Positions 1 to 64,000 of a DNA stretch of 64,000 bases are shown piece by piece (within the stretch, counting starts at the first letter, position 1; each line of letters starts with the position of its first letter). Position numbers and translations under genes: made by a program. Below the pieces are notes generated by a model, which was not told the origin of the DNA, made no database searches, and saw only the letters and a program-made list of their open reading frames with translations. Origin of the DNA: Lepidodermella squamata (Eukaryota > Animalia > Gastrotricha); NCBI GenBank assembly GCA_047495785.1, contig JBLDXI010000009.1, positions 806,001 to 870,000 on the forward strand, in the 5' to 3' direction.

Positions 1-1417
1 TTTGCTTTCCACCAGGAAGGTCTTTGGTCAAGTTTGTTGATATGTTGGGAAACTGCAGATCGCATTGAATTTAGCAGCGCTTTCTAATTCGCTGATGGAA
101 TAGCGCTGAATAGCTGGCCAGATCCGGGCAGGATTGCTGCCGGAAAATTTGGGGTCAGCGAGAAATTTCGGGAAGCATTTTTAGACCGTTGCAAAGCAAA
201 AAGGGTAAAAACACCGCCAGCTGAAGCACGCTTTGCTCGCGAGTGGCTGATTTCGGGTATAATTGAAAGTAAAGTAGGTTTTAGAAAGAAAATATAATAA
301 GGAAAAAAAGCCGACGGGTCTCGTGGCAGACCCCGTATAGATGTTTGCAATGAAACCAAAACTTCCGAATTCCGAAAAATCTGTTGACTGGACTTGTACC
401 GAAACAAGAGACCATGGCAGTAGATCGAGTTGAATGGCAAAAAATAGTTGAGTCTCTGAAAGATTTGGAATTTTATAACAAAAGTAAAACATTTCATTAT
501 CTTCGCCTCTATTATGGAATTATAAGACAGGAGACGACGTCGCCGAAGTCTCCCCGCAGTCTACTTTTTGTTTCGTAGAGCGGTAATTTCCAATCAATCT
601 AATTCAATCAATGCTCGGCAATTTCGATGAACTCCGATACAATCGGGATTCGTATGGCTGCGACAACCTGCCAGCTTGCGATGGCCGCCTTTCTCGCGTG
701 GAAAGCGCCTTCTTCGAACTACTGGTCGCCGTCGCCAAAGCCATCGAGTTCCTCCTGGCGAGGAAATTGCGCTGAATAGGCGGCTTGAATGCGAGGTCAA
801 TCAAGAACGTGGTGCCAGGGTTGCGCTCAGCGATCGCTACAGATTACACTCGACAGCTTCCGAGAATTCGTGTTTGGTGTTTGGCATAGAGAACTCTATG
901 GTGTTTGGTGACATCGCCGCCATGAAAAATGACATCAACAAGTTTAAGCCACATGCCGAGATCGACTGCATGCGCTTCTACGCGGACACTGCGACGCTGA
1001 CACGGCAATACCAAGAGCAGGTGGAGCCACTGCTACACGGAAAGCTATGCCGTCGCTCATTCGGTGTCCAAAAGGTCGAGAAAGCATCTGCGATGACTCA
1101 GCCTTCCGAATCTCCCAAGCAGGACGGTCGTCGAGTTTCAGAAAACGGCCAAACGGGCTGTACCGGACTGCCCGTCGATTCCAGCCCGCCACAGCCTCGA
1201 CTACGGCACTCTCACGAGGCCAGCCGCTTTATTTTTTATTTATTTATTTGTCTCTTTTTTTCATCGAGCGCTTTAACGCTTTCCTCCTCAATGGCCGCTT
1301 CGAGCCCGACAGCCGTAGGTCTTATAGCCTTTTCTCCGAACTCGGCGACTTGGTGATCGACTGCTCAGTCAGCTTAGCCCAGTCCATCTACGCGATCGAA
1401 GTTGAGAGGTGCTCTGA

Positions 1418-1593
1418 CAGTGTTTTTTTTAAGCAGTTTAACAGTTTAAATTTTAAACACCAAACGAGAAATTTTTAAACACCAAAAAGGGCGAAATTTG
1501 GCCGAAATAGCAAGAAAATCGGTCTTCACCCCCCAAAATTACACTCCAAAACCGCAAATTTAAACACCGAATCAATCCTTAAAAAACACGCTG
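1418..1593. mobile_element. MITE (non-autonomous DNA transposon, 176 bp) with 16-bp TIRs and 7-bp TSD
   Basis: The left end CAGTGTTTTTTTTAAG (1418-1433) matches the reverse complement of the right end, CAGCGTGTTTTTTAAG (1578-1593), at 14/16 positions. GCTCTGA flanks both sides (1411-1417 and 1594-1600). TTTAAACACC occurs three times internally. Confidence 0.75.
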
Positions 1594-2169
1594 GCTCTGA
1601 GCACACCGATCATGCCCGGATAACCGCAACCATTGAGTTTTGGTTAGATCAGACTTCGCATAAATAAAGCTAAACTGTCTTTCAGAGCTGATTGTTCCTC
1701 TTTCCACTCAGCCCAGGTGATAGCCGAACAACTCAAATCGACCCCTCAAAGACCCCTGTCGCTTGCTCCAAGCCTCTCCGCACCAAGATTGCCTCGGCTT
1801 CCGACGGGGGTGAAGACGCTCACTCAGCGTCCGCCTGGCTTCACTCTTCGGCCGGTCGATACCCCGAACTCGCCCTCGCAAGACCTCCTCCGGCTCGCAA
1901 GATCCCACCGCTTAGTTCACCCTGGGCATTGCGACAAATAATCTGTTCAATTTCAAACTAGCATCGAACGACATGGCTATCAGATGGCGTGTATTGTCGG
2001 GAGAACCACCTACTGAAACTGCTACCTCTGCCAGCCGCGGTACTACACATCAAACTCGGACAGGTTCTAGCGGTGGAAAAGTGTCAGCAAGGGGGATCCA
2101 CCGACCACAACTGCGACAGCGCCCTCAAAAGAAGGTATGCTCGTTGCGCGACTGTCTCTCGACCTGCTA

Positions 2170-2370
2170 CGCTGCCGGCCCCGATATCCTTTCCTTCAAC
2201 ATCAGAGACAACATCAGCAAGCCTCGCCACGCGTGTTCAGCAAAGGCGTCTTCCTGTTAAACTGGAAAGATGCACTAATTTGCCCGATTTTCAAAAAGGG
2301 CTCCAAGTCGGACGTTGAGAATAATCGAACACAATCTGCCTGTGTGTTGCAAAACTTTTCAGGTTGTGCG
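2170..2370 (+). mobile_element. Decayed non-LTR retrotransposon (LINE) reverse-transcriptase fragment
   Basis: The frameshifted peptides AAGPD...ISKP and NWKDALICPIFKKGSKSDVENNR match the GPD...WK.A.I.PIFKKG.K.D..NYRPISL motif found at the start of CR1/L2/Jockey-type RT domains. Confidence 0.65.
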
Positions 2371-3643
2371 AGAAGCGCCTTCGTAATTGGCTCGCTTTCT
2401 TCCCTCCTCTCAGAGCGGAGAAATTCGGATTCGTGCCACACAGCTTTCGCATTCGCTCTCGAACGGTTGAAGCGCCGCGTTCGACACCGTCTCGCACCGG
2501 AAATAGCAGGGAAATAGCTGCGGCTGAATTTTATTACAAAACCGAGTAATAAAATAATGTTAATATACAGTCTTGTGATAAATTGATAAAACGTTAAAAT
2601 TGAAAACAAACAATTCAAATTTTGGCGCGGGCTCATCAAAAAACCGTTCCTTGGCTGACCGAGAGCGCCGCCGCAGCTCAGTGAGGGGTTTAAGATGGGA
2701 GCCTCGGAAAGGTAAACAGTCTACACCGTTGCCGCAGTTGGCTAGCCATATTACACGCACAGGGCAAATAGCCTATTACTGAATATTGCGCACTCCGATA
2801 TTATGTTTGGTTATTTGCGTGAATCGAATGATTACACTATAACATGCCATGCTGCGTTTTTTTACGTTTATGGTATATTGATAAGTTAAGGAGTTACATG
2901 TTCTCTATTTTATAATTTTCTTATTAGCTAACTGATCATTTTTGTTATAAACTGGCCCTTTGGCTGCTTTTGCCGCCGTTGTTAAATATCTCGTCACCAT
3001 GCGCTTCCCCCATAGAAATCGACGTCCCTTTCAGAAATGGTAAAACTTTTCACATGCTTGAGAAATAGGAATCAATACTCCAGCTCGTAGTTTTACCAGG
3101 GATAAGCCGCCCTCAAAGATGCAGGTCGGGAACAGTTAGCACGCTATTTGGTCTTTCGCTACTTTCCGGCTGATATTTCCCGTCTTAGGTAAAGTTAGAC
3201 AAGCTTTCCCTCCCTTATCCATTTTTCTTAACTAAGATGTCAGCCATCTCAGAGAAAAAAATATTTACAATATCTGGCAGATTGAGTAGGTAGGTCGTTT
3301 TGCATTGTTCCTCGGTTAATGTCGTTAGTGCTCGCAAGCGAACGTGCGCATAGTCAATTGTTAGCTCCAGGCTGGAAACTGGAAAGAGGCTTCGTACGGT
3401 TACTGCGACCCGCGACTCGGGTTCAATGAAGCCCCTTGTCAATTTATATTTCGTCTATTTAAAGGAAACAGGCATATTGGGACCAACTTTTTAAATTATT
3501 GTTGACAAGCGTTAATAGACTGCTGAGTTTTGTAATGTTTGTATCTTGTTTTGGTCGATTTTTCTGCTATGATTTTCCTCCCAAATTTTTCTATGATCGC
3601 AATTTTAGAAAGAACCGAAAGACGGAAAGCAGAAGGAAAGGAT

Positions 3644-6026
3644 ATGATTACAGTGTGCTCGCGATTTTACTCGTCTAAAAGCGCTTACGTGACTGATCTG
3701 GTCCTTGGCAATGGTCGAAAAATAAACTGCAAAACTGGCCATTTGGCAAGGTTGGCTGACGGATCATCATTGCTACAAACTGGACATACTGCTATTTTGG
3801 CCACAGCAGTCGGAAAGTCTAGTACAAATAGTTTGCTTGCGAGAGGTTTCGCCCCATTGAGTGTCGAGTACCGCCAAAGGGCTGCCGCAGCAGGTCGAAT
3901 TCCAATGAATTTCCTTCGACGTGAGATGGCTCCGTCTGAACGTGAAGTGCTCAGTGGTCGCCTGGTTGATCGGTCAATCAGGCCTCTGTTTGCTGTAAAC
4001 ATGCCGGTCGAAACGCAGGTGGTTTGCTCGTTATTGTCGATGGACTCCGAGAACGATTCGGATGTGTTAGCGGTCAATGCTGCTTCTCTGGCTCTGGCAA
4101 CCTCTGATATTCCGTGGGCGGCATCTTCGGAAGCTGTCGGTGCCGTCAGAATAGGACTGGTAGATGGAAAATATATTGCCAATCCCACCAAAAGTGAATT
4201 GCTCCTGTCTTCATTAAATCTGCTTTTGTCTGCGACGTCTACAGGTATTAGCTTGTTGCGCACCATGACTTGCGCGGAGGTTATCAAGTTGTGTTTTTAA
4301 AGGAAATATTATCATGCTGGAGGGTAGCGCAGGAGAAATCGATTACGATCACTTTATCGCAGCTCTTGAGGTGACTTTTCTTCAACTTTAGTATCTCATC
4401 ATTATCCTATATAGCCCGATGTAGTTTGGTTTAGTTGAAGCCAGTAAAATCGCAAGAAGAATATTGGAAATCGGCGTGGCAGCGGGAAAAGTTAAACGCA
4501 CAATTGGCGTATTAGCACAGCCGGATTCATCTGTTATGGATTCCATTTATTCATTGTCAGCTGTCAAATTGAGAGAAATTTTGTCAGATGCGTCGCATGA
4601 TAAATTATCCCGTGACAAGGCGATAAATTTAATGCGTGAAGAGGTTGTTGCTCAGATGCTATCAACCCAATCTACCGGATCGAATAATTTGCAAATCATG
4701 TATTCCGAGGCATTCTCGCAAACAGTGAAGAAGATTTTCCGCCGGCAAATACTTGATAAGCAGTTGCGATGCGATGGTCGAGGATTGGATGACCTGCGTC
4801 CACTGTCTTGCGAGGTTGACGTTTTTGCTCCTTTGCACGGATCTGCTATTTTTCAGCGCGGGCAATCTCAAGTGTTTGCCACAGTGACTTTCGACAGCCA
4901 AGAAGCGGCTTTTCGCCCGGATCCCGCGGCGGCATTGTTAATGGGCCTACGCGAAAAGAACTTCATGCTGCATTACGAATTTCCTGGGTTCGCAACCAGT
5001 GAGTTGAGTCGCCCTGGCGCAGTCAGTCGCCGTGAGATTGGACATGGCGCTCTAGCGGAGAGGTCTTTACGACCTGTCATACCAAGTGACTACCCCTTCA
5101 CCATCAGAATTACAGCGCAAGTTCTAGAATCAAACGGATCTACATCAATGGGCGCTGCATGTGCGGGCAGCTTGGCGTTGATGGATGCAGGTGTACCTCT
5201 GACAAGCACTCTTGGTCGCCCGGGACCCGGGCATATTGCTGGAGTAGCCATGGGTTTGATTACTGATGACGATTTGAGTAGAAACGTTGTGCTAACTGAC
5301 CAAATTGGCATCGAAGACTACATGGGCGATATGGACTTCAAGATTGCCGGCAGTCTTCGAGGTCTGACCGGGATACAAGTTGATACAAAGTTATCAACTG
5401 GTATCCCCATTGGCGTCGCTGCCGAGGCTGTGAAGCGAGGCCGATCTGCTATCGCAAGGACTATCGATGTCATGGCGAAAGCGATAGCAAAGCCTCGCAG
5501 TGAGAGAAAGCCTTGGGCCCCAGTCTCCGATCGATTCAGTGTGCCCGCTGCTCGTCGCTCCCAAATTGCCGGATTGGGTGGCTATAATTTGCGTCGTCTA
5601 TGTGCCGACACTGGAATAACACTGACACCTATTGACGATTCAACCTACGAAGTTTTCGCGCCTAACCCGCGCGCGATGTCCGAGGCGCGTGAGCGATTTT
5701 CAGCATTGTGTTCGACTGCTGAGAACGCATCGCAGGCATCTGGTGATAGCCAACTTGAATTTGGCTCCATCTGCAAAGTCAGGATTATCGAGTTGCGGGA
5801 TTTTGGCGTCATTGTCGAATTTCCAAAGACCGTTTCAGCCAACATTGGTCCCGTGCTGATTCATAACTCTCAACTTGATTCTAGGCGTATTTCGCATCCT
5901 TCTGCATTGGGACTTTCCGTGGGCCAAGAAATAAGCGTGAAATATTTTGGCCGCGACCCAGCTACAGGTGGTATACGATTGTCGCGGAAAGTTTTATTTG
6001 TAGGAGCCCCGTCTGGTAAAGTTTGA
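3644..6026 (+). CDS. PNPT1: Polyribonucleotide nucleotidyltransferase 1, mitochondrial (PNPase), ~756 aa
   Basis: Exons 3644-4244, 4303-4370 and 4425-6026 (GT-AG, in frame). Motifs include GRIPMNFLRRE, RLVDRSIRPLF, RCDGRGLDDLR, HGSAIFQRGQSQ, RREIGHGALAE, SNGSTSMG and EDYMGDMDFKIAG, followed by KH and S1 domains. Confidence 0.95.
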
Positions 6027-6373
6027 ATTTGTTGAGTTTTGAAACGCAATATACAATTAATTAGATACATACGCTTACTTAGCTTCTTCAACTTGAGCTT
6101 CTCGAATTTTAGGGCTGTTATAAATGGTTATTTACCTGTTACCGTTTATTCACTGGATTTCATTGGGACTCGGATTACTGAAAACAACTCGAGTTTGGTG
6201 CCGTGCAATCATCGATTTTTCCATGATTCTTTCCGAACGCTTGCTATTTACAAACATTTTTGCTATTCATCACAATTTTCTCATTATGTATTTAGAATTT
6301 TTTATGCTGCATTATGAAGACGTGGAGCTGAAACGGGTGAGAAACAATTCTTTGTCGATCTAGTTGGGCCAAA

Positions 6374-9300
6374 ATGGAGCTAGCACAGGTTAGCAATTGA
6401 TGATCCTTTCTCGATTCATTTCGTTATCAATTAATTCCATAGATTGACATGATCTACTCGCTGCTGTCGATGCTTAACACCGACGACAAAGAACACATTT
6501 CGCGAACACTGCTCGGCATGTCGACGTGCCGTGACTCGTGCATCGCTATGCGCCAAGCTGGCTGCATGTCTCTTCTCGTGCAACTCATTCACGGCTGCCC
6601 GGATAATGCCGCGGGTAGGAATCTTGGAGGCAGCGCCGCTACTAGCATTGTCTCGCTGTCCGGGTCCGGCGGCAGTCGTGTCGCCCGCCAGCGCGCCGCT
6701 GCCGCGCTGCACAACCTCGTACATTGTCTGCCCGACGAAAAGTGGCGGCGGCGCGAGGCGCGTGTGCTACGCCTTCTCGAAATCGTGCGCGAATACTCAG
6801 ATTGCCAACAGCAAAGAATGGCTGCAAGTGGACAAGGGGCGCCGCCGGTCGACGCCAGCCGTGTCGGACCCGCTGTCGCTGCACTTATGAAGCTGTCGTT
6901 TGACGAGGACCATCGCCACGCCATCACGGTGTTGGGTGGATTGCAAGCAGTTTCCGAGCTGCTTGTTGTCGACCTCGAGATGTTTCCGATCGTTCCTGGT
7001 GCTCGGCCCTCTGCCCTATCGCTGAACATCCGGCGGTTCGGCTGTATGACCCTGACAAACCTTACTTTCGGCGACGTCACTAATAAGTCGTTGTTGTGCT
7101 CTATGCCGACTACCTTGAAAGCTGTTGTCGCGCTGCTTGGGTTCATTGAGAACGAAGATATCGTCCAAGCTGCCGGCTCGGTTCTACGCAATCTTTCTTG
7201 GTCGGCCGACCCACCCAGCAAACTAGCCTTAAGAGAGGCTGGCGCCGTGAAGCAGCTCGTGCGTAGTGTCATGGCAGTTAAACGCGAAGCAACACGTACC
7301 GTATGTATTCTCGTCATTGTATTATTGTATATATTGGAAGCTATTTCCGCCTTGAAAATTCCCGAATGACTTGATTTTCATCTTGAAAAGTCACAACCAT
7401 TGTCCTAAATCTATACGTTTTCTTTCTTTCAGGCTGTTTTTAGTGGGCTGTGGAACGTTTCAGCGCATCTCTCGGAGAACAAGGCGGATATTTGCCAAAC
7501 AGAAGGAGCCTTGGACTTCATCGCTTATGCGTTAACTCTACCCGGCTCAATAGGCGAGTCTGCTGGGGGAGTGCTGCGTAACATATCGAGTCACATCGCT
7601 GTCAACAACGAATACCGACAAATCTTGCGGCGGCGAGGCTGCCTCGAAGTACTCGTATCGCAGCTCAAGTCGACAAATCTTACGACGGTGAGCAACGCTT
7701 GTGGCGCGCTGTGGAACCTATCTGCCAAGTGTCCCGAAGATCAACAAGCCTTATGGGAACTGGGCGCCGTGCAAAATCTACAAGCGCTTACATCGTCTAA
7801 GCATCAAATGATCGCGACCGCCGCATCGTCAGCTATTCGTAATCTGCAGTCTTATAAGCAGCAGCAAATGGCGATGGCAGCTGGGGGTGTTGTCGACGCT
7901 CAACATTGCATCAAACAATCGCTCAATAAAACGACATCGGAAAGTGGCGATACCACTCACGCGCCGCTCGCCTCGTCTTTTCCTGGTCCTGGTCGGCAAC
8001 TACAGTCTCAACCACCGCAGATGTCCACTAACCAGCAAAATCAGATGCAACACGTTTCATCGGCGTCATTTTCGTCGCCTTTTGCCCCGGCGAATGACCC
8101 CGTTAAGGTTGGCGGGGCAACAACAGCAGCTGCGAAAGCTCAGTCTTCCCTCCTCGGCCTGCTTGGCAACAAAAACTCAATATTGTATAGCGACACGCCT
8201 AACTCAAACGTCGTGCACCTAAACTACCTTCACATGTTGGCGACGCGGGGTCAGGCTCCGCCGTCCGCGCAGCAGCAGCAGCAGCAGCAAACGCCCTTTC
8301 AGCCACAGATTGCGAAAACACCGACAGAAAACTCTTCGGTGCGTGCGTCTCCGCAGCTGCAACGCCCTCTTTCGGCAAACGTGGCTGTTCGCAACATCGT
8401 CGGTCTTTCGCCATCGCCTTTTGCTGGTAAGAGCACTGACCTAGACGCGCCGCCTGGCAGCAACGATGACGACGAAATCGAAGACGAACAGCCGACCAAC
8501 TTTGGTCAGCGTTTTCAAGACACTGAGCAGCAAACGATGGCGCCGCCCCCTAAACCCACACAGCCCCAATTCTCGCTGGGTGCATATGGTGTTAAGAGTA
8601 GCACCTCTCCCACCGGTAGTTCGAACAGCAGTCATAATAACGAAAACAAGCTAAGCGAGCAAGCATCAGCGAAAGCAATGCAAGCGCCCGGTAAGCTGCA
8701 AGTGATGCAAGTGAAGCAACCGACGCACGTTACATTCGCTGAAACGGTCGAGCAGACCCCGATGATGTTCTCTCGACGTTCCTCTGTCGACTCGCTCAAC
8801 AGTGTCGATGTGCCATCAATCCGGAGTGATGCCGTGTCCGAATACAGCCGTATTGCCAGCGGCGTCATTTCACCGACTGATCTGCCTGAATCACCGGGTG
8901 CCATCGCCGAGGAACAGCTCCAGCAGCGGCTCCACCAGCAACAAGGCCGGCCGCAGAATGCGTTTCGACTGCCTGGCCCTGTGACTTCCGTTTTCGCGAC
9001 TCCCCATCCGATTGTGAAAGCCCGACTTGGTGCTACTGTGTCGGCACCACTTGCTGCCGCGGAAGAGTCGTTTCCGGCGGTGGATTCTTACGCTGACGAG
9101 GCAGAACGGCCTGTCATCTATGCGACAGAGGACACGCCTGCTGTTTTGTCGCATGCCACCAGTCTTAGCAATCTGACTACACCAGGCTTTGAAACTCCTG
9201 GCGGAACGTTTTCGCCTGTTCGTGCAGTAAGTTCTGTTTCATTTCTTGTGTTTGATACCCTTCGGAATAACGAGTGGCCTCTTCCTGACAATGCATATTT

Positions 9301-11474
9301 ATCGACTCTCTTTCTTTCTTCTAGATTGGAACTGATCGGCCTGTATCGCCCCCGACAGCCGCAAGCATGCGGTTGTTTTTCCCAAAAGCCGTCGAGCCGG
9401 AACCCGCAGATGACGAAGTGATGCAGTATTATACTGAGGATACTCCGTGCCACCTGTCAGCCTCCAGTTCACTGAGCTCACTCAGTGTAATGTCGCACGC
9501 GAGCAGCCGCAGGTCTGCTAACACCACCCCACTCCGTCAAAAAGTCTTTGCGCTTCAATCCGGCGTCGTTGGTCCAAGCTCTGGACCATTCTCGGCACCT
9601 GGAACCGGAGGCGCGGCTTTGCACCCGCGTGTTGTGGCTGCCGCGTCGCGAAACGCGGATCCATACGTGCGCAATTCTCCTTTCATGCAGGCAGCCGCTT
9701 TCAGCCCATTCGTAGCCGCTTCGCCTCATACTCGTCCGCGACCGAATGCCGCCGTACTGCTTGAAGAGTCGGGCGAGGATAGCCACAATGCATCAGGCAT
9801 CAGCCAGGAGCAAGTGGGAACACGGGATATTTCGTTGCACGAGGACGAAGGTGAAGATGCGCCGCGAGTGTTAGCTGAAGAGGAGGATGACGACGACGTT
9901 GACCACCGCATCTTACAGCACAACCAGCACAACAGCGAAGACGAGGGCGAGCCTGGTGATGGCTTAAAAGCTGCAGAACCACACGATCTTGATGACGAGG
10001 ACGGTGATGAGTCGGAAACTGAAGACCTCATTCAGCAACTGATCGATACTGCGCTTGAGAACCCGAATACTTCAATTAACGCTGCGAACAGCAGCCACAA
10101 GGCGGAGCCGAAGCAAGCCGACCCAGTCGACGCTTTGTCTGAACAGGTCTCTGCGGTACGCATCGGCGAAGTTGGCACTGATTTGGATGACGAGCCGACT
10201 GAAAAAGAGCTCGAGATGCTCGAAGAGTGTATTAATCTCGTGCTAACGCCAGATGCCGCCCCGCCTGCGAAACCGGCGCCTCCTACGACGGGTGTTGCGA
10301 TTAAGCTGTACCCGGAAGGAACGGCTCCCGTGTCTGAACCGTTTACCTCAGCAGCAAAGACAACGGTTTCCAGTACCACGTCCCCATCAAAAGCCGCTAT
10401 GATGCCAAGTCAGAAAATGTCAAAGCGCAACTCTTTGACGGTTGTACCCGCCTCTTCGAAGATACGGTCACCTCAAAAACCTAGTGGCAGTGAAACTGGC
10501 AGCGACTCGCAGCAACACATGCACTACCTAAAAAGTAAGTCGGTGTTTTGGCATTTTGCATATTTTACACCAAAGCCAAAGTCTGGACTAGTTTGATCAT
10601 TTTGGTCATTTTAGGAGATGAAATGGACGATTTCACCCATAATAATTAACATCTACAATTTATTAGATGTCTGTTTATATTGCATTTTTTTACAGGCCAA
10701 GCCGCATCGCGTCGAAAATCTGCAGCTGTCAAGCTCAACTCGGCAGAGACTTCGCCGATCGACGCTGGTCGTTCGACGTCCCCGGCAAGTCGTGGTGGTT
10801 CGTCATCTGGAGGGGGATCGAATGCGCGGCATGTGAGTTCGAAGAAACTGCAACCGCACGCCGGGGCTGCTAGCAGCAAACGATCGCCAACGCAAACCAC
10901 GCAACCAGGATCGAAACGCACCACCTCGCAATCACGCCGCAGCCGCAGCAGAGGCGAAGACGTGATAAGCGGCGCGAGTGGGCTCGTATCACCTCCTTCG
11001 GGTTCGTGTCCAAACAGTGCCTCGAAAGTGTCGCCCTCGTCTTCATCCAACGCTTCACTTGGCTCATATAATGCAAAACCATCCGGAGCTTGCTCGAACA
11101 TTGCGTGCGGCAACTCGATGAATGCCGCACAAGGCAGCACAAAGCGATGGAATTTCTCGACTCGCCCAAATCCGCCCACATCTAATGAACTTCAAGTCGC
11201 TGGGGCTAAACCATGTTGTAAGCATCACGTTGAGCGTGAACCTGTTTCCGATGCATCCTCGCGGCCATCTTCGTCGACTAACTACGTTTGGCAGCGTCCT
11301 CTGGCCGTGCAAAGCGGGCGCAAGCCGACGAACGCTTCATCTTCGGCGACAGGGGAGAACAGCCAACCTTGTGCTACACCAGACACGGCATCTACTAGTG
11401 CTCAGGATGGCACCGACGGCACCTCAAGTGGCCAGGGAAAATCCTCACGCCGCGTGCTCATGACGACAGTGTGA
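6374..11474 (+). CDS. APC: Adenomatous polyposis coli homolog, ~1551 aa (long isoform)
   Basis: Exons 6374-6388, 6443-7300, 7433-9226, 9325-10534 and 10696-11474. It has the pre-Arm segment MIYSLLSML...DSCIAMRQAGC and Arm repeats (LMKLSFDEDHR, MTLTNLTFGD, LRNLSW, VSNACGALWNLSAKCPEDQ). It also has a 15-aa-like repeat (EQPTNFGQRF), 20-aa repeats (QTPMMFSRRSSVDSL, TEDTPAVLSHATSLSNL, TEDTPCHLSASSSLSSL), a CID/sequence B (SGVISPTDLPESPG) and a C-terminal PDZ-type motif (MTTV). The start exon is inferred. Confidence 0.93.
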
Positions 11475-12363
11475 TTTGATCACTTCGAATAAATTCAGAT
11501 CAGCTAGTCACCCTGCATGCATTTTTACCATCATTGATCGAACTTGTGTAGTAAATCTTTTTGAGTATTATTTCTGTTTCGAATGGTATTATTATTATTC
11601 GTATAATTAGTACCACGATAATATCAACTTCTTTCATTTTTATTCTTATTGTTTGCTCGTTCATCGCATGGCGCTCTCGCTATTTTTCATTACATTAGGA
11701 ACGCTCAACCGTGGTTGTTACGTGACGAAATAGCCTTACAGTTTTCAAGAAATGCTGATCACCTTCTATCAACAACAATAGCGATCTCTTGTGCGCCTGC
11801 CAGTTATATTCGTTAGTTTCTTCCCGATTTTAGCCAGCTTGTTGGCTTTCGCTTTTTTATTTGTTAACGATGTTTGCGGTCATAGCCTCGAACTCAAGTA
11901 CGCCTTGCATTCTAGAAGAAAGTTGATTAATTGCTAAATCTTTATGGTGAGATGATATTAAAGGCACTAGCTAATTAGCCCTTTCATCTTTTCATTGGTT
12001 ATTTTAGACTGCCGAAACTATGTCGCCACAATACATTAACAATGATTTTTCATTTACTTTACGCTCGATCAAAAAGACGTTTTTATGCATTGTTAGCAAA
12101 GAATAAATAATGAATAAAATTTGTGTATATACTGAAGTTTTTCGAATTCACACACAACAGTTGACAATGTAAGCGCTTGCTGCTGCTGAGCCGCATGATG
12201 GTAACGGTCCGCTATTGATTGGGTATTTTTGAGTGTTACGAGCTGCTTATGCTTAGGATAACTGGTTCATTAATTTCATTTTTAGACTAGAATGAGCTTC
12301 ATGACGTGTGGTCTTTCTATGATCGCCAACTTGGAAAGAATCTAAGGATGGAAAGAAAAAAGA

Positions 12364-13571
12364 GGTTTCAGTTTTCATGCTCGGAATTAGTTGTTGTAGT
12401 CGTGGTCTGCTCGCTGCAGCTACTGCTGTTGCGACATCGTTGTTCTCTCTCGTCACTAGATGAATTGATCAACAAAGCCCGATCGCTAAAAATGGTGTAA
12501 ATCCAGTTCGCAAAATCGATCCTGAATTTGAACAGTCACCGCTAACAGTTGATGAAGTTATTTGGAATGCAAGCTCACCATAACGTCCGGTCTTCCTCCG
12601 TGAATACCTGATTCGACTTGACACAGTCTTCCTCGATCGCCATCAATAAGGACCGAAACATAAGCTTTGGGATTAATAAATGCTGTGAGCACAGCAGCCA
12701 AAAAATGAAGCAACCTTACCCCATACTCATTTTCGTAAATTTCATTTTGCAAATGAGCTGGCATATTGAAGATACGTACGGCTTCGGCTGCAAACAAATA
12801 CTTATTAATGCTTCATTTTGGCTAAGAAAACTTTCAGCTGACCTCTAACAGCGATCGGGTCGTGAGCGTTGTCGACCAAATACCGAATAGAGGAAACGAC
12901 GCGCGGCACATGCTCATTCCGTAGCCAGTCATTTTGTCCCAATTCTTCTGTGCTCACATTCCGAAGATGAACGAAGAGGTCTTTGAAACGAAGATTATCT
13001 GTTAAAAATCTTACAAAGAGAAAAGCGTAAATGCTAACACGCATCAGTAGTGAAATGGATTTTTACAAACCTGACAAAAAATTGTGTCGAATTCTCAGAG
13101 CTATTCGTAATGAAGTTGTTGAACATGATTTTCAAACGACTTTGACTGTGAGGGTCATCCATTCACTCGCGTTAAGTAATCAGCGAAAATGTAAGCCCTT
13201 TATTTTGCGATATAGTAATGTTAGTTTCTTTCGAACCGCGCAAATTCAGAAGCGCATTCGTCTTGTTTACATGAGATTTGGGTCCTGATGAGCTGATGCT
13301 GTATTTTTGTTGACCAAGGACTGTGCGGCTGATGATGGCTGTCGTAAATGAGTCTTCTGTAAGTTATCGACTTTTTGTGTATCCGCTAATTATTGTGCAT
13401 CGCTCGTGTTTTAAGCTACATGAGGTTTTTGTATAAACGACGTGCGGCTTGAACAATATTTTCGCACTGGTTTCAATTTTCATGCTCGGACTTAGTTGTT
13501 GTTGTCGTGTCTGCTCGCTGTAGCTACTCCTTTTGCGACATCGCTGCTCGCTCTCTCTCGTCGCTAGATGA
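12364..13571. repeat. Diverged ~100-bp direct repeat pair bracketing the globin gene (12364-12463 and 13469-13571)
   Basis: GGTTTCAGTTTTCATGCTCGGAATTAGTTGTTGTAGTCG...CGTCACTAGATGA is repeated as GGTTTCAATTTTCATGCTCGGACTTAGTTGTTGTTGTCG...CGTCGCTAGATGA, with substitutions and small indels. Confidence 0.9.
12368..13162 (-). CDS. Single-domain globin, 5 exons, 188 aa
   Basis: Minus-strand exons 13162-13071, 13009-12843, 12787-12720, 12664-12579 and 12521-12368, separated by GT-AG introns of 61, 55, 55 and 57 nt. Product: MDDPHSQSRLKIMFNNFITNSSENSTQFFVRFLTDNLRFKDLFVHLRNVSTEELGQNDWLRNEHVPRVVSSIRYLVDNAHDPIAVRAEAVRIFNMPAHLQNEIYENEYGLMFRSLLMAIEEDCVKSNQVFTEEDRTLWIDFANWIYTIFSDRALLINSSSDEREQRCRNSSSCSEQTTTTTNSEHEN. 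By-eye alignment places CD1 Phe, E7 His, E11 Val, F8 His and H8 Trp, with introns at the ancestral B12.2 and G7.0 positions. Confidence 0.88.
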
Positions 13572-15506
13572 TACCAGACCGATTCTACAACGGCTGATTT
13601 AACCCATCAGCCTTGATAATTGAATTTAAGCCATCATTGAACTTCATTTCAGAATATATGCAAAACTATAAGTGCAAAACTTGAGCTTTACTTTCTTTAA
13701 TATGTGATATAAATAGAGTATAAATAAAATAAATTTACTTTCCTTAATGTTTAATGTGTATTCGCTCTGGCTGTCCGGGTTGAAAACGACAAACGACCGT
13801 TTTGCCCACTGGAGACCGGAAATATCCTGCCATCGTCAAGTTTCACCTCTGCGTTGCATTAATTTTCTAATTTCAATTAATTTCAAGGCTCTTAAATTCC
13901 AAGTCTACGTAAATCACCGAGGAAAATATTATCAACACCGCAGCTCATTTTAATAGTTGTTTAAAAGCGTTCAAAAATTACCCCTAAGCTTCGCTTTTCG
14001 ATGGGGCTATTCGGTCGCAATTAATTTGACAAAAGTATGCGTCGTATCGCGGGTTCCTGAGCGTCTGTAGAATAAGAAGAAATTGCTCGCCAGCTTCGCA
14101 ATAGTCTGTCTATCCGGGTCCAGGTAATTCAACGCAGAACAGTGGTTAAGATGTATTAAACCTTACGTCTGAGCAGAGGTGAGCCCACAGCTTCAGCACT
14201 GCTAACTCCTAGACATCACCCTTTTCACAGAATAAGTCTCAAATGTCGAGGTAATTTTATTCAATTGAAAATTATATCAATTTGGCTGCACAGTTTTTGA
14301 GTACCTATGTCCCATTCTGCTGCTTGAACGAACATTTCACCGAATATATCCCCTTATCCTGCGATAGCCCAAAATGACGGTTTTCGATGTTCGTCGATTC
14401 CACGCAGTCCGAAATGACAGGTGTGCAAAACCACTTTGCTGCCTGTGCGGGTGTGAAGCCAGTTTAGGCTTTCAGGAGTCAAGAGACATAAAAGAGCTAG
14501 AATATTTGATTGGTTCATTCGTTCATTCGTTGGCAAACATTAATATTTTTAATCTAATATTGCATTATAAGATAGAGGCAAAATAACACTTGCCAATCGT
14601 CCGAACATCTTTATTAGCCGAAAATCGGGAAATTTCATGATGCCACCGTAAACAACTCAGTTAATAATAGGTAAGTATAACTACATTTAAATTTAAATTA
14701 TCTTCATGATTCTTTCAGTGAGATTTGGCCCGATCAATATCAACTGAATGGTTAGCTGTATAATACAAGGCACTTATGATAACATTATTTGTTAACATAA
14801 TAATATCTGAAAGTTTCTATTCGAGCGTGAATCATTTAACATCAAAAACGAATTTCCATCACAGGTTATTCGGCACGAAGACTCGTTAATATAAATTTTT
14901 GAATCAGATTTCAAGATCAAATAAAAAAGGCCAAACTTCTGCGCGAAACAGCAGCATGAGAGCAATTCTATTATACTAAAAAAGAAACATAGATGAATTT
15001 TGCCATCACAAAGTTAAGATTTACGATTATATGAAAATAGAAAGCTGAAAAATCAACAAATAGGTGGGGAAATATATCACATCTTCGTTTCCATGCCGTT
15101 TGATATCGACAAAAATACCTTATAATGCTGCAAATACTGACCCATGCTCATTTAGTAGCCCAGCTCATCAACTCAGGTTCTTTAGTTTCATAACCCCTAT
15201 GGTAGCGAGTTTGAATATTTTCGGGGTATCTAGGCACTCATCTACGCATCTTATACACACAGCCTAAATTCGACTTCTGGGGTGATTTTCGATATTTTGG
15301 TTGTGCAAGCCCACTCTCTAATGGGACAGAACGATGATTTCAGACCTTCCAATTAGGCATTAGCCCAGGTCAGTTAGCATTTGCAGTATTACGGTAATAT
15401 CGGAGTATCTCAAAAAATATCAGCGATTATTGAGAAGATGAAAGAGCTTATAGATACATCAGTAGGTATAGAGTAACCACAGAATCTCAAATTGACTGCA
15501 ACATAA

Positions 15507-17864
15507 TCAATTATCAAGTTTACTGCCAGATTCAGCCGACATTGCCCGTTGAGGAATCGGCGACGAACTGTTCACCTTAATCGTTCTGACAGTGAGGTCG
15601 CCCGTTGCCTCGCTTGAATGCGACAGCTGCTCGTCATTATTGCCGGGATAGTCGGTACCGTAGCTGTCTCTGAATGACGGCCGAAAAGAGTTTTGTCCAG
15701 CATCGTTTTGAATACGCGATTGAGCGCTCTCTGTTCCCGCATCGGTGGATGGCACAGTAAAAACGGTGCTGGCTCGATACTTGAGTTTGGGCGAAGAGTT
15801 ACCACCGAGAAATCGTTTCATCGTTGAAATTGTAAAGCCTGAAACAAATTTCATCCATATAGACATATAAAAAAAATCAGTCTTCGTGAAAAAACCTTTG
15901 TTGCTAGTTGGTAAATTGCTGACAAATAGCGGAACATTCTGCTGTGTTTTCGTTGGGACGCGCGCGTCACTTTCTGCCGAATTTGTTAGCACCGGGTGAA
16001 TAATTGAAGCGCTGGCTGGAGAGGTGATAGTCGTCGCATTTATCCCACTATGAGCCATGTCCAGCGGCAGAGAAAGCATTTCCACGGTCGAACGTGGCGC
16101 CGTGTTTTGCGGCTTCGCCGTCGGGCTATCTTCTATTCCACTGTCATGACCATCGATAGCGCCGACTCTGAGGCCGTTTTCGCCAAAGCCCTGTAGCAGG
16201 TTTTTTGTAGAATTTATACTCGACGCCATTGCATCGTTCTCCGCGAGCAGATTGTCCGGGTCGCTCCCTGTTTTTCCGGCGTCAGCTGAACCCAAATAAC
16301 CGTTTTCAACAACGGCAAACACGTCATTCGAATCGCTATTAGCTGATACGGGACGGCTAGCAGGACAGTGATTAACAAGAATACCATCTGATGCGTAGAA
16401 AAGGCCATCAGCAGTCGCCATCAAAATTGGCGTCCCCAACCGAGATGGGGGTCGGTTTTCGTCATCAGTTCGGTCGGTTTTCGGCGTTGAAGCTGTTGAT
16501 GGTAAGGTATTGGAATTTGCGTCAGTATTTTGGCGACGGGAGCTCATTCGATGCCTACTACGAGCCTGGTTGGCTCTCTGACGGTTTCGGTGGACAGTTG
16601 TTGCTTCGATAAATGTTTGTGAACGTATGGTCTCCGCGGCCGAAGAGATGTCCTCATCTTCGATCGAAAACGGCCTGTTCCGCCTTTGAAGCCATCGCGA
16701 TTTCGCAACAATGTGCTTAAGCCGGCTCCATACCGATCGATACAGCGCAAACGTTAAAATGGGCGTCAAAATTGACGGCAGGAAGTTCAAAAACTGAACA
16801 GTAGTTTGAAACTCTTTGGGGAACAGTTCATCGTAATGGTCAGATTGAGCGTCGTTTGTCGTTGAATTGAGAGCAGAATCATTCGTCTTTTTGATCAGGG
16901 ATTGTGTGAGAACGTCGGAGTTATTATTCGACGTACTGTTATGTAGATTGAATGATACACGAGTGGGAGCTGCGGTCGTAAAATTAAGCCTTGGTTCAGG
17001 GGAACCATTGCCGTTCGGATAATCTTTCGACAAAATGATATCAGATGTCAACGTGACAAACAACGGCGTTTGGCAAAGCAACCATACAAGATAAAGCACA
17101 GAGACATAAGCTGCGACCTCAAAATCCGTCATAGGGCGATAACTGCTCTTGCTTTTCAAGCGCTTTCTAATGACATTTCTGTTCTCGACATTGGAATAGT
17201 CAGCGTTTTGATTTTGACAAGTTCCAACATCTTCTATCACGCTGACCATCGGTTCTTGTACGATGTACTTTTTAAGTATCATCAGCAAGAATACTGAAGT
17301 GAAGGCGATTGGAATCGCATAACCGAAAGTAACCATTATTATGGCGTAGCTCTCAGGTGTCTCAGAGGCAATTAGACAGGAGAAATGGTTTCTACGGTAA
17401 AAAGTAGGTGTCACGCCAGTTAGCATTGATATGTAAACAGCCGATGCGTGAACCCAACAGTATATGACCATGCACCAAGCACGTTCTCTTGTGACCCTAT
17501 CTGGATAGTTTATGGGCGAATAGATGGCAACCATCCTATCCAAAGCCATCATAGACGTCAATACTATTCGGGCTGTAGGAATCAACGAATTGAAAAACGC
17601 GTGATATCGGCAAAGATGAATGCCAGGTTCATTTTCCAGTGGCCACTTGTTCAGGAATGCCGCGGAAGTCGTCAGGGTCATATTGCAAATGGAATCTACC
17701 CATGATATTATTGCTTGACCCAGCATTAAAACATTAAATGCAGGAAGACGAGTGCGCTTTTTGTACGTCAGCGCGAATACCACGAGAAAATTTGACAAGA
17801 AGGACGTGACAGTCAAGACCAAACCGATGGAAAACAGCGTTGAGCTTTCCCATGAAGTAACCAT
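15507..17864 (-). CDS. Rhodopsin-family orphan GPCR, GPR161-like
   Basis: Seven hydrophobic segments, WP..C at the start of TM3, and an ECL2 Cys. ALDRMVAIYSPINYPDRVTRERAWCMVIYCWVH resembles recalled GPR161 [33 protein letters not shown]. There is a long Ser/Thr-rich C-tail and a probable 57-nt stop-free intron at 15839-15895. The GPCR call is firm; orthology to GPR161 is tentative. Confidence 0.85.
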   Translation of the reverse strand: MVTSWESSTLFSIGLVLTVTSFLSNFLVVFALTYKKRTRLPAFNVLMLGQAIISWVDSICNMTLTTSAAFLNKWPLENEPGIHLCRYHAFFNSLIPTARIVLTSMMALDRMVAIYSPINYPDRVTRERAWCMVIYCWVHASAVYISMLTGVTPTFYRRNHFSCLIASETPESYAIIMVTFGYAIPIAFTSVFLLMILKKYIVQEPMVSVIEDVGTCQNQNADYSNVENRNVIRKRLKSKSSYRPMTDFEVAAYVSVLYLVWLLCQTPLFVTLTSDIILSKDYPNGNGSPEPRLNFTTAAPTRVSFNLHNSTSNNNSDVLTQSLIKKTNDSALNSTTNDAQSDHYDELFPKEFQTTVQFLNFLPSILTPILTFALYRSVWSRLKHIVAKSRWLQRRNRPFSIEDEDISSAAETIRSQTFIEATTVHRNRQRANQARSRHRMSSRRQNTDANSNTLPSTASTPKTDRTDDENRPPSRLGTPILMATADGLFYASDGILVNHCPASRPVSANSDSNDVFAVVENGYLGSADAGKTGSDPDNLLAENDAMASSINSTKNLLQGFGENGLRVGAIDGHDSGIEDSPTAKPQNTAPRSTVEMLSLPLDMAHSGINATTITSPASASIIHPVLTNSAESDARVPTKTQQNVPLFVSNLPTSNKGFFTKTDFFYMSIWMKFVSGFTISTMKRFLGGNSSPKLKYRASTVFTVPSTDAGTESAQSRIQNDAGQNSFRPSFRDSYGTDYPGNNDEQLSHSSEATGDLTVRTIKVNSSSPIPQRAMSAESGSKLDN

Positions 17865-20364
17865 TTTTCAAGTCACATCTGTTAACAAAGAAACAAAATC
17901 TTAATCATATAAAATCAACGCGAGTTTAAGAGGCTTTTGGATAAATAAAATGACCAAGAACCCTTTCTCAGGACGTCTTAGCATCGTGTAATTTTGGGCT
18001 TTGAGAATTTATGGGCCAGGCATATACATTAACGCAGAGGCTGAAAATGGGCTGTTTTATCGATTTGGTCTTTCTTCATTCCCCTAAAACAATAGATGAT
18101 AAAATAATTTCCACAGAGACACTCCACTCAAAGTTTCAATTCAACGTAGCAAATGTGCTTGATTAATGGATAGCTGAATTGATGGACCTATAAGCCCAGT
18201 CGCCAGTTACCCGACGTTATACTTGGGCATCATTGTGAGGGTTGAACTTTGGGAAGCAAATCACCGAGTTGATGATAGTTTATACGGGTCGATGGCGCAA
18301 TGACGGAGACTAGGAACTAATTAGCAACTACCTGCCGATGTATTCTTTCTCAGCTATTTGAAACTTTTGAACGCTTCCTGGACATCCAGATTAAACAGTA
18401 CATTCACGAATCCAAGTTTCTACTGCGATGATCAGTTGAGCGAGCTGCTGATTTGGGGTGGCCGCGCATGGGTTTGCGTGAAAGCGTTTGTAGAAACTAA
18501 AAATTAATTATCAATAATAACAATTATTTAAAATAATGTTTTAAAAATTGTACACAAATTAATACAACTTGAAGATGAAATGAATGAACTCAATTTTTTT
18601 CAAATTTTTGAGCACCAGTTTTTTAGTCGTTTTATTTTACAGTCCTCCTCTCGTTTCTCGGATCGATGGAGCCAAGTTTGCAAATGTGTAGGTGGAGCGC
18701 TGTTCAATTTTCTAGACTTTTGACGTCATACCTGACCCCATGCCGAGTAATACTCTCAATGTTGACCGGTCAGGCATGGCCACTATAATAGCAAATAAAC
18801 GGTGATCGAAATCCAAAAAGGGATTAGACATCCCAAGCTCCAAGAATCTGCCAGTTGGAAATCATTGTTTGGATATTAAATGTATGGAAATTGGCCATAC
18901 ATTTTATTTTATAATTTACTGGGGGCTAGAAGCTTCTTCGGTTTTATTGCCACGCCTGTTTGGTCATTCATGGTATAAGCATGCTAATGTTTAAGTATTG
19001 CCGGTAGATTGAAGCGTCGACACTTTGGAATTTGGTTTAAAAAATTAGGGGAAAAGAAAAAACATTTTATTGGCCAAAATTAGGTTAGAGCAGGCTCGCA
19101 ACAGGTGAAAGCATATGACTAATATGCAGTTTTTTGTCTTAATTTAGCTGTTCTACAGAAAATGTCAAGTAGGCGACTCTATCAGGGTCGGCCGATTCTG
19201 AGAAGCTGAATAGGCTCGTGAGCTCATCGAAGCCATTTCGGGTACTGGAGCGGAATGGTAGCATCTGATCGGCCGTTTGACCCCACTCCCCATTTCAGGA
19301 GCCAGAACCGACTTTCCCTTCCGAGTGTAGCGGCTGATCACATACCATCATACTTGACACATGCCTGGTCGTTTAAACTGGGCGGGTTTAAAGAAAGAGT
19401 CGCACCGCATCGCTAGTAGTGCTATCGTTATTGTTAGTGGCAGTTGACTGAAGTATATTTCTGCGGCATTTTCAGCCCATGTGGCCCGAAGAACGGATGG
19501 TCAGAGGAGCGGCAGGCCGAGATAGATTCGACAGTCTTCATATCTTCAGTCAGTAGAAGTTGACGTTGGAGAAGCTTAGTCTTGATGTGGGCAGCGCACT
19601 CGAGGCGAGCAACGATGTTCAATATAATTTTTCTTATTAGATAGATCATAGCTCTATTTTTATAATTTATTTTTGTATCTTATTGTGCCTTTTCTGCGCC
19701 TAACACTGTATTATCGGTCTAACTCATCAACCCAAGCCCTGTCAAATCACCAGAATTGGTGTCAGGGTCTAACATATATCCATCCATCCAGCAGCTTTTC
19801 GGGACACCAGGTTCCGAGTAGAGTCGCCCATCCACATCATTGCCGTGTAAACACTTCCCGTATGCTATCAGAGTCGGCCTCTTTCACTAGGAAATAGTGG
19901 CGGAGACAGGCTACTTGGTTGCGACTTTTGGAAGCAGCAGGCTGAAGTCGCGCAGCAGAAGGTCGTGCTTCGTCGGTTGAGGAAGGCCAAGACACTTATT
20001 GACGAAGCGTGCATGGTGCCGGAGGCCCTTGCAACTGGCGAATTAAATCCCCAAGCTCTATCGAAAATCTATTTCCATGAAATAACTTGAAAACACATTT
20101 TTCCCGTGGGGGAGTGGCTGCTAGTTGTAATGCTTTTTCACTGTTGATGAGAGCTACATTTTGACACCAACATCAAATCGATAGGAGAATATAAAAAAAC
20201 CTTTAAAATTTGACCGACGCCAGCTAAGAAAGAACTCAGAAAGATAGAGAGAGGAAAGAATTGTTAATTTTTCTTTAAAGATAAGTATTTCATAATATAA
20301 TATATAGTTACTCAAGTATACAGTGAAAACAATCTTTTTTAGAGCGTTATTCACTGATACTGGA

Positions 20365-22318
20365 ATGCTGTGGATCAGTCGATTGCAGGACGCCGCTGGC
20401 AAGCCAGAGAATACAATTCCAGTTGGTTTCAAACAAATAGCCTATGGAACAGCTGGATTTCGCGACAAAGGCACCATCTTACACCATGTGGTTTTTCGTA
20501 TGGGTGTGCTTGCCGCAGTCAGGTCTCAGTATCTGGGCAAAGCTGTTGGTGTGATGATTACGGCGAGGTAAAATTTTATATGGCGTTGCGGCGCGTTGCT
20601 CATGATTATTATTTTTGACATCGCTTCGATAGCCACAATCCAGCTGAGGACAATGGCGTGAAAATAGTGGACTCAGATGGTGAAATGCTAGCTGCTGATT
20701 GGGAACCTCTGGCAACTATGTTGGCAAATTCCGCCGACATCGCCGAGGCGGTCACTAAAATTGTCCAAGATCTGAAAGTCGGTTTTGCTGAAGTCAGCAA
20801 AAGTTACCCTTTGGTTGTAATTGGACGTGATACTCGTCCGACCAGCATTGACTTGTGGAAAGCTGCAATCGACGGTATAACAGCCATGAGATTTCCGTTT
20901 ATCGGTACGCAATAATATAATCAAGGTATTTGTGTGTAGCTTTTTTCAATATATAGACTGTGGAATTGTAACGACTCCTCAACTTCATTTTGTCGTTCAA
21001 AAGCTAAATAGCGATTACGCCCGTGATGGCTTCAATCCATCAAACATTTCCCTCGATGACATGCCATCTCTTTACCTTAATCGATATTTCGAAGAGATAT
21101 GTGAGGCATACCGGGAATACATCGAAATAGCGAAAGACAAGCCAAAGTCTTTGGAGAGGCTAGTTGTCGACTGTGCCAACGGCGTGGGAACCTTTGCTCT
21201 CCGAAGCGTAGCGGCAAGGCTGTCTCAAGTTGCCCCTATTGTTCCTGTCAATGTCGAACATGAATGTTGTGAGAAGTTGAATTTTCAATGCGGTGCTGAT
21301 TACGTGAAAGTTCAACAAAAACCTGCTGGCGGTATGTTGGCGCTGTGGTTTTTAGCCTAGCTCGTTACTACGACCTTTGATATTCCTAGGTGTTGATTTT
21401 GCTCCGGGAATACGATTCGCCTCATTCGATGGTGATGCAGATCGCCTTGTTTATTTTTATCAAGATAAAACTTCCAAACAGTTTCGATTGTTGGATGGCG
21501 ACAAAATAGCAACTTTGATGGCTGCCCACTTGGGTGAGCTGCTGAGTCGCGCTGACCTGCGAAGCGTACTGTCCGTCGGTCTCGTCCAGACAGCGTATGC
21601 CAACGGCAGTTCTACCAGCTATATCTGCGAGCAACTTAAAGTTCCAGTTGTATGCGTACCTACGGGCGTTAAATATTTACACAAGGCCGCCCACAAGTTC
21701 GACATCGGGATTTATTTTGAAGCCAACGGCCATGGAACTGTTTTATTCAGTGAACGAGCTTGCTCGGTGCTGTCGGAACGATGCAAGAAGCTCACGGACG
21801 AAAACATTGATGAAATGTCGATTGCCTTGAGAAAACTCGACGCCTTGCGTCGCATTATCAACCCTGCTGTTGGCGATGCTTTGAGCGATCTTCTCGCGGT
21901 CGAAGCAATTTTACACGACCGCAACTGGAATGCGGAAGAGTGGAACAAGTGTTATACCGATTTGCCTAGCCGCCAGCTCAAGGTTACGGTTAAAAATCGG
22001 GCTGATATTACGACCGAAGACGCCGAAAGACGCTGCGTGAAACCTTCTGGTCTTCAGCCAGCAATTGATGAACTTGTCAAGAAAGTAAGGCTGGGTCGAG
22101 CTTTTGTTCGTCCTTCGGGAACTGAAGACATCGTACGAATGTGAGCATTCTGCTTATTTATCTTAATTATCCAAAACATGTTTATTGTCATCAGTTATGC
22201 CGAAGCTGATACTCAGGCTGCTGCCGACTGGCTTGCTTACGACGTTGCAATGGCTGCCTACACGAATGCTGGCGGAGTGCCACCGGAACCGATTAAACCT
22301 ACCTGCGAACGTATTTAA
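20365..22318 (+). CDS. PGM3: Phosphoacetylglucosamine mutase, ~574 aa
   Basis: Exons 20365-20567, 20633-20904, 20957-21331, 21390-22140 and 22195-22318. Motifs: YGTAGFR, MITASHNPAEDNGVK (catalytic Ser), TTPQLH, DCANGVG, SFDGDADR, FEANGHGT, RPSGTEDIVRIYAEA. Confidence 0.95.
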
Positions 22319-22601
22319 CTTGCTGAACATGACAGTCGTGTTGTGTATCTTAATCTACACTTGCAATCTTCAACTTTGGGTTGTGATACATATATAAATT
22401 AACCTAAAACTTCCAGCGTGATTTGGCGTCTCTAGTTTTGTCAAAACTAACCCGATGAAAGCTTACACAGGTGATATGGCTACTGATTTCTAATTTATTA
22501 AAAAAATTTGGTAACTCAATGGGCGCTGGAAATATCTGGAAATAAAGTACTTTGACTAGTTTTTTTGATCTGTTGTTAGACCGAAGTTATTAAAGTGAAA
22601 A

Positions 22602-24274
22602 ATGGCTGTATCTCCTAAAGAGTTGACCTCACTGTTGCATATTCTGTCGGAGGAAAATGTTAAAGTCAATTCATTCGAGGCTTTGTCATCCAGCTTTCAG
22701 TCATCTGTCGCAAAAAATGACAACTTCAAGATAGGCTGCTGCCTTGTTCATCTACTGCAGCTTCCCGACTTGTTGCCATTTGCACCTCAAAAATTGGCCG
22801 CAATATTTCTCCTTTACGATATGTATAAAAACGAAATGCTGTCGCTCAATCCCTTCGCACCTATTTTTATACATCTTCTCAGCCCTGCCGAAACATCGAG
22901 CATAGGTAAGATGAGATTTACGCTAATAATGTAGTTGACTAATATTATGTCGTTGTTGATTTAGGTCAAGCCACCGGATTCCGGGCGCTGCCGCGGCTGA
23001 GCCCTGGGGAAAGAAATTTTCTATACAGCCTAATTAGTGGCTCGTTAGTGAAAGAGGTTCTTAAGAAAACTCCGGCTCAAATAATTCAAACTGAAGTGAC
23101 AAATGTGCCTCCAGTTGACATCAGCGAACTTCAGCTTGCCTTGGCCGGCCATTACTCTGAACTTCCCATGGTCAGCAGGTGCGCTGTTCCTAGCATCGTA
23201 CCTGACCCTGATAGAAGACCAACGTTGTTGGAGAATGGTGGTGACGTTACTTCGGTGCTTGTCGAAGTGCAACGAAAAGTCATTGAGGAAATGTGCTGTG
23301 GAGCAAATCCGCTGAGCATGCGCGCCCTTCGACCACAATTCATGCGAATTGCGCCTCCGCCGTTTTATTCAGACACTGACCTCATTTTCATCGGTCCACC
23401 AGTTGACCAGCACGAATTCACACTCGATGCTAGCATGTGTTCTGATGAGCGGAACCGCGAGGCTGAAAACAAACGACTTCTCGCTCGAGCTGTGCGGGAA
23501 CCTCTACCCGCTCCCACAGTGGAGCAGTTGGTCGAAGAACTGAATAAATCGCCACACCTCGTGCAAGCCTTCGGAATGACGCCTGCGAAGCTACCTAATC
23601 TCATTCAATCGAACCCGTTGTTAGCTATTGAGTTTATGAAGAAAATGGTCGACTCGCCGCAAATCACGGAATACTTCAACATTCTATTTAACATGGAAAT
23701 GTCGCTTCAAAGTTTAGATGTAAGTTTACCACATAATTTCTGGTTGCGATGCTGATTAGCTGGTAAACATTCTTCTCTTATAAGTTTGTTATCTATAATT
23801 TCTCATTAGATTGAATTTATGCGAATTTATATATACTTATATTAGTTGGCTGGTGATGGTCCCAATACATTTATCGTTTCAATTATTTACTACCAGGTTG
23901 TTAACCGGCTGACAGGAGACATGTCGCTGCCTAGCGAATTCCTGCACATGTATATATCCAACTGCATTTCAACTTGCGAAACTATCGCTGACAAGTCATT
24001 GCAAAACCGATACGTCCGGTTGGTATGCGTGTTCCTGCAATCTCTGATCCGCAATAAAGCAATCGACGTGCGGGAAATTTTTATTGACGTGCAAGCTTTC
24101 TGCATCGAGTTTTCACGGATTAGAGAAGCCGCCATGCTCTTCCGCCTGTTGAAGTCGCTAGGCAATGAAAGTTCAATGTCGGCGATTGCGAACTCGGCAG
24201 TGGGGGATCTTTCTGCTGGAGATATAGGTGCCGTCGGCGCTGAGGGCCTTCAGTCGTCGAGCTCAGAATCTTAA
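22602..24274 (+). CDS. CNOT11: CCR4-NOT transcription complex subunit 11, ~478 aa
   Basis: Exons 22602-22905, 22965-23719 and 23897-24274. Motifs: [11 protein letters not shown]...[47 protein letters not shown]...[15 protein letters not shown]...[14 protein letters not shown]...[19 protein letters not shown]. Confidence 0.93.
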
Positions 24275-24542
24275 TAAGACTCTTCAATTCTGTGTTTGTT
24301 TTATGTGTATGTGGACTTCGAGTCATGCTTATACCACTATTCGTATTGTATGTGTATTCCGTGTTGTAATGTGTCTGACCATACTAAATAGTCCGAAAAC
24401 CTGGACTTGGTAATGCAGATTACTATCGCTCTGAGTAAAAATCGACAGAGAAAATATCACAAACAACTGCCATGTTTTCATTTACCAAGTCTTAGACATT
24501 TAAAACCCTTATGCGACCAGATTGGAACCTGCTGATTCCCTA

Positions 24543-25878
24543 ATGGCCGCGTATGGATCGAGCACTATCGAATGTAAAGTTGTACTGTTGGGAAAAGAAA
24601 GCGTGGGGAAAACCTGCATAATGGAGCGATTTATTCATGAAAGATTTGTTAGCGCCGTGGAGTCTCAAAGCGTAATAATTAGACATTTCCTTCATGGTTT
24701 CTATATCCACCTATGTCATTTACTAGACCGTGGGCGTTGTATTCGGAGCCAAACAGATTCTTGTCAACGGGCGCCAAGTAAGACTAAGTAATCGAACCGG
24801 CTTCTGATCAAACAATTAAATTAATTGCGAAAATTCCAGGTTTATGGGACACCGCTGGCAGTGAAAGGTTCACGTCAATAAGCCGCCTGTACTATCGTAA
24901 CGCCAAGGCTGCAGTTGTTTGTTATGACATGACGGAGGCAGATTCATTGGATCGCTGCCATTTCTGGATTGAAGAGCTGCGTAATACAGAAGAGGTTTGT
25001 GTTGAGATGAACAATAAGTAATCGCGAGGTCTTATTGACACCGAGAAATCAGTGCTTCAATTCTGAGAACATGATGAGACGCGAAAAGCGAGAGGAATGA
25101 GAGGATAAATTTGAGACAGAAATAGCATTCATTGTGCAATCTGACGTTCAATACAATTTAATTTACAAATTTATCTCGTTGAGCTGCACAACAGATTGGG
25201 AATCCGATAATATCTGTTTGCTGCTCCAATGTGAACGATTTTTGCCAAAGTTCAAGTTGTTCTGTCTTCATCTTGCTACCAACTCATTCGTCTTGCTATT
25301 TTGTTTGGCGATCACTTAGTGAGTTACATTTCCTTTTAACAGCAATGTCGAATATACATGGTTGGAACCAAAATTGATCTGATCAACAATAATCCTCGCA
25401 GTCGCAAAGTAACCCCGAGTAAAGTGGACGCGTTGGCTAAAGGTAAGTGGCGAATTTTCCCGTTTTTTCATCCTCGACACGCTTTTTATTGTGTGGAATC
25501 GAATAGAAATTGGGGCGAAGCATTATGAAACGTCTAGTCGCACAGGTCAAGGCATAAGTAGGTTTATTATATAGTAGCGCCATTAGTTTATGCTGAAGAA
25601 CTGACATGTCCCAAACAGACGAGTTGTTCACTGCGATAGCCACGGATTATGTGACTGCACTGCCACCTTCTGCATTTATCCAAACTGGTAAAATTTGTCC
25701 ACTTGTTAGTCCACATTCAGCTTCACTATATAATGCGGCATATTTTATGTCAGCAGAGCCGGCTGAAACAAACAACGCGCCGTTCCAAATTGCGGACACG
25801 CCCGTGTCGTATGATAACACAACTCACATGGACCGACGGGTGCGGAAAAACAAATGCTTTTCTCAATGTGATACTTGA
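24543..25878 (+). CDS. RAB24: Rab GTPase Rab24, ~229 aa
   Basis: Exons 24543-24671, 24727-24787, 24840-24994, 25343-25442, 25507-25557, 25619-25687 and 25754-25878. P-loop GKESVGKT, Rab24-diagnostic WDTAGSERF (Ser in place of the catalytic Gln) and GTKID (Thr in place of Asn), and ETSS. Confidence 0.88.
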
Positions 25879-27755
25879 CTGATATAATATTATTACACTG
25901 TTTTTGTAACCCCTGCTCCAAAAGAAATTATTTACTGTGGCTTAGCCTGCAATCTGCTTGTTATTTTTTTGTCTCAAGATGTAAAGAATCTGTGCGTTAT
26001 ACATGTAGGATATTTATGCCTGCCTGCTGAAAAAACATTTACCAATCTCTCTTTTTCACGAGGATTGCGTTTGCACGAAGTTTTTGGTACATCAACTTTG
26101 AATACCTGTGAACCCACTTACGACAATGATGCTGAAAAATGGCAATAAAGCGCGATTCGCTGGAAAAGTTTTTCTTGTGTATGAATAAACCTTTCAATAG
26201 CGTAACCGCATATTTCTATATTCTGGATCATTTAGGTTTGCTTTCATTACATGCTTGATGGAGAATAGAAGCTCAATTCATGCATCGCGTTGCAGCGTTT
26301 TTTTGCCCTACTGTTTTTTGGCAAGCTGGCCAAAAGTCCTCTTTGAACTCTGTTTTATTGATTGAGCCGCAGTCCGCAATAGCGAGTACTAAAGCTCGCT
26401 TATCAAATGAAAGTGGAATACATGCTTCGCCTAAAAAATAACGGTCACATTTTTGCATCTCGTAAGCCTCGAAAATATTCCAGATATCTCGCATTTTGAA
26501 GCTGTAAATTTGTCGATTCCATTGTTAGGGTTTCGATATAACTCAATTCTGTCTTCGATTTAGTCTAAAAGCGTTGTTTCGCAAGCGACCAAGGGGATGC
26601 TGCTAATGCCCCTTTTTCATATGACGCGCTAGTATGCGGTGTGCGTAGAGCGATACAAACACACAGCACATAATCATTTATTATTATTATTATTATTATG
26701 GTTCGAGGCCGCTCGCATACATAGCTAAGTACGTGCGAATTATTCATATGGATGTGTCTGGAACACATTTTATATTATTATTTTGTGCCTTCTACTCAAT
26801 GTAGGCCGCGCATATCGCGGCGTATGCATTAGTGCGTGCGTCGTAAAAAGCTGCGTCGAGGTATTATTTCGTACTACTGCTGCTGCTGCTGGGGCCGGGG
26901 CATTACTGGAGCCAACTGCCTACTGCCTGATCCTCGTTCCTGTCGGACCTTTTGTTCGCGCATTCTGACATTCAGTATAAGCTACCCGAGTCGCTGCCGC
27001 CTCAGCTTTTTGGCTTCGAGAGCAGCGAGGCGTTGGACGGTTTGAGCAGTTCGCGCATTTTATTCGACATGTCAAGTCAAGTCGCGAGCACTTGCGACAT
27101 GTGTCTTAATTGACCTCGTTTCTCCCATGCTGCGAGGCATGATGGGTGTGATTTATCGGCTGCGGATTTAGCCAATCAAGCTGAGTAGAGTGCACTCACG
27201 CCGGCGCAGGTTCTGCACATCTTTTATTAGCCATTATCTCTTCTCTGCGCATGCCAGCATTAGCACACGCTTGTGTGGGCTTGCGTTTTACTCTGCGCTG
27301 TTTTTCCGATAAGACAACACCACACAGAGGTCGCCGGGTGCTTTGGCAAGCCGGCTTGATCTCGCTTGCCAAGCTTTTTATCGCCCGCCGGTGTTTACGG
27401 TGGCGATAGCCGCCGATGTCCCACAACTAGCCTACCTACTTCCAGAACATTCTGCCCCCGAAGTTGACTGACCAATGTGTTCAGCAAATAACCTTCGCTT
27501 TGTTTTGTCGTTTTCTAGATGGTACTATCGATTTGTTGTTATAACTAGACTAAAAGAGGCGGTGGACATCCTGCACCTAGCGTTGTCATAAATACGGACG
27601 CTTGCCTCAGTTGGTGCAGATCGGTCTCATGCTGATTGGCTCCCAGCTGCATATTGACTTCCCGCCGTGTGTCAGTTCGACAGCTAGTGTCAAAAGCCGC
27701 AAATGACGCGCCGTGTCTAAACGTTGAACAGGTCGAGCGGCTGTGGAGTACCAGG

Positions 27756-30331
27756 ATGCTGGTGAATGACATTGCCCAGCGGCTTGAGCGCAGCGTTACT
27801 CTTCGCGACGAGGTCGCGCCGAAATCGACCGGCGGCGCTGTTGTGACCATCGCAGCTTCGAAAAGTAGCGAAAAGCTCCAGTCGGTGAGTATAATCGATT
27901 TTTAATCATTTTGAACTTTCCGAAACTGGATTACTTTTATGACTGGTCTAGGCGACGGCTCTACATGGCAATGATCTTGGCTTTTGCAGTGGCGACAGCA
28001 GTGGGGCTCAATCGACACTATCGATGAATACGTCACCTTCACCTCTCATCCGGGGCAGCGGAAGCCGGCTTTCTCTTCCTTTCCATAGTGGCATTTACGG
28101 TCCGAAACCTAACTTGGCGATCCAGTCCTTTTCCAAGACGGAGTTTTCTGCTTCAACTATAGATGGCGCGCTTCTCATCAACGACATAGACATCGAAGTG
28201 AGTTGCAACATCATTTTTTCACACTGGCTTGCTAAAATTCGATAAACTCTTGAAATTTGTAGCTATATCACTGACTTTTTTGACTAATGTACAATAATTA
28301 AAGAGTGTATATTATAGAAATTATTACAACCTTTGACACAGTTTTTTAATGATTCATCCCTAAAAAATATCACTTAAATTTCTTTAATTACTTGATGTTT
28401 AATTTGCAACCAGCATTCAACTAGGACATGAATGGGTGGCTAAAAATCTGTTCGCAGGCTAAACAAGGATATTTATGTTCTGTTTTTTAATGAAGGAACT
28501 TCCTATTAAAAGGCGGCACTGTAGCTGGGCCGCAGCCGACTTTCGTTTGCATAACGGAACTCCAATGACCAGGCGCTCGGAAACGAGCGAATCTGAAACA
28601 ATTGAGCTTGTGAAGCCGATTCCAGTTAGACCGGCTCTGACCACAAGCGGAGACTGCCGTGACGACCTGGGCATCGGGGCTCACAAGCACTCGTCATTCT
28701 CGCCGTCGTTGCCACGGCCATCAAGTGCCAGCTCAGGCATTTTTGATCTCGACACCTCTTCTGAATGTAGCAAACGCAGTGCAACCGACGTTGCTAGACG
28801 CTCCATTGCCAACGACTGGTCTCAGTGTGCGGAGGAGCGCCGCCGCTCGGACGACGACGGATCGCGCCAGTTCCAACCCGGCAATTCAACCGGCACTGTA
28901 TCTGTCCATCGCGCTCACCGCAGCATCGCCAGAAACTGTCGGGGCAGTGCCGCTCACCGCTTGTCTGCATCGGGTGGGTTTCTACCGCTCAGCCGTTTCA
29001 GGGGCGATGACTGCCCTAATGACTCGTGCTGTTTAATTCCTCAAAGCTGCGAGGTGACAGCGGTTAACGTATCGCTCAACGTGCCTTCAATAGCCAGTGG
29101 CAAAGGCGGAAACATGTCGTCAAGCTGGTGGCGTTCCGCACCAGACCTTGCTGGCAATGGCGCAGTGGTCACGTGCCCGGTTCGATCCCAAGCAGACGAC
29201 TGTTGGCGGAGGAGCCAGAGAAAACGGAATCTCTCAGGCAGGCTGCAAGCCAGGCCTTCTATAGATCTTTTCAAAAATGTACGTTACTCAGTGAAGAATA
29301 TTGAAGGACATTTGCTATTATGATGGCTCTCATTTACAGGCGACTGATGATGACTCATCGTGTGGAGGTGAATCGCTCCTGTCTTCTGGCGCGGTCAGTG
29401 ATTTAAATGACGCGAGTTACGATACCGTACGGTCGAGTGTCGACTCGGCAGGCTGTAGCAATAACGAAAAGGGCCACGTCAGGCTCAGCGCTGAGGACGA
29501 TACAGATGACGACAGCGATAACGACCATCCTCTGGTAGCGTCGAGTCGATCGGCAGCGGGAACTTTCAGTGCAGGCGATGGTTTGACAGAACCGACACCT
29601 GTAACGAGAAGTCTTGTAAGTTGACCGATAACTGACAATGTATTATGGATAGTTTTTCGAATAGTGAATTTGTCTTCAGAATTGTGAATGAAAGTTACGT
29701 AGCCATGTTAAACATGCCCAGTTCGTTAAACGAGCCAAAATACCGCCATTTCATTCTAATTCAAAATGACGAATAATCTCGCCTTTTGTCGATGAAAACT
29801 AGTTCTCTATGAGAAATATTTTTCTCTGATTATTTACTCTACTAATGTTATCTTTCTTTATAGTCATATCCTTGGCTTCGAAGCCAACACCTTGGCGAAG
29901 AGCATCGATATAAAAACAACGGTGAATTACTATCATGCCGGAGATCAGCGGGCGGCTCAAGCTTGGCACGGAGGCCAGCGCGTGCTGCAGACGCGGTGCC
30001 GGCGCTAATGGACGATGGATTGCGCACTATCGTCGGGTCGCCGGCTGATATCATTCCGATACCGGCAGCAGTTACGACAGCGGTCATGCCGACCAGCAAT
30101 CAGCTCTCAATGAGCCTGCTGAATTTTGCGCATGGAACTGTGTCTGCCGACTGCGATGTCGTAATTGGAACGCCTACGCCCGAAAAGTGCACCAACGGCT
30201 CTACTGTCGAAGCATTGCCAGCCGAGAACGCTCGTGCATTTTACGTGGGCGACGAAAGCGGCCCTGTAATGTTTCTACCCCGGTTCACATATCAGAACGA
30301 GTTGGACATCGATCTGATTGAGCAAAACTAA
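27756..30331 (+). CDS. FAM53: FAM53/simplet family protein, ~633 aa
   Basis: Exons 27756-27884, 27952-28197, 28496-29278, 29340-29615 and 29864-30331 (all phase 0, in frame). Family-like motifs are PIKRRHCS, PRPSSASSG, RSQ...RPSIDLFK and the terminal ELDIDLIEQN (recalled FAM53 ELDIEQIE.N). The start codon is inferred. Confidence 0.75.
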
Positions 30332-31563
30332 GCCGCGTCTCCTAGATGGCACAATTGTTGTTTATAATCCTTGTTCAAATTTCCAACAAAAAACGTAGCC
30401 AGAATTCATTTATTTTCCGTCTCCGCGGAATGTATCAGTTGAACCTAAGAAGTCACTTCACTTCAGCTGCCTTCCATTTCCGCAATTTGCAAACCACTCC
30501 AGTTAGGCAACGTGAGGCACAGCCGCTTTTTCTCCGCCATGAAAGCATGTCCCAAGTTACTATAGTTTTAACAATGATCATTCGCCGAATTTTTCACATT
30601 ACTTGACCTAGGTATTTAATGTACAACCTGCTTCCTAGGTTTTACTCAACTTCGAATTATAAATTCAATATCTTTGCTAATCTGCGAACGATCACACGAT
30701 TCACCTTTATTTCCAACAACGTTTTGAATTCAGAACAGGGTTACTGCTCGTTGGCATTTTATCCCATATTAGCAAAACTTTTGCTTTCAGTGAGCGCTGA
30801 ACTTTTTAATGACTCTTACTCTCAGTTAACGATAATATCCTCATTCTTGCACCGCTGTGTATCGTGCGCTTCTGGATTGCATTGTGATGTTTTACGGTCG
30901 CTTACCTTCTTCAGATTGTTCATGTTTTATAGCAGCAGGTGTGACTGGATAGTTTTTCTGATAATGTGTTCGCCAGGCTGAAAAATGATCGTACCATCTG
31001 ATGCCTTGAATTGGTTAGACTTTCAGCGTCTCTGTTGGAACTTATGTTTTACAATAAAAGTGATTTTTATCCTTTTCTTCTGCTCTTTCGGTCTTACGGC
31101 GGCACGACAGCCGATTTTGCAATTGTAAATGTTTCAAGGGGTTTTTAAATTCAAAACAATCGTAGGAGAAGATCACATCTGAATCATTTCATCAATCGAG
31201 CATTCGTATTATATTATGAAAGCCAGGACGCAATAAATCAATAAGCAGCAAGTGGTTTCCTACAAATCACGATCTGAGAAGATGGGGTATCAAATGTACG
31301 CATTGCTCGAATTGATCTCACTGAACAATAAACAGCTAATTGGTCATGGAATTAAAATTTGAAGTTAGTTTTGATATCTGACCCGTCATTGGTTATCAAA
31401 TGATAAACCAAAAATTGTCGAGCCCCATCGCCAAATATATCCATAAGACTAACTGGCTGAGTATATCGACACGTAAAAAGAGCCATATCAAAATTACTAA
31501 TTGTACCAATTACTTATTTTAACTGCAATTTGGCTGTTTTCATAGAGATCAGAGACTAGAGAG

Positions 31564-32280
31564 CTAGGTAAGTCTCTCGCTGTCGCATATCAATGCCAAA
31601 GTCACCCAACTGTCAAAATCTCCAGTTGACGGTACATTAAATTTCGCCTTGATGATAGCGCCGTGTTTGACCTGTTCGCGCAGGAAGTCGAGCGTGGCTT
31701 GCTGGCTTACCTTTAAAGAAGCCGACAACCTGATCTTCGCTGGCAGCTGATGCCACCACTGGACGGCCTTGGTTGTTGGTTGGAAACGACCACTGGCCTG
31801 TCTCGAGCTTGCACGATGGCTTGACGTACTTCCCGGTGGCAGCGCCTGGAGTATTGCGGTCATATGCTGTTGGTTCATAGGCTTGACTAGCGACGAGAGT
31901 GCCTGCACTTCCACATGGTTGTAGTCGGGTGGACTAGTCCTTCGCCTTGCAGATTCACCAATTGCAATCGCACGAGAACTTCATCGGTGGGCAAGTCAGG
32001 ACGAGAACGGCACGAACGGCTTTTTTGCGCGTGTTGAAGTTCCAGCTGCGCCTTGCAGCCTTGACGGCGTTGCAGTAGTTGAATTTCGACCCGACGATTC
32101 CGTCGCACATTATTGTACGAATTTTCAGATCGGTGTGCCGAGCCGATTTTCGAAGTGCAAAAGTACCCCTTCTTGCGGCTTTGATCAGATTATCTACGTG
32201 AGCTTCGAGTCCAGATGGACTCCCAGGATCTTCACGTAGGCAACTGACAGCAGATCGACTTCGCCGAATCGAATCGTGAG
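31564..32280 (-). mobile_element. Possible degenerate gag-like retroelement fragment
   Basis: GC-rich island of frameshifted, intron-less ORF pieces in AT-rich DNA. Peptides AVQWWHQLP..IR.S and GDFDSWV loosely resemble Ty3/gypsy capsid motifs. No LTRs found. Confidence 0.3.
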
Positions 32281-33071
32281 GGCAGAAACCGGCAGTAATC
32301 CCGGACCAGGGACCGGACTTTTTTCGCAGTGAACATTTTTACTGCAGCAAATAATTTGCTTACTTTTTGCGATGTTTCCTTAAAATATTCATATTAGCCT
32401 TTTTTATCATTAAAAATATTTTATTATAAAATTATTTTTTGTTGCTATGGCAATGCGCGTCTCATAATTGCCGCTCAGGTGGTCGATAGGCTCATGAGCA
32501 TAAGGAAGCTTAAGAGCTACCCGGGTCTCCTAAATCGTCTTATATCTAACATCTTGTTCTCTTAGTGGTGTTTCATCGTCTTTCCTCTATTCTGCGTTTC
32601 TCATTCTTCCCAACTCTCTTCTGGCAATTGTCCGCTTGGTCTGGTCTCTGGTGTATCTACGAGTGACTGCAAGCTTGACGTTGAGAAAGGCCAGTATGGT
32701 TGATGACTTTTTACTGCATTATTTTATCTCTATCTTTGCCCTCCAAAAGATGAGGCACATTAAGTGTGTTAGAGACTTGCTCTCTTAGAGATTGGAGAGA
32801 TGCCGCCAGCGCATCATATAACAACAGTGACAGCCGAAATCCTTCGTTAATGAAAAAAAAAACGCGCAACCAAACGCACGCGCACACTTGCGTCTCCCTT
32901 TGAAAAGCTCACCTGCGTGTAATTTTTCGTCTTTAGACTAGGAAATAGGAAATTTTTCAGTTAGATACACCGTATCAGATGGGTTCAGAATACATGAAAC
33001 TTATTCAGCATGTTTCTCTGTTAACAATTGCGCTTTTTGCCAACCTTTGTATAGGTAGTTCTGATGATAGT

Positions 33072-35052
33072 ATGACACAGGTTTCCTTGTCAGTAGAGTC
33101 GACCTTCGCTAAAAAAGGTGACAAACCACAGCGAACCCGGCGGAAAATCCCGCGGCAAATTGATATACCGCAAGATATATTTCTGGCTGCCTCGGTCGGT
33201 GATCTAGAATGGCTGAAGCACACGGTTGTTGGAACCAATTTCAAAATCGAAGTACCATACGATCAAAACGTAAGCGATTGCTACCACTTAACGCATCGTC
33301 GATGTTTCTAATTTAATAGGGATTCTCTCCTTTGCATGTTGCGGCAGCGTAAGTATCGACATCTTATTCGAAAGTCACATTACTCAATATGCAATTCCAT
33401 GTATGTAGCCATGCTCGCCTGGATTGCCTCAAATATTGTATTGAAAAAATGGGATATGATGTAAATTTGCCATCTAAACCTCACAAATGGCTTCCTATCC
33501 ATGTTGTCGTGAATCATTTAAACGATGATCGCACCTTGCCTTGTCTAAGCTATTTGATATCTCGCGGAGCCAATGTGAACGGGTTAGCCTAATGATATTA
33601 TTATTGAGCTGAAAATCATTATAATTCCATCAGGGCTAATGTTGATGGAACGACTGCCTTGCATCAAGCTGCTGCGGAAGGTGACACTGCTAGTATTAAA
33701 GCTCTTATAGACCGAGGAGCAAACCCTCTGGTGACTGACTCGAGAGGTAACGCTGGTAAATTGCCTGTTTTTAAGTCAATTAATAAAATATGACAGGTTG
33801 TACTCCTCTTCAACTTGCCAAAATATGGGCTCACAAAGAGGCCGCGCGGTTTGTTTATTCATTACATGATGAGCTCAACTTCAGGACTTGGTTTTCCGTT
33901 CCAGGGCGATAGAAAACGCCATCTGGAGGATACAGAAAACTTCAGATGCAAAAGCGAAGCTCGCGATGGTCGAGGCGGAGAAAGCTGATGCTGTCGCTGA
34001 TATCGAAGTTGCGGTTGAAAAATTCACGAGCTCTGCCGTAGATAATGCTACCGCTCTTGCTAACTGGATGAGGAATCATGGGCTCGATGATCACTCTGTC
34101 AAAGTAAACACCCGCGGCGCTTTTCTTGATGCATTAACCGTGATTTTTTCAGCATAACAAGTTCAAGAGAGACAAATCGGTACACCCGGGCCGTAGATTG
34201 CAGAGCCACATTCCAGACCCGCCTAGCTCCCCATTCAACAAGCCGCGTGCCGAGGCCATCAATCGTAAGCATGCTTTGACACCCAGTGCAGCAAATAGGC
34301 ACTCTAAAGAAGAAGCAGCACAATATTTAATCAGTTTGTTTTCTGTTATTTTATGTTTCTCGTTATAACGATAACATGAATTTGCATTAGTACTCATAAT
34401 TTGCTTTAATGCACGTTTCATTATTGACTGTAGATCAAGGCGAAGATGAACCTTTCACTGCACGAGATATTCGCTCGTTGACTGTTGACCGACTGCGAGC
34501 TTTTCATGAAAAGCCTTGGGTGAAAAGCACCAAGGTCGGAGAATCAGAATACGTCCCCAATCTTCAGGTTTGCAAAATCTGTTTTTTCTTATCTTACCGC
34601 CATGAAAATTCCCGTTTCATTCAGGACATTTACCCACGGGATGAATATACGATGACACCGACGAAGTTTAGCGCTCCATTTTTATGTGTTGGAGATGTGA
34701 AATCTGCCAAGGCAATGGACGTAATTGGTAGGAAAAGAATTGCTTATAGAATATTTCTCAAGCGAATTTTATTTAAGAGGAACCGATGCGGCAAATACGT
34801 TACGAAGGTAAAGGTCCTCCATTAGCGACTCGCCGAGTTGAGAAGATGGGCCGTCCGGTGATCTATAAAGCCTTCAGAAATATTCTGGATATAGGCCCAT
34901 TGCGGAAACCAGATTTAAATCAGATGCCTCGAGACGAAGCTGCCTTGCACTTGATCAACGATCCTGGATCCTACCTATTCCGAATGAGTTTACAGCCTGG
35001 TGTTCTAACGGCCATCGATAGCGAGTTGGGCCGCGCGGAAATATCGTCATAA
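33072..35052 (+). CDS. ANKRD53: Ankyrin repeat protein, ANKRD53-like, ~459 aa
   Basis: Ten exons: 33072-33269, 33320-33348, 33409-33582, 33634-33746, 33797-33848, 33905-34103, 34153-34264, 34434-34567, 34625-34720 and 34780-35052. The motifs FLAASVGDLEWL, GFSPLHVAA, LPCLSYLISRGANVN, GTTALHQAA and AKIWAHKEAARAIENAIW match the recalled ANKRD53 pattern. The start may lie further upstream (32979). Confidence 0.8.
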
Positions 35053-35879
35053 AATAATATATTGATTGACTTAGCGGCGAGGAAAAGATTGTCAAGTTAC
35101 AAGTGCCTAAATGCGAACGAACTATACGATGCCAATCATGACCTTTCAAATATTAGCCAAACATTGTTTTTGAAATAAATTTATTTTCGACATTCGACTG
35201 TTCTGTATTAGCTACTCGAAGGGAAGCTTTGGCGATAAATTTTATTTCAACTATTTTAAAGTGTAATGGATACTTGATATTCTGGTGTGGGAGTATGCGG
35301 CATTATATTATCAAGAAAAAATGTCAAAAAATCGTACGGAAAGATGCTAATGTTTACTTTGCACTTTCCGCTCGATGGCGTCGTGATTGCCTCGATATTA
35401 AGCTGAAGGTGTATCCAGTATAAATCACATGGTGCTGATTAGCATTGACTGGGAACGCAGCGCAGCGCTCGCCATTTTACGAAAAGGAAGTGTAGCCACT
35501 GGCAACGTGCGCTCCGTAATAACGCCTCGTAGAGAAGTTTCAGCAACGTGAAAGCAGCCATATTCCCACAAGCGGTGAAAGCAACGAATGTTTTGACACC
35601 TGCGCATACTTTTAAAAGGCGCGGTCGTGTGACTATGAAATTTTTCGTTGGTTACAATTTTCTAGGGCCTGGCTAAACAGCGCTACTTGCTATCGCCGGT
35701 TATCAGAAGGCGCAAGACCCACTTAGTAGCTATGCGTCGACACTCAACCACCTTTTTTCTAAATATCGATAGGCAAGTCGCGACAGAACATGGTTATGGC
35801 GATATCCTTATAATTTTTAGATTTTAGGCCACATATTTTTACCATGACCATCGCGTTATTGCGCCGGTAGGATATTCAG

Positions 35880-38791
35880 ATGTACTGTCTTAATGGTGGC
35901 CATGTGATGAATGCCGTCAATAACACAACGCTCAGCGATGTAACCAGTCACAGCAGGTTTCCTTGGTCATTTAATTTTCACGAAAGGTTAAATTTGACGT
36001 AATTATCAGAGCTAATGTTGCGCACTACGGAAAGCAGAACAACGTCAGTTCTACCGCGTCAGCTCCACAGCCTGAATTCCCATTCCCAGATCCTCTTGAT
36101 GATCCTAGCGCTAACGCCGAGCAAAAGAACACAGCGGCGAAGGCGGGTCAGCAATCAGCTCCCAGTCGTGGACTGCGAAACAATCAGCGCAATGGTAGCA
36201 TGACGAATCTTAGCGCAGCACAAAATAATTTGTCAATGGCACAACCGAACATGGCTGGTCCACAAAGATCCAAAACAGCGCAAAATAATTTGAGTGGTAA
36301 TAGCAACCTTCCGAATAGCAACTCTCGCGTGTCTTTCAGCAGCAGTTCAAACGTTGATTCCAATCGAAACAGCAACCCCAACATTAGTAGCACACCTGCG
36401 TCGGACGAAGTCATATTGAAGCTACGAAAGAGGTTGAAGGCAAATGTTAATTTCACCGAAGTCACTCACAGCTTTGATTTCAGGATCGATCGACTCAAAA
36501 AGCTTGTTTTACAAACACAGAACGAGGAAAAAATTTACGGCTTTAATGTCACGAAGGTTTGCGGCCTCGACGACCAAGGTAAATATTAAATGATCTTGCA
36601 TCAAACTTAACCACAAAAATGGCAGACACTGGAACCGGTCGAAACAATAACGGCGAGACATCCACTCACCAAACGGACCAACAGTCGCTGATGTCTACTT
36701 ATTTCAACAGCTCGAATGGGAATGGTGGCCGTGAGTACGAGCCATATGCGCGGCGAACCCGTAATTAATTTAAATTTGACTACCTGCACAGAAAATAATA
36801 ATGGAATTATTTTAGGGTTGATCGGTTTTATCAATAACTCATTGCCTCTGGGTGCTTCGGCTGCCTCGACAATGGCTAATTCACTAAGCGGAACTAACAA
36901 CAGTACGATGAGGACAAAAACAACCCTTCGATTTACCGATACATCGAGCAGTACAACCGGAAACTCCTACGCTGCAGATGCAGGGTAAAGGAATGAAATG
37001 TTTCTATTTCATCTCGCATCGCATTGAATTTTCAGAGTAAATAATCCTAATAATGAAGACACGACACCGATGTTGCGGCACTCTGCGACAACGCCGACAA
37101 TCAAGCCCAACATGAGAAGCTCTAACAGTGGATCTACGCGATTCAGTCGCTTTGGCGTTCGATCAAACAAAGCACCCCCATCTGCAACTAAAATCAACCA
37201 GGCAGCGCCAGAGAGTGTTGATTCCGACAAACCGGTTGCGCCCCACTCTAAAGCTGTGGGCGAAGCTATGTTCGTTATCGGCGGAGGGGAAGCGATGGAC
37301 GATCGTGGTGTAATTGATGATGACGACGAAGAAGACCAGAATGAGGAGGCCTCCTCAAGCTCATCTCATTCTTTGAATGGTGAGGAAAAATCAGGCCCAA
37401 TGCGCGTATCCGGTCGCACGGTTCGCATCAACCCTCCTAATTTAGCTAATCAAGTTACTGCTGAGAACCGCCTAAAGCCAGAGTGCAAGTCGGAGCCGGC
37501 CATTCATAGCCCGGCGCCATTTGTTCCCGTTGATCCACTTATTCGCTTAGCGGCTCCACCTTCAAATATTACAGCAAGTGGCTTGCTAGATAAATCATCG
37601 GCAAAAGTCTGGCCATTTCGACTCCGAAGGCTCATGGCACCCTCTCCAACTTCTGGATCTGGTGAACCAGTAACAACGGTTATTCAGTTGACCTCGCTAC
37701 CTTACTACGGCGGTGGTTTTTCGGCGGATGTGGCTAACGCCAAGAGCGGCGAATTGGCCATAGCTGGTTTCAATAACAGTTATCACGGTGGTCATTCGAT
37801 TACGAGCCGCTTCTCATCGCGCATAAACGGCAGTCAAGCTCGGGGACCGGCGTCGAGGAAGTATCGACATCGAACTGATTATTACTCCGAAACCTCTGAT
37901 ATTAGCTCCCGAAACGTTAAGATGACGCGTCCAACCCCCAGCGAAAACAACGCGGCTGATGCAGATTCAGGTAATATTGGTAATATCTTTATGTGGGAGA
38001 AATTAAGGGGGTTTTAAGATCTTCAAGTCATTCTGGTGATTTATTCTTTTTCCATTACGTTATCTCTTGGTATCAAAATTATCGGTATCAAAAGAGGATG
38101 CGTATTAATTGCTAGTAATTTTTAAGAAGTTGTTTTCCGTGCAGTTTTTGAGCAATCCACTACGAATCGAGCAGAGTCAGCAAGAACAAGATCGGCAAAA
38201 ACTTTGGCGGAGATTAAGTCGGAAATCAACGCAATCCAGCAGCACCATCATCGGAGCCCGATGATGGCGGACGCTGATGACGAACAGCAGAGCCCTTTCT
38301 CGCGAAGCTTACCGGCTCGCAGCAGACAACAAGCGGCGTTGAGGCAACAGTCAAATGATCAACCAACGCCGTTTTCGGTGACGGTGAAAACGAAAGCGAA
38401 CTTTTCTGATGGTAGTCAAAAATCGAAATTAGGTAGTACGATGTGGATTCCACCACCGGCGCCTAGCAGCTTTCCACGGCCAGCTCCGTCAACAAAATCC
38501 ACGGCCGCAACTTCGGCTAAGAAGTTGGCGACCTCCATTGATCCCGAGAGCGATGCTAATCTTAACTTCACATCTGATACTTCCAGTGTTCCTACTACTG
38601 TTGCGCAAAGTCAACCTATGTTGAATAAAGCTGTCTCGACGAGTAACCCAGCGAACAGAGTGCGGACACCAGTACATAGCGCTTGTCGCACGCCAATGCC
38701 ACTATCATCAGTAGTAGTTTGGTCATCCAACGATTACAATCGATTTCTGGTATCTGGCGACATCGTGGTCAACCCGAGTGAAAGCAGTTGA
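35880..38791 (+). CDS. Uncharacterised Ser/Asn/Pro-rich protein, ~833 aa
   Basis: Exons 35880-35956, 36010-36578, 36711-36984, 37036-37970 and 38145-38791 join in frame through GT-AG introns with matching phases. No domain recognised, and the 3' end is uncertain. Confidence 0.7.
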
Positions 38792-40702
38792 TATGATGCT
38801 CATGTTTTCCTTTTTTCAACCCATCTTGTCCGGAAAAGGTATGGCTGCCATTTTCCCTGTATGCTTTTGGGTGTGATTTTATCAAATCTTTCAGATGCTC
38901 TCAGAATTTTGAGCCCGAAATACACTACTTCGTCGAATTATAATGAATGTTGGTTCTAGCAAAGCTCGGAGATGATTATGGCTGAAGCCCTATTATCAAA
39001 AGCGAGGTACTCAGTTAATGGCAAAAAGCTGTCATCTTTACGGTTAATAAAGTTGAATCTTTGTCGACAAGGATTGCGTCTTAGAACTTATTTTACGTGT
39101 ATGGATGATTTCTAGTTTTCAGTCAAGAGCTGAGTTTTCAGTAAAAACACTGGGAAAAGATTACATTTCTCTCGTGTTTCCTGCTATTTTTTTCTCTCGT
39201 CTATATGATATCGAATTTTAGGCGAAAAACCTTTGATCTCACTGGTTCAAACGATTTTTTTACCTCCAATCATTGGGTTGACATGACAAGATTCAAGTAC
39301 TGAGTCGAACATTAACAATCTTCTTTTATTCCAAATGCTCGCACTTTATTTATTCGGATATAGAAATCGGCTAGAAATGATTCTCTCCAAAACATTGATC
39401 AGTGTCTCCCATTCGATGACATCGACATCACAAAAACACAAGCACAACGGGTAAACGACTGCATGATCCACCGCCGGATGAAAATGCAAGATAAAGAAAC
39501 ACTAAGATCCAGCCGTCATTATTACTTCAGCCCGCAGATTTTCAAACATCCGGTCTACAAAGCCAATATTACCGATTAGCAATTAGTGATGATATCGGAC
39601 CGTTACATCAATAAACAAAATGAAAATGTGTAAACTGCAGATTGGTACCCAAGCATTGGATTCATTGCTCAGTCATCGCGCACATCATGAACGCGCACGA
39701 GGAAAACCAATGCAATAAAGAGCTGATAAGCTAAAGCGCGATAAACGCAGTGCCAAGTACAAGTTCGAAGAGAAATGAATCATCCTCAGATCGGCATCGG
39801 GAATTTATCTGGCAACAATGAACTAGAATACCCCTTTAGCAGCGATTCATTCAGTCTCAGATCAGTTCAGTTTCAACTACGTTACTACACGACTTGTAAA
39901 AACAAGGCAATATAAAAGAAAGGTCATGTAAAACGCTTCGAAGGCTATGCAATTGTGATTTCCACATCATCGATAAAAATTTGGTACATTATTAACGTTG
40001 GCACATTGATTAATAAGGTAGTTAATAACATGTCATTTAAACCATTCCTATGCGTGTTTCATGACCATGATTATTCGTTATTAGAAAGCTGTTTCTTGTA
40101 ATCGAAAACAGCGCACAGTAAAGCGTAAACACAACAAAGCCGTGCTTATGCCGTTGGCTGCAGCATTGGAAACAATTTCGTTGAATGAAACAACATTCAT
40201 GAATTCTTTGATAATTAACATCGGGCGGGAAAAGACTAGCTCGTTGGGCAAGTTTATATAGTTTTTCTCATTTTCAAAGGACTGAGATCCCAATTATTCG
40301 TTCAATGTGTTATAGCTTGCCTGAATTGTGAAAATTCATTTGTTCAAATCATAGAACTGTGGAACGCGGACTGCTGCCATGACTAGAAATTCGCTGAACA
40401 ATCAGGAATAGCAGCCAGCCACTGCAACGCTCACAATTACCTATGACATGGGGATATAAGGGCTAGAGACGATGGCGGAGTTCAGATCGAAACAGCTATC
40501 AAAAATATATGAAACCATTTCAAAACATGAATGAAGAGAGCAAACACTCAAGCAGATGACCAGAGGAATACGAAAAGAACACAAAATAACAAATACTTCA
40601 CAAATTCAAGTTTCCAAACAAAGTTCCACAATTTCGATTCTCATTTGAAAAATAATAAATTTGGCGAATGGCGGAGAAATAGAAACAAATCAGATCTCAG
40701 AT

Positions 40703-43700
40703 TTACGTGACAGAATCCACAGATTGAGAGAAGTTCGCGTTATTTAATCTAGACGAGGGGCCAGCAGCATTTACAGCATTTTGTTGCAAACCAGATGTCG
40801 ACGACGAAGCCGCGTGCGCGCCGGAGACCGTAGCTGTCGCCACAACTGCGTTAGCACCTCCAGCAGCTGAGTTCGAAGATGAACCGATGCCTCCTTGCTG
40901 GGGTTGCGTATCTACTGCCCCATATAGTCGACCCAATTTTCGGTTCATTTGCGATAACAGTTGCGTGGATTGACGGAAAGCGCTCAGAAGTTCTTCATGC
41001 CACTAAAATAATTATAAAAACACATATGTAGGTATAGTTAATAATAAGTTTTTCCTACTATTACCTGCTGAATGAGAATGCGGTCAGGCAACGAAAGAAC
41101 CAACTCTGATCCTGCTTTGAGCTGAACGACGATGCAATTGTCGGCTTTATTGACGCGTTGTAACTCACACGAAATGTCTTTGATATCAACCATTGGCACC
41201 AGCTCAACGCCCTTATCAGCTATTATTACACCGTCTTTGCTTTTCTGGTACAATTCTAGCCGGTTGGGGAAGAGGCGGAGGTGTCGGCGTTCCCACGTTT
41301 TATTAAATGGTCCACCGAGGCGGGAAACTTCGCCATCGACAATGCAGTCAGTTGGACAAGTTGTTTCAGAGGAAGTACTTTCACCGGCTTGGCGCGCTCT
41401 CCTTTTACCTTCAATGCGGTCAGTTTCAGAATTAACAGCGTCGAAAATCGTCTCAGCGATTTCTTGTTGCCACCGTTCCGATATAGTAATGTTGAAGTTT
41501 TTGTACAACTCATGGTCAGCGTCCGTCAATTTGATATTTTTCGTATCCTCTTCGTCGAATGAGCCTATGTCGAACGCATCAGCAGCGTTCACTTCGCCTC
41601 TAGGAGGAACCAGGGGAGGTTGATACTTTTGTAAATAGACTAGCTGCCAATCTAGGTCTGCGAAAAACGGATGACTCTTCACTTCGGATGCACCTCGCGA
41701 TCCACAACCCAGCCGATCCTCAACGTTTCGTCTTAAAAGACCCTGTAACAACGAATGGAGCTCGGGACTGAGCCCTTCAGGCAATTCAACGTCCATTGTC
41801 ATCGTCATCTTGTCTATTTGGTGCTTATCACGAGTCTTGTGCTGACGAAACGGGGAATGCCCGCGAAGCAATTTGTATAGCATGCAGCCTAGCGAGAACC
41901 AATCAGCCGATGAGTCATATGCCACGCCTTTCAAGAGAACTTCTGGTGCCATGTATCCATGGGTTCCACTAAATGCCAAGTACAAATAGCTCGTTATCAT
42001 GTAGCGGTAACAAAATACTTACACGCTCGCATGGGGTTTTTTCTTAGAAAAATCACACGCCAGACCAAGGTCCGATATTTTAACATGGCCATTCTCGTCC
42101 AGCAATATCTATAAAATGAGTCAAATTAACCAGCTCTTGCTTCTTATCAATTAATATAAATTACGTTCGCCGGCTTTAGATCACGATAAACAACGTATCT
42201 AAAAAATAAAAAGCGCGTTGCTGATAAGAAAATTATTAATAAGGAGCGCTTTACCGGCTGTGCATATGCTCCAGGCCCAGGATAATTTCGGCAGCATAAA
42301 ACTGAACCTCGCGATCGCTGAACACACCGTGCTGGCTCAAGTGATAGTGAAGATCTCCGCCATTCATCAGATCCAGGATGAAACACAGTTTCTCGGGAGT
42401 TTGAAAAGCATAAGCCATGCTACGATAACAGGATACAAATTAAATCGCCACGCACTAGCATGCAAACTCACCAAACAATGAAAGGACTGCCTTCTCCAGT
42501 ACTGACGAGCGAAAGCATAATTCGTTCGTTTAGAGCCAAAGTTTCGCCTCCTTTCAACTTGATACGCTTTTTATCGAGGCATTTCATCGCATACATTTTC
42601 CCGGTATCAGCTGAGGATAAAACGAAATTAAACCACGTAATATCACGGTCAAGTGATATCAAACCTTTTCTACACCCATATACTTCGCCAAAGCCGCCTC
42701 TACCAATGATGCGATGGACACTGAAGTCATTCATTGAAAGTTGAAGGTTGGCTTCGAGGTTTTTCCATTGTAAGAAGCGCGTATATTTGTCGGAAGAAAT
42801 GAATGGGTCGAAGAGACGACTTCTCAAAATGTTTTTAATTTCTTCGATGTACGGTTGGAAGAGGGCATTAGATAGTTGGTGAGACTTTTGAGCTGCAGTT
42901 AGCTGCTCTTGGACAGCTTCCACTGCCGACTTGGTATACGCATGACTCGACGATAGCAGTTCTCTCATAATGAAATTATCGTATATTTCTTTCGCTTTTG
43001 GAATACGCTCTTCATCTGAATCCAGTTTTTCGTACTCTTTTATCTATTGAAATTTGTCATTAATAAAATGATGCGATAAATTTAAACAAAATTTTACCGC
43101 CTCGTAGAATTTGATCTGTGGCACAGACTCGTTATAAACATTTTCACAGAAATCTTTGAATAACAGATATCCCAAGCGTTGATTGAAGATTTTCTCGAAA
43201 TTGACATCGCCGTTTTTCAGGAGGTACTTGTGCATGACACTCCGAATGCTGAAATACAAACGCCTTTATTTTATATCGGTCTATTTTGCCTTCCCCTAAT
43301 ATAAATCAGAAGTACAGCCCAGTCAACGGAAATCAGAGTCAACGTTTAATAAAATTTTGTCATCAAATTTCGGCCGTGCGCCGAAATCCTTAAATAATAT
43401 TCTGTGAAAAGCATTGAGCTAAATCGATATAATTATAAATGGAAATCTTCAGAAGGGATAAACTGACGGAGATCCTCGCGCGATTATTGGTGCGTATTCA
43501 TCACAAATGAGAACTGCCCAATTATTTAGACGATTCGTCATATAAAACAGCAAATATCTACTGCCTAGAATCAGCAAATAATTAATAAAATAGCGACAAC
43601 AAGCGCAGAAATTCAAATAGCGTGCAAACCTTCTTCCATTGGGTGATTGCATAATGCTATCATCTCTTCTTTGTAACGCATTACAAGAGTGGCTGATATT

Positions 43701-43848
43701 GGATCAATTGTTAATTTTGCATAATTATGACTAACCTCGAATCGGGTAGAACGATTTTCCGGCTTGCCCGCGCAGATGGTGTTGACTTGCTTTTCTCCAT
43801 TGCCATTAAATAGCTGACATCAGCCAAAACAGCCTCCAAGTCAGCCAT
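40703..43848 (-). CDS. GRK2: G protein-coupled receptor kinase, GRK2/3 (beta-ARK) type, ~756 aa
   Basis: Minus-strand exons 43848-43736, 43248-43098, 43043-42665, 42610-42472, 42419-42255, 42198-42165, 42108-42023, 41968-41065 and 41002-40703. N-terminus [23 protein letters not shown] domain, kinase motifs [26 protein letters not shown] and GTHGYMAPE, and a C-terminal PH domain. Confidence 0.96.
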
Positions 43849-46800
43849 TTTTCAATTTTGCTCAGGTGGTAAGGCACTAGCTAGGGAAACTTCAATCCGA
43901 GAGCAAGAGACTATTGATATCGATGCAACACTTTCTGAGCATGAGCAGACGATGGTGGACTCAGTTGCGGCAGGTACCAAATCACACAAATTTGCGATGA
44001 AATCTTAATATCTATTCAATAGAAGTGAAATAATATATTAATACCGCCGATATGAAAACTAATTTTACAGCTTTTGCCGTGTACAATCACTGGCAATGAT
44101 TTGAGCAAGTGTACCGAAAAAACGGCTGATAATATTAAAAAATTACTTAACAGCAAAAAGTAGCACGAATCGTAAAATGTATAAGTATAAGTTGGCGCAG
44201 TATTTCCACTAGTTTTATTCCGCAATATAGGCCCGCCTAATGCTTATACACCGGTCACAGAATCCGCAACAGATACCTCGACGCATCGCTTGAAAAAGCA
44301 ACTTATATCTACTATAACTACAGTCAGAAATGCTGCTATGGGAGCGATAAAGATAAGATAATGTGTGAGTAAGTCTGCTAGAGTGTGTAGATCCACATAT
44401 ACAGAAAAAAACGCAGATATTTATTCTGTATTAGGCCAAGCGTCTCACTATGTAGAGGCGACGTTATGTCGATAAAATTCAACGGCGGAGAAGACGACAG
44501 CGAGTTTGAAATGCAATTACGGCACATCGTCGTTTATAAAATAAAACATGACGATGTGTATCAAGAAAAATACTTGATACTCCACCCAAAAACCAACGCT
44601 GCGACCAACGCGGCGGCGATGGGTCCAAATCTAAAAACAAAATATCACATAACGATCGAACAAAGACCACGCAGTATCTAAATAAATACTAATGAACAAC
44701 ATGCAAATATAATATAGAAATATTCGCAACTGTAAGCAAAGCGCGAACACGAAATTTGATGTATAAAGAAAGCATAAAAAATATCATTAGAGATTTCCGA
44801 GAAAATAATAGCGAGAAGGTCGCTAACGATGTCCTTCCACAAATGTAGTATAAAAATTACCATACCGAGTTCCCAAGCGAAATAATACCATCGCTTTGCC
44901 TTTCTATCTTAGAGGTGATCGTTGAAGCCTGTTGTGATCTCAATCATTCAAGTTTGTTGCGATATTTTTAAAAAATAATGCTTTCGTAAGCCGTAAATAA
45001 ATGATGCACGATATATAAACATGCGAATAATGACGCTGATATTTCAGCAATGAACACAAGCAAGGCGATAGGATAATTTTAAAAATTCATCTATACGTCC
45101 TCTTGCGATTAGTGTGGAGACAACACATCTGATACTGATGCTACTGTCCATGAATCTGCTGCTGATTTCCACAATTAAAAAAGCCTTACATATAACATCG
45201 GCCATCGAAACACACGAGTGTTTTCCGTGCGTAATGGCGTAAAATAATCGATAGATATTGCCGACCTTCAGCGCGATCTTCTTACTTTCGTATTCACTAG
45301 TACGTAGAAAGACACGAGCATAACACAGATACCTGCAAATCGGCACACACATCATAATACACTGAGGCGCACACACATAGATTTATAGATTCGCCTATAC
45401 GCGCATACGAAGGACAAATATTAGGAAGGGTACAACACAAAATACGCCGTACTTGCACATGCATATGCGCAGATTTTATTTATTTTCAGCGCATCGCATT
45501 TGAACGTGAACAGGGGCGCTAATACTAGGAAACCTCCAGGCAATCCATTCTAATTTTATGAAATTGACAGTCAGCTAGCACGCAGAAACTAATAAAGTCT
45601 GTGGACCTGCCTAAGAAGCAATCAGATTTGCGTAGAAAAAACAGTTAAGGAGAATATGTTAACATCTGACGAAATAATTGGGCATCCACCTTGAATTATA
45701 CTAAAATGGTGCGGCTATGTGCGATAATCTGCGTTTTAATGGCGTGAAAACATGTTCAGCAAGGATAACACAGCACAACAATGGTTAACACCAGGAAACG
45801 CCTTTTCTAGTAATTTAATATCGGATTATTCAAGTTTCCGGTAAACTTATCACTAGTAAGTATTAGCTCCTCGTAAAATCGCTGAGAAGCAAGGCCAATA
45901 AAAAACATAATTTAGTATAAAGTATAAAGTATATCAGGTCATAATGATCCTTGAATTTTCAACACCTGATTTTTTCAGCTCGATGGTTGATGAACTACGC
46001 AGATAAAAATCGAATGAGCAGCCAAAATAGCATCTATGAAGAAAGGAATGCCCTGCAAATGTCGGCAAATTACACTGATATGAATAATAAGTCCGATTAT
46101 CGTTGATCCGTTGTAAAAGATGCAGCGAGCGTTACTTAGATACAGAATCAGGCACGTGCAAGGTTCACGCAATTCATTTTTTCAAGCATTTTTTCCCTCG
46201 TCTCAACGCCTTGAACGTATAAGACGCGCGCCAAGAGAAGGGCTCATATTGGCTCATGTCGCAAATCTGAAATGGTTTATATGGTGCGTAAACCTTAATG
46301 GTTAGTCTTAGATTATTAATTTCGACAAAACCGTCGCATAGTTTAGGAAGACAGTTGAATTTCATATTTCAGTCTTATGGAATGAACAGGTGAGCGTCAC
46401 TTACGACGAGGTTTGATAAGAAAATCACTAAACTCCAAAATAAATTTGCTCCATTCGACTTGGCAGGCATTCATGGGGAAGAATTAAATGCAGTGGATGG
46501 AAGATAGAAAAATTGATAATACAAGAGAAAATCTGTTGTATGTTTACATTGTCCGCGTTTCAGTTTAAATAAGTAACTGCATACTCCGTAGTTCAAAATT
46601 CATAGCAAAATGTCGACCAGCGACCAGCCGCGGCGTACTTTGGCGATTCAGCAAAGCTTAAGGCAAAGTTTGCCAAGCTGATTCGACTAATAACTCGCTT
46701 AAGATTGCACGATCAGCTTAATTGCGGTTAGGCTGCCCACGAAACCTCAGGTTCCCATGACGAGAGCCGTTAATAGGCCAATGTCGGTCTACGAAGCAAA

Positions 46801-48640
46801 ATTGACGAAACTATTGCTAAAAACTCGAGATCAGATACTTATAGATGTGTAACGTGGATCATATGTACTGGAGCAGGCGAAAAAATCATCAAAAGTGTCT
46901 TGAAACGTTCAAATGCCATAAAAATCGGCCTGCAATCATCTGTGGATTTTGTATCACACAGACTAGCCGATAGCCGACCTTCAAGCAAATTGAATCATTG
47001 GACAGCGTCGAAGGCAATTTGACAATTACTACTCCCAAGGCAAGATTTATCACTCGAGAGATCTTGAGCGTTTGAGAGTTCTAGAAACAAGACTTACCTG
47101 ATTTGTAAGCATAAATAATAGATTAAAAAATAGGAATAAAATAGGCTAGTAAAACTGTTATGAATGATCAGAATTGGAAACAGAATTCAGTCGACACCAA
47201 ACTTGATACTTGAACTCCCAGATTGAAAGTTGAAAGTGGAAAGCTTAGTTTAAGCTTGAGCGATATATGCTCATCTATATATATGTAGCTGCCACCTAGG
47301 AAAAATAACTTGATGAGATCAATTGATTCGGGCAACTTCATCAGGTGGCGAATTTAATTTGGGGTTACCTAAGCGATTTCTTGCCAAACACCTCATCACT
47401 TCATATTGTACATTGGCCATGTGCAAAGAGCAGGCTCAGAGCTTTGATTTTCAAGATCAAGCATAAAGCTGTTAAATGAGCAATTATGTGCAATAGAGCG
47501 GGGTTTGAGGGCAGATGGTCAAGGAAAGAGTATAGAAGTCATTTGTCATAATTGTCGCATCATACATGCAACATGCAAATCATTCATTCATGGCAAGGTG
47601 TACAAGTGCAGGGTGCAGGGTGGCTAATGAACGGGCTCCTGCGGGTAATGTTTAGACTAAGATTTTAGTGAAACATTGATTTTTTATTCAAAAGAGTAGA
47701 AATTATGTTGGAAATTTCTCCAAGCTGGCTTTCTTTTCTGCAAAAACAAAGAAAAATTTCTGGGATGTATGACCTTCAACTTTTACGTAATTGCTGTCAG
47801 TCCCAAATCTGTCTCCCATTCGAAGAAATAAGCCAACTGACATTGCGTAGAAGAAGCTGCGTTGCTTCTGCGATCTGTTGTGTGCCATGTTGTTCGTTAT
47901 TTGTTGTTCGTTGTTCATTGCTTTAGATTTTACACTGTTTGACTTGGATCGGTGATCGGTCAATAATGAAAACGCGTTAGTGGAGGCCGCAAATTTCACC
48001 ACAGCTCTCCAACCTTGCGATCTGCGGCTACCTTCCTGGAAGGTTGCTTCTTCGGCGCTATTTATAGATTGCCGCCCTACTAGCAGTTGATTTTCAACTA
48101 CTGCCTTACGCCTTCGAAGAGGTTCGAAGAGCCTTAATGGCGAGGGGTCACCCTAAATCCCATTTTGCTGAAAATTAATAATCGTCTAATTGTGTGAGCA
48201 TCCGCTATTAATTCTGATTTCGAGTAGCCAAATCAGCTTTTTCAAAAATAAGACTCCTCTCACTGCCATTGTCTACGCCATTTCCAACTGCCCGAGGTTC
48301 TCGCCAATTTTAAGCTCTCAGGTGGCTCATCCAGGCTAAAATGAACCTCTTAGCTCTTCCAGCTGCTATGAATAAGTATAACTTGTTAGATTCATTTCGG
48401 CAAATTGTGGCTCTTGCGTCTTCGCTGTCTAGGACGGATAAAGAAGCTTGAAAATTGTATTTCTACGTATCTGCTACAATCAAATATTAAGACTCAAAGC
48501 TCAAAGCCAACCAGTAATCGTTCTGTAATTTCCAAAATGCTCCTACTCATCGAGCCTGTTCAACATTTTTAGTGGATGTTATGTAGAAAGAATCGGGTTT
48601 TCATGAACGATCCAGAAACTTGAAACCAGACATTTGCAGA

Positions 48641-51600
48641 ATGGATGAACATGGAAGGGATAAAATATCTGACAGCAAACTGAAATCGAAAGGATCCCCA
48701 GGAAAAAAGCACATCGATCGTCGGAATTGGAAACTCATTGCTGACCCGGCTCTCGGAAAGGGGCAAGAAAAAATCTACAGATTTGACGGAGTCGTTAGTG
48801 GGGCAAGTTTTCATAAAAATTACGTTGCAAAATTTATAATTGCGAGATTATAGAACCCTGTCCCAGTAATTGCGCACGATCCACGTTTCAGATTAAACAG
48901 GCTCAAATTCAACGTTGAGCCGATCGATCTACCTGTTCCGAATTTGAAGGTAATTTTGATATAAATGGTCAGACGAATTATTTCCCCACATGCTTACTTT
49001 TTAGCTCGATGCCAATTACGTGGGTCCTCTTCCTCCGAAAGACGTTTCATTTGCTGGCTTGAATGACAACATCAATGAAGCTTTTCTCGCTGATATGTGT
49101 CGTCCATTTGGCGAAATCGAGTTACTCGAAATTTACACCCATCCTAAATCTGGCAGGCGCTTAGGCGTTGCTAGGGTAAGATTTCATGCGTAATTCAGCA
49201 TAACTGTAATTTCAATTGTATTTTTTAGGTGCTTTATTGTTCAGTCAAATCAGCCAGGTTGTGCGTCGAAAAGCTGAACAATACATCCAAAATGGGAAAA
49301 ACTATATCCGTATTTCTCGATGTTGGCGGGAGGCACCGTACCAAGCTGTTAGACGAAATTATCAGTGAGGTTAAGCATTCTACTATCGAATCTGAGGTGC
49401 AAGATTCCAGAAGTGGCGAAACACTCTTGGAGGATGCGATACTCAGAGCGGGAAAAGATCATGCCCATCGCCATTCACCTCAACACTCTAACAATGCTCA
49501 AAATCGGAATTCGCCCATCTTGGCCTCAACTACGTCGAAGGTATTACGAAGCTCAGGTGATTCCGATCGTGATGCAACGTCAAGCTCTGAACCAGAATGG
49601 ACTGGCCATGAAGAATCTTCTCTAGTGGCTGATAAGGAGGAAGGGGAAATTGAAAGTGAAGATTTTTCGCAGTCTGAATCTTCATCTGAAGATGAGGACA
49701 CTGAAGAGTCGATTTCTTTAGAACAACGCATTCAGGCTCTACTTACTGGGAAAGAGCCTAAAAAAGAAAAAGAACTTGAACCGCCTGTTCAATCTCAATC
49801 GCTCACGAAACAAACCAATAGCCGCGTAGTTGAGTCGAGGCAAAATTCAATTCCCACTGTTCCTGATGAGCCATCTAGCATTAACACGCCAATCACACCA
49901 GCTTCAATGGACGTAACAGCTCCACCCTTTGTGTTCCCCATTACGTCGCTTCCTCCGCCATTTGTGCTTCCGCCTGGTATACGGCCTCCAGCATCGGCGA
50001 TATTTGTGTCAAAGGAGCAACATGGAGCGTTGTTTACATCAACATTTGAGCTATTTATTGCCGAATTGAGGCGCACTTTGTATCGCGATCTCTGCCGACG
50101 TCTTCTTGAACAATGTGCCTTTCGTCAGTTGGACAGTTGGTGGCTTAAAAACGAAATCAGAAGTCGGAATAAGAAGCCTGACGACTCCAGGGCCAGCGTC
50201 CCTTCTCATGTAACACAACCTGAAAACAAGGTCGCGCCGCCTTCTTTCAGCGAATCAAGTGCTGCTCCTGTTGTCAACGGCAGTGTAGAGAAACAGGGAT
50301 GGGATCGAATGTTTCGTCAGGGTGGCGTTTTCGGTTTACGCGACACGCTGCCCAAATTGCCCTCATTCAAAGCAAGTGAACAGCTAGCTTTAAATATCAG
50401 CCTTTTTAATATTTCATTTTACTTGTGTATAGCGAAAAGATTCGGCGATTTCTTCCTCCCTGAACGAATCATCCGCAAAAGGCGAAGCTGATAGGCGAAA
50501 TCGGGAGAGCGCGGATAGTCGATCTCACAAAATATTGCATTCGGACTCCGATCATTCGCTGTCTGAAGTTCCGGTGGCTGCAAAGCATCAAAAGTCTAAT
50601 GGAGAACACTATGAACATAGCAAAAAAAGGAAAATTGCACACATGTTATCTGATAACAGCGATACCGAGTCGGAGTCAAGTGATTCATCGGCATCTGAAG
50701 AAGACTCATCGTCGGAGTCAGACGCTGATTCATTCGACTCTTCCTCGAGATCGGCACCCTCGACCAAACAGAAAACTGATTCGTCAATCGCTCACCCCAT
50801 TTCTATTAATACCGGCGCTGAAATCCAGAAACCAGACGCCGATTCGGCGCGACCAACGACACCTGCAGCTGTGGTACCTACACTGTCCTCCCCTGTTACT
50901 TCACCGCAGAAGCCTAAAGCACGATGGGCCATGTTTGTTCAGGAACAAGATCAACATCATTCCAACGATGCTTCGACGACATCTGCTCCCCCTACGACTT
51001 CATTGGTGACTCAAAATGATCACAAAGCAGTGGATGCGAAATCTCGGGACTTCCCAAAAGCATCTGCGAAAAGTAAATCAACCGACAAAAACGATGCAAA
51101 AGGAAAACAGACGAAGCGCGTGCAGAAAAAGGCGCTGCAGATTGAAAGCGATTCATCTTCCGAGTCGTCTGAAACTTCGTCAACCGAAAGTGGTAACACA
51201 TATTAGTTCCATTCAATTATTCTTATTTAATCATTAATTTCCAGATGGCCGAAAACCGCTGGTTAGCGATGCTAGCGAAGACGTGGAGCAAAAGCAAAGT
51301 GTTAAGAAGCCGAAATCTCCAGGGCCAAACAAAAAGATCACCCCGGCTCGAAAACCACCCAATTCGGCAAAAAATTCCGGCTCGGCAAAAGCTTCATCTA
51401 AAGAACCTTTGCAGCAGCAACAACAGCAGAAAGTGAAGCCTGTTGTTCAACATCAACAGTCATCGCCCAGGAAACCTGTTGTGAAAAGAGTTAACACCTT
51501 ACAAGCTGAATTTAAGGCAGAAGCTCCATCTAGTAACAGCCAAGACGACGAAAAATGCGATGGCGAGGATGTGCGACGCATCGTCGATCCTTTCCTGCCC

Positions 51601-52777
51601 GATTGCTTGATCGACCACTGTTACGTTCCTGCATCTCAATTGCATCAAATACCGAATTACCACAATCAAAAAGTAGCCAAGTCTGAATTGACATTCAAGC
51701 CTCGTGGTCGGGATGAAGAAGAAGCTATTGCGACGTCGTTTATGCGAATAGGAATCGACGCTGAGGATTTGAGTTACTTGGAACGTAGCTATGAAGAGCT
51801 TTTACAGAATTACAGCCAATCTTATTATTGGCTAAACGAAACTCATTGGGTCAAACACCCTGCGACCGCTTTGAACTGCTCCAGCGTCGAAGCTGAAGAC
51901 TCTCCTAGAAAAAAGCGTCGAGTTGAATCAAGCGATGACAGCTGCGCTCGATGTTATCTTCAATGGCGTGGTGGCAAGGTCGCTCGACCTCACGGTCCCG
52001 CGGGCACAGAAACGGTCGCTGTCTGTGAAACTACTATAAAGGAAGGTGGCATAGAGCTTGTTCGTGTATCTGAATCCGGTGGTGCCGTGTACTCTGGTTC
52101 AATACCGGTGAATACGCCGGGTCCTCCGGGGGCGTTGGAGCGGCTCGGTGCCGATATCGGGAAATCGTCTAAAGCTGCCAAGGCTGAGCTGAGGGAGGCA
52201 CGATCTCATCAACGCCGACTTCTTGCGTGCTATTCATCGGGATTTGATGAGAAGCGCGACATCTTGGGATTTAACATTTTGAAGTATCGCAAAAAGCGCG
52301 TGCGATTTGCTCGCAGTGGCATTCATGGTTGGGGATTATACGCCCTGGAACCAATTGCAGCAGAGGAAATGGTATTTTTTTCATCATTTTATTCCCCGTC
52401 GCCAATATTCCTCCATTTCTGTATAGGTTGTTGAATACGCTGGTGAACTTATTCGAAAAACTATTGGGGACCTGCGTGAAAAGAAGTACGCACGGCTTGG
52501 CGTTGATGGCTCTTACATGTTCAGAGTTGACGAGGATTTGATAGTCGATGCAACAATGGCAGGCAACTATGGCCGATTCATAAATCATTCTTGCGCCCCG
52601 AACTGCTATGCAAAAGTTATTACGATTGACGGGCAGAAGAAAATCGTCATTTACTCAAAGCGCGAGATCGCCGTCAGTGAAGAGATTACTTACGACTATA
52701 AATTCCAGCCCGAGCCTGCTGCGCAAAAGATTATTTGTCACTGCGGAGCACCGAGTTGCCGGCAGACGCTCAACTGA
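48641..52777 (+). CDS. SETD1: Histone H3K4 methyltransferase SET1, ~1269 aa
   Basis: Exons 48641-48802 (or -48793), 48854-48949, 49005-49175, 49229-50371, 50433-51192, 51245-52371 and 52427-52777. Contains [10 protein letters not shown]...IYRFDG, an RRM ([10 protein letters not shown]), n-SET ([10 protein letters not shown]...[11 protein letters not shown]), SET ([24 protein letters not shown]) and post-[11 protein letters not shown]. Confidence 0.95.
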
Positions 52778-53224
52778 TCACCGTCTAGATTCAAGATTAT
52801 CAATTTGTTTTGTTGTCTTCGGTTGAGTTTTCTCTCAAATTCGCTCGTGCAAGCGTTGATAGTTGTGAAGGATATTAAAACTGCAAATTTGCTTGTTTTT
52901 TGTACAATTGCCATTTATACATACCGGTCGCCGCTTGTACAGGTCATTTTTGTGTCTAGTCGGCGACTATATCACTGTTAAACTACTTGGAATAAGAGAA
53001 TCAGACCGTTATAAAGCTAGGCGTGTTCGTCGAATTTTCGTCTGAAGCTGCGAATTCGGATGAATCATTCTAATTAAGTAGGAAAGATACATTTTCTGTT
53101 TTCCGTATGTTGACTTTGAAATGGTCATTTTTTATCGATGAAATAAATAGAATCAGAGATTTTGATTAATTTGTGTTTGATAGGTGGTGGTCCGTTTGAG
53201 TTTAAATTCTTGATCGTTTTCGGT

Positions 53225-56200
53225 ATGGCCAATAGTACGTTGGCTATTTGGAAGCGGTGCCTCTCCCTCTCAGCAGCTACTAATTCGCGCTTTGCTGTTA
53301 CCAACAGCTTGTGTAATAGAGTAAGTGTGCATTGTACACCGCCGAGAGTCACCTTAACGCCAGTAATTTTATTCAGTTACCTTTTTTGCTGCCTGCCATC
53401 AACAGTGGATTCAATTTAACCCCTGCTGGTAATGTTACAGCCTCAAATGCTTTGGTAGTAATTCCTGTGCGTCATGGCCGGCATCAAAAGCATTGGCTTT
53501 TGAAATTTCGAGCTCTCCGCCGTCAAAAAGTGCTTCCCGTTAATTTGTTCGATAGTCGGAAAGCTCAAGCGCGAATGAGCATGAGCACAGAACAGTTGCG
53601 CCTTGAACTGCGCGCTGATGGCATCGGACCGCCTCGTATGCCACAAGACCGGCCAATCAGCATGGGTAGTACACTTTCGATTGAAGATGAATACGTTCCA
53701 CCGGAAGGTGACGGTAAGGCATCGCTGGTGTTTTCACCCGGGGCTGGCCTCAAGCAGCGTGGTGTCGCGGTTAAAGAGAAATTCAATGATTGGCGAGAAG
53801 TAAAAAAAATCAAAGAATACGAAGACAGCTTTTCAATTGATCGGTTTCCTTTCGAAGCTCAAGAAACCTATTTTCAAGCTCTTGCCCTGCTGCAAGAGTG
53901 AGCTTTCATTCCATTCAGGATTCACCAAGTGATAAAGCTTGATTTTTTGCAGCTTCAAGAAAAACGAAGATAAGCTACACGAGTTGCTGACTGAAAAAGC
54001 GTATCCTGAACTTTGCTGGGGTCTGGAGCGGAAAACTTTGCGATGGCGTTTCATCGAAAGTTTGGAACCTCCTCGGGTGGTACACGTGCGGACAACATCA
54101 CTATTGATGGACGATAACAAATTTGCTCAAGTAAGTTTTGTTCAAGTTATTTACGACTTATTTACGAGAATTCTGCTAAATATTCGGCGTTAGACCTAGT
54201 TAGCGCACATCATGTCAAACTACTCGTTTTTGAATGGCGTTTCGCTTGCTATGCTTAAGCCATCCATCTGACCGCAGAAGATAGCGGTTTCCACCACGTG
54301 AACTTTTTCTGAGGCAGTTTCACGACCTTGAAATGTTAACTGTCGTTGCCTAACTTGCGATAAACGCTTTTAATTTCAATATGACTGCGATCGTAAAAAT
54401 AATCTGATTACTAGTTTTGTCAATAGATTCGATTAAATCCGAGATTAATCTACAGTATGGGGCATAAATATTGAGCCGACTTTAATTATTCACAGCGCAG
54501 TCATTTCGGCTCCGATTCTCCCATATCTTATACCGTTGGAAAGCCCAAGCAAAATAGTTTATTCCCCTAAAATTTCGCTCAAGGGATACTGACCAAATCC
54601 AAGTTATAGCAAGTTTAGTTTTAGTTTTAAGATTGAAATTCGGACAGAATTCCTGATTGTTGGGAAAATTGTTGATAGTGCTAAAATCCTTGACTTAGGT
54701 CCGGACTCCCTTTATAAGAGCCATGTATAAGAGCCCCGCCAAAACAGAGAGTCCAACCCTAAATTAAGGATTTTAGCACTATCGACAATTTTCTCAACAA
54801 TCAGGAATTCTGTTTTCATAGAGTTCCTTTAACTAATGAACCTTCCTTATATCGCCTTGTAAGTTTCCGTTAGAACCCAAATGGCCTTTGCTACCTGGAA
54901 ACCGCCTTCGCTTGAGGCCCTCTTAGCTTTCGATATCAGAAATAAATAATTATCTCTGATTTGTGAAATCGATAATTGTAACCCGTATCAACTTCGAAAT
55001 CGATACCACGGCTCATCCGGGATACGGCTATTTCGCAAAAATGGAGTAGTTTGACGCTTACCTCAATGCAAGACCTTCGCCGGTTTTGCTAAACCTGTTG
55101 ACCCAGGCTGCCATTCATCGAAAGCAAAATAGGCTTACTATGGGGATTAAGCTATCGATATAGTGGAAAACGCATACAGTGGATTATTGCCTATTGTGAA
55201 CGAAAATGGTGGAAATAGTGGGAAATCATTGTAGTGGACGAATTAGATGGCGAGCGTTCACTGAATCGGTTTTCCACTGTATTGACATTCGAGGCTTGAT
55301 GAATGATTATGAACGACAGGCTCGATAGAATGCAGGGAGTATATTCCGAATTCAGTTCCGGCCTTTCCGAATGTTTCTTTACACGAAGATCGACGCTATT
55401 AGCAGCGCAGCTTAAGAGGTATTAACTACGAGCTGCTCGGGTTGCAGGCACGCGCTATGTTTGTTTTGCCAGAGAGCTAGAGAATTTGAAATTTCAATAG
55501 ATCAGCAGCGCAGAACAAAATAAATTCGCAGCATGTACGGGTTGCACTACCCGCAGTTTGGACTTAATGATGTTGAGCATGAACAAAAACTTGCTGAAAA
55601 ATCAAAGCGCCAACCATACTCAAGGTAACTCAGGTTATGCAGCATTTCATATTCACATTGGCATAGCCGTAATAATCATTGGCCTATGTTGCTTTGGCCC
55701 ACATCGAAGCTGAAAATTGATAATTAATCGATAATTAATAATCGATTAATCTATTAGATTATAGTCTAGATTCTTTAGTCTAGAATGATTAATCGTCAAT
55801 AAACCTCGACGAATAGTCGATTCTAATCGAATCGGATCTATTGACAACGCTACTGATTACCATACATTTTATTTTCTATCATGTTCTATCATCAGATTAC
55901 GGTCAGGTTTCATACGAAGCAGTCGCTTGCCCTCTATGATCAATTCGGCCGCCTGATGTTTGGCTCCGAGACTCAACCGCGTGATTGCTTGGAGTTCGTT
56001 GTGTTTGAACGTCATCTTATTGATGAATATGGTCGCTGGAGGGTGCATGGTCGAATTCGGCAGAAAGATGCCCCTTACGAACCAGGGGTTGTTCGGCGAA
56101 CAGTTAGGTTTGGCAAAACCGAAACTTCTGAATACGACAAGGAGCTGGAAGAATTTGAAAAGAAGCGCCAAGCTGACCTTGAAGAATGGCAGAAGCGGCG

Positions 56201-56276
56201 ACAGCTATTCATGAAGAAATGGTGGGCTAAACAGGCTATCAGAACTAGAACTGTCAGAAAATATAAATTCAAGTGA
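53225..56276 (+). CDS. MRPL45: Mitochondrial ribosomal protein mL45 (Tim44-like domain), ~391 aa
   Basis: Exons 53225-53320, 53377-53897, 53953-54130 and 55896-56276. Motifs: YVPPEGDG, LHELLTEKAYPE, RWRFIESLEPPRVVHVR, FAQ|ITVRFHTKQSLALYDQFGRLMFG, LEFVVFERHLIDEYGRWRVHGRI. Confidence 0.92.
54412..55852. mobile_element. Non-autonomous hAT-type DNA transposon (1441 bp) in MRPL45 intron 3
   Basis: Perfect 8-bp TSD CTGATTAC at 54404-54411 and 55853-55860. TIRs are TAGTTTTGTCAATAGATTCGATT and the right-end reverse complement TAGCGTTGTCAATAGATCCGATT. Subterminal AATCGAT-type motifs cluster near the right end. No intact ORF. Confidence 0.85.
54644..54813. repeat. Long imperfect inverted repeat (hairpin) inside the hAT element
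   Basis: ACAGAATTCCTGATTGTTGGGAAAATTGTTGATAGTGCTAAAATCCTT pairs with AAGGATTTTAGCACTATCGACAATTTTCTCAACAATCAGGAATTCTGT. Confidence 0.9.
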
Positions 56277-56486
56277 GACATGCATATTGCTGGAACCTGC
56301 TGTGCAAGAAAAAATTTCGATAATAAAAACACGAATTTTTCACGTCGAACGCGGTAAATAGAGGTTTTATTGAAATCTGAAATTGCCATAAAACCGGATT
56401 CAAATTCGGAATACAATTTGAGCGAAATTGAGCAAAAAAACTAAGCAACAATGGCACATTCTTTACTACACGTAATTTCAATGCAG

Positions 56487-59400
56487 TCAAATTTTCTCCC
56501 ACTTCTTCAAGCAAATTTGTTTTGCGATCAATTCGTTGGCAAAAGGATCTTCAGGCCTAGCATGGGCCAAATCCTCGGCGAGCCTAAGCCATGCGCTTTT
56601 ATCTGCTGCCCCACCAGTTGTGTACAGGCTAACATAGACGTTCCAGCAAAAAGACCATATCCACTCGGCTTCACGAACCGGAAATTCTCGCCAGAGTCTT
56701 TCGAATCTGCCTTTGAGTGTGAAAGATGCCAAGAACTTGTAAAATCTCGAATTGGATGTTCCAAAGCAGGATTTTGCAAGCTGCTTGCTAAGCTGATAAA
56801 AATAAATATTTGGTAAATCTTCTGTTTAGCAGTTTAGCGATTCAATTATCTCACCTGGAATAATACGCGAACAGAAGCTGCTATGTTTTTAATGCGATCT
56901 CGTCGTTCTGGCTCTTCGGGATTCATTAGCACACAACAAGATGCTGCGTTGAACAGTGCCTCCAGTGCCAACTCACAGTAACCCTGAGCATTTTCTATGT
57001 GGTTTGCATTGCGAGCACAAAAATCCGATAAGTTTTTTGCATATCTCTCGAAAACTTGGCAACATTTGAGCAAAGAATCAGGTGATTTCTCCAGCATTTG
57101 CTGATTTTGAAGGGGGCTATTGGCCAGAAAGTGATCGAAAGTGGTTTGAGCAGCGTGTATATTTCTTGTAATAACGTGAATGTCAAATTCATTGACCGGT
57201 AGAGTATAATGGATAGACATTCCGGCGCAAACGAGAGAATTAACGTCCTTGTTGCACGAGGCAGCAGCCGCATCGGCAGTTTTGTAGCATTCCTTTATCG
57301 CTGAAATCAATTTTTCGCCAACTTCGGCGATTTTACCGACAGACTCGTTCCCGTTATCCAGACATCGCATCAGATCAACGCCTGATGCAATAAACATCAG
57401 AAGAGCGAGGCATGTTTTCGACAGCAGCACATGTTCAGGTGTTTGGGCGGGAAATCCGGTCGCTGCGTAGAAAGTATGGAGCTGTTTAAAAAACTCATAG
57501 CTCGTCCCACATAGAGAAAACAGCGATAAGTGACACGCCGTTTCTTGTTCGGACGTCATAGTTGCGGCTTCTCCGTTGCCCTCTTTCAGCCTGATCAGCA
57601 TATAGTTTGTTACATTGGAAATGTGCCTAAATCAACTAAATTAATTCAATTTTTTGAAGTAGCAAAAAAGCAATTACCAGCAAACTTCACTAAACCATTT
57701 CATATCTGAACACAGAGTCTGTGACTGTATCACATCTTCACTGTTGTTGTTAACTAGCTTCGATAAAATTAGATGAGCTTTCGACATGTAATTGGCAAAC
57801 AGCTGTGATTTCTCCACAAACTTCGAGCAGTTCTCGTCTGTTAAAATAAATTGAAAAATGGGAGACAAAAAACGCTGATTTAGTTACTCTGCTCGTTCAA
57901 AGTTTTCTGCGCCAGTCTGATCAAGTTTTTCAAAGCGTTCAAGATGCGACCTGTTTGATCTCGAGCATGACTCATCGAAGGGTCGGCGCGCGATTTCTCG
58001 AAGAAACGGTCGATTTGACATTGAAGAGCGTTCACTGCGATGTGATGCTTTTGCTCTGTGAGAGAAACAGAGACACACAGATCGAGAAGCGCCGCAGCAT
58101 GGTCATGAGTCGAATTAGACAACTTGGACAAATGAGCATGAGCTTCTTGCTCTAGGCTCCTTTCTACGCAAATGTAGAACCACAAAAAATCTATCCAAGG
58201 TGAAGACTCTACGGCCTCAGCTTCTTCCAACGTCTAAAAGGAAAATAAAAATCTGGGACATTTTCGGCAACGCTGAAGCGTACCTTTCTGCATTCGTCGA
58301 GATGACCAACGCGATATTGGCAAAGTGCAAGACTGCGCTTGATTTGAGCAATTAATTTCACATGTTGCGCTCCGCCACCGCAGTTCTTTTTTCCACCACC
58401 AAACCGCAACAAGTTGTCAGCTATTTCGTAATAGGCAAGTGCGTTTTCAAAGTTGTGCGCCTTGACAAAATCAACGGCGTGGAAATTAAGAGTATGACAA
58501 ATGCCCATGACAATATCCGATGACCATTCGCGCAAAATATTTGGGAAATCATCAAATATTAGAAACATTTTTCGCACTTCAGTGACATCGCTTTTTTGAA
58601 GAAAATGACGCAAGCGATATCTGAATATAGCCGCAACTTCTTGTGGATCAACATCCATGCGACTGATTTTCTCCCAGATTGTGTCAAGAAATCGTTCGGC
58701 AGCTCTCAAGTTTCCGATCATTATCATTTTCCTGGTGGCTAATAATGCTCGCTTCACAGTAAAATCAGAAGATGCCAAAACTGCTTTAGCTTCTTCGGAA
58801 AATGCAGCCATGTCAGGTTCTGCTGCATTCAAGGCGGTTGCTAATATTTCCAGACGACAACAGCGTAAATCGAAAGTTTGGTCGATTGATATGGCTTTGT
58901 CAATATATTCGAGCGCAGTAGCATTATCTTGTTGACTTGAGTAGCCCACGGCGAGAAGTTTCAGCACAGCTATTCCGGTATTGCTGCAAATGCCAGGTGA
59001 ATTTTCCAATAATCGCATGTGCCTCTTAGCCAGACACACCGCGCCATCCAAGGCTGGCGGTGTTTGAGCAATAAGCATGCTAATAATCTCACATTGAGCA
59101 TTAAGTATTTTCTTGATGCACTCTGAAGTAGTTGCAATTTTTTCCGCCATGCTTATTACTTCTGTTCCTTCGCTGATATTTCCCATCCGAATGTAGTATT
59201 GAATCAACAATATCAAGCAGGTTATAAGCTCCTCTGCCGATTGAAATCTGTTTTGCACAGAAGAGCAATGGAAGGCAACAAGATCGAAACAGCATTGAAA
59301 AATGGGTTCTTCGACTGACTTCTTCAAACCCATTCTGGCAGATTTTAGAATAATCTCAGAAAATTGAGCTCTCAGGCTGAGATTTAGCGCCGTTTTATCA

Positions 59401-59702
59401 AAAATGCCTGCTAAAATCCAGGACAACAGCGAACGTAGCTGAATTTCGCAATCGAAAATAATGTCCTTGTTGCCGAACTTTGAGCGAGCAGTATTCCAAG
59501 AATCGGTAACCCCAAGATCAACTTTCGCTGCAAACTCATTCATTTCGTCTGAATTGAGAGAGCGAATAAACTGGAGTGTGGATGCCAGCTTTTCTTGAAA
59601 TAGTTTACAACTTGATGAGCAGACGCTACACGAGTGACTAATAATTTCGCCACATCGCTCCTTGACCTCACTGATTGCGGTGTCAAGCCTACTTTTGAAC
59701 AT
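56487..59702 (-). CDS. TEX11: Meiotic TPR protein TEX11/ZIP4/Spo22, ~1000 aa
   Basis: Minus-strand exons 59702-58284, 58233-57888, 57837-57678, 57626-56855 and 56792-56487. TPR-like helices NFENALAYYE...QIKRSLALC...EEAEAVE, MKWFSEVCW and the C-terminal FPVREAEWIWSFCWN...WLRLA match the recalled TEX11 pattern. The sequence is divergent. Confidence 0.72.
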
Positions 59703-60095
59703 TTGAATTCAAACCCATTGAATCTAAAAGCAAATAGAAAAAAAAAGATCAGCAAAATACCAAAACAGCTGCCCATAAGAGCTGAATTCGAGAATGTATT
59801 GATAAGTCGAATGCCCTACAATAGCAGTCTTTCATCCAATTAAGAGAATTAGTTTCCATTTTGTGCCTAGGTTTCAAGGGATTCGTCATTTCCATACGCT
59901 GGTCGCTGGATAGAGTAATGAAGACCCTGTCGCCAATTCTCAATTCTGTTCATAAACAGGGCTCGTGTTGATAATATAGAAGAATACCTTTGGCCGCTAA
60001 CTCGATGTTAGGTGCTCAGATTGTAAAGCATAATAATATAATAAAAAAGAACTATGATCTATTGGTCTACTTTGACACCTGCTCGAAACAGTATC

Positions 60096-60125
60096 GAGAG
60101 AGGGAGAGAGAGAGAGAGAGAGAGA
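60096..60125. repeat. (GA)n microsatellite in the TEX11/LIS1 divergent promoter region
   Basis: GAGAGAGGGAGAGAGAGAGAGAGAGAGAGA, followed shortly by a strong donor CAG|GTAGGT near 60135. Confidence 0.8.
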
Positions 60126-61826
60126 ATCGCAGCAGGTAGGTGGTAGGCGGCCTTGTGACAAGAGGTCGAGGATGTCAGCTGTCGGCTTCCGATTACAAAA
60201 TTCAGCCTGGCCCCAATTTTTTGAGCCACGGACGAGTGGTCTTGTGCATTGTGTAGTACAATCCGACTGCGTAGCCTTACCTTTAGGCTTTACGCTGTTA
60301 CTGCCAGACCTGCAGACCGACGTCAGACCCATCCGACCGGCCGGCTCCGGGAGCGGATGATCAATCGACGCTTTTATATCCGCGACCTCTATATGTTATT
60401 TGAAATTACCGCCAAAAATATTTGTTTCAAAATAAATTGTTTTAAGCTAATTCAAAAATTATATACGCTGTTTCTTTATAGTAATGTGAACATCGAATGG
60501 GTTAGAAACGGCAAAATATTCATCGTTTTCGAGACATTTTTTATATCTTATTTTCTAAATAAGTAGTCTCAAGTTTATTTGGCATACACCCCTGGTGAAC
60601 CATTATTTCTGTTAAGTATACTTGTAGTTGCCAACGTTTAGTTATATGGCAAAGTATACGTATATGTAAAATATGCATCGCTAACCATGATATATTTTCC
60701 AGATGAACATGGTTTTGGTTATTAAATATGGAATTTCCCCTATATAGACGAATCCATATGAAGTTTCATCTTTCATCCGAAAAAAAACTGCTATTCTTGC
60801 AGCAATTAGACGTTGCTATTAAAGTCTAAATTCCAAGTTCTAAGTTCTAAAAATCCATCTAATGAATAGCTCAGATCTAGCAGGGATGGCGTTGGGCTAT
60901 GCGACGAGTGATTCCCTAGAGGGTATCTTCAGCGGGGGCGAGCAAGGAGCGAGGAAGCATGCATTCGCTTGCTGTAGAAGCTGCTGTTAAAATATAAAAT
61001 ATTCTCTCCCGTGCGATCGAAGCAAGCTTTAGCCGACGCTTTAGTCGACTTATAACTCTTGGACAGGAATAACCTAAAATGTTCACATCCGTGCCAGGAT
61101 TTAGCTCGGCGGAACTGGGCAGCGCCTACGCTCACCCTCTCCGCTCCGTCACTGATAAAAATTGAAAGAATATGTGTAATATGTAGAACATTCAACTTCA
61201 TCTGAGAGTGGATGTTACCGTTCATTTTCTATTACTTCTCCGACCTGAGAGGCAGTCGTCTATGTCGGTTATGCTTGACGCCGCTTCTGGAAATTATCAT
61301 TAATTTGAATTGTAGAGGAATTAACGGAAAAATTGATACATCTCGCTCAACACCTTTAACCTGGTCAGGCGAGCAAATCGACTGGTGTCCATTTTGAAAT
61401 GATTCATGCTAGAATACTTAAAGGCACATTCAAATCATCTTCTTTCAACTTGACGACGCACCGTTATAACTTGAAATTGCTTACATCTTAGATTACAGAT
61501 TAAATTGTACAGTTGGTCAGTTATTATGATATCTGCTGTTGTGTAATATCTCGAAAACTATAAGACACTTTTTCCTGGTATTGGCGGTCCTCAGATCGAC
61601 AAAAAAATTTCTCTCCCATGGGTGGACAATTTACAAGTCATTATTTCTCATCGTGAAATGAAGTGCCGATTGAAAAATTGGATACAGTTAGAATCTTGTT
61701 TGACAGTTTTGGCGGTGTCATGATTATTCTTTTACCACGTCGTGACGCTAAATTGAAACCATTTGTTAATTAATTCTTTTTAGGCTTTCAATTTTAATTT
61801 AATGTAATATGTCGACCAACTGAGTC

Positions 61827-63376
61827 ATGAATAATCTCAGCGCTAAAAACAAAGAAGAACTGTAAGTTGAAATAGCTTTTCCACGCTGATTGTTAATTGC
61901 CGTTTGTAATAAACTTTTCTAGCAATCGCGCGGTTGCTGATTATCTATTTCAAAATGGCTACAAGCGTGCGTTTGAGCAGTTTGTTAAAGAAGCTGGAGT
62001 TGTAAGCATTCGTTTTTATATGCACTTTGCTTCCGTGTTTTACGATGCTCTATTTCAGCCGGAGGAAATCGATCCTAAAAATGCTGGTATATTGGAGAAA
62101 AAGTGGGTAGCTATCGTCCGACTATCCCGCAAAGTCATGGAGTTGGAAGCTCGCAATGCAGAGCTGCAACGAGAAAATAGTGCTGCGACAATTATGCCGA
62201 CAGATGGTGTGCCATCAGTTGGGCCCCCTGGAAAACGCAATCCAGCGGAATGGATTCCTCGTCCTCCTGAGAAATTTCAGATGACTGGTCATCGAAGCAC
62301 AGTTACCCGTGTTATCTTTCACCCGGTTTTTTCCTCCACGTTGGTATCTTCGAGTGAAGACTCAACGATTAAAGTTTGGGATTGTGACAATGGAGAACTC
62401 GAGCGAACCCTGAAAGGGCACACTGATGCCGTTCAGGACTTGGCCTTTGATCCGGCTGGCCGAATCTTGGCTTCCTGTTCAGCAGACTTGTCCATAAAGC
62501 TTTGGGATTTTCAGTCCAACTTCAATTGCATTAGAACGCTACATGGCCATGATCATAATGTCAGTAGTGTTACTTTTCTTCCACCTGCTGGCGATTTTAT
62601 AGCAACATGCTCTCGCGACAAGTCCGTCAAGTTGTGGGAAGTTGCAAGTGGCTATTGTGTGAAAACTTTAACAGGTTTTTTTCAAACGAATATATTTATC
62701 AGCAGGATATTAATTCTTACATGTAGGTCATACCGATTGGGTTCGATGCGTTCGAGTTAGCCCAGACAGTCGCCTGTTGGCTAGTGCTTCCAGTGACCAG
62801 ACTATTCGTGTTTGGGAATTAGCTACCCGAGAGTGCCGAGCTGAATTGCGCGATCACTCAAATGTGGTCGAATGCCTAGCGTGGGCGCCTATAGATGCAG
62901 CTTCTACGGAGACCCTGACATCTGCGTTGACATCTCCATCAGAAAATAGCATGAATGGAAATCAAGGAACGGAGACAAGGCATCATCAGAACGCTCCAGG
63001 TTTGCGGAATTTTAGTTGAGAGAATACTTCATACTCATGGGTTTTGTGCATTTCAGTGCATTTTCTGGTTTCCGGTAGCAGGGACAAAACTATTAAAGTC
63101 TGGGATGTGTCGCGCTCTACGTGTGTGCTCACACTATCTGGGCATGACAACTGGGTACGGAGCGTCGCTTTCCATCCACTGGCCAACGGTCGGTATCTTC
63201 TCTCGGCATCTGACGACAAAACTGTGCGAGTCTGGGATCTGAAGCAGCGGCGGCTCTATAAAACGCTAGACTCGGCCCATCAGCATTTCGTAACCACCCT
63301 TGACATTCATCGTGGTGCCCAATATGTCGCAACTGGCAGCGTGGATTTGTCTGTAAAACTGTGGGAATGCAGATGA
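61827..63376 (+). CDS. PAFAH1B1: Lissencephaly-1 homolog (LIS1), ~440 aa
   Basis: Exons 61827-61861, 61923-62001, 62059-62674, 62727-62999 and 63057-63376. LisH ([11 protein letters not shown]), GILEKKW...KVMELE coiled coil, EWIPRPPEK, and seven WD40 repeats ending VKLWECR. Confidence 0.96.
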
Positions 63377-64000
63377 TGCGTTAGATTAAACCTATAACTT
63401 TGTCAACATCCGTTTATTCGCTGGTCAATAATAATGATTATCCTCGTACACCCAGCGATCGCAATTCTTTGTTAGCGTGCTATATTTTGCTGTAGTTAAG
63501 TTTTGTTGTGATTCAAGACTTGATCCGAAATTCTAGTGGGTAGTTTGATGAAAAGTACGCAAACCTGACGTTTTTAACAAATTTTATCGCTTTCAATAGG
63601 CAGTGTTCCGATTTGCAATCTTTAGCAACATCATTTAATTTGATCTGTAGTTCATGTTGGAACTTTCGTAAAAATATTGGCGATATTGTCTCAAACTGTT
63701 GTCAAAATGCTGTTTCGAACAAACAAAATTCAAAATTTAACCGACGCGGATATTTCCTTCAACTGCTTTTCAACTACATATCTTCCCATTTTTCGCTTTT
63801 CTTCTGGTTCGTTTTTCGGAATTCGGATTCGAAAAACATTGACATTTTCAAGCAAGCTATGAATTGTAAATATATAAATACACGGCATTGATAGATTAAT
63901 GTACTACTATTTTTCTACTTTGTGTGGTGTTAATTTCATACTTTTCCTTTCACGCGCGTTTATTCTTTCGCCTACGAGACCGCTAATCAGCTTGACAGCG

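Follow-up and report, generated by a model that had tools for sequence, protein, structure and literature searches.

A predicted five-exon, highly divergent globin gene with two extra introns, and its syntenic counterpart on a metagenome scaffold

The globin locus and its neighbours

The window, by which we mean the whole 64-kb stretch of DNA that was analysed, carries on its minus strand a gene of five short exons which, when joined across four GT-AG introns, give an open frame of 188 aa, and comparison with related sequences supports the reading of this product as a globin (Table 1). An earlier note on this DNA had described a 188-aa protein hidden from the open reading frame track, and both parts of this description were borne out: the joined frame is open, and the mechanical ORF list offers fragments of 20-79 aa only at the locus. 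An in-frame TGA stands immediately 5' of the ATG at 13162, exon 1 ends in phase 2 within the B12 Arg codon (AG/gtttgt), a weak donor (GTCAGC) opens intron 2, and the codon of W138 is split as TG/G. The joined protein carries F29 (B10), L37 (C2), F43 (CD1), H64 (E7), P66 (E9), V68 (E11) and H98 (F8, in the motif MPAH), and thus all of the residues that had been named before, i.e., Phe B10, His E7, Pro E9, Leu C2 and MPAH, are present. The same applies to the ends of the protein. The N-terminus reads MDDPHS, and MENCER in the relative described below, so that neither has Gly2 and the reported absence of a Gly2 acylation motif was correct, while the Ser/Thr-rich tail, previously given as about 30 aa with two Cys, comprises 33 aa with Cys167 and Cys173. 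A second globin copy (paralogue) was looked for within the 64-kb window and none was found.

The remaining genes recognised in the window are included in Table 1. The phosphoacetylglucosamine mutase gene among them, with its very short introns, is that of a compact-genome animal. Upstream of the globin gene lies a single-exon gene for a receptor of the rhodopsin family, and an exact look-up of its product found no record.

Table 1. Features of the globin locus, other genes of the window and the orthologous exons on scaffold L001
Feature	Position	Strand	Description
PNPase-type 3' exoribonuclease	3539-6026	plus	Exons; RNase_PH and PNPase domains (Pfam)
APC (adenomatous polyposis coli) homologue	6449-11474	plus	Exons; Arm and APC repeats (Pfam)
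Repeat copy A	12364..12463		Codes tail residues ~158-188, the stop codon and 4 nt beyond
Globin gene	13162-12368	minus	5 exons, 4 GT-AG introns, open 188-aa frame when joined
Exon 5	12368..12521	minus	Helix H (WIDFANWIYTIFSDRALL) and 33-aa Ser/Thr-rich tail; stop codon 12370-12368
Intron 4	12522..12578	minus	57 nt, GTGAGC...CAG, phase 2, inside H8 Trp codon (TG/G)
Exon 4	12579..12664	minus	86 nt, helix G and GH corner to first two bases of Trp138
Intron 3	12665..12719	minus	55 nt, GTAAGG...AAG, phase 0, G7.0 within one codon
Exon 3	12720..12787	minus	68 nt, helix F, proximal His98 (MPAH), FG motif E-I/V-Y-E-x-E-Y
Intron 2	12788..12842	minus	55 nt, GTCAGC...CAG, phase 1, in Ala87 codon near EF/F boundary
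Exon 2	12843..13009	minus	167 nt, B13 to EF corner; CD1 Phe43, E7 His64, E9 Pro66, E11 Val68
Intron 1	13010..13070	minus	61 nt, GT-AG, phase 2, position B12.2
Exon 1	13071..13162	minus	30 codons and 2 nt, ATG at 13162, helix A to B12
Repeat copy B	13469..13571		306 nt upstream of the start codon, frame broken by indels
GPCR neighbour, rhodopsin family	15507..17864	minus	Single exon, upstream of globin gene; Pfam 7tm_1, E 2.5e-23
Phosphoacetylglucosamine mutase (PGM3/AMG1)	20323-22318	plus	Introns of ~65, 43, 58 and 54 nt
Protein kinase and PH domain	41038-42000	minus	Exon, Akt-like
N-SET (Set1/COMPASS)	51283-52434	plus	Fragment
WD40 beta-propeller	61897-62760	plus	Exon
Globin orthologue on L001	10745-10827, 10887-11127, 11260-11433		Three exons, 165 aa

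An orthologue on a metagenome scaffold and the identity of the protein

The GPCR neighbour has one homologue with 42% identity, P0005, which lies on the ENA metagenome scaffold L001, and used as a synteny anchor it led to the orthologue of the globin gene. A local tblastn of the joined model (E 9e-23) located this gene at 10745-11433, co-linear with the window gene and on the strand of the GPCR homologue. The two globins are 41% identical over 163 aligned residues, with a dN of 0.57 and a saturated dS. The start codon of the orthologue stands at the place equivalent to the window ATG, and all four window junctions are crossed by the alignment without a gap or a frameshift. Intron 1 is kept in L001 with a length of 59 nt, at the same codon position and phase and with the same GTTTGT donor, and the second L001 intron (132 nt, phase 0) corresponds in position to window intron 3. 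At the sites of window introns 2 and 4 the coding sequence of L001 is uninterrupted; opposite the split Ala87 codon the orthologue has Asn, and opposite the split Trp138 codon an intact TGG (Trp). Exons 2 and 3 are 44 and 55% identical, respectively, to the L001 middle exon, exon 4 is co-linear except for a difference of four residues in the GH corner, and in exon 5 the helix H part is conserved and the tail is not. On the basis of these comparisons, the L001 gene is best regarded as a syntenic orthologue that supports all four splice junctions of our model.

Three more contigs (L002-L004) hold near-identical copies of the relative's locus. Among the four copies, the exons vary at 2 of 498 sites and the introns carry SNPs at 8 of 191 (Fisher p 8e-4), in addition to intron indels of 5 and 8 nt, which would break a frame. 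Like the dN and dS values, this pattern points to constraint on the coding sequence. The interval between the two neighbours differs between the species. In L001 (351-11433) about 8.3 kb separate the GPCR from the globin gene and include several called genes, one of them for an 822-aa ANF_receptor-family protein, while the window has at this place 2.3 kb of AT-rich DNA without a long ORF, the intervening genes of L001 being absent from the window.

The identification of the protein as a globin came mainly through the orthologue. Its middle exon (L001:10888-11127, 80 aa) matches the Pfam family PF00042 with an E-value of 6.2e-5 and 23.9 bits, the gathering cut-off being 22, whereas Pfam gave no match for any single exon of the window gene or for the read-through ORF. 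The closest solved relative of this middle exon in PDB is cytoglobin (E 0.11), and with a profile built from it and window exons 2 and 3, cytoglobins took 5 of the best 6 PDB rows (E 0.13-1.3). The cytoglobin alignment spans B13 to F8 with the E7 and F8 histidines both in register: Phe43 and His64 align to the Phe of QYF and the E7 His of cytoglobin and are both kept in the orthologue, and His98 in MPAH pairs with the His of NIKNH in the orthologue and with the cytoglobin F8 His in KAHA. From CD1 Phe43 to E7 His64 there are 21 residues, and in myoglobin the CD1-to-E7 spacing is likewise 21 residues. In the ESM-Atlas feature comparison, 29 of the 30 hits of window exon 2 were globin clusters (score 0.92, 194/256 features), which we treat as a lead and not as proof; exon 5 had no usable match there.

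Several searches returned nothing or chance matches. A phmmer search of PDB with exon 2 gave chance matches to Cys-loop channels only, a word search with the 79-aa exon-2 ORF had no match, and neither had metagenome scans that used exon 2 or the L001 exon as query, or a PDB search with the last exon of the orthologue. The predicted structure of the 80-aa fragment from helix B to FG reached a pLDDT of 68; it gave no clear fold match, as Foldseek ranked cytoglobin second (E 8, TM 0.50) and a wide VIA-align fold search recovered generic helical hairpins only. A big HMMER search with 55 aa of exon 2 as query reported just two matches, both of them spurious, one to a TrwC relaxase repeat protein and one to a TPR protein. 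Since this query scores about 31 bits on the ORF of the true orthologue, corresponding to E ~0.02 at the size of the library, the orthologue itself would fall above the reporting cut-off of E 0.001, and the otherwise blank search consequently excludes close relatives only.

Introns, haem pocket and tail

Two of the four introns stand at positions known from other globins. In the cytoglobin alignment the first Phe of cytoglobin FFVNFP is paired with the residue that directly follows the split Arg31 codon (FLTDNL in the window), and intron 1 was accordingly assigned to B12.2. The G7.0 intron of cytoglobin and beta-globin comes 12 residues after F8. Intron 3 of the window gene follows F8 by 11 residues in phase 0, and owing to this distance and the right phase it was assigned to G7.0 within one codon. 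Both B12.2 and G7.0 are ancestral globin intron positions (PMC7457136), and the claim that the gene retains them holds exactly for B12.2, and for G7.0 only within one codon of alignment slack. The two further introns of the earlier note, one of phase 1 placed at the EF/F boundary and one of phase 2 within the H8 Trp codon, are both there. Intron 2, in phase 1, lies 11 residues before F8, and it would be named EF5 when counted back from F8 and about F2 when counted forward from E7; the result differs with the direction of counting because E7 and F8 are 34 residues apart here, as opposed to 32 in neuroglobin and cytoglobin. Intron 4 is at H8.2.

The extra introns, at H8.2 and in phase 1 of EF, are at positions with nematode precedents: an H8.2 intron is listed for the Brugia malayi C36E8.2 orthologue, and the combination of B12.2, EF2.1 and G7.0 for the Brugia malayi ZK637.13 orthologue (PMC2576238, Table 4). 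Moreover, in the globins of arthropods and deuterostomes 15 of 18 variant intron sites fall within helices E and F or between them (PMC7457136). The positions common to the nematode and window globins are most likely independent events. We saw no similarity of the introns to the flanking exons or to the rest of the window. Since the orthologue is without both extra introns, these appear to be lineage-specific events and not features of a class of globins. They may be gains in the line of the window species or losses in that of its relative, between which two species cannot separate, although gain would be favoured for introns 2 and 4, given that they are absent from most described globins.

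The earlier note had also reported an unusual haem pocket, and this did not survive comparison with the orthologue. The residues that the two species share are B10 Phe, CD1 Phe, E7 His, E11 Val and F8 His; further common elements are Y-L/I-V-D-N at the end of helix E, the acidic stretch E-I/V-Y-E-x-E-Y after F8 (FG), a Cys in helix G and F-T-x-x-D-R-T-x-W in GH/H. The odd residues of the window protein are, on the other hand, not found in L001, which has the usual Pro in place of Leu at C2, Arg in place of Pro at E9, and NIKNH in place of MPAH with its F-helix Pro. The distal side of neuroglobin consists of Phe-B10, His-E7 and Val-E11. Because the odd residues are not kept in the orthologue, the conserved pocket is canonical and neuroglobin-like.

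The C-terminal tail is encoded within a local repeat. A direct repeat of about 100 bp, whose copies A and B are 86.5% identical over 104 columns, brackets the globin gene, and a third copy was not found within the 64-kb window. Copy B does not code for the tail peptide, its frame being broken by indels. A unit of about 1.1 kb may once have been duplicated in tandem and have left this repeat behind. The Ser/Thr-rich tail is probably a young, unconserved appendage in this locally duplicated segment. Just downstream of the globin stop, 50 nt at 12314-12363 are 78% identical to 3588-3637 in the PNPase-like exon (E 4e-5 within the window); this likeness is probably due to chance or to a small repeat.

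Taken together, the locus very probably holds a single-copy gene that is intact and encodes a small globin (188 aa) of one domain, canonical though very divergent. Such a protein would bind haem b through His98 (F8), and given the neuroglobin-like combination of Phe-B10, His-E7 and Val-E11, His64 would probably also coordinate the unliganded iron (bis-histidyl). Its role would be expected in intracellular O2, NO or redox chemistry and not in oxygen carriage. The protein is probably soluble and cytoplasmic, since it has neither a signal peptide-like start nor a Gly2 acylation site.

Alternative readings and relation to known globins

That the gene encodes an unrelated small helical protein with a chance likeness to globins would agree with the lack of a significant Pfam or PDB match for any window exon alone, with the two spurious repeat proteins that were all the big search with exon 2 returned, and with a partial structure model that found no clear globin match. 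We consider this exceedingly improbable, since the exon of the orthologue exceeds the curated Pfam Globin cut-off, the best-ranking solved relatives are cytoglobins, to which both histidines align, and the Atlas matches of exon 2 are globins in 29 of 30 cases, in addition to which one intron lies exactly at B12.2, a phase-0 intron lies at G7.0 within one codon, and the spacing of CD1 and E7 is that of myoglobin. A globin gene that is a decaying or silent relic, its frame still open but no longer expressed or functional in the window species, is somewhat more plausible but still very unlikely. The weak donor of intron 2, the helix-unfriendly Pro at E9 and in helix F, the Leu in place of the C2 Pro that the orthologue keeps, the overlap of the local ~100-bp duplication with the 3' end of the gene, and the loss from the window of the genes that the relative has between GPCR and globin could all be taken as signs of decay. 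Against this, none of the five exons is interrupted by a stop, every splice site is GT-AG, the gene matches the orthologue co-linearly at its start and across its four junctions, and every key haem residue is retained. Moreover, 41% of the residues are kept at a saturated dS, where an unconstrained copy would not have remained open, an argument to which a recent loss is invisible.

Within this gene model, the acceptor of intron 3 allows a second choice, as two in-frame acceptors are found 18 nt apart, at 12683 (CAG) and 12665 (AAG). Splicing at the CAG (intron ending at 12683) gives an intron of 37 nt and adds HLLIPK at the FG/G junction for a total of 194 aa, and this model was dropped for the one with 55 nt and 188 aa after comparison with the orthologue, by which alone the choice was made: the 188-aa form aligns to the L001 protein, which is without the six-residue insertion. 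The mature mRNA could nevertheless use the upstream CAG, or both acceptors could be used to give two isoforms, as both preserve the frame, the triplet CAG makes a better acceptor than AAG, and short introns exist in the window, down to 43 nt in the PGM3-like gene. However, 37 nt is shorter than every intron measured in the window: those of the PGM3-like gene are 43, 54, 58 and 65 nt long, on which account about 55 nt is a normal size here and 37 nt would be exceptional. A rough survey of intron lengths across the window gave so few candidates that no lower bound could be derived from it. Furthermore, the CAG comes 3 nt past a branch-like motif (CTCAC, read by eye), and in intron 4, too, an AG some 20 nt before the true acceptor is skipped, since splicing there breaks the frame. 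Use of the upstream CAG hence seems rather unlikely, and the 55-nt intron and the 188-aa protein are preferred.

Like neuroglobin and cytoglobin, the window protein has a single globin domain of about 150 residues, and with neuroglobin it has in common B10 Phe, E7 His, E11 Val, CD1 Phe and F8 His. The B12.2 and G7.0 introns of cytoglobin- and neuroglobin-type globins are found in the window gene too, whereas the central E11.0 intron by which neuroglobin is recognised is absent. Sequence similarity to cytoglobin is marginal (E 0.1-0.3 against PDB), and the N- and C-terminal extensions of the cytoglobin type are lacking. The FG corner differs from those of both families in being acidic and Tyr-rich, E-I/V-Y-E-x-E-Y, and is conserved in both of our species. 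For globin X, the E10.2 and H10.0 intron positions are characteristic (cf. PMC7457136), as is an N-terminal acylation motif (Gly2, Cys3); the window gene has neither E10.2 nor H10.0, with no intron in helix E and the one of helix H at H8.2, and its product has no motif for myristoylation at Gly2 or for palmitoylation at an N-terminal Cys and, except for the unconserved tail, no long N- or C-terminal extension. The three-exon structure of the relative, with introns at B12.2 and G7.0, corresponds to the ancestral structure that has been described for GbXL genes of metazoans (PMC7457136). Nematode globins are likewise small and very divergent and have lineage-specific introns, but they belong to a different phylum and have no demonstrated sequence kinship with the window globin.

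From the sequence alone, it had been suggested that the gene may represent a lineage-specific class of globins. As judged from its sequence, the gene appears to be a divergent member of the known globin family, and a "new class" is unsupported. The literature searched contained no paper on gastrotrich globin genes. It is a tentative and, in our view, unlikely idea that the gene and its metagenomic orthologue form an unrecognised globin lineage limited to this group of small animals, marked by the neuroglobin-like distal pocket, the acidic Tyr-rich FG corner and the G-helix Cys, in which the two introns were recently gained in the window species; if it were true, the EF/F phase-1 and H8.2 introns would be a dated case of intron gain.

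For this animal, the gene adds one more unannotated, highly divergent globin, and it illustrates that divergent multi-exon globins evade ORF-based and single-exon searches. What is known of globin chemistry is unchanged by it, as the conserved pocket is canonical and the window species alone has the odd residues. Globins are a gene family long used in the debate on intron gain and loss, and these two orthologues, of which only one has the two introns, provide a clean small example of such a gain or loss.
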